A stretch of DNA of 64,000 nucleotides from Eledone cirrhosa (lineage: Eukaryota). Positions 1-64,000 of this stretch are shown piece after piece. The stretch covers positions 76,942,001-77,006,000 of the forward strand of contig OZ024744.1 in assembly GCA_964016885.1 (NCBI GenBank). The letters are read 5' to 3'. Below the pieces are notes generated by a model, which did not search any database, was not told the DNA's origin, and saw only the letters and a program-made list of their open reading frames with translations. Positions within the stretch are counted from its first letter, which is position 1. Each line of letters begins with the position of its first letter. A program made the translations under genes and the position numbers.

Positions 1-11
1 GAGAGTTCTAT

Positions 12-92
<81 letters not shown>

Positions 93-98
<6 letters not shown>

Positions 99-416
99 AA
101 TAATATAACAAGGACGATTGGTTACTCCTTCATTGCGTTTATTGGTTGGTGACGTGTGTTTCGCCACTGATCAGCTCAAGGTTCGATCTGTATCAATCCG
201 ACCCGACTCTGTAATCCGCGGCTCATCAGACTCCTTGTAATGCTAATGGAAAAAAATTACCATTACCATTACAAGGGGTCTGACGAGCCGCGGATTACAG
301 AGTCGGGTCGAATCGATACAGATCGAACCTTGATCTGATCAGTGGGGAAACGCGCGTCACCAACCAATAAACGTAAAGAAGGAGTAACCAATCGTCCTTC
401 TTATTTTATTACACTA
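93..416. mobile_element. Inverted pair (3' ends outward) of a PLE/retrozyme-like terminal unit carrying hammerhead motifs
   Basis: Near-perfect palindrome centred near 255, flanked by (TA)n and (CA)n. Each arm has CTGAYGAG..GAAAC..GTC followed by AATAAA. A third, degenerate copy lies at about 6590-6712. Confidence 0.75.
277..361 (+). ncRNA. Type I hammerhead ribozyme motif with long helix-II insert (mirror copy 148-232 on minus strand)
   Basis: GGT-CTGACGA-GCCGC-(insert)-GTGGG-GAAAC-GCGC-GTC-ACC. The minus copy reads AGT-CTGATGA-GCCGC..GTGGC-GAAAC-ACAC-GTC-ACC. Confidence 0.65.
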
Positions 417-445
417 CACACACACTACACACACACACACACACA

Positions 446-556
<111 letters not shown>

Positions 557-961
557 TCCAATACCGAACAGAAACATCCAGCTCGTTCGTCAGACAAAAC
601 AATATAATTGAACGAACTAGACATTTCTGCAAGAATCATCTAGTTTCTCGAAATCTTCGGTAATGGAATAATTATATGTTGTTGTTTATTATGTAATTAA
701 ATAGCTCTGTACAATACATAAAGCACTCTTTTTTCCTTGACAAAATATCTGACTCATTTTACCAATAATAATAATAATAGCAAAATTAGCAGAATTTTCT
801 CTAATTTCTAGACTACATAATTGATACACAAGCAACAAAAATCGAAGCAACGGTTAGGGTTTTCAGAAAATACCCTAGCCTCATTACAGTAAGTTGGTTA
901 TTGGATAAAATAAAGTAGAATTAAAGACCAATATTTCAAAAATCAACTAATAATAATAATG

Positions 962-1380
962 ATTTCTACTATAGCCACAAGGCCAGCAATTTTAGGGGAG
1001 GGGAAAGTCGATTAAATCGAACACAGTGCATTACTGATGCCTTATTTTATCGACCCCCGTAACGATGAAAGGCAAAGTTAACCTAGGCGGGTTTGAACTC
1101 AGAACCTAAAGGGCCATAACCCTATGCCGCAAAGCATAGCGTCCGACGCTCTACCGATATTGCCAATCCACCATTTTTAATCTACTGAAAATAATTGTTT
1201 CTACTTTAGGCACAAGGCCAGCAATTACCAGTACATTACTGGTACTTTATTTTATCGACCCCGTAAGGATGAAAGGCAAAGTTAACCTCTGCGGGATTTG
1301 AACTCAAACCGTAAAGGGACGTAACTATGCTAGAAAGTATGGCGTCCAACCCTCTACCGATACTGCCAATTCACCGCCCT
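962..1380 (-). mobile_element. Two tandem copies of tRNA-derived SINE family 1
   Basis: Reverse complement shows A-box-like TGGCAGTATCGG, B-box GAGTTCAAATCC, core GCCTTTCATCCTTACGGGGTCGATAAAATAAAGTACCAG and tail GGCCTTGTGCCTAAAGTAGAAAC+(TTA)n. Confidence 0.85.
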
Positions 1381-1864
1381 GAAAATAATGATAATCTAAT
1401 GGTTTCTCTTGATACTTTATTGTTGGTGCTTCATAATCCCGGCAGACAGAATGGATGGAAAATACGGTGATTGAGTATGATACACTGAAAGATTCAGTCC
1501 AAATCACGGGCTGTTTTTTGGTTTTTTTTTCTTTCCGGATGACCATCTCAATCCCGACCAAGGTAAGTAATAGGTTGTTCAGGAACCCAGAACGCCAGAT
1601 GTGTCCACCGCTCTGGGTTCGATGAGAATTATATCGGAAAGCGACCAGTACTTTGTCAGCTTGCGATCTTCATTCAGGCGGTCAAGTGACTGGACTTGGG
1701 TCTAACTCTGATTTTACCAGGTTGCTACTGGAGAGAAAATATAGCTGAATGCCACATTCCGGATAAGGAGTTTACCCACCCCAGAAAAGGAAGATTGTGA
1801 TGCCGTCTAGTCTTCTAGTGTTTTAAGCGCAATGGGAAGCCAGCTGTATCCAAGCCATGTTTAA

Positions 1865-2222
1865 CCCTTTTTTTTTTTTTTGTCGGACTGCCAGTAACCT
1901 CCCCTCGTTCAAAAATACTGTTTATTTAAAAAAAGCCCCCAACATAGTTTTTTGTAAGAACCTTTGTTGAGTTATGTTCCAAACACCAATTTAATGAGAA
2001 TGTTAGCTATATTACTAAACCTATTCCTTTTTATGTAAGAAGCTTTATCTAAAAATCTCCCATAATAATTTTCTGTGAGAGCCTTCGTTAAGTTATGCTC
2101 CAAACACCAGTTAATAATGTGAGGGTTAGTTATTACTAAACCCACAGATTATTTTTAGCATTTTCAAAATTATATAGAAACCATAGGCAGTGTTTTTCAT
2201 TAGGAATATGGTTATGAAAGGG
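1865..2222. mobile_element. piggyBac-like MITE
   Basis: TTAA|CCCTTT at 1861 and AAAGGG|TTAA at 2217-2226, with an internal ~120-bp duplication. Confidence 0.5.
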
Positions 2223-2495
2223 TTAACGATCTAAACTATTTCAAAACTACTTCGTAAATAAAGGTGTGGATCTAAACCTTTAACACTAAACTTGACAGAT
2301 AAACAAATAGTAGTTGAATATTCGTAAAATATGAGATTGTCAAACTACTCCTCTCTCTTTATATGTTGTACACAGGCAGCATATGTAAAGAGAGAGGAGT
2401 AGTATGAGATTGTCAAACTACTCCTCCCTCTTTACGTGTTGTGACAGAATCGTAGAAATATCTATATATATCTATATCTATCTATCTATCTCTGG

Positions 2496-2568
<73 letters not shown>

Positions 2569-2967
2569 CTAAAACGATGTGATTGTGTGCTTCTCTGTAA
2601 TTCAATACAGCCAAAACGGCGCATAATGGAAAAATACTTTGAAAGGAAGTTGCCCCCGAAACGGGAATACAAATGGAATAAAACAAGTTTCGCGAGATAC
2701 GGGGTTTTTCCGGGTACCTTCATAGAGAGAGAGAAAGATTGAGGGAAAGAGAAAGTGGTTGTGAGAGAGTAGATTGAAAGAGAGGCATGGGGAGAGATAG
2801 AGAGAGAGAGGGGGAGAGAGAGAGATGGAAAATAGAAGAGAGAGAGAGACAGCTGGTGGTGATGTTGAATGAAAGTGACTTCAAAGAATTGAATACAGCA
2901 TTAATGTATCTAGATCGAATTTGGTGACAGAATATTAAATCATATGTAAATAGGAAGATTTTCTAAA

Positions 2968-3025
<58 letters not shown>

Positions 3026-3026
<1 letters not shown>

Positions 3027-4402
3027 TAGCTGAGCTACCTGGTGATTCCCGGGTATTTTATTAAAGTTACAACATTTTACCATTGAAATATGATTGCTGA
3101 ATTTTAACTAAAGTAGGAATTATAGCAGAATAGCAGTTTGTTTAAAGCAAATCATGTAGATAAAAATATTATTAGTTTTGTCCAGATGTGATTTTTTAAA
3201 ACTGCTCCCTAATACAGTCAGCATATATAATGCTTCGCACTTGGAGGAATCATTAGGTATGTTGTCAGTGAAAAGGGCATGACCAAAAAATAAATTTAGA
3301 TTTTATTTATCCTTTTTATTTTTTTTTAACACAATCAGAACCTCTGAAATTCAAACAAAATGTGAAGGCTATTTTAAAAAGCATAAATAAAATAAAATTA
3401 AAATAATAAATTTACCATTGGTTTATGAATGAATGAAGAATTTACTTACTCATTTCTGTAATTCAGGAAAAGTTATTTAAATTGTCTAAGTGTGGTAAAT
3501 ATATACATATATACGAGGAACCAACCTCCCACTGTCACTGCCTCCATCTCTCCCGATCTCCCACCACTCACTATTATGAGCAAATGGCGACCCACGCGCT
3601 GACCGGCCAGCAACCCACGTGGTCGGAATAGAGGATGATGAGGGAGATGCGCTGGAAAATCCATTCCGGCTTGCGAGGCTCACCCCTGTGGGTAGCCAAC
3701 TCTGTGCCAATGGTGGTGAGTTGGGAGGTAGCCCTAGAGCCAAGGACTCCAGAAATCTCCATTGCTATGGGCTCAACAACAAACCTGTCGGAGAGCGACC
3801 GATATTTGGAGAGTTTACGCTCCTTGGCGGCAGAGCCTGGGTTAATTAAAATGTTTACACTGTAGCTTTCACCAACTTTTACTTCCATGGCAGTAGGATC
3901 TTGTTTGAGGGAGATTTGTTTCTATTTCTTTTAGGTACACCAACAGTTATAGTGGCTTCCATGACACACACATGCATGTGTGTGTGTTTGTGTGTGTAAG
4001 ACTGTTTGCTGTGATTTGAAATGGATTTTGCTAATATTTCTAGTAGATCGAGGTGTCACATACAACCTTCCCTTTTTGCATCATATATATATACATTCAT
4101 GAGACAGTAGACTGGGATATATATGTCTCTAACTTAAGTACAGTGGCAAACACACACACACTTATCTCTAATTTAAGAACACAGGGACACACATGGGCGC
4201 GCGTGCACACACACACGCTCACATACACACAGTCTCATTACGACTTTTGTGAAAGAGAGAGAGAAAGAGAAGTAATGTTAAGAAAGGAGTTAGTTAAGAG
4301 GTGCTTAAAAAATAAATAAAAAGTTAGTTATCGAACTATGATATCATTTTTCTGTTTGCTTTCTCTCTCTTTCTTAGGTTCTCTTTCTCTCTCTCTCTCA
4401 TC

Positions 4403-4461
<59 letters not shown>

Positions 4462-4756
4462 CCACTCTCTCTCTCTCTTATCCACTCTCTCTCACCCCCT
4501 CTCTTTCTCTCTCTTTCTCTACAGAATGAAGAACAAAAAAACAAATAAGTTGTTGCCTCGTTTTGGAGGAGGAAGGGGAGAAGTAGGAGGGAGGGTTTAA
4601 TGTCCCCAGGGGTTCTATGATTTTTACTGAAATCCAATTAGCCAGTCCTGTTCCTGAATATTAGCTTAACATGTGTGTAAAGTTTCATCATGATCGGCTC
4701 ACTAGTTTAGACGCCAACAGGTTACACAGAGACAGACAGACATTGCCATTTATATA

Positions 4757-4760
<4 letters not shown>
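3026..4760 (-). mobile_element. Non-autonomous Helitron-like element containing nested fragments
   Basis: CTAG terminus with a subterminal hairpin (ACCTGG..CCGGGT) at 3026-3055. The other end has (GACA)n plus TTTATATA, the same layout as 5434-6068. Confidence 0.45.
3500..3845 (-). mobile_element. CRE-type (RLE) LINE 3' fragment
   Basis: Translates as PGSAAKERKLSKYRSLSDRFVVEPIAMEISGVLG..WIFQRISL, homologous to copies at 19000, 54190 and 55530. Confidence 0.7.
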
Positions 4761-4805
<45 letters not shown>

Positions 4806-4850
4806 GAAAGTAAAACAAAGAAGCCTTCAATACATCAAAAGTCTTTATTA

Positions 4851-4888
4851 GCCAACAATGTTTCGTCCTATTAAGGACTCATCAGGGC
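4851..4888 (-). ncRNA. Canonical minimal type I hammerhead ribozyme
   Basis: GCC-CTGATGA-GTCCT-TAAT-AGGAC-GAAAC-ATT-GTT-GGC. All conserved core nucleotides are present and helices I, II and III pair. Confidence 0.85.
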
Positions 4889-5433
4889 AATTAAAACAAC
4901 AAGAAGTATTATCGGCCAATACAAGCCGGAAACTCCGAAGAATATGGAGTGTACATACACTAAAGTATTGCAAGATTATGTGTAAAAATATATAATAAAA
5001 ATATATAATAAAAATCACTAAGGAGGTGTATAACATATAGAACCATATTACAAATATAGTCCAAAGCAAAAAAACCCTAGAGCTAAACAAAGGTGGTTAT
5101 ATAGAGCAGGAATTATATATAATACAATGTAATATAATATAATATACCTTTACCAATATTAAAATTACAATAAAAATCAAAAGGTACAATATACATATGT
5201 ATATATGTACGCACACGTACGCACACATACACATACATCAATACACATATCCATCTTCAACTGCACAAATTAAACCTTATTAAGAGTTTGAATATAAATA
5301 AGCATGATAGGAATAAAAATAATAATAATAATAATAATAATAATACATATACCCAATATACATGAGGTAATAATATGATATTATTATAAGTAGCACATAT
5401 AATATATAATAAACTATACAATTATATACTATA

Positions 5434-6068
5434 CTAGCAGTAAAGCCCGGCGTTGCTCGGGGTCGCTCAGTAGCTGTGTTAAAGTTACAATGTTAAGTTT
5501 CTTTTTTGGCTTAAAGTCTGTCTGCACGACTGTCTGTCTGCACGCCTAACGAAATTTACAGATACATATATTTTAAATAAACTTATATAATTTTTGCTTT
5601 TTTTTACGAAATATTTGCTTGTTTTACTTAGTCTTTAAATATACTTGTTTTCAAGTAAAAATATTGTTTTAAAAGGCTTTTAAATGGAAATGAAGCAAAA
5701 CGAAAGCTTAGTCTTCGAACTGATGAATTTTGCAGGTCAAAATTTTGCTGGCTCGACAACTGTTCGTGTATTGTGTTAATGTCATTTTAAACGCTGAGAA
5801 AGCCAGCGTAATTTTTTTAATTTTTGCACGCAGAAAATGTAAACAGAACAAAGGGAAATAACTCGTCACTTACGCTCAAAAATCGATACATTAGATTCGA
5901 TTTCGTCACATAGGGTGGGTCAATTTGAAATATCTTTTTTCCGATGTCTTCGCTAGGGCTCAATGTACAAGTATAGGAATTTCGGTGCAATTCCGTCAGA
6001 GATTCTAAGAGGAGATGTGTGCCAAAAATCGATAGACAGACAGACAACCACAGGTTTATATATATAGA
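5434..6068 (-). mobile_element. Non-autonomous Helitron
   Basis: On the minus strand it starts A|TCTATATATATAAA, has (GTCT)n near the 5' end, and ends with hairpin CCCGAGCAACGCCGGG then CTAG|T. No TSD. Confidence 0.75.
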
Positions 6069-6471
6069 TAATATAATATAATAGAATAGATAATCTCCAG
6101 TTAATTTACACAAACAATATAGATGTCACAATAATACTATAATAATAATATACTAACATTTATAATATACAATATATAATGGCATTCAAGTTAACAAATC
6201 AATTCATATAGAGTTACAGAGTAGGTGAGGAAAAATAAATTGTACAATACCCAAAATTATGATGGTACAAAAATATAAACATCTTACATGATATATAAAG
6301 TTTAACATATCATAATGTTACATATAATTAACGGTAAGTAATAAGGATCGATATTACAATAACAAATACAATATAATATAATATAAAATAATTAACATAA
6401 TATAATATATAATATATAATATATAATTACTTATAATTACAAGGTTGGTAAACAGACATGTATATATATAG

Positions 6472-6915
6472 GGAGTGTAACGCGGAGTTACTGTAGGTTC
6501 ACCCGGGTGGGCACCCGATGTTTAGTATGGCGTCATTATCGAGGTGTAGAGCTAGACAAAGTGTAATATTCTGTCATTACAGCTACAGAGGTACGACGAG
6601 CTTTTGATTCCAGAGTCGGGCCAGATGGATACAGATCGAAACCTTGAGCTGATCAGTAGCCAAACGTGCGTCACCAACCAATAAACGTAATGAAGGAGTA
6701 ACCAATCGTACTCATATAACTTTGCCTTTCATCCTTACGAGGGTCGATAAAATAAAGTACCAGTAATGTACTGGGTAATTGCTGGCCTTGTGCCAAAAAG
6801 TAGAAACAGTTATCATATTACACTCTGTCTAGCTCTACACCTCGATAATAACGTGAACCTAAACATCGAGTGCTCACCTGGGTGAACCTACAGTAACTTC
6901 GCGTTACACTCCCTG
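6472..6915. mobile_element. Degenerate copy of the 93-416 family with inverted ~100-bp arms and a SINE fragment (6716-6812)
   Basis: 6472-6570 is the reverse complement of 6815-6915, and 6590-6712 matches 280-398. A further fragment lies at about 52146-52220. Confidence 0.6.
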
Positions 6916-7176
6916 GATATATATATATATATATATATAATATATTTAGAAACACACAGATACATGCGGACACACACATATACATGAATGCATCCACACC
7001 TAACCGTGAGTTAATGGTGCCAACCTTACCGATGTTGCTCAATGAATGACTGGAACAGACCAATCCGGTTGAACTAGACTGAACCAGTATCAGAGTTAAA
7101 AATACATTATGAAGAGAGAAGAAACATTTAGATATAATTAGTAATAAAATGTATCATACCTAAACTGCTCCTAGAT

Positions 7177-7266
7177 TCCTCGACTACGTAGTTTCGTGGC
7201 ATAAACAAAAACAGTACATCATAAAGATATAGAGCCTTTGCGAGGTCTGCCGACTTATCAAGAGGA
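7177..7266 (-). ncRNA. Type I hammerhead motif, U3-A8 core variant, long helix-II loop
   Basis: TCCTC-TTGATAA-GTCGGCA-(insert)-TGCCAC-GAAAC-TACGTA-GTC-GAGGA, with a perfect 5-bp helix I and a palindromic loop III. Confidence 0.75.
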
Positions 7267-7484
7267 TACCTCATTTTACTAGCTTCAAGAACGCGTCTAC
7301 ACTACGTGAGAAAGAATCCCAAAAGGCGGAGGGGGAGATAGTCACGCGATATAACGGTCGAGAAACAGATATATATATATAGGGCGGTGGATTGTTGGCA
7401 GTATCTGCAGAGTCGGACACCAAATTTGCAGCATAGAGTTACGGTCCTTTACGGTGTGTGTGTGTGTGTGTATGAGTGTGTGTG

Positions 7485-7522
<38 letters not shown>

Positions 7523-7619
7523 ATATATAGATACCCACATAGCAAAAGATAGAAGGAAAAAAAAGAAGAAAAAGAAAAGAAAATTTAAGCATCGAATGAA
7601 AGGGGAAAGAAAGGATGAA

Positions 7620-8385
7620 GCGGCAGATTGAACATTGCAGCCTGAGTGGCGTGCTCCAGCTGCGCTTAGCAGACAAAATGGCAAAGGCATTGCCGCAGAG
7701 AATGGCCAACGACAAACGCTGCAACAATCACCCTACATCACGGGGCATACACCAGCTCGGACGGTATGCTTTAGCTGCGCCCAGCAGAAAAATAAAATGC
7801 CGAAGTTATTAGCCGAGGAGAATGACCAGTGATAAACGCTGCAACAACCACCCTACCTCACTGAGCTCCTACCGTAGGCGGACTGCATGCTTCAAAAATG
7901 GCGAAAGCATTGCTGAGGAGAATGACCAGTGACAAACGCTGCAACAACCACCCTACCTCACTGAGCTCCTACCGTAGGCGGACTGCATGCTTCAAAAATG
8001 GCGAAAGCATTGCTGAGGAGAATGACCAGTGACAAACGCTGCAACAACCACCCTACCTCACTGAGCTCCTACCGTAGGCGGACTGCATGCTTCAAAAATG
8101 GCGAAAGCATTGCTGAGGAGAATGACCAGTGACAAACGCTGCAACAACCACCCTACCTCACTGAGCTCCTACCGTAGGCGGACTGCATGCTTCAAAAATG
8201 GCGAAAGCATTGCTGAGGAGAATGACCAGTGACAAACGCTGCAACAACCACCCTACCTCACTGAGCTCCTACCGTAGGCGGACTGCATGCTTCAAAAATG
8301 GCGAAAGCATTGCTGAGGAGAATGACCAGTGACAAACGCTGCAACGGCCATCTTACCTCACAGAGCTCTACCTTAGGCGAACTGC
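7620..8385 (-). repeat. 100-bp tandem array derived from a CRE-type LINE C-terminus
   Basis: GAGGAGAATGACCAGTG starts at 7815, 7915, 8015, 8115, 8215 and 8315. The minus strand reads GWLLQRLSLVILLSNAFAIF, matching LQRLSLAILCGNAFAILSA in the adjacent diverged unit. Confidence 0.8.
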
Positions 8386-8399
8386 GTAATGTAATTTAA

Positions 8400-8790
8400 T
8401 TGTTTCTACTTTTGGCACAAGCCCAGCAATTACCCCAGTGCATTACTGGTACTTTATTTTATCAGCCCCGTAATGGTGAAAGGCAAATTTAACCCCGGCG
8501 GGATTTGAACTCAGAACGTAAAGGGCCATAATGCTATGCTGCAATGCAAGTTGTCCGATGCTCTACCGATACTGCCAACCCAATAATAATACTAATAATA
8601 ATATTTTTTTTTTACTTTTGGTACAAGGCAGGGCAATTAACCCTGGGTGTTACTGGCACTTTATTTTATCAACCCCGTAACGATGAAAGGCAAAGCTAAC
8701 CTCGGCGGGATTTGAACTCAGAACGTAAAGGGCCATAACTCTATGCTGCAAAGCATGGTGTCTGACGTTCTACCGATTCTGCCAATCCGT
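8400..8790 (-). mobile_element. Two SINE family 1 copies
   Basis: Same core and tail as 962-1380, separated by (AAT)n. Confidence 0.85.
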
Positions 8791-9184
8791 AATTTAATGT
8801 CAATGAACTGATTTCTCTATTTTCACACTTTGTATTCATTTCTCTGACGCCGAGAGAAATATAAGAACAGTTCAAATTTCTCTTATTTCCTTGTTCTATA
8901 AATCAAGACATTCATAATACAAGGTTGTACGCGGTAACATCAAGTTAGCCTAGATATTTTATTTAGCTACTTTGACACCTCTTTATTTTCCCTTCAGTGA
9001 GTTTATTACGGCATTGAGATGGCCTATCATCACATCACCATCTATGATATAAATAACAGAGGCTGCTGTAGTCAAATCATTTTTATCAAAAATAAGAAAA
9101 AAAAATGATAATAATAAATCATTCACCTATTCCTCCCTTCTTTCGTAGCTTAAAACAGATGAAAGGGCAATGACCAGAAGAATG

Positions 9185-9963
9185 TGAGTGATATGATTTA
9201 CGTTAAGTGATGTGGTTTATACTGAGTGATGTGGTTTATACTGAGTGATTTGGTTTATACTGAGTGATGTGGTTTATACTGAGTGATTTTGGTTTATATT
9301 GAGTGATATTGTTTATACTGAGTTATATGGTTTATACTGAGTGATATGGTTTATACTGAGTGATGTGGTTTATACTGAGTAATGTGGTTTATGCTGCGTG
9401 ATATGGTTTATTCTGAGTGATGTGGTTTATACTGAGTGATATGGTTTATACTGAGTGATATGGTTTATACTGAGTGATATGGTTTATACTGAGTGATATG
9501 GTTTATACTGAGTAATGTGGTTTTTATTGAGTAATGTGGTTTATACTGAGTGATATGGTGTAAACTAAGTTATGTGGTTTATACTGAGTGATATGGTTTA
9601 TACTGAGTGATATGGTTTATACTGAGTGATATGGTTTATACTGAGTGATGTGGTTTATACTGAGTGATATGGTTTATACTGAGTGATGTGGTTTATACTG
9701 AGTGATATGGTTTATACTGAGTGATGTGGTTTATACTGAGTGATATGGTTTATACTGAGTGATGTGGTTTATACTGAGTGATAGCTTTATACTGAGTGAT
9801 ATGGTTTATTATTAGTGATATGGTTTATACTGAGTGATGTGGTTTATACTGAATGATATGGTTTATTATGAGAGGTATAGTTTATACTGAGTGATATGGT
9901 TTATACTGAGTGATATGGTTTATACTGAGTGATATGGTTTATACTGAGTGATATGGTTTATAC
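9185..9963. repeat. 19-bp minisatellite (GGTTTATACTGAGTGATRT)n, about 40 copies
   Basis: Direct reading of the 19-bp periodicity. Confidence 0.95.
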
Positions 9964-10009
9964 GTCGAAACCCGCTTAAATGTTAATCGTTTAATTAACA
10001 TAGTATTGG

Positions 10010-10425
10010 CAATGTATTTGTTTTGCAAGATTTTTTATATGAAATCGTGTGTTGAAACAGATATTGTTATATTTGGGGAGGATATCTTAGTAAAAAATAT
10101 AGTAAAATGCACTTACTGATCGGTTTGGTTTTCGCTCCAGTATATTTTTATATTTCTATTTATATGAACACAATGAGCGGGGGCGTGGGGGGGGGGGGGG
10201 GGGGGGGGCACGATAATCACTGAAGATGTCACAGATATGTGTGACGAAAGAACTAGAGAAACTATATTTATATTTTTATTTTTAACTGTTGGTCAATCAA
10301 CGATAGACATTGATTGCTAGCTAAAATATTTATAGAAATATAAAAATATACTGGAGCGAAACCCAAACCAAACAGCAATATCTGGCAACATTAGGACAAT
10401 ATGACCCTCCCCAAATATAACAATA
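10010..10425. mobile_element. Inverted-arm PLE/retrozyme-like terminal unit with HHR-like motif at 10217-10258
   Basis: About 10060-10160 is inverted relative to about 10330-10425. The motif reads TCA-CTGAAGA-T-GTCACA..TGTGAC-GAAAG-AA-CTA. A second copy at 56290-56820 supplies CTC-TGA, which restores helix I. Confidence 0.55.
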
Positions 10426-11449
10426 ACAGACTATTATTGTAATGTGTCGGTTTCTGGTAGTTCTTTTTTATTTTTTCGTCACTTTGGTTTTACTGTTAGA
10501 TAACCTATAAAAGTTAACCATACATATAAAAAAATCCGTGATGTGTAGAGCCAAACTCCCAAAATTGAAGATGGACAGAGTTAGTGGCGTTGGTCAAAAT
10601 ACTGTTACGAAGGAGATTGTAAAGTCAATAATCAGCTGCAAATGGTATCACTTCCGGTGGAGTTGCCAATGCAGGGAGTTGATGTGAAGTTGGTAGCGAG
10701 AGCAGTCGGTCTGATGTCAGCAGTGTAGTAAAGACAGAAGGTGTAAAATTGGTGATATGAATAGACGGCGTGAAGTTGGGTGGAGAAGAACAACATTACA
10801 CAAGACATACAACCTAGTCCATCGATTTCTTCCTTTCTAAGTAAACTTGGGTAGTTGGGCAGGCTTGCGGTTTCCCAGCTGCTGATTTTGGGCTTTTGGA
10901 GCACATTGCGATATTTCATTGTGTTCCTTTACAATCTGAGTACAAATACTGGAGGTCGCTGCATCTAAAACAAAAATTAGGGTATATTCGTAAAAATATT
11001 ATTCACGACCATCACATCAGCTTCCTTTTCGCAGCGAAGTTACAGGCAATCTTACTCTGTCTGGTTGCTATAAGAAAAAGATTAAATAAATAAAATAACA
11101 TTATACACAAGAGTGAGAGAACTTATAACAGAGCCTTTCCTTTTCGGCCGAGTTCTCATCAACGTTTTCAAGTACCACTTGAAGAGAAAGGTGAGTGTAG
11201 AGATAGAAGCGATGTCTCTCTCTCTCTCTCTCTCTCTCTCGCACACACACAATCCCAGCAAATATGTTAAAGGTGTTGGATCTTGGTGAAGGAAGATGCC
11301 TCCTCTAAATATACGACAGGTCTTTAAATCATAGACAAAACTTCAGACATAGACTTTATATGATACTATTCCTCCATTTACTAATTTGGTTTATCTCTAT
11401 CATATTTCATATATAACAACCAGTTTTGTAACAACTAATTTCATGTAAT

Positions 11450-11508
<59 letters not shown>

Positions 11509-11517
11509 TTCTATCTC

Positions 11518-11558
<41 letters not shown>

Positions 11559-11581
11559 ATGGAAATAAAAATAAATCCTCT

Positions 11582-11823
11582 TCATCGTCATCGTCATCAT
11601 CATCATCATCGTCGTCATCGTCTTCATCATCGTCGTCGTCATCGTCATCGTCATCATCGTCATCGTCATCGTCGTCGTCGTCGTCGTCATCGTCATCATC
11701 ATCATTATCACCATCATCATCATTATCATCATCGTCATCGTCATAGTCGTCGTCGTCGTCGTCGTCGTCGTCATCGTCATCGTCATCATCATCATTATCA
11801 CCATCATCATCATCATTATCATC
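11582..11823. repeat. (CAT)n/(CGT)n compound microsatellite
   Basis: Direct reading. Confidence 0.95.
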
Positions 11824-12925
11824 AGGCCCATGACTATGTTAAACATAGAGTTTAACATTTTGGCCGAGGTGTTAACGACGAGGTTGGTGCTTGTTGTTGG
11901 TGATCTGGTAGGGGAGGGGAAAACTTGCGCCATTCCGAACAGATCCATCCACGACAACCCCTCCAGCCTCATGCGATACACCATAGAGAGGGAGGGGGGC
12001 TAAGGAACCTGACACACGAGGAGCTCTGATCAACTTTGATCAATCGAAGATTTCCGATAGAGTCGACCGTCGCTACCTAGCGGCACTCCTCAAGGCTTCG
12101 GGCCCGTTTTCAGAGGCTGGATCGCTGCAATGCACAGTGACATTTGTTCAGAGGTTAGTGTGAACGGTCCCCTATCGGAACCATGCAACATCATGTGTTC
12201 GGTCCGCCAAGGATGTCTTCTCTCGTCCCAATTGTATGCATTGGACTGTCGAGCCATTACTGCACAAATTAGAGGCGTTGAGGGGCGTCAAGTGTGAAAT
12301 AAGATGTGGAAGATTCGTGTCAGCATATGCTGATGACGTCACCGTAGTTATGTCGAGCAGCAAACATATTGAGTTGATCATCACCGCTGTCTAGAAATAC
12401 GAAGCGATATCAGGAGCAAAGATTAACCAGGTAAAGCGGTGGGCCTGCAGTTCGGTACTGGAGAGACAGGTCCAAGCCGTCCAACAAAGTGGTTTGGCGC
12501 TGGACGGACAGGTTTAAATTGCTCGGGGGTCTGCTTTAGTTCAGACCTCCAAATTGACAAAAACTGGATCGAGGTAACGAACAGGGTGGCCATTCTTATC
12601 CAGAAATGGATTTTGAGAGGAAGCTATCTCTGAAAGGTCACGCACAAGTGGCAAACGCGTACTTCGTGCCCGTCATCTGTGTGGTTGCTGTCAGCTAGAC
12701 ACATTTTTCTCCAGTTCGTTTCTTTAACGTAGCTGAGCCCTGAGTCAAGCGAAGACCGAGACGGGGCGCTTGAGAACTAGAATGACTTCAAGCACTCACA
12801 GCCCTCTGTCAATGTTTCAATGAGGGAGTAAGATCGTGGAAACTCCATCTTGGCGTTCTATAGAGGGTTAGTGGCGGATAAAAACGATTATGTTATTGGG
12901 AAGACTCTAGGCGTCGACCAAAATA
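11824..12925 (+). mobile_element. Old, degenerate Tx1/L1-type LINE ORF2 fragment
   Basis: Frameshifted RPMTMLNIEFNILAEVL, CAIPNRSIHDN, INFDQSKISDRVD, VSAYADDVTVV, FSSDLQIDKNW. Homologous to 30700-33185. Confidence 0.8.
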
Positions 12926-12933
12926 AGCACACA

Positions 12934-13003
<70 letters not shown>

Positions 13004-13236
13004 TATAAATATTTATAGACACACACACACACACATACACACACATGCACACATACACATACATACACACACACACACACAGATTGATACATATATATAG
13101 ATATGTATTTATACATATATATATTTATATATATAGATATATTTACATTATATATATATAGATATATTTAAATTATATATATATACACACATATTTATAC
13201 ATACATACACACACACACATATATGTATATAATATA

Positions 13237-13309
<73 letters not shown>

Positions 13310-13313
<4 letters not shown>

Positions 13314-13973
13314 ATCCTCTACGGAACTACCTTAGGAACTCACCCACGGACATACACTCAAAATATATTTTTTCCTACACTTCACCTACATCCACAACAC
13401 GTATAAACACCACACACACGTGCGTACCACCACATATTTACACACTCAGCCTCCGTAATCCTCTCCCCCCACCCATCTGACCCCTCCCCATCCACACACG
13501 CACACACACACCGACCTACACCCTACCCCACACACACCTTTTCCTGAACATGCAACCCCGTTCTTCCCCCAACCCTTGCTTTCACATACACACACACACG
13601 CGTACACCTACACACACACACACCACCTTCAGCCTTCCCCGCTCGGACACCCCGCCTCCCTCTCCCCACTCCACCCGCCACCACCCCTACACGCCCCACA
13701 CACTTCCCCCACTTGTTTTACTTCATGTTTATTTTTATTTTTATTATGCTTTTATATTTAATTTCATTTGTACCGTTTCCTCTCACCCCCTTTTTTCTAT
13801 ATGTCTCTCCCCCACTCACCCACACACCCTTGGAACTCTCTTCCCACACACTTTTCGCCTGAAGAAGGGCTTATGCCCGAAACGTCGTTCCCCACCACCA
13901 CCCCACTCTCAAGAACGTGAAACTAATAAACCTTTGTTCCTACTGCCTCTCTGTTTTGTTCCCGTTTAATTTT

Positions 13974-13975
<2 letters not shown>
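13310..13975 (+). mobile_element. PLE 3' UTR/pLTR with minimal HHR-like motif at 13857-13888
   Basis: CTGAAGA-A-GGGC-TTAT-GCCC-GAAACGTC, then GTGAAACTAATAAA, flanked by (TA)n. Related to the end of the GIY-YIG element at 58720-59740. Confidence 0.65.
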
Positions 13976-14030
<55 letters not shown>

Positions 14031-14327
14031 TGTATATATATATATATAAAAATATGTAATGATAAATAAGAAAATATGATAAACTCCGTATATAAACAAT
14101 ATCATAGAAGTTGAATTATTTTGTTTTCTCCGTACTTTCTTCCGTGGTTCTAACTTGGAAATTATGTCTGTGACACAGAAATATCTAATGACAAAGATAG
14201 TTATCATAAAATTATAGTCTAGACATATTATAACTCCTAGTCTCAAGAATCTCGGATCTCCAAAGAATCAAGCTGGGATAAAATCGGATTTTATAACAAC
14301 AGCAAGAGCAGCTGCAGTAACAACAAC

Positions 14328-14358
<31 letters not shown>

Positions 14359-14402
14359 ACAACAACAACAACAACAACAGCAACAACAACAACAATAATA
14401 AA

Positions 14403-14900
14403 GGTTTCTGATTTTAGCAATTTAAATCGGTCGCAATGCATTACTGGTACTTTATTTTATCGACCCCCGTAGGGATGGATGAAAGGCAAAGTTAACCTCG
14501 GCGAGATTTGAAACTCAGAACGTAAAGGGCCATAACTCTACGATAACAATGGTTTCTGATTTAGGTATAAGGCCAGGAATTTTGGGGGAAAGGAAAAGAG
14601 AGTTAAATCAACCTCAGTGCATTACTGGTACTTTATTTTATCGACCCTGTAAGGATGAAAAGCAAAGCTAATCTCGGCGAGATTTGCACTCAGAACGTAA
14701 AGGGCCGTAACTCTATAATAACAATGGTTTCTGAATGAGGCACAAGACCAGGAATTTTGGGGGAAAGGGAAACAGATTTAAATCGACCCCAGTGTATTAC
14801 TGGTACTTTATTTTATCGACCCTGTAAGGATGAAAGGAAAAACTAACCTCTGCCGGATTTGAACTTAGAACATAAAAGGCCGTACTGCAAAGCATGGTGT
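14403..14900 (-). mobile_element. Three head-to-tail SINE family 1 copies
   Basis: Core motif repeated three times, adjacent to (CAA)n. Confidence 0.85.
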
Positions 14901-15269
14901 TCAATCTTTAATATTTTTTTTCAAGAGGCGTTAAAGCGAATTCGCGTACTTCAAGTTCGCGTAAAAAGCGAACAGCCTGCATACTACTCTTGTTACATAG
15001 TCTGTACATTGTGATCAAGATTTATTCTGATGCTATTAACAAAACCATAGAAATTCCTTGTATTGGATAGAGGAAGCGGGTATAAAGTTATTGGTATTAT
15101 ATTCTCTCAAACTTTGCAGATAACAGGCCTTTAAAAAAAGAGCTGTCACTGAATACTAATTCGTATTCTGACTCCGGTAATGTTAGACGATTGCCAAAAG
15201 AGCATAAAACCAGTTCTACCAATCTGCCATATGAAAAGAGCGCGATTATAAATGTAAACAAACGACTGT

Positions 15270-16097
15270 CATCACCGATACGATCACAATCACCACCGCC
15301 GCCGCCACCACTGCTCCCCCCCCCCCTCCCCCATCACCCACCATCATCACCACCGCTATCTCCACCGCCGCCGCCTCCCACCACCACCCACCATCACCAC
15401 CGCTATCAACACCGCCACCCACCACCACCACCACCACCACCGCCGCCGCCACTGCTGCTTCCACCACCACCACCACCATCACCACTATCACCACCACCAC
15501 CACCACCACCACCACCACCACCACTATCACCACCACCACCACCACTACCACCACCGCCACTATCACCACCACCACTATCACCACCCCTCGCCAAGAGCAC
15601 CACCACCACTATCACTACCACAGCCGTCACCACCACCACCACCACTACCACCACCACTACCACCACCACCACCACCACTACTTCCTCCACCACCACCATC
15701 ACCACCACCATCACTATCACCACCGCCACCACTGCTTCCACCACCGCCACCTCTATCACCATCACTATCATCACCACCACCATCATCACTACCTCCACCA
15801 CTTTCACCACCACCACAACTACCACCCACCACCACTTTCACCACCACCACTATTACCACCACCACTACCACCACCACCACCACAAACACCACCACCACCA
15901 CTTTCACTACCACCACCACCACCACCACTACCACCACTACCACCACAACCACCACCACCACTACCACCACAACCACCACCACTACCACCACTACCACCAC
16001 CACCACCACCACCACCATCACAACTAGCACCATCACCATCACCATCACCACCACCACCATCACTATCACCAACACCATCACCACGACTATCACCATC
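15270..16097. repeat. (CCA)n-rich low-complexity tract
   Basis: Direct reading. It explains the polyP/T/H/V/G ORFs. Confidence 0.9.
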
Positions 16098-16204
16098 AGC
16101 CAGGGGTCATATATCTTCATATAAATCCAGTCTGACAAGAGATTACTTTACAATATATATAAATATATATATATATATAAATATATATATATATATTTAT
16201 ATAA

Positions 16205-16263
<59 letters not shown>

Positions 16264-16762
16264 GCTTGAAAGCAATCTGAAACCTCAGTTTGAGAAACAC
16301 CGTTTTGATTAAGGGAAATGAAAAAGCCAACCCCCCTCATGTTAAAAGTTATCAACAATAATCGCAAGAGACTATATGGACACATGCGATAATAATTATT
16401 GAGCAATCAATACTTGTCTTCTTTATACAGCTGCTATAACACTCTCAAAGAGCACATAGGATATGCCGATGCCTACTGTAAAGGTTCTTAATGAAGTTAC
16501 CTAACATGAGTAGTCCAAAGGGGGCTAACAAAGACCTTAGAGAGAGAGAGAACAAATGCCAACAACTTGTGAGGTACACTGTAATAAATTATGTGGTCGA
16601 CTCTCATTTTACTAAAGACCGATTAACTAAATAGTAGAAAACGCCAACCAAAATATATGGATTATACACTTCAAACTCTTGGGAATGGACTTCAAATTGT
16701 TGAGTGAAAAACTTCTTTACTGAAAATGACTACGTCAACAATATAACATTATTTGATTCTAA

Positions 16763-17430
16763 CGGCGGTGGATTGCCAGTATCGGTAGAGGGTCGGACGC
16801 CATACTTTGCAGCATAGAGTTATGGTCCTTTACGTTTTGAGTTCAAATCCCGTCGAGGTTAACTTTGCCTTTCATCCTTATGGGGTCGATAAAATAAAGT
16901 ACCAGTAATGCACTGGGGTCGATTTAAACGACTTTTCCCTTCTGCCCCAAAATTGCTGGCCTTGTGCCTGAAGTAGAAACAATTAAGGTGAATTTGCAGT
17001 ATCGGTAGAGCCTTGGACACCCTGATTTGTGGCATAGAGTTATAGCCCTTAAAAAGAAAACATGCTCTGAGTTCAAATCCCGTCGAGGTTAGCTTTGCTT
17101 TCGTCCTTACGGAGATAATAAAATAAAGTACGAGTCCCGCACTGAGGTCGATTTATTCGACTTTCCCCTCCTCTTCAAATTGCTGGCCTTGTGCCTAAAA
17201 TAGAAATAATTGTTATTATATAAGACCCTGCTTTGTGACATTGAATTACGACCCTTTATGGTCATAGAGTTATGAGCCTTTATGTTCTGAGTTCAAATCT
17301 CGCCGAGGTTAGCTTTGCCTTTCATCCTCACGGGGTCGATGAAATAAGTACTTGTCACTGACTGGGGTCGATTTAATAGACTTTCCCCCATCTCCCAAAA
17401 TTGCTGGCCTTGTGTCTAAATCAGAAACCA
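16763..17430 (+). mobile_element. Three tandem SINE family 1 copies (first is full length, about 220 bp)
   Basis: GGCGGTGGATTGCCAGTATCGG..GAGTTCAAATCC..core..GCCTTGTGCC..AGAAAC. Confidence 0.85.
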
Positions 17431-17752
17431 TATTTGATTCTAACCCACAAGTTTTAGGCGAGAAGCTGAAAAACAACTTACATCATTGTAAAAATAACAT
17501 TTTCTCAAGAATATTTTAATTTATCTTTAATCTAAGATCTGGAACAAAAAAAATAATTCCAACCATAATGAATGCATCGACTTGATAAGTGATGAGGGAA
17601 GTTATTTCGATGAAAACTGCGATAGATAACCCTCGGTGAAACCGTTTCTGTTCTTTAGTTGTAGACTTAATCCGTCGCCCTGTTTCACACCATCATTATA
17701 TGATCCGTTAAATGTCTTGAGCTCAGTCAACTCTATCGTAAATATTCAAGAT

Positions 17753-18077
17753 CAGAGGTTCTTACAGTGGGCGCTAACGCCACTCCGGGCGTCGTTGAGA
17801 GGATTCAGGGAGGGGCACTGGGACCTAAGGAGGTGGTAGAGATGATGTAATAGTATATCAAATATCAAATGATATATATTATATATATATATATATATAG
17901 TAAAATAAAAAATATATAATATTTATCTATACATAGTATATATTATATTATTTATTATATATTATTTATAATTTGCGAGTAGGCAGGTCTCTCTGGAAAT
18001 AAGATCGGAGGCGGGGGACAATGAGGATATTATGTGGTCATGAATGGGCGGGGGCCCAAAAAGTTTGAGAACCTTTG
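17753..18077. mobile_element. hAT-type MITE
   Basis: TIRs CAGAGGTTCT / AGAACCTTTG, with 8-bp TSD TTCAAGAT vs TTCTAGAT (7/8). Confidence 0.6.
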
Positions 18078-18463
18078 TTCTAGATAGATATCCGGGCTGA
18101 GAATAAGTTCTTCCTTTTATCATCTTCCTCCTGTGACTAAACCATTAAAAAAGAATACACCGACATTTATGTGTATTACTGGTACTTTATTTTATCGACC
18201 CCGTAAGGATGAAAGGCAAAGTTAAACTAGGCGGGATTTGAACTCAGATAATGAAGGGCCGCAACTCTATTCTGCAAAGCATGGCATTCGACCCTCTACC
18301 AATACTGCTAATCCACCGCCCTTCATAAAGATAATAATATAAACACACACACACATACACACCACACAAACACAAACACCCCACCTCCACCTCACCCCCA
18401 CCACCCCCCACACACACACACATATACATATCCATATGTGTGTTTACTATCAAATGAATTTCA

Positions 18464-18652
18464 TAAGAGGATCAGCTAAAAAGTTCATAGACTGACTACG
18501 AAGGAGTGAAATCTTACATGCATTAATTTCAACTCTTCTTATTAATAACTGCTTTGTTTTTTTCCAGGGACTATGTTGAAAAATACACCTCATTTGGTCA
18601 TTACATGAGAAAATCTGGGTCAGCTTATGAACTTTTCAGTCGACCCTCCTAT
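18464..18652. mobile_element. Mariner-like MITE (related copies near 45610-45856 and 46355-46560)
   Basis: Ends TAAGAGGATCAGCTAAAAAGTTCATAG / TTATGAACTTTTCAGTCGACCCTCCTA, with TA flanks. Confidence 0.5.
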
Positions 18653-18999
18653 ATAATTGCCCTTATTTAACTTAAGTACGTAGTTTATATTTTGTCATTC
18701 GTTGAGAGTATCTTCTTCAACTTATGAACATTTCAGTCTAAGAAACTTTCAGTCGAACCTTGTATATGAAGTAGAAGAGCACTCGGTATAACCAATATAG
18801 AGTTAATTTATATGATATTTATTTTACACTTGTAGAAATCTTGACAATCCATGTTAGTATAAGATTCTCTTGTGTCTTAGAAAGGTGATGAGCTGTCATG
18901 GCGAGTTTGATGATAAGGACTCGATAATTATTTAGCAACAAGTATCTTTAAATACTGTTCACTCAACAACAGCTATTAGATTAAATGTTGTCTTCCTGT

Positions 19000-19320
19000 T
19001 TCTTTTCCAACAACTACAGCCCCGGCGGACAGAATGGAGAAGGCGTTTCCCCGGCGGACGGAGAGGGAGACGTGCTGGAAGAGCCACTCCAACTCGCGAG
19101 GCTCACACCTGCGGCTGGCCAGCTCAGCGCCTATGGTGGTGAGTAAGGAGGTAGCCCTGGGCCCGAGGACACCAGACGTCTCCACTGCCAGGGGTACGAC
19201 TGCAAACCTGTCGGAGAGCGACCGGTATTTGAGGAGTTTGGCCCCCTCAGCTGGACGTGCAGCAGAACCTGGGTCAGTCGCAGACTGCACCAGGTTGCGG
19301 TTGCAGAAAGTGTCGGTGCA
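19000..19320 (-). mobile_element. CRE-type LINE 3' fragment (RLE domain)
   Basis: DTFCNRNL..PGSAARPAEGAKLLKYRSLSDRFAVVPLAVETSGVLG..WLFQHVSLSVRRGNA. Confidence 0.75.
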
Positions 19321-19412
19321 ATATTTTATCAGACACTTTGAACACTTTGAAACCAATTATAACTTGTATCCAAAAAGATTCTATAATAGTAATATACATA
19401 GATAAATACACA

Positions 19413-19546
<134 letters not shown>

Positions 19547-19612
19547 AGATCCCGGTGAAAGCAGCGATTCTTTCCTTAAACTTTAATCTGTACTAAAATA
19601 CACAGACACACT

Positions 19613-19643
<31 letters not shown>

Positions 19644-19644
19644 T

Positions 19645-20510
19645 TCTATTTAGTACGGCTGTTACTTAAATATATACATACTACTGTACGTCTGTATACA
19701 TATATGTATGTACGTGTACATACTTATATTAAAGTAACAGCCGTACTAAGAGTGGGAAATGAAATTTCGTTTCATTTTTTCCGTTTATCGTTTTCGGTGC
19801 ACCCGGCCGATTAACCCACTCGATATGCAAATTGGGCTACTCAGCCGTTAATATGCATAAGGTAAGTATATACGTTCAACAATCTGGCAGGAAGGTATAC
19901 GTTTCTGACGATAGCTAATAAGCTTGAAACTAGTACAGCGTTCCTTTGTCAGTGTTGAACAAACGAGCAACGATGGTTGCTGGACACTACGGCTTAATAC
20001 GGGATGTTTGTTTACAAACACACCGAGTATTATAATAAATGTTCGGTGAATCCATACGTACATATATATGTGTGTGCATGTATGTATATATATATATACA
20101 TACTACTGTACGTCTGTATACATATATGTATGTACGTGTACATACTTATATTTAAGTAACAGCCGTACTCAGAGTGAGAAATGAAATTTCGTTTCATTTT
20201 TTCCGTTTATCGTTTTCGGGGCACCCGGCTGATTAACCCACTCGATATGCAAATTGGGCTATTCAGACGTTAATATGCATAAGGTAAGTATATACGTTCA
20301 ACAATCTGGCAGGAAGGTATACGTTGCCGACGATAGCTAATAAGCTTGAAACTAGTACAACGTTTCTTTGTCAGTGTTGAACAAACGAGCAACGATGGTT
20401 GCTGGACACTACGGCTTAATACGGGATGTTTGTTTACAAACACACCGAGCATTATAATAAATGTTCGGTGAATCCATACGTACATATATATATGTGTGCA
20501 TGTATGTATA
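19645..20510 (+). mobile_element. Tandem dimer of a 422-bp non-coding retrozyme-like unit, one HHR per unit
   Basis: Exact 422-bp offset with HHRs at 19899-19941 and 20321-20363. A short inverted tip lies at about 19650-19668, and the flanks are (TA)n. Confidence 0.8.
20321..20363 (+). ncRNA. Type I hammerhead motif (also 19899-19941 on plus and 49433-49475 on minus)
   Basis: Consensus ACGTTG-CTGACGA-T-AGCT-AATA-AGCT-T-GAAAC-TA-GTA-CAACGT. This copy has CCGACGA, while the other two have CTGACGA. Confidence 0.75.
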
Positions 20511-20511
20511 T

Positions 20512-21064
20512 AACCCTTGTATCATAGACACCCTATATATTTCCAGGGGTACTTAGTACCTGTGGGGATATTATCTTCTTTTAATATTCTCCGTTATGTA
20601 GAGAACAAATCTGTTGTTCTATTTAGCTGCTATTTTTAGTGGCGAGGTAGACAATACGTCTATGTTTACTTCCGCTTCTACTACGGACTGGTTCACGCAT
20701 AGGTCAAATTTTCGGCCCCATTCGATCCTGTGCTAGCTGGCAGATGGCAATATATTTTGCCGTTCCTGGGACTTTTAGTCCTAGGAAAGGAAAATGCTTT
20801 CTGATGATCTAAACTTTTCCATTGGAGGTCCCTATGGATCTCCAATCTTTTGTGAAGTGAAACCGATCGGTAAAAGCAATTGGAATAGGTAAATATTTAA
20901 ATTATATTTTTTTATTTATTTTCAAAAATTGTTTGAATCTTGCTTGCTCCGCTTATCTCAATATTATAGTTCTGGTATGTCAAATTAATACCATAGAACA
21001 ACCCTTGTATCATAGACACCCTATATATTTCCAGGGGTACTAAGAACCTGTGGGGATGTTAACT

Positions 21065-21072
<8 letters not shown>
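20512..21072 (+). mobile_element. 488-bp non-coding unit with ~70-bp terminal redundancy and an internal HHR
   Basis: AACCCTTGTATCATAGACACC.. occurs at 20512 and 21000, with the HHR at 20795-20878. Confidence 0.7.
20795..20878 (+). ncRNA. Type I hammerhead motif with extended helix II
   Basis: TGCTTT-CTGATGA-TCTAA-ACTT..[ATTGGAGGTCC-CTAT-GGATCTCCAAT]..AAGT-GAAAC-CGATCG-GTA-AAAGCA, with a perfect 6-bp helix I. Confidence 0.7.
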
Positions 21073-21115
<43 letters not shown>

Positions 21116-21130
21116 TATATATATATATAA

Positions 21131-21983
21131 ATAATTGGTATATCTACCAACATATTTATACAGAAGTATACTTATGCTAGCAAGATATAGGTTTTGTCTT
21201 AGTAACTTTGTGGTTCAATACAAAAATGTAGAACAATTATATGAAAGACGTAAAATAAGAAAATTATAATAATTAACTTACTTAAGTTTCACTACTTAGT
21301 TTCTGAAAGGGGATATACATAGTGTTCAAAACCATGGAGAATTCCTTTCTTCATGAGAGAGTCAATTCTCGGCTAAGATCCCTGGCGATAGGCGGACACA
21401 GGGATCTCAAACAAAAATAATTCAGTGAATGGAAAAGAAGCAAGCGCGGACTAAATTTCAAGACACTGAAAATTTCACTACCTTCCCGGTCAGTGGCAAA
21501 TTCAAAAGAATCAATCACGTGTCATCGAGGTTAATCTGTGAGGAGTGGGGTGTTAAAAAGACAGTAGCCAAAATATTACTATGAATCATAATAGTAATTC
21601 AGGCAAATTTTTGCTCAACAAATAATTTGGAGATAATTATAAAGAATTAGTATATCTACCAACATATTTATACAGAAGTATACTTATGCTAGCAAGATAT
21701 AGGTTTTGTCTTAGTAACTTTGTGGTTCAATACAAAAATGTAGAACAATTATATGAAAGACATAAAATAAGAAAATTATAATAATTAACTTACTTACTTA
21801 AGTTTTTGTTTGAGATCCCTGTGTCCGCCTATCGCCAGGGATCTTAGCCGATAATTGACTCCCTGATGAAAAAAGGAATTTTCCATGGTTTTGAATACTA
21901 TGTATATCCCCTTTCAGAAACTAATTAGTTGGAGTGAAACTTAAGTAAGTAAGTTAATTATTATAATTTTCTTATTTTACGTC

Positions 21984-21990
<7 letters not shown>
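21131..21990. mobile_element. 512-bp unit as partial tandem plus inverted tip with HHR
   Basis: 21138-21283 repeats at 21650-21800, and about 21240-21417 is inverted at about 21790-21990. The HHR is at 21858-21935. Confidence 0.7.
21858..21935 (+). ncRNA. Type I hammerhead motif with long loop II
   Basis: ACTCC-CTGATGA-AAAAAGG..CCTTTCA-GAAAC-TAATTA-GTT-GGAGT. Helix I is a perfect 5 bp and loop III is palindromic. The inverted copy has GAAAGG, which pairs with CCTTTC. Confidence 0.65.
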
Positions 21991-22031
<41 letters not shown>

Positions 22032-22080
22032 GTATATATGTATATATATATATGTATATATATATATATGTATATATATG

Positions 22081-22171
<91 letters not shown>

Positions 22172-22447
22172 GGAGGTGAGTTTTATTGTAGTACAATAAA
22201 GCAATGCAGATATCGGATAAGAAGCATTCTACAGTTTGAAGGTTAAAAAACACTTGTGAATATATGTTGATTCAAAACTGCACTATTCACAAGTGTTTTT
22301 TAACCTTCATATCATGTCTGCCTATTTTATCTTATGAAAACACAAATATTATTGCATGATGATATTTGTTTTTGAAATGCGCATAATAAAATACATGGAA
22401 CTCTTTTAACCATCTTTTGATCTTATATATATATATATATATATATA

Positions 22448-22555
<108 letters not shown>

Positions 22556-22599
22556 AGTAAGTTATAGTTCGCTTGAAGCATTGTGTATTGAGGTATAAA

Positions 22600-24415
22600 C
22601 GTTTGTATTTGTAAAGCCAAAACAATGCAGGTATGGACATAGAATATAAATGCAAATGCAAAAGATATTGTTAACAATTAGTCTTTTACCTTAAATTTAT
22701 TTAAATGTCCTTAATTTTCGAGGTAATATCTCTTCTTCGGAGAGAAGTAAAGCGGTTAAACCAGTGTTCTAAATGGCTTGCCAAGTCATGCTGACAGGAA
22801 ATGGTATAGAGTATCTGTTCTATCTCTAATGTCAAAGAGTTAAGGTTAGGTGGATAAAAAGTAGTCTCCCTTTAAAAGGGGTTTTGTACATGTATGTTTA
22901 AGTGTGTGGGAGAATACGCAAGGTGTAAGTATGTGTGTGTGTGTGTGTGTGTGTGAGTGTGAGAAGATATGTCTATACGTAAATGTGGGGGATAGATGCT
23001 CTCTCGTGTTAGAACTGGTCTTTGTGTGTGTATGTGTGTGTGTGCGTGTGTGTGTGGGAGGGGGGTAAGTATGGGGCTAGATGCTCTATCAAGTTATAAA
23101 TTGGGTGTTGAGTTCTAGTCTATTATATGTTGTGTTTTGTCTATAATTAGTGCTTCTTTAATTCTAAGATTGTCGAGGTTTCTTTCCTTAGTTTCTATCC
23201 TAATTGTTATGGTTTTGTCGATGTTTTTGCATTTTACTAGGTGTTTCTTAAATGAGGAAGCGTTAGTATTGAGGTGTTCTTTTATTCTTATGTGAAGTAG
23301 TCTGGTGGTGCTACCTACGTAGAAGTTGCTGCATTTGTCGCACTCTAGTCTGTATACGACGTAAGCCTGGTGGCATCGGTCTGTGTCGTTGATGTGGCAG
23401 TTGGCTAGCCTGCAGCGGCTGTCATGTCTGGTGGAGTGTCTTTTGGTTAGCTGTCCGCGTAGAGAAGGTCCTGAGTGGGCTAGTTGGATATCTAGTCCCT
23501 CTCGTCTGATAGCTCTGCGGATGGGCTGTTGTTGTTTCATCACTGAAGTGTGGGAGCTTCAGGAAGCAAGTGTTAGTGCCTCGGGTGTGGTGTCCTCTGT
23601 TCTTTCTGGCACGGTTCGTGGTGGATGTCGGTATCCGTTCAGTTTGAGTACTTCCCAGAAATGTGTGGTCTGTGTGTCTCGGTCTCTAGCGTCGGTGCAT
23701 TTGTTCCGGATACGTGTAATTCGTTCCTTATGTATCCGAACTAAGCGCCGGCTGGGAGGGCCGATCTGAAATGTACGAACAGGTGCCTGCTGGCGGGTTT
23801 TTAAGAATTAAGGAAGCACTAATTATAGACAAAACACAACCACCAATCAATAATAGACTAGAACTCAACACCCAATTTATAACTTGATAGACCATCTAGC
23901 CCCATACTTACACACACACCCCGCCCACACCCACGCACATGCACACACACACACACATGCCCCTACACCTCCACTTATTCTCTCTCACACACACATACAC
24001 ACACAAAGACCAGTTCTAACACGAGAGAGCATCTATCCCCCACATTTACGTATAGACATATCTTCTCACACTCACACACACACACACATACTTACACCTT
24101 TCACGTATTCTCCCACACACTTAAACATACATATACAAAACCCCTTTTAAAGGGAGACTACTCTTTATCCACCTAACCTTAACTCTTTGACATTAGAGAT
24201 AAAACAGATACTCTATACCATTTCGTGTCAGCATGACTTGGCAAGCTATTTAGAACACTGGTTTAACCGCTTTACTTCCCTCCGGAGAAGAGTTATTATC
24301 TCGAAAATTAAGGACATTTAAATAAATTTAAGGTAAAAGACTAATTGTCAACAATATCCTTTTGCATTTGCATTTATATTCTATGTCCATACCTGCATTG
24401 TTTTGGCTTTATAAA
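22600..24415 (-). mobile_element. 5'-truncated Penelope-like element with inverted copy of its 3' end
   Basis: About 22600-23170 is inverted at about 23805-24415. It contains a GIY-YIG ORF and degenerate minimal HHRs at 22708-22744 (-) and 24278-24314 (+), and has (TA)n flanks. Confidence 0.85.
23115..23543 (-). pseudogene. PLE GIY-YIG endonuclease domain remnant
   Basis: C..C linker followed by VVYRLECDKCSNFYVGSTTRLLHIRIKEH..FKKH..LRIKEALII. Confidence 0.85.
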
Positions 24416-24479
24416 TATATATATATATATATATATTGGTAAACGGAAAAGAAAATGCTGACAAATTGTTCACAGTGAA

Positions 24480-24711
24480 AAATAGTTTAATTAGGAATAA
24501 GTAAAAATTAGTAATAGTACTGGTTAGTATTCAGTTTTGGTTTTAAGTTTTACCGGTTGCGCATTTCTAATGCTTTTCAAAAAACAATTTTGATCGGTCG
24601 GTAGAGGTCATGTGAATGTTAAAAATTGATTTTGCGCCAAATGTAGGTTTGTGTTGGCTGATTAAGAAGTCACTGAAAAATAAGTCTTTCAAAACAAATA
24701 TGTGTGTGTGT

Positions 24712-24792
<81 letters not shown>

Positions 24793-26910
24793 AAGAGGTT
24801 CGTTGTTGTGATAATGGTCAGCAGGGATGTGTGTGCGAACCGCAGCCTGTTGACAGTTCAAATACCTATTAAGACAAGTGTGTGTGTGGGGGCGGTGTAG
24901 CAGAGTAATTCGTTGTAGAGAGATGGTCGGTAGGAATGTGTCTGTACGTGTGTCGGGGATAGTTTAACATGTTAAAAGATATTTTTCAGCTCTTGTCTTA
25001 TACGGAGCAGTGTGTGTGTGTGGGTGTGTGGGGGGGTGTAGCAGAGTAATTCGTGGTAGAGGGATGGTCAGTAGGAATGTGTCTGTACGTGTGTGGGGGA
25101 TATTTTAACATGTTAAAAGATATTTTTCAGCTCTTGTCTTATACGGAGAAGTGTGTGTGTCGGTGTGTGGGTGTGTGTGTGCTTGAGGGTGTGGGTGTCT
25201 GTGTGTGTGTATATATGTCTCTGTGTATGTTAATGTACGCGTGTGTATGTGTGTGTGTATATATGTGTGTGTGGGTGGACTAGTATTTTTGTGATACTGG
25301 TAAAAATGGTGTACATTTTTCGATATTTTCAGTAGAAACGATTCTCTCAATAGAACATCAAAAACCTTAATAATAAAAGGTGTGAAATGATATATAGTAT
25401 TGGCATAATACCAAGGTGTGTGTGAGTGTCCAGATTGTACGTACTGCAAGGGGAATCCATTAGGCCTTGCCGTATTGGAATACTTGTGTACAAATATCTA
25501 TGTGCCCATCAGTGTGCAATGCATGTGTGCGTTTATGTATGTGTGTGTGTGTGTGTATAGCAGAGTAATTCGTGGTAGAGGGATGGTCAGTAGGAATGTG
25601 TCTGTACGTGTGTGGGGGATATTTTAACATGTTAAAAGATATTTTTCAGCTCTTGTCTTATACGGAGCAGTGTGTGTGTGTGTGTGTGTGTATGTCTCTT
25701 TGTATGTTAATGTACGCGTGTGCATATGTGTGTGTATATATATGTGTGTGTGTGTATATATGTGTGTGTGTGTGTGTGTGTGAGAATGTGTGTGTGTGTG
25801 GGTGGACCAGTATTTTTGTGATGCTGGTAAAAATGGTGTACATTATTCGATATTTTCAGTAAAAACGATTCTCTCAATAGAACATCAAAAACCTTAATAA
25901 TAAAAGGTGTGAAATGATATATAGTATTGGCATAAGACCAAGGTGTGTGTGAGTGTCCAGATTGTACGTACTGCAAGGGGAATCCATTAGGCCTTGCCGT
26001 ATTGGAATACTTGTATACAAATATGTATGTGCCCATCAGTGTGCAATGCATGTGTGCGTTTATGTATGTGTGTGTGTCGGCACCTTTATATCTATAGACA
26101 TCAAAAGGTATGCAAATTTGTGTATATTTGTGTTGCACCATAGAACATGTGTGTTTACGTATGTCATTGTATTTATATGTTGATAGAGATGTATGCTGAT
26201 GTAGGTATGTATGTTGACGTGTGTATGTTGTGGGTTCGTCTTAGGGAGAAGCGTTTAGACGGGGTCCGTATTTGTTAATAAAGTGAGATTCCTTGCTGAT
26301 GCGCTGGGTGTGGTTGGCATTATCTTTAAATTTGTAGAGGGGAAAGATTCTGAAGTTGGGATGATTTTGGGCGGCACAGGTATCAATGTGTTCACTCAGT
26401 GGTATTTTCCTGTATTCCCGTATTTTAATTTGGGATCTATGAACAGTCATGCGTTGGTGGAGGCTGTTTTTGGTCTGGCCTATGTATTGTTCTCGACAAC
26501 CTGAGCAAGTTAATACATATATTAGATTTTCTGATGCGCATGTGAAATTGTGTTTTACTATAAAATGTTGTCCTTCTTTGAAATAGAATTCCGAACCCTC
26601 TATTAGGTTGATGCATATGCCACAGTTGGGTCTATCGCATCTTTTTACTGTGGGTTTCGTTGTTGTGGTTGGCAGTACTTTGGCATGTGTTAGGATGTTT
26701 TTCATTGACTTAGATTGTCTTTTGCTCTTTATGATATCGTGTGTTCGTAGGATTTGGTTCATTCTATGGTCCTTTTTCAACACAGGGATGTTCTGGAGGA
26801 TGGTGTCAAAGGCCTCATTGTTGAGGGGGTTGTGTGTGGAGATGTATGGAAGAGCTTTTAGTTTCGGTTGATTTACTTTAGGGTGTCTAAGATCCTGGGT
26901 ACTGAGTTTT
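24480..26910 (-). mobile_element. 5'-truncated Penelope-like element with long, internally duplicated 3' UTR
   Basis: GIY-YIG ORF 26241-26783, a ~520-bp duplication in the UTR, (GTA)n at 24713-24792, and a degenerate U3-A8 HHR at 24547-24585. Confidence 0.8.
26241..26783 (-). pseudogene. PLE GIY-YIG endonuclease domain (frame open, element truncated)
   Basis: CDRPNCGIC..NFTCASENLIYVLTCSGCREQYIGQTKNSLHQRMTVHRSQI..LSEH..RISKESHFI..LN. Confidence 0.9.
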
Positions 26911-26912
26911 AT

Positions 26913-26969
<57 letters not shown>

Positions 26970-27149
26970 CGTTTGTGTTGGATGGTTTAACTAATACTTA
27001 GAACTTGTCATTCGCATTAGCAGACGGTGATATGTAACATCCATCGTAGATTTGCTAACTTGTTGTTGGTGCTGGAGCGGATTTAAATGTTTCGAAAAAA
27101 CACTATACGTTCTTCTATAGCCGGCGGCTTACACAATAGTTGTTTTAAC

Positions 27150-27450
27150 TTTCGGCAATTATCTCAGTACATTACTGGTACTTTATTTTATCGACCCCGT
27201 AAGGTTAACCTCGGCGGGATTTGAATTCAGAACATAAAGGGCCATAACTCAATGCTGAAAAGTTTGGTACCTAACGCTCTGCTGATACTGCCAATCCACC
27301 ACCGATTACATAATAATTGTTTCTACTTTTGGCACAAGGCCAGCAATTATCCCAGTCTATTACTGGTACTTTATTTTATGTAGCCCGTAGGTTAACCTCG
27401 GCGGGATTTGAACTCAAACCGTAAATGGCTGTAACTCTATGCTGCAATAC
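27150..27450 (-). mobile_element. Two SINE family 1 copies with internal deletions
   Basis: Core and B-box motifs present. Confidence 0.75.
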
Positions 27451-27630
27451 TATCATACACACAAACATACATAGTACATACATACATGCATACATACATA
27501 CATACATACATACATACATACATACATACATACATACATACATACATACATACATACATACATACATACATACATGCATACATACATACATACATACATA
27601 CATACATACATACATACATACATACATACA

Positions 27631-27945
27631 TGGTGGCTGCCAACTCGTTTTCGAGTACGGCCACTACTTTATATCCATGTAGGAGAACCCTTACCGATGC
27701 GCTGAACGAGTGTGACTTTTTAGTCCAGCCAGCGACTTGAAAACTCTGGTACAAACACTACACCTGTGACAATTATTGACACATAGTGCTGGGCCCATGG
27801 TACCATGTGATGACAAGTGCAGAGAGATCTCCAGATATAAAGCAATGCCTGTACCGTGAAGCTTTTATAGTGAGCAAAGGCACTGCACAAAGCCAGTCCC
27901 ACTCTCTTAACCAAGATGATATTTACCAAAAAGAAGAACATAAAT
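27631..27945. repeat. Unclassified interspersed repeat embedded in (TACA)n; diverged relative at about 52310-52520
   Basis: Both begin CATACATG(G/A)TGGCTGC..TTTCGAGTA directly after (TACA)n and share later motifs. Confidence 0.4.
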
Positions 27946-28029
27946 ACATACATACATACATACATACATACATACATACATACATACATACATACATACA
28001 TACATACATACATACATACATACATTCCT

Positions 28030-30375
28030 CCAAGATCACTGTAAAAATAAAAACATCATCACAGATTAACAAACAGCTGGAAAGAAAGGGGTTTGGGGAT
28101 GTGCTGAACAACTCCTAATCAACAAAACTGCGATGTCGGAGGTGCGACAACTTAGGAGGAATATGACTACAGTCTGGCTGGACTACAGGAAAGTTTTCGA
28201 TTCTGTTCCCCACTCCTCGATGATAGAGTCCCTCCGACTTGCTAAAGTCCCAGACATTATTATCAGAGCCATAGAGAAGCTGTTTTCTTCTTAGGCTACT
28301 TACTATCCTAAAGTTAAAGACAGAGAAGGAGGACTCTATTTTCACTGATAAAATAAAATATCGCAGGGGTATATTTCAAGGAGACAGTCTCTCTGTGATA
28401 TTATTTATCCTGTCATTAAACCCCTTGTCCTTTCTTCTCAAGAAATGTGTAGGATACATCATTGGCTCACAGGACAGAAATGCGAACCTAACCCATAATT
28501 TCTTAGTGGATGATCTGAAACTCTATGCCAAGAACATGGATGGGATGAAGAAAAATCTTAACCAGGTTACAACATTCTCAAATGATATAGGAATGTAGTT
28601 TGGCCAAGATAAATGCTTATATATGACTGTAAAGCGGGGAAAAACAACAACCCAATCTAGCAACATTTGTATCAATGGCCTAACTGTTTCACCGATATCT
28701 GATGAGGAATCTACAGATACCTGGAGAGAGATGAGAACATATCCTATAATTTTATCTGTAATAAGGAGCGCGTAACCAGGGAATACTACACCCGATTAAG
28801 AAAGATATGGTCATCGGAACTCTCTGCGCAAAACAAAACAGTGGCTCACAATGTGTTTGCTGTGCCTGTCCTAACACCAACGTTTGGAATACTCAATTGG
28901 ACGATAGACGAAATCCGAGCAATTGATGTTAGAACTCGAAAAATACTAAACAACACCGAAAACTTCCACATCAACAGTGACATAGACCACCTTTACTTGA
29001 AAGGTAAGCAGGGAGGCAGAGGCTTAACATCAGTCCAGAAAGCATTTGAATGTCGCATCATATCCCTCCGACAACATGTGCGAACCTCGAAGCGTAGGAG
29101 CCCGTCTCTCGAACAAGTCTATCTGCATGAAACAGATAAGATCATGAGAGTTGGGAAGGAACTCTTCGAAAGATATTCTCTGTGTGATAATCAAAATCTC
29201 ACACCCAGGGAAGTCGCTCAGCAGTATCGCAGTGAATCCATGGATAAAAAACTGCATGCTTATCAGCAAAAAGTCATGCATGGATATGTTACCAGGAAGC
29301 TCCAGAGTGAGAGTAATATAGATAAAGAAAGTAGTCTATCTTGGACCAACAACCGCTATATTGGCTCCCACTTTGAAGGATACGCTTTTGCAATCCAAGA
29401 ACAGGAAATCAACACGAAATACCTGTTTCACAAAAGAGATAGGGATGCAGGCAAAACACCTAGATGTGCTAACAAGTGCAGACTCTGCAGAATTAATATC
29501 GAAGATGTCACCCCTGTCATAAACAGCTGTCCAAAGATGTCATCGTGGTACTATCTACCTATGAGGCATGATGTAGTGGCCAAAACACTGTACAATGCAA
29601 TTCGTAGAAAAGATAGCCCGATAATAAACACATTAAAAACTTCAGCAACGTGGAAGACATACATATACATAATATGAAAGAGTACTGGTGGAATCTTCCA
29701 GTAAAAGCCCCAATAAAATGCAGGCATAACAGACCAGATGTTATGATATGGGACAGGGAAAAGAAAGCAGGCACAGTCTGATATGGGACAGGGAAAAGAA
29801 AGCAGGCACAGTAGTGGAAATTAGCTGCCCAGATTAGTGAAAAGGAGAATATTTATGGAGAACTGATGAGAAATCTGCAGATACTCCACACTGATTACAC
29901 CTACAGATTTATGCCTGTGATTATTGGGGCACTGGGATATGTTAGTAACTGCCTCAATACAAATCATGAGAAGCTAGGCTTCACAGGAACAGAAAGAACA
30001 CAACTAGTTAGGAAATTACAAGTGCAATCCATTAATGGAACAGTAAAAATATGTAAAACATTCCAAAAATTCTGCATCTAATAACTGCATAAACACATGT
30101 ACAGAAACTAAGCATATACACATGCACACATACAACTCAAAACATACACATCCACACATACAATAACATCCATATCTACACATGCATGCATACATAAATA
30201 TCTACCTAGTTGATGTTGTGTAAATTCCAATGAGAGAGCCTTGTGTCTATGTTAGAAACCGACTCTCTCTTTATTGGGAAAAAATTTGTGAAATTATAAA
30301 ACCAGAAGAATATACATAAATTATAAAACCAGAAGAATATACATAAATTATAAAACCAGAAGAATATACATAAAT
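28030..30375 (+). mobile_element. 5'-truncated R4/Dong-type non-LTR retrotransposon (RT + zinc knuckle + RLE), frameshifted
   Basis: WLDYRKVFDSVPHS, RGIFQGDSLS, FLVDDLKLY, CRLC..SC, RHDVVAK, HNRPD, EISCP, MPVIIGALG. The 3' end has a 27-bp unit repeated three times. Confidence 0.85.
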
Positions 30376-30498
30376 AACTATCTATGAATGCAAAGTGAGC
30401 GCAATCCTCAATTTATCAAAATTCATGGATTGCGGTTCATGGTTTATAGCAAAACCATATATTCAAACCTCAGCCTTCCATGTGATTTGTAGTGTTCT

Positions 30499-30605
<107 letters not shown>

Positions 30606-30699
30606 CCGTATATCGACAGTCAATCTACTGTCAAATCGACCGAAGAAACAATGTTTCCGTTGCTCTTTCTAATTGCTAATACTATATATCTATCTATCT

Positions 30700-33186
30700 A
30701 ACGAGGGAGTCAAAGCAGTTAGCTGGGCCCGAGTGACGGAGGCAAAAAGTGGCAACAAGTCCACGATTCGGTTTTTTAAGGATCAAAGCGGACGCGTGAT
30801 ACGTGAGCCGAAGCAGATGTGTGCAGCCTTTCAGCAGCACTTTGCTCAACTGTTCGGGCGGGGCGGCGCACCGGGAGGGGCTATAGATTTCGCTCCATAC
30901 CTCGACGGCCTACCGCGACTCTCGCACAGCGAGGCAAAGTTCTGCGAAAAGCCGATTTCAGCCGCTGAGATAGGGGACGCGCTGAGCCAATGCGGCAAAC
31001 GCAAATCTCCAGGTCTCGACGGTCTACCCTACGAATTTTACGTAGCAATGCCGGACTTATTCTCCGGTCTACTGGAAGCGGTCTACTGCAACTGGCAACA
31101 GTACGGGAGAATTCCCAGTTCTGTAACCGGGGGCGTAGTCACACTAGTCAGGAAGGACGAGAATAAGGGGGATGACATGGGCAACTTCCGGCCCATAACT
31201 CTGCTAAACACAGAGTTACAGATTTTGGCCAAGGTGTTGGCAAAGAGGCTGGCGCTTGTCGTCGAGAACCTGGTGGGAGAAGCGCAGACATGCACAATCC
31301 CGACCTGCTCGATGCGGCAGGCTTCGGACCCGTGTTCAGGGGCTGAATTGCTGCAATGCACAACAGCAACATCTGCTCAAGGGTCAAGGTGAACGGCTAC
31401 CTCTCGGAGCCGTTCCATATTACGCGATCTATTCGACAGGGATGCCCTCTCTCCTCCCTTCTGTACGTGCTGACTCTCGAGCCACTAGTGCGGAAGTTGG
31501 AGCTATTGCAGAGCATCCCTCTGGAACCGGGACTGCGGAAAGCGGCGTCGGCATACGCCTACGATGTGACAGTAATGGTGTCGAGCGCCTCGCAAATCGA
31601 GGAAGTCGGCACCTTACTGAAAGAATACGAAGGTTTCACAGGAGCGAAGCTGAACCGGGACAAGTCCATTGGTTTGCAACTCGGATCGTGGAGAGGCAAA
31701 CCGATGCCTTCCGATGGCGTCGTCGGACGCTGGACGGAAGGACCGGTAAAGTTGCTCGGGGTCTGGTTTGGTCCCGACCTCCAGGTGGAGAAGAACTGGA
31801 ACGAAGTGACGGCCAAGGTGTTTGCACTCACCCAGAAGTGGGCCGAGTGCAAACTATCCATGAAAGGTCGAGCAGAGGTGGCGAAGACTTTTATAGCGTC
31901 CGCCATCTACTACCGCTTGACCGTCGTGCCTTATCCAGCCAAAACGCTCGCCAAAATGGAGCGCGCGCTCTTCCAATTCCTTTGGAAGAGGCGGGCTCCT
32001 TTGGTGAGAAGATCCATCTGCTGCCAACACCCTTCTAACGGAGGGCTGTGGATGATGTGGATGCCGTGGTTGACGATGGGCAAACACGCGCTCAGGCTGC
32101 GGCATCTCTACGTATTCCTCACCAGACAACCGATGTGGGCCTCGTTCGTGAGGCGAGCCTTCCCACGACTCGTCTTGCTTACCGAGCTGCAGTCCTGGGT
32201 CAAGCAAAGACCGAGGAAAATGGGCGACTGGCACATCGAATGTGCTCAGGCGCTCACAGCCCTCTGGCAGACGGACCCGGCGATCAGTGGAGACTCCACT
32301 TCGTCATTCTATAGAGGGTTGATCCGCAGCAAGTGCGACGATGCGCTCGGTGAAACTCTAGACATAGAGGAAGATGAACTGGCCAGTCTGTTCGGTAGGA
32401 CCTTCCGCCCGGGACCGATGGACAACTTCCAAAAGTCCCTGGCCTGGCAGTGCTACCGAGGAGCTCTACCAGTTCGAGACAAGCTCTAAAGACATGGACG
32501 CCCGGGCAGGGACCCTGCAAAAAAGATCGGTCCGAGGTTCGTGCGTAACGAAGAAACCGTCGCGCACGCATTCATACACTGCCCGGGCGTCACTGACCTG
32601 TGGGGCTATGTAGAACGACTTTTGTCGCGGGTGGGACCAATCCAGTTGACCACCGAGTCCATTCTCATGATCAAACCGCCACTCTCCTTCAAAAACGAAG
32701 GAGAGGCGGTTTTCCTTTGTGTGATAGCTATGGCGAAAGAGGTTGTATGGTGGACAAGGTTGAAATGGCTGAGGTCAGACACCTTTCTCTCCGGCCAACA
32801 ACTGATTCTATTTTTCAAATACCACTTTGGAAGAAGAATCAGGATGGAGAGAGAGAGGTGCTGTACCCCAGCAAGTTTTATGAAAGGTGGGTGAAAGTGG
32901 CGAGAATGGTACGAGTGAATGAGCCTTCTCTCTATATCAGCATGTAGGTTGAGGAAAAGGAGGAGGAGAGGAAAGGAGTACAAACTCTTCGTACTCCTGG
33001 AGATGAGGGTTGCACATTTTTTCGGGGGTATGTGTTACCCATATGAACTGTCTCCCCCTATTGGGGAAAATCGACCACTTTTTTAAATTGCATTTGTGAT
33101 AACATTTTACACGTTTTTATTGTATGTAAACTTCCCCCTTTGTATTTTTCCCCTTCTTTTGTGCCCCTGTGGCTAATAAAGAAACA
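30700..33186 (+). mobile_element. 5'-truncated Tx1-clade (L1 group) LINE ORF2 + 3' UTR
   Basis: KSPGLDGLPYEFY, FRPITLLNTE, IRQGCPLSSLLY, AYAYDVTV (degenerate YADD), ETVAHAFIHC. Internal deletion near 31305. Ends AATAAAGAAACA+(TATC)n. Confidence 0.9.
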
Positions 33187-33214
33187 TATCTATCTATCTA
33201 TCCATCTATCTATC

Positions 33215-34228
33215 GGACGTGCGGTAGATTGCTGGTAAGTTTTTGTAAAATTTTCCATACAAAAACAGAATTTATTGTGTAAAAATTTATATTGTTTGAT
33301 AGATTAACACCCAGGCTGAATTGTCAGCCGGGTGACAATCTCAGTGTTCGCCCCACAGGGGCGGAAATTTAATTTTTTTAAATTGACAAGTTTTTAAAAT
33401 GTTCCTAACTTTAACAAATGTTCCTAACTTTAACAATGTGGGACGTACAACGAACGCTAGACTGCAAGAAGAGAAGGAAAGAGACAGAGATAACCGTTAT
33501 ATCTCCCTCTATTTCCATAGAAGTATCTATGGAAACGAACAACAACAAAACTTCGTTTCGTAAAGAGATGAATATTCACACAACAAAAGATGAAAATAAC
33601 AGCCCACAACAGACACCAAAACACACAGAAAATGCTGTAATTGAAACAATTGACACAACTACACACGAAAAAACAAACAACACCAATAAGATGAAAAATG
33701 TGAACAACCACAACAACAACAACAACAACAATGATAACAACACCACCACCAACAACAACAGCAACACGAACAACTCTACAAACAAGGAAAAGATTTCCTT
33801 TGCTCAAACCGTCCAAAAGACGGAACTGTTTACATACCTTGACATTTCCAAAGCTAGGGAGCTGTTAAGTGATGCAAAACAGTATGTAACGCTTGGTGAG
33901 AGTGGTGCTTTCAGCATCACTTCTCCTCAACAGTTACGCAGAGAAACTGTTCTAAAAACAGTAATTTTTAGGACAGTTTCAAATGTGTCAAAAAAAACAG
34001 TCCAATTATTCCAAAACGACATTGAACTGGTTCTGAAAAGTTCAATGAAGGATATTGCCTTCATCCAAAAAGGGAAACGTTTTGGAAGCATTTCGGTGTT
34101 GATGAAAGACCAATTGACAGCACAAAAAATATTCTAAATACACTGTTTAAGCAGTGGTCACCTGAAGGCTTACTGTCTTCAGCTAGCTGCAAAAAAAAAA
34201 AAAAAAGAGGCTCTACTGCCAACACCCA

Positions 34229-34269
<41 letters not shown>

Positions 34270-36596
34270 CGCAAACATAACCAAAACAAGAACAACAAAC
34301 CAAACTGCAAGCGCAGTCCCACCCAACCCCACTCCACCTAAAACCACTGCAAAAATACCCACAAACACAACAGCTCCCCAAAACATACCCCTTCCAAATA
34401 ACACAGACACCACAACAGACGAGGCCCCCTCATCATCGCCAAGTTACGATGAGGGAGAGCCTCTCCGTTCGAAAAGAAAGAAGAAAAGACACCACAAGAA
34501 CAAAAAAGCAACAAACATCACTACCAACATATAACCACCAACACAAACATTACAAACAAAAACCCCCCGTCCCGAAAACAAAACCACGACATCACTCCAA
34601 ACACAAACACTTACAACAAAACGAATGCTCACACAAGAACAACAGACAAAAACCAACACGACACAAGAACATTACACATACATAAACAGTGAAAACAAAA
34701 CTTTAATGGAGGTCATCTCCCAACTTTTTCGAACTGTGCAGACAGACCTAATTTAAAGATGATTAGGGTCCCTACGGACACCTATAAGTCTTTAAAGGAA
34801 AACTTTCCTAAGGACGTGGGTAATCCTTGTGTTAAACCCATTAACCGCGTCCTTTTAAAATGTTTCCCCACCCTTACCCCAGACACGCCCTCCCTACCAA
34901 ACATCTCCGTCCCCACCCCGCCGGAAACCACCACCCACCAAACAACCCGTCCAACACCCCCATGGAAATTGTGCAGCCTGGTCCCCAGGAGACGAAGAGG
35001 TGAGTGATTTATTTTCCTCTTCTTTTAACCAGCATGGCCAATATAAGAGTTGGATGTGTGAATGTACGCGGCCTGTGGATGCCCTGGAAACAGGGCAAAC
35101 TCTTAAACGACCTCAGGTCGCACAGTATGGATGTTGTAGCCATTTGCAAGTCCAGGATCGACAGCGAGCGACAACTGGACGGAAGGACCGGTGAAGCTGC
35201 TCGGGGTCTGGTTTGGTCCGGACCTCCAGGTGGAGAAAAACTGGAACGAAGTGACGGCCAAGGTGTTTGCACTCACGCAGAAGTGGGCCGAGTGCAAACT
35301 ATCCTTGAAAGATCGAGCGGAGGTGGCGAACACTTTTATAGCGTCCGTCATCTACTACCGCTTGACCGTCGTGCCTTGTCCAGCCCCAAAAACCAAAATG
35401 GAGCGCGCTCTTTTAATTCCTTTGGTTAGAAGATCCATCTTCTACCAACACCCTTCCAACGGAGGGCTGGGGATGCCGTGGCTGACGATGCGCAAACACG
35501 CGCTCAAGCTGCGGCATCTCTACGTATTCCTCACCGGACAACCGGTGTGGGCCCCGTTCGATAGGCGAGCCTTCCCACGACTCGTCTCGCTGACCGAGCT
35601 GCAGTCCTGGGTCAAGCAAAGACCGAGGAACATGGGCGACTGGCACATCGAATGTACTCAGGCACTCACAGCCCTCTGACAGGCGGATCCAGCGATCCGT
35701 GGAGACTCCACTTCGTCATTCTATAGAGGGTTGATTCGCAGCAAGTGCGACGACGCGCTCGGAGAAACTCTGGGCGTGGAGGAAGACGAACCGGCGACTC
35801 TGTTCGGTAGGACTTTCCGCCCGGGACCGATGGACAACTTCCAAAAGTCCCTGGCCTCGCAGTGCTACCAAGGAGCTATACCAGTTCGAGAGAAGCTCTG
35901 CAGACATGGGCGCCCGGGAAGGGACCCTTCGAAAAAGAACTGTCCGAGATGCGAGACGAAGAAACCGTCGCGCACGCATTCATAACACTGCCCGGACGTT
36001 ACCGACCTGTGGGGCTATGTAGAACGACTATTGTCGCGGGTGGGACCAATCCGGTTGACCATCGAGTCCATTCTCATGATCAAACCGCCACCCTCCTTCA
36101 AAAAAGAAGGAGAGGCGGTTTTCCTTTGTGTGATAGCTATGGCGAAAGAGGTTGTATGGTGGACAAGGTTAAAAGGGCTGAGGTCAGACACCTTTCTCTC
36201 CGGCCAACAACTGATTCTTTTTTTCAAATACCACTTTGGAAGAAGAATCAGGATGGAGAGAGAGGTGCTGTACCCCAGCAAGTTTTATGAAAGGTGGGTG
36301 AAAGTGGCGAGAATGGCCCGTGTGAATGGGCCTTCTCTCTATATCAGCCTGTAGGTTGAGGAAAAAGAGGAAGAGAGGAAAGGGGTACAAACTCTTCGTA
36401 CTCCTGGAGATGAGGGTTGCACATTTTTTTCGGGGGTATGTGCTACCCATATGAACTGTCTCCCCCTATTGGGGAAAATAGATTAACTTTTAATTTGCAT
36501 TGTGATAATATTTTACACGTTTTTATTATATGTAAACTCCCCCCCTTTCTATTTGTCCCCTTCTTTTGTGCCCATGTGGCTAATAAAGAAACATAT
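33215..36596 (+). mobile_element. Internally deleted Tx1-clade LINE retaining 5' UTR, ORF1, APE start and 3' end
   Basis: ORF1-like region 33418-34755. ORF2 start MANIRVGCVNVRGL..DVVAICKSRI (35034) is fused at about 35177 to sequence matching 31730 onward. The 3' UTR is nearly identical to the upstream copy. Confidence 0.85.
33418..34137 (+). pseudogene. Putative Tx1 ORF1 N-terminal part
   Basis: 239-aa ORF with an Asn/Thr-rich segment and SFAQTV motif, lying between the 5' UTR and the APE start. The downstream frame is broken. Confidence 0.55.
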
Positions 36597-36599
36597 CTA

Positions 36600-37001
36600 T
36601 ATACATTCGTATTACATACATATTTATACATGCATACATACATATGCATACATACGTGTGTGTGTATATATGCGTACGTGTTTATGTGGATGTGTCCATG
36701 TGTGGGTATGTGATTTTATGCATGTATGCGTGTGCATATGTACGTACGTACGTGTGTGTGCGTGTATGTATGCGTAGAGTGTATATATGAAAGTGGGTAT
36801 GCATGTGGGCGAATGCGTATGTATGTAAATGTGTGTGTATGTGTGTGTACGTATCTGTGCATATATGTGTATGTGTGCGTGTGTGTATGTGTATGTGTAT
36901 GTGTGTATTTATGTGTGTATGTGCATGTGAGTGTGTATGTGTGTGTATGTGTAAATGTGTGTATATGTGTATGTGTGTTTGTGTTTGTGTGTGTGTGTAT
37001 T

Positions 37002-37040
<39 letters not shown>

Positions 37041-37448
37041 GCGTTTGTGTGTGTGTATGTGTGTTTGTGTGTGTGTATGTGTGTGAGTTTGTGTGTTTAT
37101 GTGAGTGCGTGTGCTTGTGTGTGTGTATGTGAGTGTGTATATGTGTGTATGTGTGTATGTGTGTGTCTGTGTGTGTGTGAGAGAGTGTGTATGTGTGTAT
37201 GTGTATGTGTGTGTGTGTGTATGTTAGTGTGTATGTTAGTGTGTATGTTAGTGTATGTTAGTGTGTATGTTAGTATGTATGTGTGTGTGAGTGTGTGAGT
37301 GTGTGTGAGTGTGTGTGTGTGTGAGCGTGTGAGTGTGTGAGTGTGTGAGTGTGTGAGTGTGTGAGTGTGTATGTGTGTCTGAGTGTGTGAATGTGTGCGT
37401 TTGCATGTGTGTGTGAGTGTCTATGTGTCTGTGTGTGTGTGTATGTGT
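36600..37448. repeat. Degenerate (TG)n-rich tract
   Basis: Direct reading. Confidence 0.9.
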
Positions 37449-37549
37449 AACCAAATGGTTGCTAAGTAAATCTCAATGAAGGTGTTCTTGGTTATTAGTC
37501 GGATACCATTGGAGTGAGGCTTAAAAAATAAAATAAAACCAGAACAGAC

Positions 37550-37961
37550 ATCTATCTATCTAAGGCGGGTAAAATTCCCGAGATCCATGGACGAGTTCTC
37601 TCCAGCGGTCTCTGTCCCTCATTATCGCTGCCATGTCCTGCGTCTCCAACAGACCAGTGTCTGTCCTTAGGGCATCAACATAAGTTAACCTTGGTCTTCC
37701 ACTTCTAGTGTCTGAGACTTGGACACTGACCAAGAAACTCACTCAGATGGTGGATGGGTGCTACACGAGAATGTTGAGGATGGCTCTGAACATTAATCAG
37801 TATACACTGAGGATGAAAAACTCAGAGCTGTATGGGAGCACCCCAAAAGTCAGCTCAAAAGTGACACAGAGGAGACTGAGGTTAGCTGGAATTGCTCACC
37901 GACATCCAGAATTGACATTGCACTGTGCTCCTGTGGGAGCCCCTACATGGACACACTAGAA
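37550..37961 (-). mobile_element. RTE-clade LINE 3' fragment with 5' inversion
   Basis: Minus strand 37560-37712 reads RSGRPRLTYVD..DRDRWREL then stop and (GATA)n. Plus strand 37708-37961 reads SETWTLT..CYTRMLR..RLRLAG..WEPLHGH. Confidence 0.8.
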
Positions 37962-38003
37962 CATACATATATACATATATATCATACCACACACACACAC
38001 ACG

Positions 38004-38107
<104 letters not shown>

Positions 38108-38180
38108 CATATATACTTGAAATATGTATAATGAAATAAATATGGTTTTATAAATATAGTTTCCATTTGTTAATATATTG

Positions 38181-38228
<48 letters not shown>

Positions 38229-38231
38229 CAG

Positions 38232-38294
<63 letters not shown>

Positions 38295-38334
38295 AATATA
38301 TATATATATACATCAACGTCCAGCCCACCACGTC

Positions 38335-39320
<986 letters not shown>

Positions 39321-39440
39321 TCTTCAAAAGCCTCGAATCATAAATTACTTTACACTTTATACCGTCTCTGAAGGAATTTCTGTCATCAAAAAACATGTGA
39401 TTTACTTGCAACAAATGATCCACTGTTGAGCTCCCTCTGT

Positions 39441-39597
39441 GTACATACATACATACATACATACATACATACATACATACATACATACATACATACATAC
39501 GTACATACGTACATACATACATACATACATACATACATACATACATACATACATACATACATACATACATACATACATACATACATACATACACACA

Positions 39598-39631
<34 letters not shown>

Positions 39632-39706
39632 CATACATACGTACATACATACATACATACATACATACATACATACATACGTACATACATACATACATAC
39701 ATACAT

Positions 39707-39743
<37 letters not shown>

Positions 39744-39808
39744 TACATACATACATACATACATACATAGATACATACATACATACATACATACATACAT
39801 ACATACAT

Positions 39809-39839
<31 letters not shown>

Positions 39840-39908
39840 TACATACATACATACATACATACATACATGCATACATACATACATACACACACACATACAT
39901 ACATACAT

Positions 39909-39939
<31 letters not shown>

Positions 39940-40004
39940 TACATACATACATACATACATGCATACATACATACATACATACGTACGTACATACATACAT
40001 ACAT

Positions 40005-40043
<39 letters not shown>

Positions 40044-40114
40044 CATACATACATACATACATACATACATACATACATACATACATACATACATACACAC
40101 ATACATACATACAT

Positions 40115-40145
<31 letters not shown>

Positions 40146-40206
40146 TACATACATACATACATACATACATACATACATACATACATACATACATACATAC
40201 ATACAT

Positions 40207-40240
<34 letters not shown>

Positions 40241-40312
40241 TCACACATACATACATACATACATACATAGATACATACATACATACATACATACATACAT
40301 ACATACATACAT

Positions 40313-40343
<31 letters not shown>

Positions 40344-40530
40344 TACATACATACATACATACATACATACATACATGCATACATACATACACACACACAT
40401 ACATACATACATACATACATACATACATACACACACACACATACATACATACATACATACATACATACATACATGCATACATACATACATACATACGTAC
40501 GTACATACATACATACATACATACATACAT

Positions 40531-40570
<40 letters not shown>

Positions 40571-40693
40571 ACATACATACATACATACATACATACACAC
40601 ATACACACACACACACATACATACATACATACATACATACATACATACATACATACATACATACATACACATATACATACATACATACATACA
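39441..40693. repeat. 1.25-kb (TACA)n array
   Basis: Direct reading. Recurrent variants (CATAGATA, ATGCAT, CGTACGTA) indicate a ~500-bp higher-order duplication. Confidence 0.95.
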
Positions 40694-40949
40694 TTATCTA
40701 TCTATCTATCTATCTATCTTTCTCTCTCTATATATATATATATATGTCTGTGTGTGTATATGTGTGTCTATGCTTCTTTGTGTGTATGTTACTTGATGTT
40801 TCTTCAAGGCACTAACTAATGATAGGATGGAAGCAGCTATCTGCGAAAGTCATCAATTTGACACGCTGTTTATTAATGGACCAACTCTAAATACAGTAAT
40901 CTAATGTTACATGCGGTCAAAATCAGCACGGTAGTGTCAGAATTATTAT

Positions 40950-42660
40950 GGTTATTATTTGTTTTTTGTTTTTTACACGCAGAAATATTCATTAGTACCG
41001 TCCTGTATTGTCCTGTGCTGTTCTTAATGTTATACTTTATGTCAAACCCTTGTGGTTAAATAAGAAAGCATAATTATTATCATTAGTGGTGTCGAACGCC
41101 AAACACATCGAGGCGATCGGCACCACTCTAAGAGAATACGAGGCAGTGACAGGAGCAATGATCAACGAAGAAAAGTCGGTGGGCCTGCAGCTCGGCACTT
41201 GGAGAGGCAGGTCCATGCCGTCCAACAGCGTCGTCGGGCGGACGGACCGGTTTAAATTGCCGGGCGTCTGGTTCGGTCCGGATCTCCAGACGGACAAAAA
41301 CTGGGACGAGGTGACGAGCAGGGTGGCCTCTCTCATCTAGAAATGGGCCGAGATGAAGCTATCCCTGAAAGGTCGAGCGGAGGTGGCGAACGCGTACATC
41401 GCGTCCGTCATCTACTACCGCCTGACCGTCGTGACTTGTCATAAGCCTCACCTGACTGCACTGGGGCGTTTGCTCTTTCGCCTTTTGTGGAAGGGACGAG
41501 CTCCGATGGTCAGGCGGGTCCATCTGCTGTCAACACCCGCTACGCTGAGGGCTGGTCATGCCGTAGCTGATGATGCGCAGACATGCACACAGCCTACGAC
41601 ATCTCCACCTCTTCCTCGACGGTGATCAGGTGTGGTCGCCCTTTGCTAGACGCATGTTTCCCCAGTTCGTCTCATTGACGGAGCTACAGTCCGGCGTCAA
41701 GCGAAGTCCGAGAGGGAAACTGGAATGTCTTCAGGCGCTCACAGCCCTCGACCAGCTGGGCAATGCGGTCGGTGGAAACTCTACCTTGGCGTTCTATAGA
41801 GAGTTAGTGGAGGGAAAGAGCGACGACGTACTTGGGGAGACTCTGGGCGTCGACGAAAATCAACTAGCCAATCTCTTCGGGAGAATTTTCGGGCCGAGGC
41901 CCATGGAAAACTTCCAGAAATCCCTGGCCTTGCCAGTTCGGGATAAATTCTACAGGCATGGAAGTGCCGTTAGCCGGGCCTGTCCGAGATGCGCGCAGGG
42001 CGACGAAACCGTCCTGCACGCACTCGTCCAGTGTCCGAGAATTGCTGACTTGTGGGTTTATGTCGAACACCTGCTGTCATGTGTAGAACGGATCTGGCTA
42101 TCAGCTGAGTCCATCGCGAGGATTGCCCCGCCGCCTTCCTTTAGCCGGGAAGGGCAGGCAGTTTTTATCTGCCTGGTGGCCATGATAAAAGAGATCGTAT
42201 GGTGGACACGTCTGAAAGGGTTGAAGACGGTACTTTCCTCTTCGGTGACGCCCTCATTAACCTTTTCAGGTTTCACCTGAAAAGGAAAATCAGAGTGGAG
42301 AGGGAAGTGCTGCCTTCCAGCCAGTTTGTTGAAAGGTGGGTGAGAGAGGCAAGAATGGCCCGTGTGAATGGGCCTACCCTGAGCGTGTGCCTGTAGTATC
42401 GTAGGAGGAAAACTGGAAGAGGGCACTTGCCCTAGCGGTCAGGGTAACCGTGGCTTTTTGGGGGGCGTTCTCCACGAGCGACCCTCGGAAGTCTCCCCCT
42501 ATTGGGGAATTTTTCATTGTTTTCTTTTTTGTTACATCCTCTGTTTTTGTTTTTTTTTTACACGCAGAAATGCCCATTTGTACCGTCCTGTATTGTTCTG
42601 TGTTGTACTTAATGTTATAGTTTGTGTCAACCCTTGTGGTTAATAAAGAAAGCATTATTA
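40950..42660 (+). mobile_element. Second Tx1 subfamily: short 3'-UTR stub (40950-41070) followed by a 5'-truncated copy (41085-42660)
   Basis: GAMINEEKSVGLQLG, CPRCAQGDETVLHALVQC. Both pieces end (A/T)AAGAAAGCA+(TTA)n-like sequence. Confidence 0.85.
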
Positions 42661-42697
42661 TTTTTTTTTATTATATATATATATATATATATTTATT

Positions 42698-42729
<32 letters not shown>

Positions 42730-42731
<2 letters not shown>

Positions 42732-44035
42732 GGAAAAAGTATGACCCCGACGACAGAGCTCAAGCCGTTTAGACGGCTATTTCTGGACTAAATTAGAATT
42801 TTTAGCCTGGTGAATAAATAGCCGAACTTTTCAATGGGTACTTCCTTATATGGGAAGATTGTAGTTGTCAAGAGGATTGGTTAAAATGTGTTGTAAACAC
42901 AAATAAGTCTATCATGGCATTTGGTGGGAGGTAGGGGTGGCTGAACTTGCTTGTAGAACAATGAGGGAGTGAGTGGAGCCGGTCAAGCGTTGAAAGTGAT
43001 ATGTATACAGCAGATTCTAAGGCTAGTGTTTGAAGTGGAGGAGGGAGGTTATAGAATAGGTAAATCGAATGAGAGTAGGAGACAATAAAAGATAATAGAA
43101 ATAAATAAAAAAAAATATAAAATTAGATAGTGAGAAATGAATAAAAAAAATCACAATGCTATCTTACAATTACAGGTTAAGTTGAGAATAGAAAAAACTT
43201 GTAGAAATTGAGTAGTACCAGAAGTGATACAGAATTAAAGGGGTTTAAGACGTCTGCTATAAGTAGTAAAACGTATTCGGCCAATTCTATCTTAAAATTA
43301 CAGGGGTGGGGGAACTGATGCTACAGAGGCCCGATGGGCTGCATCGGGGTAGGCGAAGGGGAAGAACAGACGAGGAAGAAAATAGGGGGTGGAAAGAAAC
43401 AGGGGGAAGAAGAAGACAAAGAGGAAAAGAAAAGAAAAGAGATACATCTACCTAAGTAAGCTGGGGTTTCCCCTAACTTATTCGGCAAGTAGGGGTATCA
43501 GCCCTTGTTTACCCACCCGGGTCGTTATGGGGTTTGAGGGCGAGGTAAGTCCTACGCAATCTGTGTTTGCATGCGGTTACCTGTTCCTCTTTCTTGTTTA
43601 GGAGTTGGTCTTTCGAAAACAACATTTGTAATGTTTCCTCCGAGCATAAGTTACACGGACGGCGTCCTCCCGTGTAAGAGTTAGCTTTGGACAGTACGCT
43701 CCAAGTGAGATTGTAGGTTATATTATTATCTTGGAGGTCCCAGATGTGGCCCGAAAGTGTAGTGGCATATCGCCGGACCGGGTTTCGGAAAGTATGTCGG
43801 TGTTGGTAGAGCCGGGTCTTGAAGTCACACGCGGTTTAATTCTATATAAGCTTTGATGGAGGTGTCCGTTCTCACGTTGCACTGGTAGATCACGTTACGT
43901 TCTCGGCATTTCAGTAAAAATATCCTAGACCGAGTTATACCAAAAGTTAAGCAAAACGTGAGACTTAGCCTATGGGTCTGCACCCAGGAAGTAATCTCAT
44001 GGTTCAGGAATATGGAGGACAAACGAGACACAAAG
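42730..44035 (-). mobile_element. Penelope-like element 3' fragment (GIY-YIG remnant about 43590-43915) with degenerate HHR at 42744-42839
   Basis: Frameshifted KCRERNVIYQC..AYI..DFKTRLYQHRHTF..TTLSGHIWDL..CNLCSEE..LLNK. The HHR-like motif is ACCCA-TTGAAAA-..-TAAAC-GGC..GAGCTC..GTC-GTC-GGGGT. Confidence 0.75.
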
Positions 44036-44426
44036 TTCAAATCCCGCCGAAGTTAGCTTTGACTTTCATCTTTACGGGGTCGATAAAATAAAGTACCAGT
44101 AATAAATTGGGGTAATTGCTGACCTTGTACCAAAAGTAGAAACAATTATTATTATTGTTGGATTGGCAGTGTCGGTAGAGCTTCGGACAACTTGCTTAGC
44201 GGCATAGAGTTAAGGCCCTTGGCGTTCTGAGTTTAAATCCCGCCGAGGTTAACTTTGACTTTCATCCTCACGGAATCGATAAAATAAAGTACCAGTAATG
44301 CACTGTGATAATTGCTGGCCTTGTGCCAAAAGTAGAAGCAATTATTTCAATATATGGTTTATGTATATGCACATATTTCTGTGTTCTTTATTTCATTTGA
44401 AATAATAGATATTGATTTATTGATTG

Positions 44427-44468
<42 letters not shown>

Positions 44469-45490
44469 CACATATGCACATACACATACAAAAATACAAA
44501 ATTCATTGTTTGAAATCAAAATTTAAAAAGGGTTTGCAGAGGCCTCCAATGTGATTAATATCGATTGCCAGTGTTCGATGGGCGTACCCAGACAATCGAT
44601 TGAACCAATTGAACTTTTGAATCATAACTTGAAATTTGTTTTTGAAAATGAAAGTACATAAAATATGGAGTTCTAATTTTGATACAATGCCAGTAATTTG
44701 GAAGGAGAGAATGTCGATTATACCAACCCTAGTATGTGACTGGTACTTTATTTTATCGACCCCAGAAGGATGGAAGACAAAGTTGACCTTGGTGAGATTT
44801 GAATTCACAAAGAGCCTTTATTAGACACTCCGCCGACTCTGCCACTCTATAATAATTGTTTCTACGTTAGGCACAAGGCCAGCAAATACCCAGTGCATTA
44901 CTGGTACTTTATTTTATCGACCCCGTAAGGATGAAAGGCAAAGTTAACCTCGGCGGGATTTGAACTCAGAATGGCAAGGGCCGTAACTCTATACGTCAAA
45001 GCAATACTGCCAATCCACTGCCACTCTATAATAATGATTTCGGATTACAGCACAAGGCCAACCATTTGAGGGGAGGGGAAAGTCGTTTAAATAGACCCTA
45101 GTGCATTACTGGTACTTCATTTTATCGCCCCCCTCCTCGTAATGATGAAAGGCAAAGCTAATCTCGGCGGGATTTCAACTCATAACGTAAAGGGCCGTAA
45201 CTCTATGCCGCAAAGCATACTGTCCAACACTCTACCGATACTGTCAACCCACCTCCCTTATATAATAATAATAATAATAATAATAATGGTTTCTGATTTA
45301 GACACAAGGCCAATAATTTGAGGGGAGGGGAAAGCCGATTAAACCAGTACATTACTGGTACTTTATTTTAGGATGAAAGGCAAAGCTAACCTCGGTGGGA
45401 TTTGAACTCATAACGTAAAGGGCCGTAATTCTCTGCAGCAAAGCATATTGTCCGACTCTCTATCGGTTACTGTCTATCCACCGGCCCTTG
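44035..45490. mobile_element. Cluster of SINE family 1 copies (two on plus at 44035-44345; about four on minus at 44680-45490)
   Basis: Repeated core and tail motifs separated by (AAT)n. Confidence 0.85.
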
Positions 45491-45870
45491 CCATTCTATA
45501 CTAATACAATAAAATACAACTTGCTTATACATGTTTCTGACTAATTATATAAAATTAGTCTTTATCGTCTAATTATTTAATATTCTTATTACTGTTTCAT
45601 TTATGCACTCACGGGGTTTGGCTGAAAAGTTCATATCATAGACTGAAAAGTTCATAGGCTGAAAGATTCATAGGCTGAAAAGTTCAAGGGAGGTTGACCA
45701 CGATACACTCATGGAATGACCAAACGAGGTTTCTTTTTCAACATTGTCTCTGGAAAGAAACAATGCAGTTATTAAGAATAACAGTTGACATGAATACATG
45801 CAAGATTTCACAGCTCTAGCATCCCTCCTTCATAGTCAGTCTATGAACTTTTCGTATGTATGTGTATATG

Positions 45871-46146
45871 AAGGCGCATGGCTTAGTGGTTAGAGCATTG
45901 GCTTGCAAACGGAATGTTGTGAGTTCGATTCTCGGACCAGGTGATGCCTTGTGTCCTTGAGCAAGACACTTTATCTCCAGTTTATTCAGCTGTAGAAATG
46001 AGTTGCGACGTCACTGGTGCCAAGCTGTATCGGCCTTTCCCTTGGACATCATCAATGGTGTAGAGAGACCGGTATGCGTCGGAGGGGAACTTTCTAGGTG
46101 CAACTCCCATGGTCATTTGTGACCGAAGGAGTTCTTTTTCCCTCTT
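45871..46146 (+). mobile_element. tRNA-derived SINE family 2
   Basis: A-box TGGCTTAGTGG, B-box GAGTTCGATTC, central GTGTCCTTGAGCAAGACACT. Other copies at 53085-54080 (-) and 56035-56150 (+). Confidence 0.8.
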
Positions 46147-46739
46147 GTATGTATGTATGGATGGATTTATGTTATAGCTACTGTCGCTCAGAGAGTGCGA
46201 TTGGCTCAGTGCACAGTCTTTCCTCACTTTAAAAAATATCTTCATGAACAGGCATTGCACGATAGAATTAATTAATAATTATTAATAATGGTATATCGTG
46301 CAATGGTCATACTCGATAACGAGGGGGCAGCCATCATGTATGTATAAAACGGTCATAGACTGAAATGTTCATATGCTGACCAAGATACTCTCATGGAATG
46401 ACCAAATGAATTTTTTTTTTTTTTTTTTTTTCAATATGGTCACTGGACAGAAACAATGAGGTTATTAATAAGAAGAATTGAAATTAATGCATACAAGATT
46501 TCACAGCTCTAGCATCATTCCTTCATAGTCAGCCTATAAATATTTAGGCCGACACTCGTATTTATTTTTGTACATGCCCGGGGTCGTTAGGGGCCCACTG
46601 TTTCCATAAAGGGGTCAGTGGTCTAAAAATGTTTAGGGAGTCTTCTCCTGGCTTAGTTAATGACAGCCTCGGTTTAAGCTGTTAAAAAAATGTCTACGGG
46701 TATTTATTTGCGTTACGTTACGTCCTGACTTCATATCCT

Positions 46740-47575
46740 ATTTTGGGGAGGGGAAAGTCGATTAAATCGACCCCAGTGCACTACTGGTACTTTATTTTAT
46801 CGATCCTGTAATGCTGAAATGTAAAGCTAACCTCGACAGGATTTGAACTCAGAACGAAAAGGGCCGTAACTATATGCCGCAATACATGCTGTCCGATGCT
46901 CTACCGATACTGCCAATCCAAATTGATAATAATTGTTTCTACTTTAGGCACAAGGCCAGCAATTACCCAGTTCATTACTGGTACTTTATTTTATCGACCC
47001 CGTAAGGATGAAAGGCAAAGTTAACCTCGGCGGGATTTGAGCTCAGAATGGCAAGGGCCGTAACTCTATGCGTCAAAGCATGGCGTCTGACCCTCTACCG
47101 ATACTGGCAATTGATAATAATGGTTTCTGATTTAAGCACAAGGCCAATAATTTTGAAGGGGAGGGAAAAGTCGATTAAATCAACTCCAGTGCATTACTGG
47201 TACTTTTTTGTATCGATCCCATAATGATGAAAGGTAAAGCTTTCCTTGGCGGGATTTGAACTCAGAACGTAAAGAGTCTTCTTAACTCTATGCTTCTAAA
47301 CATGTTGTGGCATATAGTTACGTCCCTTTACGTTCTGAGTTCAAATCCTGCCGAGGTTAGCTTTACCATTCATCCTTACGAAGTCAATAAAATAAAGTAC
47401 CAGTAATGTAGTGGGGTTCATATAATCGACAATCATCCTCTTCCCTCCAAATTTGCTGGCCCTGTGCCAATGTTAAAAAGAACTATTATCACATTGTCGA
47501 TAAAAAATAAAGTACCAGTCACACACTGGTGTCGATTTAATCGACTTTTTCCCCACTTCTCTCCCAAAATTGTTG
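46740..47575. mobile_element. Cluster of SINE family 1 copies in both orientations
   Basis: Three copies on minus followed by two partial copies on plus. Confidence 0.85.
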
Positions 47576-48054
47576 AAAATATATCCCAATGAAGTATTAT
47601 GTACTGGAATCGTTGATCTAATTAATCATAATTATTCAAACCCTCCCCAAAGATCCGTGTTCTTGTATTTATGTAATAAATTATTATTATTATTATATAA
47701 ACTGAAAGGAACCTAATATTTTATGTAGAATGATAGCCAAAAAATTACCCCCAACACACTACACGTGAAAAAACAAAAATTTGTTCTTTAAAGAAAGTAG
47801 TATTTGCTTCATTATTTATTTTCCCGTGTTGAGTTATATCAACAGTGTCTATCTGTCTAAGACAAGCTTGCATATTCTCTAGAATTTTTCCTTCCTTCCA
47901 TCTTCTTCTTTCAAATACATGGCAGACTGTTTTGGCACTTAAACATGTGTTTCTGTCTGTGTGTGATTCTGTAGTTCCGCGTGTATATATCTATATATAT
48001 ATATATATATATATACTACATGTGTGTATGAATGTGGTTCTTTGTATGTTTATA

Positions 48055-48184
<130 letters not shown>

Positions 48185-48324
48185 TGTATATATATATATT
48201 TATATATATATATATATAAATATAAATATATATATATAAATATATATATACATACATACATACATTCATACATACATGCATACATAATACATACATACAT
48301 ATATGCTGTTGATCGCAACTTCTA

Positions 48325-48900
48325 GTCAGAAGAGTGCCATCCCTTCATTGAACGCTGCACGAACATGTACATGCAGGTGACTTTTCAGACCAGCTTTCGT
48401 TTTGCAGACACGTTCACAGATGTGACACTTGAACTGTCTGTCTCCTGGCAATATCGGCTAGGATGTGTCATCTTGCATTCTACCATGTTTGGTCAGTCCA
48501 CCAGCTGACATACAAATTAAGCCACACTCATTGCGAATGTACCACGGAGGGCGCGGCGGTAGAACCATCTCAAAAGTGGCTTGATTTCTCCCTGGCTCGT
48601 GTGACTACATATAGTTGACAAATCCAGCTCTTGGATTTTTGCAGGCACTGCACTTAGGTCCTACTTACGCAGTGAACGCTTCAAAACAAGAGCATGTTCC
48701 ACTCACTTTTTCCCATACTTGATGATCTTTCTCTGTGATGTACGGCCTTCGGGTAGTCTCTTCCAGTTCTCCATATCAATCTTCAGAGTTTTAAGGTTGT
48801 TTCTTAAGACATCCTTAAACCGTTTATTTGGTTTATGCTGTGGCCTTTCCCCTCTGGTCAGCTCCCTATAAAATAACTGTTTGTAGAGAAATAACATAGC
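48325..48900 (-). mobile_element. RTE-type LINE 3' fragment
   Basis: KQLFYRELTRGERPQHKPNKRFKDVLRNNLK..W, followed by C2H2-like FKCHICERVCKTKAGLKSH. Confidence 0.75.
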
Positions 48901-49010
48901 TCCTTAATTCATAAGCTACAATTGTACCTTCAGGATCTATAAAATATTCTTACGATTCAAAGGATAAACGCTTACACAAGTGACGACAATTTCCTATCTT
49001 TATATACATG

Positions 49011-49056
<46 letters not shown>

Positions 49057-49169
49057 TATATATATAATACATACATGCATACAAACATACATGCAAAGAT
49101 ACATACAAATATAAATACACATTTACATAAATACATATATATGTTGTATGTATATATATATATATATAC

Positions 49170-49729
49170 ATGGAAAAAATGAAACGAAATTTCATTTCTC
49201 AATCTTAGTACCGCTGTTACTTAAATATAAGTATGTATACGTACATACATATATGTATACAGACGTACAGTAGTATGTATATATATACATACATGCACAC
49301 ATATATATATGTACGTATGGATTTACCGAGCATTTATTATAATGCACGGTTTGTTTGTAAACAAACATCCCGAATTAAACCGTACAGTGTTTAGCAACCA
49401 TCGTTGCCCTTTTGTTCAACACTGACAAAGGAACGATGTACTAGTTTCAAGTTTATTAGCTATCGTCAGCACCGTATAGCTTCCTGCCAGATGGTTGAAC
49501 GTCTGAAAGTATATACTTTCCTTATGCATATTAACGGCTTTGTCAGTGTTGAACAAAAGGGCAACGATGGTTGCTAGACACTACGGCTTAATTCAGGATG
49601 TTTGTTTACAAACAAATCGAGCATTATAATAAATGTTTGTTAAATCCATACGTACATATATATATATATATGTGTGCATGTATGTATATATATATACATA
49701 CTTACTGTACGTCTGTATACATATATGTA

Positions 49730-49735
<6 letters not shown>
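49170..49735. mobile_element. Third copy of the 422-bp HHR unit (minus strand) with inverted partial copy
   Basis: 49170-49538 is the reverse complement of the 19645-20510 unit in circularly permuted order. 49539-49735 is the same sequence in plus orientation. Confidence 0.8.
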
Positions 49736-49810
<75 letters not shown>

Positions 49811-49864
49811 GTGAGGTTTTTTTTACAAAATGAAAAATAACCGAGGTGTCCTACACGAGTGAAA

Positions 49865-52125
49865 GTATAAAGAAAAAGAGATGAAATCGAAAATGCAACT
49901 GGAGTCTTATTTTTTTTTTTTTAATATATATATTTATTTGGTTCCTTTACCGGTTTCGCAGTTCTTCTGCTTTTCAAAGGGTGAGTTGAGATGGAGGGTC
50001 TGTGGTTTTTCTCACATCTGGTTGGTCTCTTAATGTTACTTGTTTTATATGGAAAAAGTGGCTCGAAATGCCAGGTTTTTCGAGAAGTAATTTGATTGGT
50101 TTGTCAATAATTATAATAAATTTCGCGCCAGTTCGCGTTACAATAGTTCTTCAAATAAGAGGGGGGGGGTTGTCACAGGTTGTTTTTTCATATATGAGTG
50201 TTTGAATTTCTTTTTACTTGAAAAAAGGGGCTCACGAAGGCTTTTTTTTGGTTGGTTATAAATGAAATTATGGCTGTCACGTGAACAAGTTTTCATTAAA
50301 TTTCCGTGCCCTTATTTGGAAATCCATTCTGTAGCCTTTTTAGAGAATTTTATGATAAGTGAAAGATAATGGTCAAGAGAAAGGGGTAGGAGAATTGTTC
50401 TGGTTCAGTGAATATGGTTAGTTCGCTGGGGTGTCAGAATTCAGATTTTCTATTGAATAAAGAAAGTAAAGATATGTATGTTTATTTGTGTGTGTGTGCA
50501 TGTGTGTGTGTTTGAATTTCTTTACTTACAAAATAGGTGGCTCACGAAGGCTTTTTTTTTAATAAACGTGATTTGATTGGTTACAAATGAAATTTGGCTG
50601 TCACGTGAACAAGTTTTCATTACATTTTTGCGCCCTTATTTGGAAATCTATTCTGTAGCCTTTATAGAGAATGTTATGACAATGGAAAGATAGTGGTCAA
50701 GAGAAATGGGATTGTTCTGGTTCAGTGAATATGGTTAGTTCGCTGGGGTGTCAGAGTTCAGATTTTCTATTGAAGTAAAGTTATGTATGTTTATTTGTGT
50801 GCTTGTGTGTGTGTGTGTGTGTGTGTGTATTGGAAGATGATTCTATTAGTAGAAATGGGGGAGGGAGTTGTGTGTGTGTGTGTATGGGTGTTATGTGTGT
50901 GTGTGCGAGTATGTTAAGATGGAGAGAATATATATTTTGTGTGTGTGTATATATGTGTGTAGGAAAGTGGTTCTATTAGTAGAAATGGGGGGGTTGTGGG
51001 TGTGGGGGTTGTTATGTGTGTGTATGGGTGTTATGTGTGTGGGAGTATGGTTAGCATGTTAAGATGAAAAGAATATATATATATATATTGTGTGTGTGTG
51101 TGTGTGTAGGAAAATGATTCCTTTAGTAGGAATATTTTTGAGTGAACATATTTTCCTTACTTATTCGTATTTGTTCTGTTGTATTGTCAGTGCAAACGTA
51201 TGTTAAGGTTTATTTAGTTCGGGTTTTTATTTTATGACATACACACACACACATAACACCTTCTCTTGACCACTATCTTTCCATTGTCATAACATTCTCT
51301 ATAAAGGCTACAGAATAGATTTCCAAATAAGGGCGCAAAAATGTAATGAAAACTTGTTCACGTGACAGCCAAATTTCATTTATAACCAATCAAATCACGT
51401 TTATTAAAAAAAAGCCTTCGTGAGCCACCTTTTTTGTAAGTAAAGAAATTCAAACACACACACACACACACAACACACACACATGCACACACACACAAAT
51501 AAACAAACATATCTTTACTTTCTTTATTCAATAGAAAATCTGAATTCTGACACCCCAGCGAACTAACCATATTCACTGAACCAGAACAATTCTCCCATCC
51601 CTTTCTCTTGACCATTATCTTTCACTTATCATAAAATTCTCTAAAAAGGCTACACAATGGATTTCCAAATAAGGGCACGGAAATTTAATGAAAACTTGTT
51701 CACGTGACAGCCATAATTTCATTTATAACCAACCCCAAAAAAGCCTCCGTGAGCCCCTTTTTTCAAGTAAAAAGAAATTCAAACACTCATATATGAAAAA
51801 ACAACCTGTGACAACAACCCCCCCCCCCCCCTCTTATTTGAAGAACTATTGTAACGCGAACTGGCGCGAAATTTATTATAATTATTGACAAACCAATCAA
51901 ATTACTTCTCGAAAAACCTGGCATTTCGAGCCACTTTTTCCATATAAAACAAGTAACATTCAGAGACCAACCAGATGTGAGAAAAAACCACAGACCCTCC
52001 ATCTCAACTCACCTTTTGAAAAGCAGAAGAACTGCGAAACCGGTAAAGGAACCAAATAAATATATATATTTTAAAAAAAAAAATAAGACTCCAGTTGCAT
52101 TTTCGATTTCATCTCTTTTTCTTTA
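49865..52125. mobile_element. Large inverted pair of PLE-like 3' UTRs (arms about 850 bp), HHR near each outer end
   Basis: 49865-50705 is inverted at 51262-52125, with a ~310-bp internal duplication in each arm and (TA)n flanks. Confidence 0.8.
52012..52049 (+). ncRNA. Minimal type I hammerhead, U3-A8 core variant (mirror 49944-49981 on minus)
   Basis: CCTT-TTGAAAA-GCAG-AAGAA-CTGC-GAAAC-CG-GTA-AAGG followed by AATAAA. Confidence 0.75.
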
Positions 52126-52218
52126 TATATATATATATATATATTAAACTCTGTATAGCTCTACACCTTATCACAGAAGTGAACCTAAACATCGAGTGCT
52201 CTCCCAGGTGAACCTGTA

Positions 52219-52255
<37 letters not shown>

Positions 52256-53399
52256 CACACAGCAGTAGGGCTCAAATATACATATATAGATACATGCATA
52301 CATACATACATGATGGCTGCAACTAGATTTCGAGTAATACCATGGCTTGATACTTAAGTATTAGCATCACAGACGTGGCTTTTTAGTCCTGCGAGGAACT
52401 TGCCTATGGCCAGCAATGCCATTCATCGCCAAAAAAATGTCTGTGCTTGACTCTTTTTTAAGTGAGGAAAGGCTTTGCACGGGGCCAATCTTACTCTCTG
52501 AATATGGAATAAATTTACCCCAAAAGTATCACTGGTTTATATCATTGGATACAAACAAAATCGCAGGAATTATATCAGAGTAACCTTCTCCTAGAAAGAT
52601 GTCTTAATGAAGACTAGGAGTCTCTCGCTCCGCAAAAAAAAAAACACTATTGGATGGCCGTTGAATCTCCTGATTTCTCCGGCCCTTTGACTTATATACA
52701 TACAACTCTTGGCGCGAGCAGTTACACATATAGCGTGAGGAACTGTCCGTTGAATTTAAAACGAATACTATAAAACAATAAAGCCACTATTACCAGTATT
52801 GTTACATAAATGGAAAGTCTTCTGATCACATACATTTTTTTAAAAGAAAATATCAACTTTTAATCCATTGTTATTTTGTTATTTGAACTCAAAATGTAAA
52901 GGGTCATACAGTTATGGCCTTTTGCGTTCTGAGTTCAAATCCCGCCGTGGTTAGCTTTGCTATTCATCCTTACGGGGTCAATAAAATAAAATACCAGTTA
53001 CGCACTGGGGTCGATTTAATCGACTTCCCCCTCACCCCAAAATTGTTGGTCTTGTGCCTAAATCTGAAACCGTTATTTGTTAAGAGAAGACCGCCTTCTG
53101 TCACAAATGACCATGGGATTTGCACCTAGAAAGTTTCCTCCGTGGCACAATGCAAGGTTGTTTGTGGAAGACCAGGAGTCGTCCATACATACCACTCTCT
53201 CCTCTCCCCACACCACTGATGTTGTCCAAGGGAAAGGCAATGGCCGATACAGCTTGGCACCAGTGACGTTGCAACTCATTTCTACAACTGAGTAAACTGG
53301 AGCAATGTGAAATAAAGTGTCTTGCTCAAGGACACAATGCATCACCCGGTCCGAGAATCGAACTCACAACCTTTCGATTGCAAGCCCAATGCTCTAACC

Positions 53400-54055
53400 C
53401 AGTGTTTCCTAACGTGGGCGCTAGTACCCCCTTGTAGTCGCTGTTGTGTTGAAAAGGGGGTGCTGGGAGTTTTTTTTTCATGGGGGGGGGGGCATTTATC
53501 CGGGGGTTTTTCTTTCAAATTTTCAAAAATTTTAAAAACGCTTTTTCCACTTTGGCGACACCAAACGAATTCCTGCCACCACTGGTGTCGCTAAAGTGAA
53601 GCCTCCAAAACAAAAATAAAAAACAGATGAATGGTGACAGACAACTAAAATAATAATTTAAAAAAAAACAATGAATAAAAGCGAAAATCTGAATATGTGT
53701 ATTTGTGTGCAAATATATAAAGAATGGTGGTCAGAATTTTGTATGAAACTGGCTTTTGGGAGTGGCTGATATGTATGTGTTTGTGTATGTGTGTGTATGT
53801 ATGGGTATGTTTGTATGTATATGATTGCGTGTATGTGAGTATTGCTGTTTTGAATTCATTTCTGCGATTGAACTTAAATTGACCCCTGGTGATTAAAGGC
53901 CCAACCACACACACACACACATACACACACACACAAACATACACTTGTTTTAGGTTTCGTACCCATTTAATGTAAGATGAATTCAGTATCTTATTTGAAA
54001 TTTAATTTGACAGCCTCAAAAGGGGCACTGGCTGAAAAAAGATTGGGAAACCCTG
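53400..54055. mobile_element. hAT-type non-autonomous DNA transposon inserted into SINE family 2
   Basis: TIRs CAGTGTTTCCTAA / TTGGGAAACCCTG and a perfect 8-bp TSD CTCTAACC (53392-53399, 54056-54063). The SINE head resumes after it. Confidence 0.85.
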
Positions 54056-54189
54056 CTCTAACCCCTAACCCATGCCCTTCCACTATTTACAAGTGGGAAT
54101 TTTGAAATCATAGGGTAAATGTTTCGTAGTATTATTTGGAGTCTAACTAAAATATTCATATGAAAAATTAGCGTCTCTGAAACATATAC

Positions 54190-54450
54190 ATATATATGCA
54201 CCAGCTCCGATCACAAAGGAACCAAACTCCCACTGTCACTGCCTCCGTCTCTCCCTCTCTCCCCATCTCTCACTATTATGAGCAATTGGGGACCACAGAA
54301 CAGAGAAGACGAATTCTCGGAAGATGGTAAGGGATACGTGCTGGCAGAGCCATTTCAGCTCGTGAGGCTGACACCTACGTGTAACTAACTATGTACCGAT
54401 GGTGATGAGTAGGGGGGTGTCCCTAGGGCCAAGGACACCGGTAGTCTCCA
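54190..54450 (-). mobile_element. Degenerate CRE-type LINE 3' fragment
   Basis: Homologous to 3500-3770 and 55650-55940. Confidence 0.65.
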
Positions 54451-54611
54451 AGAAACCTTTTACTCAAGATCTTGAGAATTGGAATCAAAGGATTTGTTAC
54501 AAAGAACATCGTTGGTCATGACAAGATCGAACACACTGATGGTTTACCGAAGGAAGTCATCCTTGAGAAAGGTAATCACTATTTTTAAGTATCGTTATAG
54601 ATAAAAAAAAA

Positions 54612-55035
54612 GAACGAAATCGGAATTCCTGTGAAGGGTCTTTGGGGTAACGTTACTCGATAAAGTGCGTAGCTCGGAGACCAGAGAGTCACTTCATGTA
54701 GATCCGCTACTTCTCCAAATTGAGAGATCACAGCTCCGATACGATGGGCATGTGGTTAGAAGGTCTCAGAAAAGAATCACTGGATAGATTGTTCGAGCAA
54801 AACCAACCGACAGGAGACCAAGGGGTCCTGAGCAAGATGGTTGAATAACATGAGCTTGGCTGGTCTTGCTTGGGGATAAAGCCGGATCAGTTAGAGATAG
54901 TTGCTTCTGACAGGACCTGCTGGAGGGAGTGTTTGACGACTCTGCCTCCACGACCCTCTCAGGAATAAGTGGGCGAAGAAGACAACTATTAAACGCATTT
55001 TCTGTGACTGTGAACTCAGTGATGACTTGATTCAT
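54612..55035 (+). mobile_element. RTE-type LINE 3' fragment
   Basis: GVTLLDKVRSSETRESLHVDPLLLQIERSQLRYDGHVVR..RRPRG. Confidence 0.7.
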
Positions 55036-55478
55036 TGCTATAAAATGGCAAAAAATAACGCCCCCACCTCTTTTTTTCTATATGAATAGAATGAGTATAT
55101 AGTGAAACAAACAACACCCGGAGTTAAATTATTTTACGACAAAACAATCACGACAACAAACGTCATTTCTTGAATGCAAGAGAACGGTTGATGGGTGTAA
55201 CTTAATTCCAAAAAATGACGAATGTAATTTTATTCTCCAAATGTGTAAACACTGCACAAATAAACCCACGTGGACATTATCTTAGAACAGATGTGGCTTC
55301 GTTAACGTTGAAACCACGTGTCACAACAAAGTAAGTGTATGAATGCTACTACGTCATTTCGTAATCAAACTGATGGTCCCCAGCATCCTGTTAGTGACTG
55401 CAACAACAATGATGATAATAAATATACTAAGAGCTGAAAGTGTGAGAAGTATAAACAATTGAAACATTAGAGGCTCTC

Positions 55479-55945
55479 GACTGCAAACCTGTCGGAGAGC
55501 CACCGATACTTAGAGAGTTTACCCTCCTCAGCCCGGCAACCTGGTACAGCCTGCGACTAAACCAGGCTCTGCCACACTTCGGGCTGAGGAGGGTAAACTC
55601 TCCACGTATCGGTCGCTCTCCGACAGGTTTGAAGTCGAGCCCCTAGCAGTGGAGACTTCTGGTGTCCTTGACCCTAGGGCTACCTCCCTATTTACCACCA
55701 TAGGCGCTGAGCTGGCTACCCGCAGGTGTGAGCCTCGCGAGATGGAATGGCTCTTCCAGCGCGTCTCCATCACCATCCTCCGAGGAAACACCTTCTCTAT
55801 TCTGTCCGCCGGAGCCGTGGGGCGGCCAACGCTTGGGACTCCATTTGCTCATAATAGAGAGAGATGGGGCGGGCGAGAGAGATGGGGGTGACGACAGTGG
55901 GAGTTCGGCTCCTCTGTTTCGGACTTGGTGTACATGTGTGTGTGC
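55479..55945 (+). mobile_element. CRE-type LINE 3' fragment with 5' fold-back duplication
   Basis: PLAVETSGVLDPRATS..WLFQRVSITILRGN. 55479-55535 is the reverse complement of 55580-55637. Confidence 0.75.
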
Positions 55946-56389
55946 GTATGTTTACTGTCTTACCACACAAACGAAACTCCTTATTGAAATGTTTCATGAA
56001 AAAGATTATTTTTGTCGGCCATGTATTTGTTGTGAAGGTGCATGGCTGAGTCGTTTGAGAATTGGATTAACAATTACGATATTGTGATTTCAAATCCTAG
56101 ACAGGGCGATGCGTTATGTCCTTGAGCAAGACACCTTATTTCACGTTGCTCCTTCTGCCAGGAGTTGCGGCCGACAGATAGTATTAGCAATTGGAAAGAC
56201 CAAACATCGTTTCCTTAATCAGATTTGACGAGCTCCACCCCACTCGTTAAGCAAAAATGAGGTCTGGGATCTTGCCGTTCGCTTGTCGATGTATTTGTTT
56301 TGCAAGGTTTTTTATATGAAATCATGTGTTGAAACAGATATTATGTATAAAACATTAATTGGAATGGTTTGAAGCAATGAGTGTGTATG

Positions 56390-56579
56390 AATATTCGTAA
56401 AATTTGAGTGTTCTCAACGCGGAAGGTAGCTGTTACAAGCTGTATGCTATTTGCATAGCCATTTTTAATTGGGGGGGGGTATATATCCCACCCTCCAAAA
56501 ATGATTTACCATGCAAATAGTATACAGCTGGTAACGGCTACCTTCCGTGCAGGGACCTACTCGAATTTTACGAATATTC
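56390..56579. mobile_element. Fold-back MITE-like element
   Basis: About 70-bp imperfect TIRs GAATATTCGTAAAATT.. / ..AATTTTACGAATATTC, nested within the 56290-56820 repeat. Confidence 0.6.
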
Positions 56580-56832
56580 AGATATTGTTATATTTGGGGA
56601 AGGTCAGATGTCACAGTTATGTGCGATGAAAGAACTCTGAGAAACTTTATTTATATTTATATTTTTAACTGTTGGTCAATCAATGATAAACATTGATTGA
56701 CAGCAAAATTATTTATAGAAATATAAAGATATACTGAAGCGAAAACCCAAACAAATAGTGAGTGTCTTTTACTATATTATTCTGGCAATACTAGAACATG
56801 ATCCTCCCCAAATATAACATTATTTTTTACAA

Positions 56833-57022
56833 GGGCGGTGGATTGGCAATATCGGTAGAGGGTCGGATGCCATGCTTTGACGTATAGAGTTACGCCCCTT
56901 GTCATTCTGAGTTCAAATCTCGCTGAGGTTAACTTTGCCTTTCATCCTTAAGGGGTCGATAAAATAAAGTACCAGTAATGCACTGGGTAATTGCTGGCCT
57001 TGTGTCAAAAGTAGAAACAATT
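56833..57022 (+). mobile_element. Full-length SINE family 1 copy
   Basis: A/B boxes, core and tail all present. Confidence 0.85.
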
Positions 57023-58214
57023 ATTTTTTATTGCAAATTTCTGTTGACACAGATATGTTCACGATATGTTTGCTGTATCAATAATCATATCAACATTTGA
57101 GCTCCTCGATTTTAGCCTAGATAAGATTCGGGTTAGGTTATCGTAAAAAAAATCGAAAACTATTAACCGACACCAGAAATTTGCAAATCAACGGGCAAAA
57201 CCAATCGCCAAAGACCCAGGGGTAGATCCCGAGCATGAGGGTTGGATAACATCCTTCAGCTAGGCTGGTCTCGCTTGGAGATCCAGCTGGAGCAATTGGA
57301 GACGGTTGCTTCTGATAGAATCTGCTGGAAGTATTTGAGCACTCTGAATAAGAATAAGAATAAGAATAATAATAATAATAAGAAGAAGAAGAAGAAGAAG
57401 TAGAAGAAGAAGTAGAAGAAGAAGAAGAAGAAGTAGAAGAAGAAGAAGAAGAAGAAGAAGAAGAAGAAATTTGATCAACTCTTCCTAAAAAGAAAACTAT
57501 AAAATATAGTAAAATAAACATTGTATTTCTGCTTGCATATTTAGAAAATAAACGCTTATAATCAGTCCAAACAAACTTTGAATAATGCGTCATATCACTG
57601 TTTTAGGGGGGAAAGTAAAGCTCACCCTCCTCGTGAATCTTCTCCTGTAGTTGGTCGTGTCTAAATGGGATATATCCGTGAGAGCCCTATCCGCCTAATC
57701 TTTGGACAGAACTTATCGGTATATACCCGGAACTTACGCGGCAAATTACGTTCGTTCGACACCACGGTAAAAAAAAAAAAAGAAAATAGGCACACCAACG
57801 TGACATCACTCGCCCTTATCCTTCCAGCAAGCCCCCCCCCTCCCCCTCCACACACACACGCACACACGCACACACACACTCAGTCTCATAACATCACTCG
57901 CCCTTAAACTTCCAGCAAGGGTGGTGCCCCAGAATGGCTGGAACAAGTAAAAAAAAAAAAAAAAGAGTAAAGCCCCAATCCTGCCCCCTCCCAATGACGT
58001 TACTGATCCTTAGACTTCTCTTTGACAACATCTACTAACCACAAAGCGTCGCGATGTATCCATTGGACAATTCTGTATATATGAGCCAAATAACACAATT
58101 GTTTCTACTTTTAGCACAAGGCCAGCAATTACCCCAGTGTATTACTGGTACTTTATTTTATCGATCTCGTAAGGATGAAAGACAAAGTTAACCTCGGCGG
58201 GATTTGAACTCTTT

Positions 58215-58710
58215 GCTGCAAAGATAACATAATGTGAGTTGGAAAGGTGCTCTACGGAAGGTATTCCGTTGTATATCTTTGTTTATCATTGATGGATAAA
58301 AAAGGATTTACAACCAAAGACCAAAGAAGTTACCCAACTCTTCTGTAACTGGTCGTTATACGAAGAGCTGTATGAATATCAGCCGAAGGTCATGCATATC
58401 CGTGTTGCTAAAAAAAAAACTTTAAAGTGATAAACAGAGTTACCTAACTTGGACCAACAATCAGAATATAAGCTCATATTTTGAAAGATATGCTTTTGCT
58501 ATACTGGAACAAGAAATAACTATGAAATACCTGATAGATATGTAGATATAACACATAGATGCGTCAACCGACACTTCAGACTGATGAAATAACACTAATG
58601 ATGTTATCCACCTCGTACGAAAGTGCCGAAAGCGACATCACACGACGGCATTATCTCCCCATCATTCATTATATCGTGGCCAAAACATTGAACAATGCAA
58701 TTCATAGATT
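58215..58710 (+). mobile_element. Old R4/Dong-type LINE fragment
   Basis: YQPKVMH..LTWTNNQNISSYFERYAFAILEQEITMKYL..IVAKTLNNAI, homologous to 29260-29610. Confidence 0.7.
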
Positions 58711-58719
58711 CTACATAAT

Positions 58720-59739
58720 ACGGTTACATTCTAAGCCTTCCGCTTTAGGGACTCCTTCAACTGCACCTCCACCAGCCTTGACCATGGGTTCCGTTGTACC
58801 CTATGCGGAACCATCTACCTTGGTTAGACTGGCCGTCGTCTGGCCGACAGATTTTCTGAACACCTTCGGGACATCCGGGTTGGCAACCCGATACCGATCT
58901 CCTGACATTTTCTATCCACCGGCCACTCCACGCGCCACCTCAGTGTCTTTGGGTTCACACAATGTGCCGGACCTGCTGACTCACGCTGGCGGAGAGAACA
59001 GAAACTTATTTTCCCCTTTCGAACTTCTCATCCCACTAACCTTAATGCCGCACCCATCTTCCTATAATCTGCCATATATTTTCTAACACACAGTAAGCAT
59101 ACTTCCTTTATCCTATGACACATACTCGTCAATACATACACTCTTACATACAAATCACAGTTAGATACTTTACACTTACACATTATAAACTTCAACATAC
59201 ACACGTTAAAATGTAATCATTCACTCACACATACAAATCCACTCTTCTCACGGGCATGCGCTAACTCTGCCAGACAAAATAACTTCACAAAATAACTTCA
59301 ACTTACACATACAGTAATACAGTATACACATTCAAACTTACATTCACTCACACATACAAGTCCACTACCACATACCACATGGATATACATATACACTCAC
59401 TTTCTTTTTTAGTTTACATATTTTTACCTTTAAAATCACACACGTTTAAACATACACTTACACTCACACATAAAACGACAATAATACACACACACACTCC
59501 ACTTTGCGTTCCAACTCGTTACCAAGAGTACCTAACGGTTCTCTTGTTTTCACTCTTCATTTTTTATTTTTTTTTATTTACATGAACCTCCTTTATTTCT
59601 GTTTCTCCATTGTGATCCTGTCTCTACTTTGCACTCCTGAAGAAGGGTTTAAACCCGACACGTCGAACTTTCTTTCCTCTTTTCCATATAAAGCGTGAAA
59701 CTAATAAGAGTTTTTGTACCTCTGTTTGTTGTATCCTTG

Positions 59740-59740
<1 letters not shown>
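58720..59740 (+). mobile_element. Penelope-like element 3' fragment (GIY-YIG pseudogene 58741-59067, 3' UTR, HHR-like motif 59635-59666)
   Basis: RFRDSFNCTSTSL..CTLCGTIYLG*TGRRLADRFSEHLRDI..HF..REQKLIF..LN, in a frame missed by the ORF track because of stops. The motif reads CTGAAGA-A-GGGT-TTAA-ACCC-GACACGTC. Confidence 0.8.
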
Positions 59741-59783
<43 letters not shown>

Positions 59784-60215
59784 GATATTAAATAAATGGA
59801 AACTATATTTATAAAACCATATTTATTTCATTATATATATTTCAGGGATATCATATTAACAATATGTTATGCCTTCCTCAGACAAAATACAATATAGACA
59901 GTTTTATAGATAAATAGATTTGACATACCGTTCAACATCGACTTGTATTTGAAAAAGTTGATTTGGCAGTGAAAAATTGTAAACAGAAAGAAAGAAAGAG
60001 AGAAAGAAGGGAAGAAAGAAAGAAAACGGAGAAAAAGAAGAAAAAGAAGAAATGCATGCAACAAAATAGAGAGATGGAAAGATAGATAAAGAGAAGAACT
60101 TCATGTAAAGAAACAGAGAGAGATATATAGAGAGAGAGGAAATAGATAGAGATAGATATATATAGAGAAAAGTAGGTAGTTGAACATCCGTTGAATGAAC
60201 GTATCAATGATACAT

Positions 60216-60246
<31 letters not shown>

Positions 60247-60422
60247 GCTCTAGTATTAATGTAAGGGAGATATATGTGGTTAGGAAAGAAACCAGCCGTT
60301 ATATAGAGAGAAAAATGAAAAGTAACCAGACATAGGCGAGGCAGAATTTAAAAACCCTATGTTTTAATGTAGAAATATTAGTTCGTATAAAAACCAGGCA
60401 CTATAATGTAAATATCAGTATT

Positions 60423-60478
<56 letters not shown>

Positions 60479-61187
60479 GGGATTTTGGATGGTTGTGTTT
60501 GTGGTAGTTGATTATGTTTTCGTGTTGATTCGTTTGTTGTGTGCGTGCTCACTTTTAGTTTGTTGTGTGCGTGCTCACTTTTAGTTTGTTGTGTCGTGTG
60601 GTCACTGTTGTGTGATACGATGTGACCAGAGGCTGTATGTGTGCAGGTAAGTGAGTAAGTGTTCAATAAGATGAAGATGATATGATAGTTCCTTGATCAC
60701 GCAGAAAATGAATATATATAAATGAACCACGATGACACCAAACCTCTATATTATTAATTTATTGAAAATAGCTCACACCGGAGCTATACGAAAAATACAC
60801 AGGAATTATGTACGTTATTTGTTTGTTGTAAAAGTAGAATTAAATTGTATTTACCAAGAAAACTTCTTGAACTTCACTGACTTGAGCAAGAGAGAGAGAG
60901 AGAGACCAAGAGATAGAGACTGAGTGAAAGAGAGAAAGTAAGAGTCTGTAAGACCCCCAAGGGATCTGTAGAAAGCAATAGTCTATATCAAGAACCGCTT
61001 CAATCTGCCGCCGGCTTGATCTAAGACAGGCTATTTATCTCTGTCGCTTTCTCTGTCCCCAAGCCTTGAGAACAAAGGGGTGACCTCTAGAGATCATCCA
61101 CCCTCAGACTTGTTGACGACCGAAAGGAGATAACCCCCAAATTGACCGTTAAATGTCACCCAGGAATCAAGTTGTGGCCAGATTTCG

Positions 61188-61293
<106 letters not shown>

Positions 61294-61297
61294 TTAT

Positions 61298-62295
61298 TTC
61301 GGACAAAAGCTCGTTGAGGAAGTAAATTCCCGTCCGCTGGCTTCTAGAAGTCTTATATATTTTTATGTGAGCTGATAGAGGACAGTTTAAGGATTTACAG
61401 AAACCCAAGAAGCTAGATTTACCATCTTTCTAGTGGGTCCGGGTATGCTTTTTACATTCATTTGATTTATTGATTTATTGATATTCTATCTGAGTGTCCC
61501 GAATCTTCCAGATCGCAATTTTTCGGTCGTATGGTTGATTATAGACATGTTCTATGTGTGACGGTATTTTAACGATAGTTATAGCTCTGATTTATCTGAA
61601 TTATTGAGCCCTCTGCCGCTCATTTCGAATTTTGTTTATCGTGAACTCGTGCGCCGATTTTTCGATACTCGATTATTCTACTATATTTAGCTCTAGACCT
61701 AGCTATTGACCAGTTAATTTTATTGTTCATTTTTGTCGATTCTATTAAATGATGAATAGCTCCTGTTTATTTTAACATGTCTATTGAGCACTGTTATTCG
61801 ATATGTGTATTTCCACATTTTCCCGAATATTTTTTGCGGATATAGAGGTTATCTCCCTTGCTGAATTCCATGTGCGTTTTTTCAACCTGGGTTATGCCCT
61901 TCATTCGTTCGGACAAAAGCTCGTTGAGGAAGTAAATTCCCGTCCGCTGGCTTCTAGAAGTCTTATATATTTTTATGTGAGCTGATAGCGGGCAGTTTAA
62001 GGATTTACAGAAACCCAAGAAGCTAGATTTACCATCTTTCTAGCGGGTCCGGGTATGCTTTTTACATTCATTTGATTTATTGATTTATTGATATTCTATC
62101 TGAGTGTCCCGAATCTTCCAGATCGCAATTTTTCGGTCGTATGGTTGATTATAGACATGTTCTATGTGTGACGGTATTTTAACGATAGTTATAGCTCTGA
62201 TTTATCTGAATTATTGAGCCCTCTGCCGCTCATTTCGAATTTTGTTTATCGTGAACTCGTACGCCGATTTTTCGATACTCGATTATTCTACTATA
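61298..62295. repeat. Partial tandem (about 1.6 copies) of a 610-bp non-coding unit
   Basis: TTCGGACAAAAGCTCG occurs at 61298 and 61908 with near-identical sequence, between (CA)n and (TA)n. Confidence 0.9.
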
Positions 62296-62763
62296 TATAT
62301 ATATATAAATGAAAAATGGCGAGCTGTGTTGTTGCAAATATGATTCCTCTTTCTCTCTCCCCCTTCTCTCTCCTTCTCCCTCTTACTTTCACTCACCCCC
62401 TCTGCTAGTCACCCTCACTCGGCTATCCTGTTCCTCACACTTTCACTCACTCACTCTCTGCTACTCACTCTTTCTCTCACTTCCTCCATCGTCCCACACC
62501 GTACGAAATTCTTTCCTCGCTCACATTCGCACGGCCAAGATATGTCTTTTGCCTTCTCGTCAATATTTGCACGTTCTTATGTTCAAAATGAATTATAAAC
62601 ACATTCGTGTTTATTTACCTGTCTCTCTTTCTCCACCCAACTCTTTTTATCCCAATAACTTAATTTAGTTATTGCATTGCCCTAGCCGGAGGTATATGGT
62701 CTGTAATGCGAAGAAATACCTATGATGGTTAGCAGACCACTGATGACGGATAGTCCTGGCTCT

Positions 62764-62820
<57 letters not shown>

Positions 62821-62828
<8 letters not shown>

Positions 62829-63413
62829 GAATATAAAAGAGAGAAAACATACGTGTTCAAATCGTAAGGGACCAAGTTCTTTAGGGTAAAAAAATACTAA
62901 CTATTAACAATATGGTTTGCCAGACTCAATTTAAAATATTAAATTAAGAAAAAGAATACAAACCTATATTGGGCAACTGCCTGAACACCCAAACAGCTTA
63001 TGGTAGGCTATTTCGCAATTTTCGCAAAGGAAATTATTAATACTTTGCTCATCAGTGGCTGTAAAATTAGTAATCCCTTCACTTCTAAGTATCTCAGAAG
63101 ACTGAATAGTAGGCGAATATAAAATAACGCACATGGCATCAGAACCTAGCGTGTCTCATAAACGCATACTACTAAAAATAGCAGCCAAGTTTACACGACA
63201 TTTAAATTAGCTCGACAAAAATTGAAGGAGCCGACTATATCAAAGGTATATATTGAGTTAGAAACTCAAAATAGTCTCTTATAATTAAATAGCTCAAAGA
63301 AAGAGGTTTTTCTGAGCCGTGTAATATAATTGAATATAAAAGCGAGATAAACACAGATATAAACATACATGTGTTCAAATCGTAAGGGACCAAGTTCGCT
63401 AGGGTGAAAATAA
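62821..63413 (-). mobile_element. 503-bp unit with terminal redundancy and degenerate HHR (62994-63061)
   Basis: ATATAATTGAATATAAAAG..GTTCAAATCGTAAGGGACCAAG occurs at 62821 and 63324. The motif reads CAGCCA-CTGATGA-GCAA..TTGC-GAAA-T..A-TA-AGCTG. Confidence 0.55.
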
Positions 63414-64000
63414 TCTATATATCTAAAACAGAGAATGTCTGTCTGTCTCCCTAAACTCGAGAACCACCCAACCGATTTTTTTCAAGCTTTACACATGTAA
63501 TAGTTATGGTCGTGTGAGTGTTTTGAGCAAAAAATATTTCGAATTTTCAATGCCCTAGGAACCGCATTAGGCGAAAAACCGCATATTTTAGGCTTTAAAG
63601 GCTTTCTAGAGATATAATGGAACAATAATCCAGGTGATTTCTTCAGAATTTGCATTACTTATGTCGTTTAAAGTGTTTTGAGCAAAATAGATTTTCTCAT
63701 TGTTTGCAATTAGGTGGAAAACCGATTTTCTGAAGCATTTTGGTTGCGTTAGGGCCTGTAACTCGAGAAGTACCCAACCGATTTTTTTTTAAACTTTGCA
63801 TATGCATCACTTATGTTTCACAAATTTTCTTGACTGAAAAAGATTTCAAATTTTTACCGGGTGACCGAATTGTTTAGCATTTTGGTTGCGTTAGGGCCTG
63901 TAACCTTAAAAGTATCCAACTAAATTCATTCATGCTCTCCACCACTGCAGTCCCACGTGCTTACATCTCTGTAACTATTGCTTTCATTGTAGCATAGCAC
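63414..64000 (+). mobile_element. 5' part of a Helitron-like element with internal repeats
   Basis: A|TCTATATATCTAAAA start, (GTCT)n, and repeated AACTCGAGAA..CCCAACCGATTTT. Runs off the window. Confidence 0.55.

Follow-up and report, generated by a model that had tools for sequence, protein, structure and literature searches.

The hammerhead ribozymes that occur within pseudo-LTRs of Penelope-like elements (PLEs), including a U3-A8 motif in Cercyon of Schistosoma mansoni and a variant in Penelope of Drosophila virilis, represent the comparison system for the locus described here (Cervera and De la Pena 2014, PMC4209133). About 1,300 U3-A8 motifs have been reported in the PLEs of S. mansoni, while a bulged helix II and a palindromic helix III have been published for other PLE hammerheads (PMC4209133). 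Cutting by the PLE hammerheads has been proposed to serve retrotransposition or circularisation (PMC4209133; PMC6765202), and the metazoan representatives are described as cleaving poorly in vitro (PMC4209133). In about 40% of hammerheads, stem I and stem II are brought into contact by a pseudoknot of 4-6 bp (Perreault et al. 2011, PMC3088659). Among the PLEs described by Craig et al. (2021, PMC8557442), two Selaginella motifs have a loop 2 of 35 and 29 nt and the core halves of eight Naiads lie 35-50 nt apart, while loop 2 measures 3-10 nt in 32 of the 34 rows of File S2 of that work. The PLE insertions described there are furthermore characterised by 5′ truncation, inverted partner copies and (TA)n targets (PMC8557442).

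A hammerhead is also located on the minus strand of a 64,000-nucleotide stretch of Eledone cirrhosa DNA, the whole of which is referred to here as the window (Table 1). Read on this strand from 7266 to 7177, UCCUC is followed by UUGAUAA, a helix II that starts from G7254-C7196, GAAA (7195-7192), C-UACGUA-G, U7183-C7182 and GAGGA. The core thus combines UUGAUAA, with a Watson-Crick 3-8 pair, with GAAA and the NUH triplet GUC, and is surrounded by helices of 5 bp, 2 + 4 bp and 3 bp, open at helix I. The G10.1-C11.1 and A15.1-U16.1 pairs are intact, positions 3 and 8 have been changed jointly to a Watson-Crick pair, and the spacing from A9 to G12 is 59 nt. Judged from its letters, the motif is a real type I hammerhead-type motif, whose cleavage is predicted. 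The original prediction of a hammerhead with a U3-A8 core, a perfect helix I and a GUC triplet at this place is borne out letter by letter, with the minus strand, which it did not name, now assigned. Its palindromic loop III is also present but had been described as too short, as the palindrome ACUACGUAGU in helix III spans 10 nt (7192-7183).

Table 1. Features of the hammerhead motif and the surrounding repeat segment; positions are those of the window.
Feature	Position	Strand	Basis
(TA)n run at the opposite end	6917..6945	.	tandem-repeat scan
High-copy repeat segment, probable 3′ part or pseudo-LTR of a Penelope-like element, 5′-shortened	6946..7369	minus	contig depth and loose ends
Whole type I hammerhead ribozyme motif	7177..7266	minus	pattern, constrained fold and simulation
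Helix I 3′ strand, GAGGA	7177..7181	minus	
Site of predicted cleavage behind GUC (C7182/G7181)	7181..7182	minus	hammerhead numbering
Helix III, 3 bp and ACGU loop; all 10 nt palindromic, permitting a double-hammerhead dimer	7183..7192	minus	predicted fold
Helix II, 2 bp, bulged C7252 and 4 bp, with G7254-C7196 at the base; encloses the extension	7196..7254	minus	constrained fold
Helix II extension of 46 nt: internal loop, 8-bp G-U-rich stem, 2x2 loop and 6-bp hairpin	7202..7247	minus	MFE and constrained folds
Candidate pseudoknot strand ACCUC in the helix II internal loop	7242..7246	minus	5-bp complement to 7268-7272
Core UUGAUAA, U3 at 7261 and A8 at 7256	7255..7261	minus	motif scan; unchanged in spanning contigs
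Helix I 5′ strand UCCUC, partner of 7177-7181	7262..7266	minus	
GAGGU of the 5′ leader, candidate pseudoknot partner, separated by one base from helix I	7268..7272	minus	
Open frame of 32 codons ending 4 nt before helix I, possibly non-coding	7271..7369	minus	no credible homolog
(TA)6 at the 5′ truncation point	7370..7381	.	sequence

With the PLE hammerheads the motif shares the type I topology, a 5-bp helix I, the U3-A8 pair, the bulge in helix II and the palindromic helix III, as well as the occurrence mostly as single dispersed copies from truncated elements (PMC4209133). Unlike these, it has no extra nucleotide between A9 and G10.1, its helix III consists of a full 3 bp and a tetraloop where that of the PLE hammerheads is minimal, and in place of a short stem-loop between the core halves it has the 59-nt spacing and a candidate pseudoknot (PMC4209133). 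Reverse transcriptase (RT) and endonuclease (EN) are present in these PLEs (PMC4209133), whereas neither was linked to the focal family. A type I hammerhead with a short helix III, incorporated into a high-copy, low-GC and apparently non-coding repeat, is likewise a feature of the metazoan non-LTR retrozymes (Cervera and De la Pena 2020, PMC7229834), from which the focal family differs in that no tandem arrangement was seen, a unit would exceed 170-400 nt, and the core and helix II are non-canonical. U3-A8 covariation and a 10-bp dimeric stem III formed from palindromes are shared with natural hammerheads, but the helix II whose internal loop would contain the predicted pseudoknot strand is much longer than in the pseudoknotted examples described there (PMC3088659). 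The (TA)n targeting is shared with the PLEs of Craig et al., whose inverted 5′-truncated copies may have a counterpart in one contig of the focal family, while the U3-A8 pair, unlike in the focal motif, is found in 0/34 rows of File S2 (PMC8557442). The U3-A8 core, hammerheads in PLEs and palindromic helices III have all been published and as such the headline feature of this locus is not new. Its uncommon trait is the long structured helix II, as predicted by folding, with a possible pseudoknot. In the literature searched, no description of the focal family was found, nor any of octopus hammerheads other than that of Craig et al., while the words hammerhead and ribozyme are absent from the main text of the Octopus vulgaris repeat paper (PMC13282606).

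The original prediction also held that routine searches would overlook the motif, and this proved correct. No matches at the gathering threshold were obtained with the Rfam covariance models across the whole window, and at E-values up to 10 the region 6900-7450 produced six weak matches, none to a hammerhead, which were dismissed as low-complexity or chance. This outcome is expected given the 46-nt extension and the variant core, and lowers the case for membership of the library rather than for the fold. Plain folding stability is unexceptional (z = -1.74; 10/200 shuffles equally good), which, together with the absence of an Rfam match, could be taken to indicate that short words of repetitive DNA had come together by chance, as could the fact that relaxed patterns match unrelated DNA in very large collections (45 matches in metagenomes, 0/45 homologous by blastn, and 91 in the viral collection, none homologous). 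A descriptor allowing C3-G8 or U3-A8, with at least 5 Watson-Crick pairs in helix I, at least 2 pairs in helix II and up to about 100 nt between the core halves, which was fixed after the motif had been seen, however matched once in the window, at the focal motif, and never in 784 simulated 64-kb windows with the dinucleotide frequencies of the window. Furthermore, just one of the 91 viral matches has even minimal helices (4 pairs in helix I, 2 in helix II). The position of the motif close to one end of a repeat family also speaks against chance, as does the presence of several more repeats with hammerheads in the window. A chance origin is thus extremely improbable. Exact matches to the focal motif were absent from the metagenome collections.

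The 46-nt insert very likely folds, according to the models, as a prolonged helix II hairpin and not as a loose loop. Four of the pairs in the predicted 8-bp stem are G-U pairs, while the distal 6-bp hairpin contains one. The active fold of the 90-mer lies 1.1 kcal/mol above the MFE. Its ensemble weight is 0.02-0.035 for sequences of 90-114 nt, about 1e-3 when the upstream sequence to 7369 is included and 8e-7 for 6985-7369, values which ignore pseudoknots, tertiary contacts and their energy, and co-transcriptional order, but nevertheless count against easy folding. For two copies, the MFE structure is a double hammerhead joined through the palindrome, with both cores open (-60.7 kcal/mol, versus 2 x -23.5 kcal/mol). 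Pairing of the 5′ leader with the helix II internal loop in a 5-bp pseudoknot is suggested by a complement that arises by chance in 1.4% of composition-matched random pairs and in 385/42,660 12-mers of the window. Both candidate strands are invariant in the aligned family contigs, with no covariation, and the GAGG and CCUC words also permit a rival inactive register, in which the leader GAGGU pairs with the 5′ strand of helix I and breaks this helix. We regard the pseudoknot as a lead, with the odds somewhat against it.

The focal hammerhead belongs to an abundant high-copy repeat family, although a second copy of the segment could not be detected within the window by blastn or nhmmer. A run search listed 24 runs, none of them as RNA, and 20 of these contain part of the stretch. 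Contigs from four of the 24 were aligned onto 6950-7450, and runs with only a small share of the stretch were left aside; the family data consist of assembled contigs, none of which is on record as RNA. In run X1, 1068 contigs could be aligned (326 at 99% or more, 231 at 95-99%, 290 at 90-95% and 221 under 90%). Summed depth in this run is 78,441-595,536 in the bins from 6984 to 7374, versus 1,990-9,892 in those from 7375 to 7450, while several of the single contigs listed have depths of 6-16 each; the summed depth is not a copy number, but marks the family as high-copy. Variant places were listed where they reach at least 5% of summed depth, so that a C3-G8 minority below 5% is possible. Among the 26 such places, none is situated in the core, helix I, helix III or the pseudoknot strands, and none falls within 7174-7234 or 7238-7282, while contigs from two further runs (X4 record 20, 7223-7369; X11 record 15, 7238-7369) cross the core without difference. 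Homologous copies therefore retain the motif, where failure to do so had been named as grounds for rejecting it, and with no core variant reaching 5%, U3-A8 is the family-wide majority state and not a decay product of the window copy.

The window copy differs from the family majority at only 12 listed places, which suggests that the family is young and, as such, that the invariant core reflects inheritance and not selection. A divergent 262-nt contig (X1 record 2), with 17 other letters and three gaps, aligns only over the ribozyme and leader (7177-7276), and this alignment hints at selection. Five differences were observed in the extension, on comparison by hand with the predicted fold: three stem changes that retain pairing, one in the 2x2 loop and one in the terminal loop. 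The stem changes are A-U/G-U exchanges at 7235 and 7237 (in the majority) and at 7217. The last is found in the X4 loose end before 7223, where the G-U pair at 7229/7217 becomes A-U, one base of the 2x2 loop is changed and the terminal loop is shortened by two. All of the stem changes are one-sided and none is compensatory; gaps in X4 (7201-7222) and X11 (7204-7237) were excluded as evidence. Cross-species conservation based on the organism labels of the runs was rejected, as X4 and X11 carry the majority letters of X1 at a depth of 2-13, in keeping with trace DNA from this family.

An identical loose end follows 7369 in three of the four aligned runs (X1, X4 and X11), suggesting that the family continues upstream and that the window copy is 5′-truncated at (TA)6, 103 nt upstream of the hammerhead. 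The family sequence extends at least 50 nt beyond 7369, and X4 record 17 and X11 record 9 extend 94 and 150 letters past 6950. The segment 6985-7365, originally put forward as a candidate family, is indeed repeat sequence, but the family is not confined to it and continues past both sides. A second common family end lies before 7102, where eight X1 contigs terminate in (TA)n, and this places the hammerhead about 75 nt from a (TA)n-bounded end, compared to 230 nt from the end of the window copy. In X11 record 9, the sequence switches at 7167 to upstream sequence of the family in inverted orientation, a junction seen in this one contig. When reverse-complemented, the letters beyond the junction share the 10 letters shown with the upstream loose end of X11 record 15, and the lengths sum to the 50 of the latter. 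Immediately after (TA)6, the start of another, diverged repeat (7381-7450) is present in three of the four aligned runs, which we take to be SINE-like.

The window consists of repeat-rich animal DNA, with 110 tandem-repeat rows and LINE-like and GIY-YIG fragments. A second, unrelated family carries a C3-G8 type I hammerhead with 60 nt between the core halves, a spacing that can also be folded as an extended helix. Two of its copies (111-250, minus, and 260-398, plus) are inverted with respect to each other, head to head, with microsatellites on both sides. The third (6587-6711, plus) is decayed and located in an element with long terminal inverted repeats (about 6470-6916), which lies in a TA run and adjoins the focal segment. 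The window also contains a second U3-A8 family. Its minimal type I hammerheads, with the core UUGAAAA, a 4-bp helix II and a palindromic CCGG loop, are found at 52012-52049 (plus, motif at 52016) and about 49944-49981 (minus, motif at 49977), where they mark the two outer ends of an inverted arrangement that measures roughly 2.3 kb and has (TA)n on its flanks, and no protein homology was seen upstream of them. Hammerhead-like cores are furthermore present at 13859 (plus), 59637 (plus), 4885 (minus) and 63055 (minus), the first two of which belong to one family and are of the minimal CUGAAGAA type, with damage to the GAAA of the second, while the other two are CUGAUGA motifs with a helix II of 5-6 bp.

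Fragments of a PLE GIY-YIG endonuclease (Pfam PF01541, above cut-off) are located at 26241-26990 and 23115-23558, both on the minus strand. The former is 5′-truncated at (TA)n, and behind it tails that are repeated in part reach down to about 24880. Tandem arrays are found at 7815-8385 (5.7 copies of a 100-bp unit, 98% alike) and 19670-20512 (two copies of a 422-bp unit, 96% alike), and scans detected no hammerhead in either. Four plus-strand frames (28706-29677, 30673-32894, 35004-36354 and 41567-42280) resemble fragments of non-LTR retrotransposons, presumably R4/Dong-like and L1/Tx1-like; a Pfam search with the first of these frames gave no matches.

The focal family is probably the end of a PLE, or derived from one, on the basis of its sequence anatomy. 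Combined with the data on the motif, the best explanation, to which we assign a probability of about 0.6, is that the stretch represents the 3′ end of a PLE family in a 5′-shortened copy inserted between (TA)n runs, the family being abundant, fairly young and either autonomous or non-autonomous. The family would carry a type I hammerhead, as Penelope pseudo-LTRs usually do, and its founder would already have possessed the compensatory U3-A8 pair and a helix II lengthened into a hairpin that projects away from the core. The PLE-like anatomy includes (TA)n at both ends, the upstream continuation of the family, copies that end in (TA)n at 7102 and the inverted junction. The hammerhead lies near the 3′ end of the element, as in PLEs, while the pseudo-LTR duplication itself was not seen in the contigs. 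Insertion into (TA)n is found in PLEs, but is not specific to them in such a repeat-rich genome. The GIY-YIG fragments and the other PLE-type hammerheads in the window support the same assignment. Neither reverse transcriptase nor GIY-YIG could be linked to the focal family in a copy truncated so close to the motif. A Pfam search with the 32-amino acid upstream frame gave no matches, and its sole match among 1.84 billion representative proteins (P0002), a repetitive protein scored by summed repeats, was considered spurious. An assignment to the Naiad elements is unsupported, as four DNA motifs and one peptide, searched on one strand in text with line breaks, gave no exact matches in the Naiad, Chlamys and Hydra consensi of the PMC8557442 supplement.

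The stretch had originally been proposed to represent a further retrozyme family, of which the high-copy family part stands. A non-LTR retrozyme present as a solo, dispersed copy would derive from a non-coding unit that elsewhere forms tandem arrays, from which the hammerhead releases unit lengths that are circularised and inserted again. The very high copy number and the lack of any protein found fit such an origin, the full helix III is more like that of retrozymes than the minimal one of PLE hammerheads (PMC7229834), and solo monomers are described as common in retrozyme families, with units of 51-972 bp (10.64898/2026.07.22.740005). However, the window contains no tandem copy and the aligned contigs no head-to-tail joint, although a junction outside 6950-7450 would be invisible. 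In addition, the extension of the family at least 50 nt past 7369 and 94-150 nt past 6950 would require a unit of more than about 560-620 nt, compared to the usual 170-400 nt, and the inverted junction and (TA)n ends indicate PLE-type insertion. A retrozyme is as such unlikely, and an end of a PLE or a PLE-derived element is favoured over it as the probable identity of the family. Retrozymes have nevertheless been argued to derive from PLE pseudo-LTRs (10.64898/2026.07.22.740005), and the two explanations therefore shade into one another.

Whether the family's hammerhead cleaves is close to evenly balanced, tipping slightly towards activity. If it does, a minus-strand transcript of the element would be cut after GUC (7182/7181), making an end of the element RNA that would serve retrotransposition or circularisation. 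U3-A8 would restore the 3-8 pair and the long arm would point away from the core, and cleavage could take place as a monomer with the 3-bp helix III, possibly aided by the 5-bp pseudoknot between leader and internal loop, or alternatively as a dimer through the 10-nt palindrome. By analogy with other PLE hammerheads, we infer a role in RNA processing, while the solo copy in the window most likely arose through the spread of the family and is inert. The motif may instead be a hammerhead by descent that is catalytically dead or negligible throughout the family, an amplified passenger in which U3-A8 and the long arm are tolerated founder drift. The small weight predicted for the active fold when longer contexts are considered is in keeping with this, as are the competing register, the absence of compensatory changes from the family contigs, the low in vitro activity of metazoan PLE hammerheads (PMC4209133) and the spread of Naiad elements without canonical hammerheads (PMC8557442). 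On the other hand, no core position is damaged, nor are G10.1-C11.1, A15.1-U16.1 or the NUH triplet, positions 3 and 8 have changed together, the predicted dimer MFE has both cores open in the double-hammerhead geometry, and the divergent relative aligns only over the ribozyme. We give a dead passenger somewhat less than one chance in three. The most elaborate model, in which the lineage would use a long-armed type I hammerhead with a helix II arm of ~60 nt, an internal loop pseudoknotted to the 5′ leader, activity as a monomer and an on/off register switch, in which leader:loop and helix I pairing would alternate with leader:helix I strand and loop:3′ strand pairing, is speculative and we consider it rather improbable.

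Two unrelated families with a spacing of 59-60 nt between the core halves are present in the window, and the long-armed architecture may therefore have arisen more than once. The focal family makes the biological role of PLE hammerheads no more testable than other families do, but, should motifs of this kind cleave, a natural high-copy family would provide a test of peripheral support for a U3-A8 core, and of monomer versus dimer cleavage. If the more elaborate model is true, the long-arm architecture may account for PLE families that have been recorded as hammerhead-less or as possessing a "half core". If motifs with a long helix II cleave, current descriptors and Rfam models undercount the hammerheads in animal genomes, and claims that certain PLE families are without ribozymes would need to be rechecked.

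What the first reader, a model, noticed from the sequence alone, without database searches (positions are those of the whole stretch)
19645..21990. Nest of three unrelated non-coding, hammerhead-carrying retrozyme-like units (422, 488 and 512 bp)
Seen: three sequence-unrelated units abut, separated only by TA-rich microsatellite. Each is present as more than one unit length (a full dimer, or 1.1-1.3 copies with terminal redundancy), has no credible ORF, and carries one type I HHR motif per unit. Two PLE GIY-YIG remnants follow directly (22600-26910). Established: metazoan non-LTR retrozymes are small tandem units with type I HHRs that yield circular RNAs and are thought to use PLE machinery. 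Inference: this is a diverse cephalopod retrozyme system copied from circular or multimeric RNA into microsatellites. I am not aware of these families being described.
Basis: partly seen in the sequence, partly recalled or inferred. Interest (0 to 1): 0.9.

Follow-up and report, generated by a model that had tools for sequence, protein, structure and literature searches.

The report
Ribozyme retroelements riding Penelope-like transposons
Three short non-coding repeats, each carrying a predicted self-cutting (hammerhead) RNA and present in hundreds to tens of thousands of copies, sit side by side here and show the insertion footprint of Penelope-like retrotransposons, whose enzyme most likely copies them; they are new families of a known class, and their copies give unusually clear clues to how that copying would work.

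Summary
Confirmed: three non-coding units (A 422, B 488, C 512 bp; family-typical C 521), each over one unit long with a type I hammerhead. Exact ribozyme-motif counts genome-wide: 25,742 (A-type), 185 (B), 9,169 (C-type); controls 0. They fit animal non-LTR retrozymes, already proposed to be non-autonomous Penelope-like elements (PLEs). Added here: each family ends at two fixed 3' sites into (TA)n, the PLE 'tail'; 36 of 37 classifiable head-to-head pairs join one long and one short end; most unselected copies read through the cut site; C 5' ends pile up at its cut (15 of 64, 3 expected; post hoc); 4 of 52 C junctions join Hydra-clade-like PLE sequence directly, none Neptune/Poseidon-like; no homologous PLE end found. 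Corrections: A abuts B without a microsatellite (A lost about 65 bp); B and C tails share a motif; two of five ribozyme copies are broken; a fourth hammerhead element (Hydra-like PLE end, 22168-22428) was missed. The nest reflects shared TA targeting. Cleavage, expression, circles and host taxon are untested. The scan noted a similar PLE footprint on other DNA (e1-7810660). New members of a known kind; interest 0.5.

The parts
19645..19668 (-). Short inverted piece of family A (start of the A tail, imperfect), head-to-head with the dimer, ending in (TA)n to the left
19667..20511 (+). Family A dimer, 2 x 422 bp; both borders fall in A's internal TA-rich segment; the usual short 3' end (about 65 bp further) is missing at the B junction
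19899..19941 (+). A hammerhead copy 1 (core at 19905, predicted cut after 19935); base of stem I mismatched, likely inactive
20321..20363 (+). A hammerhead copy 2 (U4C core variant, 6-bp stem I, palindromic helix III, GUA, predicted cut after 20357)
20152..20210 (+). A 'tail': about 56 nt between the family's short and long 3' end sites (read through in this copy)
20512..21070 (+). Family B, 1.15 units of 488 bp, ending at the family's long 3' end into (TA)n
20795..20878 (+). B hammerhead (long helix II, palindromic helix III, GUA, predicted cut after 20872)
20963..21070 (+). B 'tail', about 107 nt, two predicted hairpins; motif shared with C tail
21070..21133 (.). (TA)n target tract between the long ends of B and C (tail to tail)
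21134..21796 (-). Family C main arm, 1.3 units (512 bp here, 521 in an intact copy); long 3' end at the TA tract; its 5' end lies 6 nt downstream of the ribozyme cut site; internal hammerhead (21285-21362) broken
21803..21992 (+). Family C inverted arm, ending at the family's short 3' end into (TA)n: a long+short head-to-head pair with the main arm
21858..21935 (+). C hammerhead, intact core, GUU triplet, predicted cut after 21930
22168..22428 (+).
22553..24417 (-). PLE remnant 1 (GIY-YIG at 23118-23558) with inverted arm; neighbour, not homologous to A/B/C
24793..26910 (-). PLE remnant 2 (GIY-YIG at 26244-26900; left border approximate); neighbour, not homologous to A/B/C

Best explanation
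A, B and C are high-copy, non-coding, hammerhead-motif repeats that end at two fixed sites in (TA)n tracts and are likely non-autonomous retroelements (non-LTR retrozymes) copied by the reverse transcriptase and GIY-YIG nuclease of a Penelope-like element, probably of the Hydra clade. Shown: units, copy numbers, two fixed 3' ends, TA flanks, long+short pairing, read-through of the cut site. Inferred model: arrays are transcribed; paired hammerheads (palindromic helix III) cut out unit RNAs that are partly circularised. The PLE enzyme nicks both strands of a (TA)n tract and starts cDNA inside the RNA at two sites flanking a 56-107 nt hairpin tail, each ending in a few TA-like bases. One strand uses the long site and the other the short site. 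The two cDNAs run for variable lengths, often past the ribozyme site and beyond one unit, and join at their truncated ends to give head-to-head pairs. Repeated use of one TA tract, with loss of target DNA, built this nest (A, then B; C, D and two PLEs beside them).
For: 3' ends fall in two classes in 42 of 51 A, 60 of 62 B and 64 of 75 C pieces and run into (TA)n. 36 of 37 classifiable head-to-head pairs are long+short (Fisher p 2.5e-9; 13 further pairs had an unclassified end). PMC11167929 ties two internal RT start sites to the PLE tail. PMC8557442 describes inverted 5'-truncated copies, a tail at one end and (TA)n targeting. ORF-bearing PLEs of this genome show the same pattern (L135; six H1 loci). 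Unselected partner arms cross the cut site in 13 of 15 A, 10 of 11 B and 17 of 25 C cases, with no excess of indels there. Unit circles fold better than shuffles (z -5.3 to -7.4). Partner clue: 4 of 52 C 5' junction sites join Hydra-like PLE sequence with no TA between (L086, L087, L090, L197), plus 2 C-relative loci (L235, L245) and A in 3 of 20 H1 loci; none joined Neptune/Poseidon-like references. H1 has CxCX5C, CxxC/CxH and no CCHH, the Hydra marks of PMC8557442 section 11.
Against: No RNA evidence for transcription, cleavage or circles. Core conservation within families (0.98 A, 0.97 B) is barely above the rest of the unit (0.96). A-type covariation rests largely on one sequence found by the motif scan itself. 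Rfam gives no hammerhead hit. No PLE end homologous to A/B/C was found in 50 GIY-YIG loci, 30 tail-motif loci or 5 Hydra-like 3' regions. B (0 of 52) and A-centred loci (0 of 34) showed no Hydra junction. Mixed pairs obey the long+short rule in L086 and L245 but break it in L087 and L270, and a later insertion with target deletion can mimic them. One more long+long pair with a diverged arm (L079) fell below the identity filter. Loci are the top-scoring hits, not a random sample.
Confidence: 0.8

Rival explanations
1. Same PLE machinery, but the template is uncut multimeric transcript; the hammerheads are incidental to copying and no circle is needed.
For: PMC11167929: ribozyme mutants did not affect insertion in vitro and unprocessed RNA was the main substrate. 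Read-through of the cut site is equally expected. No 5' pile-up at the cut in A (1 of 39, 1.55 expected) or B (4 of 60, 3.7 expected).
Against: C 5' ends cluster at -4..+12 of the cut: 15 of 64 vs 3.05 expected; 10 vs 3.04 within +-8; 5 vs 1.7 within +-4. This suggests that cut RNA served as template, though the window was chosen after seeing the data and a palindrome at +7..+14 could cause it. Stems and core persist in relatives 70-85% alike.
Confidence: 0.35
2. A/B/C are solo or internally deleted pseudo-LTRs of autonomous PLEs present in this genome (the model of Li et al. 2026).
For: The preprint found pLTR homology for about 24 of 57 Xenopus families. Only 50 of 10,596 GIY-YIG candidates and a few Hydra-like families were examined here.
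Against: No homology to any PLE end examined. No tblastn similarity of the units to 12 PLE proteins (best E 0.038). All 30 tail-motif loci were again about 520-540 bp non-coding units.
Confidence: 0.3
3. They are satellites spread at the DNA level (unequal exchange or a DNA rolling circle), with chance hammerhead-like motifs.
For: Tandem arrays up to about 6 units occur (L030); Rfam gives no hit.
Against: Fixed 3' and variable 5' ends, strict long+short inversion pairs and dispersal over many contigs; motif absent from 1000 shuffles.
Confidence: 0.03

Closest known systems
Animal non-LTR retrozymes (Cervera & de la Pena 2020, PMC7229834)
   Same: Non-coding head-to-tail units with one type I hammerhead each, GC under 50% (0.34-0.38), thousands of copies, highly self-paired predicted circles, U-U mismatch at the base of helix II as in axolotl HHR_Amex2, co-existence with PLEs.
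   Different: Units of 422-521 nt are above the 150-450 bp given there. Mostly 1-2 units in inverted pairs. (TA)n targets with no visible target duplication. B and C have 47-51 nt helix II regions, and C has a GUU site. The parts read do not describe fixed ends or tails.
Retrozymes as non-autonomous PLE derivatives (Li, Clavereau & Pollet 2026, 10.64898/2026.07.22.740005)
   Same: Same conclusion that PLE machinery moves them.
   Different: That work rests on co-occurrence and pLTR homology in vertebrates (35 genomes, 4 invertebrates). Here the link is the insertion footprint and chimeric junctions, with no pLTR homology found.
Penelope-like elements: Poseidon PAc mechanism (PMC11167929) and Hydra clade (PMC8557442)
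   Same: Two fixed internal 3' ends (tail), inverted 5'-truncated partner, AT/(TA)n targets, type I hammerhead upstream of the ends.
   Different: No ORF. Tails of 56-107 nt versus 30-40 bp. All six start sites end in a few TA-like bases matching the target, whereas PAc starts at a non-homologous site.
Non-autonomous Chlamys elements such as MRC1 (PMC8557442)
   Same: Non-autonomous PLE passengers with head-to-tail copies.
   Different: [quoted passage not shown]

Membership tests
non-LTR retrozyme | Short non-coding unit in head-to-tail repeats | tested here: met
non-LTR retrozyme | One type I hammerhead motif per unit | tested here: met
   motif scan and column counts; Rfam model does not detect them
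non-LTR retrozyme | High copy number, dispersed | tested here: met
non-LTR retrozyme | Strongly self-paired predicted circle | tested here: met
   z -5.3 to -7.4 against 40 shuffles each, 4 monomers
non-LTR retrozyme | Self-cleavage of the RNA | not testable with these tools
   only an indirect hint: C 5' ends at the cut
non-LTR retrozyme | Expression as linear and circular unit RNAs | not testable with these tools
   needs RNA data that was not on offer (see Tried and rejected)
non-LTR retrozyme | No LTR, primer-binding site or polypurine tract | tested here: inconclusive
   terminal repeats are wrap-around of the unit, not LTRs; PBS and PPT were not searched
non-autonomous PLE | Two fixed 3' ends (tail) with variable 5' truncation | tested here: met
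non-autonomous PLE | Inverted 5'-truncated partner with the tail at one end only | tested here: met
   36 of 37 pairs
non-autonomous PLE | Microsatellite/AT-rich target | tested here: met
non-autonomous PLE | Sequence homology to the pLTR of an autonomous family | tested here: inconclusive
   none found, but the sample was small
autonomous PLE | RT plus GIY-YIG ORF | tested here: not met
Hydra clade (candidate partner H1, not the finding itself) | C-terminal EN without CCHH, CxCX5C linker, CxxC and CxH around E and N, (TA)n target | tested here: met
   against PMC8557442 section 11; RT motifs and phylogeny not tested

The most novel reading that the evidence does not exclude
These are independently arisen circular-RNA parasites that hijack Hydra-clade Penelope enzymes by mimicking the tail structure rather than by pLTR ancestry. 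One integration event can build its two arms from two different RNAs (retrozyme and PLE), and ribozyme-cut RNA is a real template in vivo. That would name the partner enzyme of animal retrozymes and give a role for the PLE hammerhead.
Probability: 0.3. Interest if true: 0.75.

Novelty: new member of a known kind. Interest (0 to 1): 0.5.

Why it matters
How animal retrozymes move and which enzyme copies them has been conjecture from co-occurrence and, in frogs, homology. These families carry the PLE footprint in near-quantitative form: two start sites, one per strand. They also point to a specific partner clade and define minimal RNA substrates (ribozyme to tail end, about 200-350 nt) for an in vitro assay of the kind in PMC11167929. 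This makes three open questions testable: partner identity, circle versus linear template, and the role of the hammerhead. With at least 35,000 exact motif matches they are also a sizeable repeat class of this genome. The local nest itself is ordinary TA-tract crowding.

Tried and rejected
Rfam: whole window and region gave no hammerhead hit on A/B/C; the miRNA hits are microsatellite noise. RNA: no RNA holder listed; the four runs of unknown kind are contigs and say nothing on expression, ends or circles. Autonomous parent by homology: none in 50 GIY-YIG loci, 30 tail-motif loci or 5 Hydra-like 3' regions; the two best A scores were TA-rich matches. Imprecise end-to-end template jumping at the cut: indel rates there are below average, so not supported. 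'H1 shares A's 56-nt tail length': rejected, H1's two ends are about 197 nt apart. Apparent junctions L047, L188, L190 and L200 were TA-run matches and were dropped. Within-locus versus between-locus divergence of A units (0.046 vs 0.058) does not separate circle from multimer. One search used a misregistered structure and was repeated. The C core summary line and the C end classes were mis-set in my scripts; I used the column table and instead. Earlier findings by place and by sequence returned nothing.

Full report
Observation. The region holds three non-coding units. A is a 422-bp dimer. B has a 72-nt repeat at spacing 488, and C has a 164-nt repeat at spacing 512 plus an inverted arm. ATG-started ORFs reach 71, 32 and 51 aa. 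A motif scan finds type I hammerheads at 20321-20363, 20795-20878 and 21858-21935: 3 hits against 0 in 1000 shuffles of the region, and 5 in the window against a mean of 0.03 in 60 shuffles. Rfam does not see them. A copy 1 and the main C copy are damaged. C's intact motif is in the inverted arm and has a GUU triplet that the family shares (76 of 78 and 77 of 79 at the two U columns).

Copies. DNA searches of the own genome (3.0 Gb) gave 608, 2511 and 2715 candidates, 40 scored each, with full-length copies 91-99% alike on many contigs. Exact motif counts are 25,742 (A and relatives), 185 (B) and 9,169 (C and relatives), with reversed controls 0. A tail pattern of C relatives gave 1,370. At these densities, and with shared targets, adjacency is expected; a second A-type locus lies at 49166-49753. 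At least 20 distinct hammerhead stem sets occur in the loci held. Core columns are 89-100% conserved, but the rest of the unit is at 96%, so young copies show little selection. Among 10 distinct A-type motifs 95.8% of cells pair and 5 pairs change on both sides; most of this comes from L014, found by the motif scan, so it is weak support. In B, helix III is palindromic in 27 of 64 copies and a 3-bp hairpin in the rest.

Insertion anatomy. Each family ends at two fixed sites followed by (TA)n: about 219 and 275 nt after the cut in A, 96 and 203 in B, 52 and about 158 in C. After removing overlapping loci, 42 of 51 A, 60 of 62 B and 64 of 75 C pieces end at one of the two. Of 50 head-to-head pairs, 37 had both ends classified and 36 were one long plus one short (Fisher p 2.5e-9). 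One more long+long pair with a diverged arm (L079) was dropped by the identity filter. This is the PLE tail. PMC11167929 (parts 1-2 of 4 read, the main text) shows two internal RT start sites bounding the tail and nicking of both strands at AT-rich DNA. PMC8557442 (passages and section 11 read) describes the inverted partner, the tail at one end and (TA)n targeting. ORF-bearing PLEs here do the same. All six start sites end in a few TA-like bases, unlike the non-homologous start reported for PAc. B and C tails align on a shared motif and fold into two hairpins (z -2.3 to -3.7 in 6 of 7; the window B tail -0.94), although the whole-unit score is not beyond shuffles.

Template. Partner arms, which the searches did not select, cross the cut site in 13 of 15, 10 of 11 and 17 of 25 cases, and junctions there are clean. 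The template is therefore mostly a circle or an uncut multimer. Unit circles fold at z -5.3 to -7.4. In C, 15 of 64 5' ends lie at -4..+12 of the cut against 3.05 expected (10 vs 3.04 within +-8), including the window's own main arm. A (1 of 39) and B (4 of 60) show nothing. The window was chosen after looking and a palindrome lies there, so this is a hint that cut RNA is sometimes the template.

Partner. No PLE end homologous to A/B/C was found; the sample is small. Four of 52 C 5' junction sites join Hydra-like PLE sequence with no TA between: L086 and L090 (family H1), L087 (D family) and L197. B had 0 of 52 and A 0 of 34, and none joined the seven Neptune/Poseidon-like references. C relatives add L245 and L235. 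A is fused to H1 in 3 of 20 H1 loci (L270, L275, L277), with 2-5 nt of microhomology at the two junctions I read closely. In L086, L090, L197 and L245 the PLE piece is a short ORF fragment between the retrozyme arm and an opposite PLE arm. A later insertion would need deletions of roughly 0.8-2 kb, so a shared integration event is the simpler reading (inference). Against it, the long+short rule fails in L087 and L270. The clade label rests on motifs only.

The nest. A's borders lie in its own TA-rich segment and B starts there, with about 65 bp of A missing, most simply B inserting beside A with target loss (inferred). B and C meet tail to tail across 21070-21133. D (22168-22428) is a tail-plus-ribozyme fusion with 693 candidates whose upstream sequence leads to a Hydra-like ORF end. 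Two GIY-YIG remnants follow.

Literature. PMC7229834 (parts 2-4 of 6 and passages read) defines non-LTR retrozymes, shows circles in coral, mussel and axolotl, and names PLEs as the likely movers. Preprint 10.64898/2026.07.22.740005 (parts 1-3 of 5 read, all main text; supplements closed and could list further species) argues PLE origin in vertebrates; 1 of 9 dimers it tested cleaved. PMC4209133 (passages) covers palindromic helix III and dimeric cleavage. Searches for 'hammerhead ribozyme'+'octopus' and 'retrozyme'+'cephalopod' listed nothing on such families, and searches listed nothing whose title or abstract start describes tails or a Hydra partner for retrozymes. Repeat databases were not searchable. 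An earlier scan note (e1-7810660) reports a similar TA-targeted PLE footprint for a tRNA-bearing unit in another genome; I did not test it.

Verdict. Real and well supported as new families of a known class. The added value is the mechanistic read-out from the copies and a testable partner. Interest 0.5.

Noticed in passing
window 22168-22428: Element D: inverted tail fused to the hammerhead end of a Hydra-like PLE; the 40 scored copies share this same short form (693 candidates), as if it recurs or spreads as a unit.
   Followed up: partly
window 49166-49753: Second A-type insertion (88-90% alike), itself a long+short head-to-head pair with an intact hammerhead at 49469 (-).
   Followed up: partly
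window 4847-4891 (-) and 59824-59889 (-): Two further type I hammerheads of other families: Rfam Hammerhead_1 29.1 bits, below gathering, and a motif also seen in L010.
   Followed up: no
L003:2441-2967: A/B chimera: a 334-nt A long-end piece sits inside a B piece with about 10 nt of B duplicated, next to an opposite A arm.
   Followed up: partly
L131:6884-8001, L122:5887-6622, L168, L160:2172-2743, L258: Diverged retrozyme-like relatives with other unit lengths (about 460-540 bp, 70-80% alike to A, B or C, or unrelated), so the system has many more families.
   Followed up: partly
L272, L270, L279 (family H1): Hydra-like PLE family with 2093 candidates, a hammerhead with a long helix II insert and an approximately 197-nt tail.
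   Followed up: partly
L121, L122, L123: Long uninterrupted PLE frames (938, 844, 1096 aa stop to stop); L121 has RT and GIY-YIG hits.
   Followed up: no
window 7815-8385 and 9185-9963: A 100-bp x 5.7 array (98% match) and a 19-bp x 41 minisatellite.
   Followed up: no
window 28070-30081 (+): Broken LINE-like RT frames without a GIY-YIG test; label from recalled motifs.
   Followed up: no
L259:2713-7359: Three near-identical 1547-bp tandem copies that each contain a small C-relative head-to-head pair: local DNA duplication or assembly artefact.
   Followed up: no

Follow-up and report, generated by a model that had tools for sequence, protein, structure and literature searches.

The window analysed here, a stretch of 64,000 nt on the Eledone cirrhosa contig OZ024744.1, contains copies of a 422-bp unit at two loci, near 20 and 49 kb (Table 1). 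The first locus is a tandem dimer, whose two units show 14 differences in 422 positions, and its right end adjoins another, unrelated hammerhead element. The short inverted piece at its head is absent from the first-pass annotation of this DNA; it ends near unit positions 20171-20181, not at 20210. The second locus consists of two arms joined head to head. Positions within the unit are given below as window coordinates of the tandem. The unit has a GC content of 0.374. No ORF of at least 120 aa was found within either locus, where only an unrelated fragment upstream touches; a tRNA gene was not found in 19400-22200, and no LTR pair was seen by eye. The circular monomer folds with z = −6.0 on the plus strand and −4.7 on the minus strand (60 shuffles), which is strong on both and so not strand-specific; without the microsatellite block, the values are −4.1 and −3.8.

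Table 1. Features of the 422-bp unit and its surroundings at the two loci, in window coordinates.
Feature	Position	Strand	Remarks
Short inverted piece at tandem head	19652-19674	(-)	23 of 23 bases as in unit 20147-20169; outside it (AT)n
Tandem dimer of the 422-bp unit	19667-20512	(+)	Period 422, 2.0 copies
Hammerhead, copy 1	19899-19941	(+)	U-C mismatch closing helix I, from a private change at 19904
Main family 3' end	20204-20210	(+)	Putative RT start site; directly after a stem-loop
Hammerhead, copy 2	20321-20363	(+)	C replaces U at core position 4
Left flank, 49 kb	49141-49165		(AT)n-type microsatellite
Left arm, 49 kb	49166-49539	(-)	Reverse of unit 19843-20210; blastn 89.7% over 378 columns
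Hammerhead, 49-kb copy	49433-49475	(-)	Type I
Head-to-head junction	49538-49539		2 bases common to both arms (blastn, alignment)
Right arm, 49 kb	49538-49734	(+)	Unit 19944-20135; no hammerhead core
Right flank, 49 kb	49735-49804		(TA)n microsatellite

All three copies of the hammerhead have the core, helices I and II of 6 and 4 bp and a palindromic helix III. In the 49-kb copy the core is complete, helix II contains a single C-A mismatch and has a U-U at its base, and helix III is 1 bp long and carries a palindromic tetraloop. The canonical metazoan type I hammerhead has been described with helices I and II of 6 and 4 bp, a helix III of 1-2 bp and a palindromic loop, and it works as a dimer (PMC4209133). 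As far as can be judged from its letters, the motif of the 422-bp unit is of this type, and its ribozyme appears to be built to cleave as a dimer via the palindromic helix III; the two hammerhead segments pair in a predicted co-fold. Axolotl retrozymes also have a 1-bp helix III and a U-U at the base of helix II (PMC7229834). The motif described here combines the 1-bp helix III and palindromic tetraloop of HHR_Amex1 with the U-U of HHR_Amex2.

A 31-nt core pattern has exactly three matches in the window and none in any of 100 shuffles. A descriptor scan for hammerheads returned five distinct motifs in the window, while nine of ten block shuffles gave none and the remaining one gave a single motif. 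At the gathering score, Rfam has no hammerhead match in the window. With E values up to 10, the surroundings of the two loci gave 49 and 82 weak matches, none to a hammerhead and nearly all of them artefacts of AT-rich hairpins or inverted repeats below the gathering score. We infer that the Rfam models miss the short helix III of this motif.

Each of the three copies in the window carries one damaging change. The first-pass annotation had placed the helix I letters at 20321-20363 and 49433-49475, and they are present at both places, on the plus strand in the former and on the minus strand in the latter. It had also reported different damage in the copies at 19.9 and 20.3 kb; both changes, in the closing pair of helix I and at U4, were found, but the 49-kb copy has a C-A mismatch in its helix II that had been overlooked. 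At 19904, a letter other than that of copy 1 makes up 99.85% of the depth in the public run X1. The tandem copy does not contain the two consecutive complete hammerheads that Li et al. (2026) use as a rule for "active" elements, which is a statement about this tandem in the window and not about the whole family.

At the 49-kb locus, the fold-back geometry that had been noted earlier is present, with 49166-49539(-) and 49538-49734(+) as its arms. The left arm is a 5'-truncated monomer, which contains the hammerhead and stops at the main 3' end of the family. Although it had been thought to read across the unit junction, that "junction" is only the start of the tandem, and the left arm lies within one monomer ending at 20210. 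It crosses the predicted cleavage site intact by 93 nt; therefore, its template was uncleaved or religated. An uncleaved linear transcript explains the left arm as well as a multimeric or circular template does. The right arm starts 8 nt past the predicted cleavage site, which may fit run-off on cleaved RNA, a single case in which chance is possible. Its match to the unit (49538-49753 against 19944-20154, 87.6%) is unambiguous only up to 49734, corresponding to 20135, so that its 3' end, at 20135 or slightly later, lies near a second 3' end of the family. The two arms differ from each other at eight sites and by a 2-nt insertion in 117 columns, whereas the tandem units show one difference in 115 columns over the corresponding comparison. 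Two of the arm differences, at 19983 and the 2-nt insertion at 19987, are family polymorphisms. The divergence of the arms therefore points to two templates or to later conversion, not to the snap-back of one strand. The flanks contain only an 11-nt AT-rich direct repeat, which we did not accept as a TSD.

The family was surveyed in four public runs (X1, X23, X7 and X4) by comparison with one unit, 19810-20231. The runs X14-X19, with their small shares, were left out, and X1 could be the very sample from which the window derives. The 422-bp unit was found in all four runs: in 10,935 of 16.5 million contigs of X1, in 79,073 reads of X23, and in 135 and 47 contigs of X7 and X4, respectively. The copies are dispersed and have unique flanks. 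Pattern scans for the repeat returned no locus in metagenome contigs and none in viral contigs.

The main 3' end follows the predicted cleavage site (19935/19936) at a distance of 269-275 nt. Position 20210 followed by (AT)n was observed in 52 X1 contigs, the largest count among the X1 loose ends listed (n = 6), and in four X7 contigs. A second group of 3' ends, at 20143-20154 and followed by a microsatellite, comprises 6,862 X23 reads, one X7 contig and three X4 contigs among the loose ends listed. The loose ends considered throughout are 24 of 528, and the interval 20050-20107 was skipped, so that ends there are invisible. The distance between the two 3' ends (20210 and about 20135-20154) is 56-75 nt, blurred by (AT)n. 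The earlier suggestion that the ends of the copies are permuted is not supported: the 3' ends observed cluster at 20204-20210 and at about 20135-20154, and both arms of the 49-kb locus end there.

Eight of the 15 joints listed, out of 70, go back 408-422 nt and are spread over all four runs; copies longer than one unit are therefore common. The 20210 end is read through into the next unit in all four runs, with more than 100 read starts in X23. Another five of the 15 joints, all from X23, are putative strand switches between 19877-19921 and 20149-20163 at differing points, with one or two read starts each and ambiguous orientation. Several other positions were rejected as termini. Ends at 20185-20189 (16,165 X23 reads at 20188, 11,500 at 20189 and 1,053 at 20185; agreement 0.34-0.36) were attributed to chimeras of a restriction library because they coincide with the AATT site at 20185-20188 and do not occur among the X1 ends listed. 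Molecule ends at 19830/19833 coincide with the other AATT site. The loose ends at 19872, 19878, 19963 and 19988 were assigned to subfamily indels or divergent variants. A divergent subfamily has other sequence after 19963 (11,102 X23 reads, agreement 0.94), with unit 19963-19988 in X1, X23 and X7, and it carries linked changes where helix I is extended, at 19891-19898 and 19946.

Covariation in helix I had been claimed from the copies in the window. At pair 4, copy 2 has U-A, copy 1 has U-G and the 49-kb copy has G-U. The letters are thus as claimed and pairing is kept (U-A to G-U), but the signal is not significant: one of ten pairs changes on both sides among the three copies, and a score as high as that observed comes up in 198 of 500 shuffles. 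The variants of the family are more informative in their placement. Among the 40 of 77 variants listed, six fall in the 43-nt motif: 19902 has two of them and its partner 19938 has one, and the others are at N7, in loop II and at the private site 19904. None of those listed falls at core, helix II or helix III sites. A post hoc chance figure for this placement (80 of 123,410 sets) was set aside, since it covers only the 40 of 77 variants listed and the free sites had been picked after these were viewed.

In the two mate classes of X23, purines make up 94 and 43% at 19902, against T shares of 92 and 45% at 19938; the corresponding values are 86/86% in X7, 33/54% in X1 and 2/15% in X4, a disagreement of 21 points in X1 and of 13 in X4. 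We compared 37 profiles from the listed variants (35 variants and three sums, minus 19938; four near-fixed variants and one confined to X23 were left out). The profile closest to 19938 is that of 19902 (rms 0.109, r 0.98), followed by 19946 (G; rms 0.175, r 0.978). The A variant at 19902 is a true swap of A-U for U-A, and the options for pair 4 are U-A, U-G, A-U and G-U. The joint shift of 19902 and 19938 supports selection on the predicted fold, but the shares are unphased, per-site values from at most three studies, and linked subfamily sites of common ancestry also shift together. Outside the hammerhead, covariation is mixed, and several double changes break predicted pairs (19964/19983 and 20021/20048). 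The proposal that the unit is a real ribozyme-bearing mobile RNA is accordingly backed by the family-wide variant patterns in the public runs, not by the comparison of three copies.

The window contains several ribozyme families. The element that adjoins the right end of the tandem (20512-21071) is a second, unrelated hammerhead repeat with 72-nt direct repeats 488 apart (94%). Its type I motif, with the core at 20801(+), combines a long helix II with a palindromic helix III of 10 nt, and a (TA)n tract follows the repeat. Either it was inserted later, with a deletion, or the template was switched; two unrelated hammerhead repeats could have entered together as a single composite insertion at 19650-21071. 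A third hammerhead element (21126-21992, core at 21863(+)) shows a complex, PLE-like arrangement of direct and inverted parts between (TA)n tracts. Further hammerhead-like cores are located at 4885(-), 13859(+), 59881(-) and 63055(-), and about 13858-14058 is 70% similar to 59636-59825.

Fragments of mobile elements are also present. Two of the five proteins scanned contain GIY-YIG fragments passing the Pfam cut-off, and neither shares sequence with the 422-bp unit. A 5'-truncated PLE fragment at 26241-26990(-) contains a GIY-YIG domain with a CX2-5CxxC linker, adjoins (TA)n and is Neptune-like by the description in PMC8557442. The GIY-YIG fragment at 22920-24100 (23115-23558, minus strand) has an inverted repeat at its sides, in which 23804-24100 matches 23165-22920 at 76%. 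Broken copies of a non-LTR retrotransposon occupy 30673-36354 and 41567-42280, with an RVT_1 match in 31347-32486. A 323-aa frame at 28706-29677 resembles by eye the C-terminal part of a retrotransposon protein and has no Pfam match at E 0.01. Tandem arrays lie at 7815-8385 (period 100), 8403-8785 (period 207) and 14437-14884 (period 175), the last two of which share SINE-like sequence.

The 422-bp unit has the sequence features of non-LTR retrozymes, that is, a type I hammerhead per unit, head-to-tail repeats within 150-450 bp, a GC content below 50% and no coding capacity. The animal families described in PMC7229834 (350-390 bp in mussel, 330/350 bp in axolotl) are likewise tandem and non-coding; with its GC of 37%, its type I hammerhead and PLE fragments in the genome, the unit resembles them by their description, and its predicted fold is self-paired, though on both strands alike. 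It differs from them in its head-to-head inversions and clustered 3' ends, and the word "inverted" does not occur in the main text of PMC7229834. PLE insertions have been described as 5'-truncated partial tandems at microsatellite targets, often with an inverted truncated copy and with a tail of 30-40 bp at one end (PMC8557442), and head-to-head inversions have been found to be the commonest (PMC3846280). A PLE protein nicks AT-rich DNA, extends both strands and uses two internal start sites on the RNA (PMC11167929). The unit shares with these endonuclease-positive PLEs the inverted 5'-truncated copy at the head, the two 3' points, the AT-rich or (TA)n target and a type I hammerhead in the repeat. 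In contrast to them, it has no RT or endonuclease ORF, the offset of its 3' ends is 56-75 nt instead of the published 30-40, and its hammerhead is of canonical type, whereas that of PLEs is minimal with a long helix II.

By its sequence, the repeat appears to be a new family. The host DNA is animal and rich in microsatellites, with SINEs and a repeat pattern that would suit an octopus. We found no report of octopus retrozymes or of inverted retrozyme insertions in the literature searched; supplementary family lists may include the unit. The words "ribozyme" and "retrozyme" do not occur in the main text of PMC13282606. Li, Clavereau and Pollet (2026; 10.64898/2026.07.22.740005) likewise concluded that the retrozymes of animals derive from PLEs and are non-autonomous. 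They argue from co-occurrence and homology in vertebrates and leave the mechanism open, whereas the evidence presented here is insertion anatomy. PMC7229834 names PLEs only as a strong candidate for the driver of retrozymes.

An inverted 5'-truncated copy stands at the head of both loci in the window. Because both fit the PLE insertion pattern, PLE-driven integration with fixed internal starts is suggested. The 422-bp unit is probably a non-LTR retrozyme that is not autonomous and is copied into the genome by a PLE, through the RT and the GIY-YIG endonuclease of the latter. No ORF for RT or GIY-YIG is present in the unit or linked to it, so it does not qualify as an autonomous PLE, and no driver PLE sharing sequence with it was found in the window. 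A solo pLTR would be admissible as an alternative label; movement is probably by a Penelope-like RT/endonuclease in either case.

In the proposed mechanism, multimeric arrays would be transcribed and would cleave themselves into 422-nt monomers, which may circularise. The PLE protein would nick a (TA)n tract on both strands and would start reverse transcription inside the RNA, at about 20210 or about 20135-20154, and not at the ribozyme cut. Two cDNAs that stopped at variable 5' points could then be joined through microhomology, giving a locus such as that at 49 kb. Copies would decay after insertion, hence the damage in all three copies in the window. A multimeric or circular template is plausible because the 20210 end is read through in the four runs and because the dimer units share none of four near-fixed private changes. 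The latter weakly favours insertion as a dimer, four sites being little evidence. Against this reading, only one of nine retrozyme dimers was cleaved in vitro in the work of Li et al. (10.64898/2026.07.22.740005).

A more specific form of this reading is rather doubtful. Here, the unit would be a stand-alone circular-RNA retrozyme, and a dimeric PLE enzyme would prime both nicked (TA)n strands on two different RNAs, with fixed internal starts 200-275 nt from the cut and with jumps between retrozyme families.

The strongest competitor, which we regard as unlikely, sees in the unit no more than a terminal repeat (pLTR) belonging to some longer, autonomous PLE. Its insertions would be 5'-truncated, its tandems would have arisen by later local DNA duplication, and the unit would never have been mobile alone. 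This would account just as well for the inversions, the clustering of 3' ends and the TA targets, the left arm at 49 kb needs only one uncleaved monomer, and the origin of a retrozyme from a PLE terminus by local amplification has been proposed by Li et al. (10.64898/2026.07.22.740005). However, no ORF of at least 120 aa touches either locus except for the unrelated upstream fragment. No ORF-like continuation appears among the 24 of 528 loose ends listed, where the cut at 19810 would hide one starting at 19789. The read-through at 20210 in four runs also argues against a pLTR, as does, weakly, the absence of shared private changes in the dimer.

The first-pass annotation had favoured rolling-circle reverse transcription that enters a circular RNA at random and yields circularly permuted copies. 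Circular RNAs have been shown for other retrozymes and proposed as RT templates (PMC7229834), and uncleaved RNA was the dominant substrate of one PLE studied in vitro (PMC11167929), which counts against this model. Multimers exist, the left arm crosses the cleavage site, and the inverted piece of the tandem ends away from 20210, all of which would suit random entry. Nevertheless, in four runs the 3' ends gather at two places, both of which are used by the 49-kb arms, and only the 5' ends vary, which makes this model very improbable.

We give scarcely any credence to a non-autonomous DNA element (a fold-back MITE or a Helentron/DINE-1-like element) with an incidental hammerhead motif. In its favour, the unit has inverted ends, TA-rich target sites, a microsatellite block in its interior and, close to its end, a stem-loop, a combination that resembles DINE-1-type elements. 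According to the earlier proposal, fixed termini with TIRs or TSDs would have marked a DNA transposon; the 3' termini are indeed rather constant, but the inner points of inversion vary from locus to locus. They lie at 19843/19944 at 49 kb, at 20147/about 20090 at 19.6 kb and at at least five other, putative pairs. Arm lengths thus differ by locus as well, and a TIR of fixed length with a TSD was not found. Such variable inversion points fit Penelope-like retrotransposition, not a DNA transposon. The divergence between the 49-kb arms and the variation of the hammerhead at tolerated sites also speak against a DNA element. Finally, a satellite repeat with a chance or non-functional hammerhead-like motif would agree with the missing Rfam match and the three damaged copies, but its probability is close to nil in view of the number of motifs relative to the block shuffles, the avoidance of the core by the listed variants (40 of 77) and the dispersed copies with unique flanks.

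Retrozymes and hammerheads in PLE repeats are already known; the element itself is ordinary, and its value lies in its insertion anatomy. If the reading in which a PLE enzyme primes on two RNAs is true, the loci would provide direct genomic evidence for the mechanism by which retrozymes are mobilised. With so very abundant a family, in which PLE-type inversions occur and 3' ends recur at two places, the question of the driver becomes testable.
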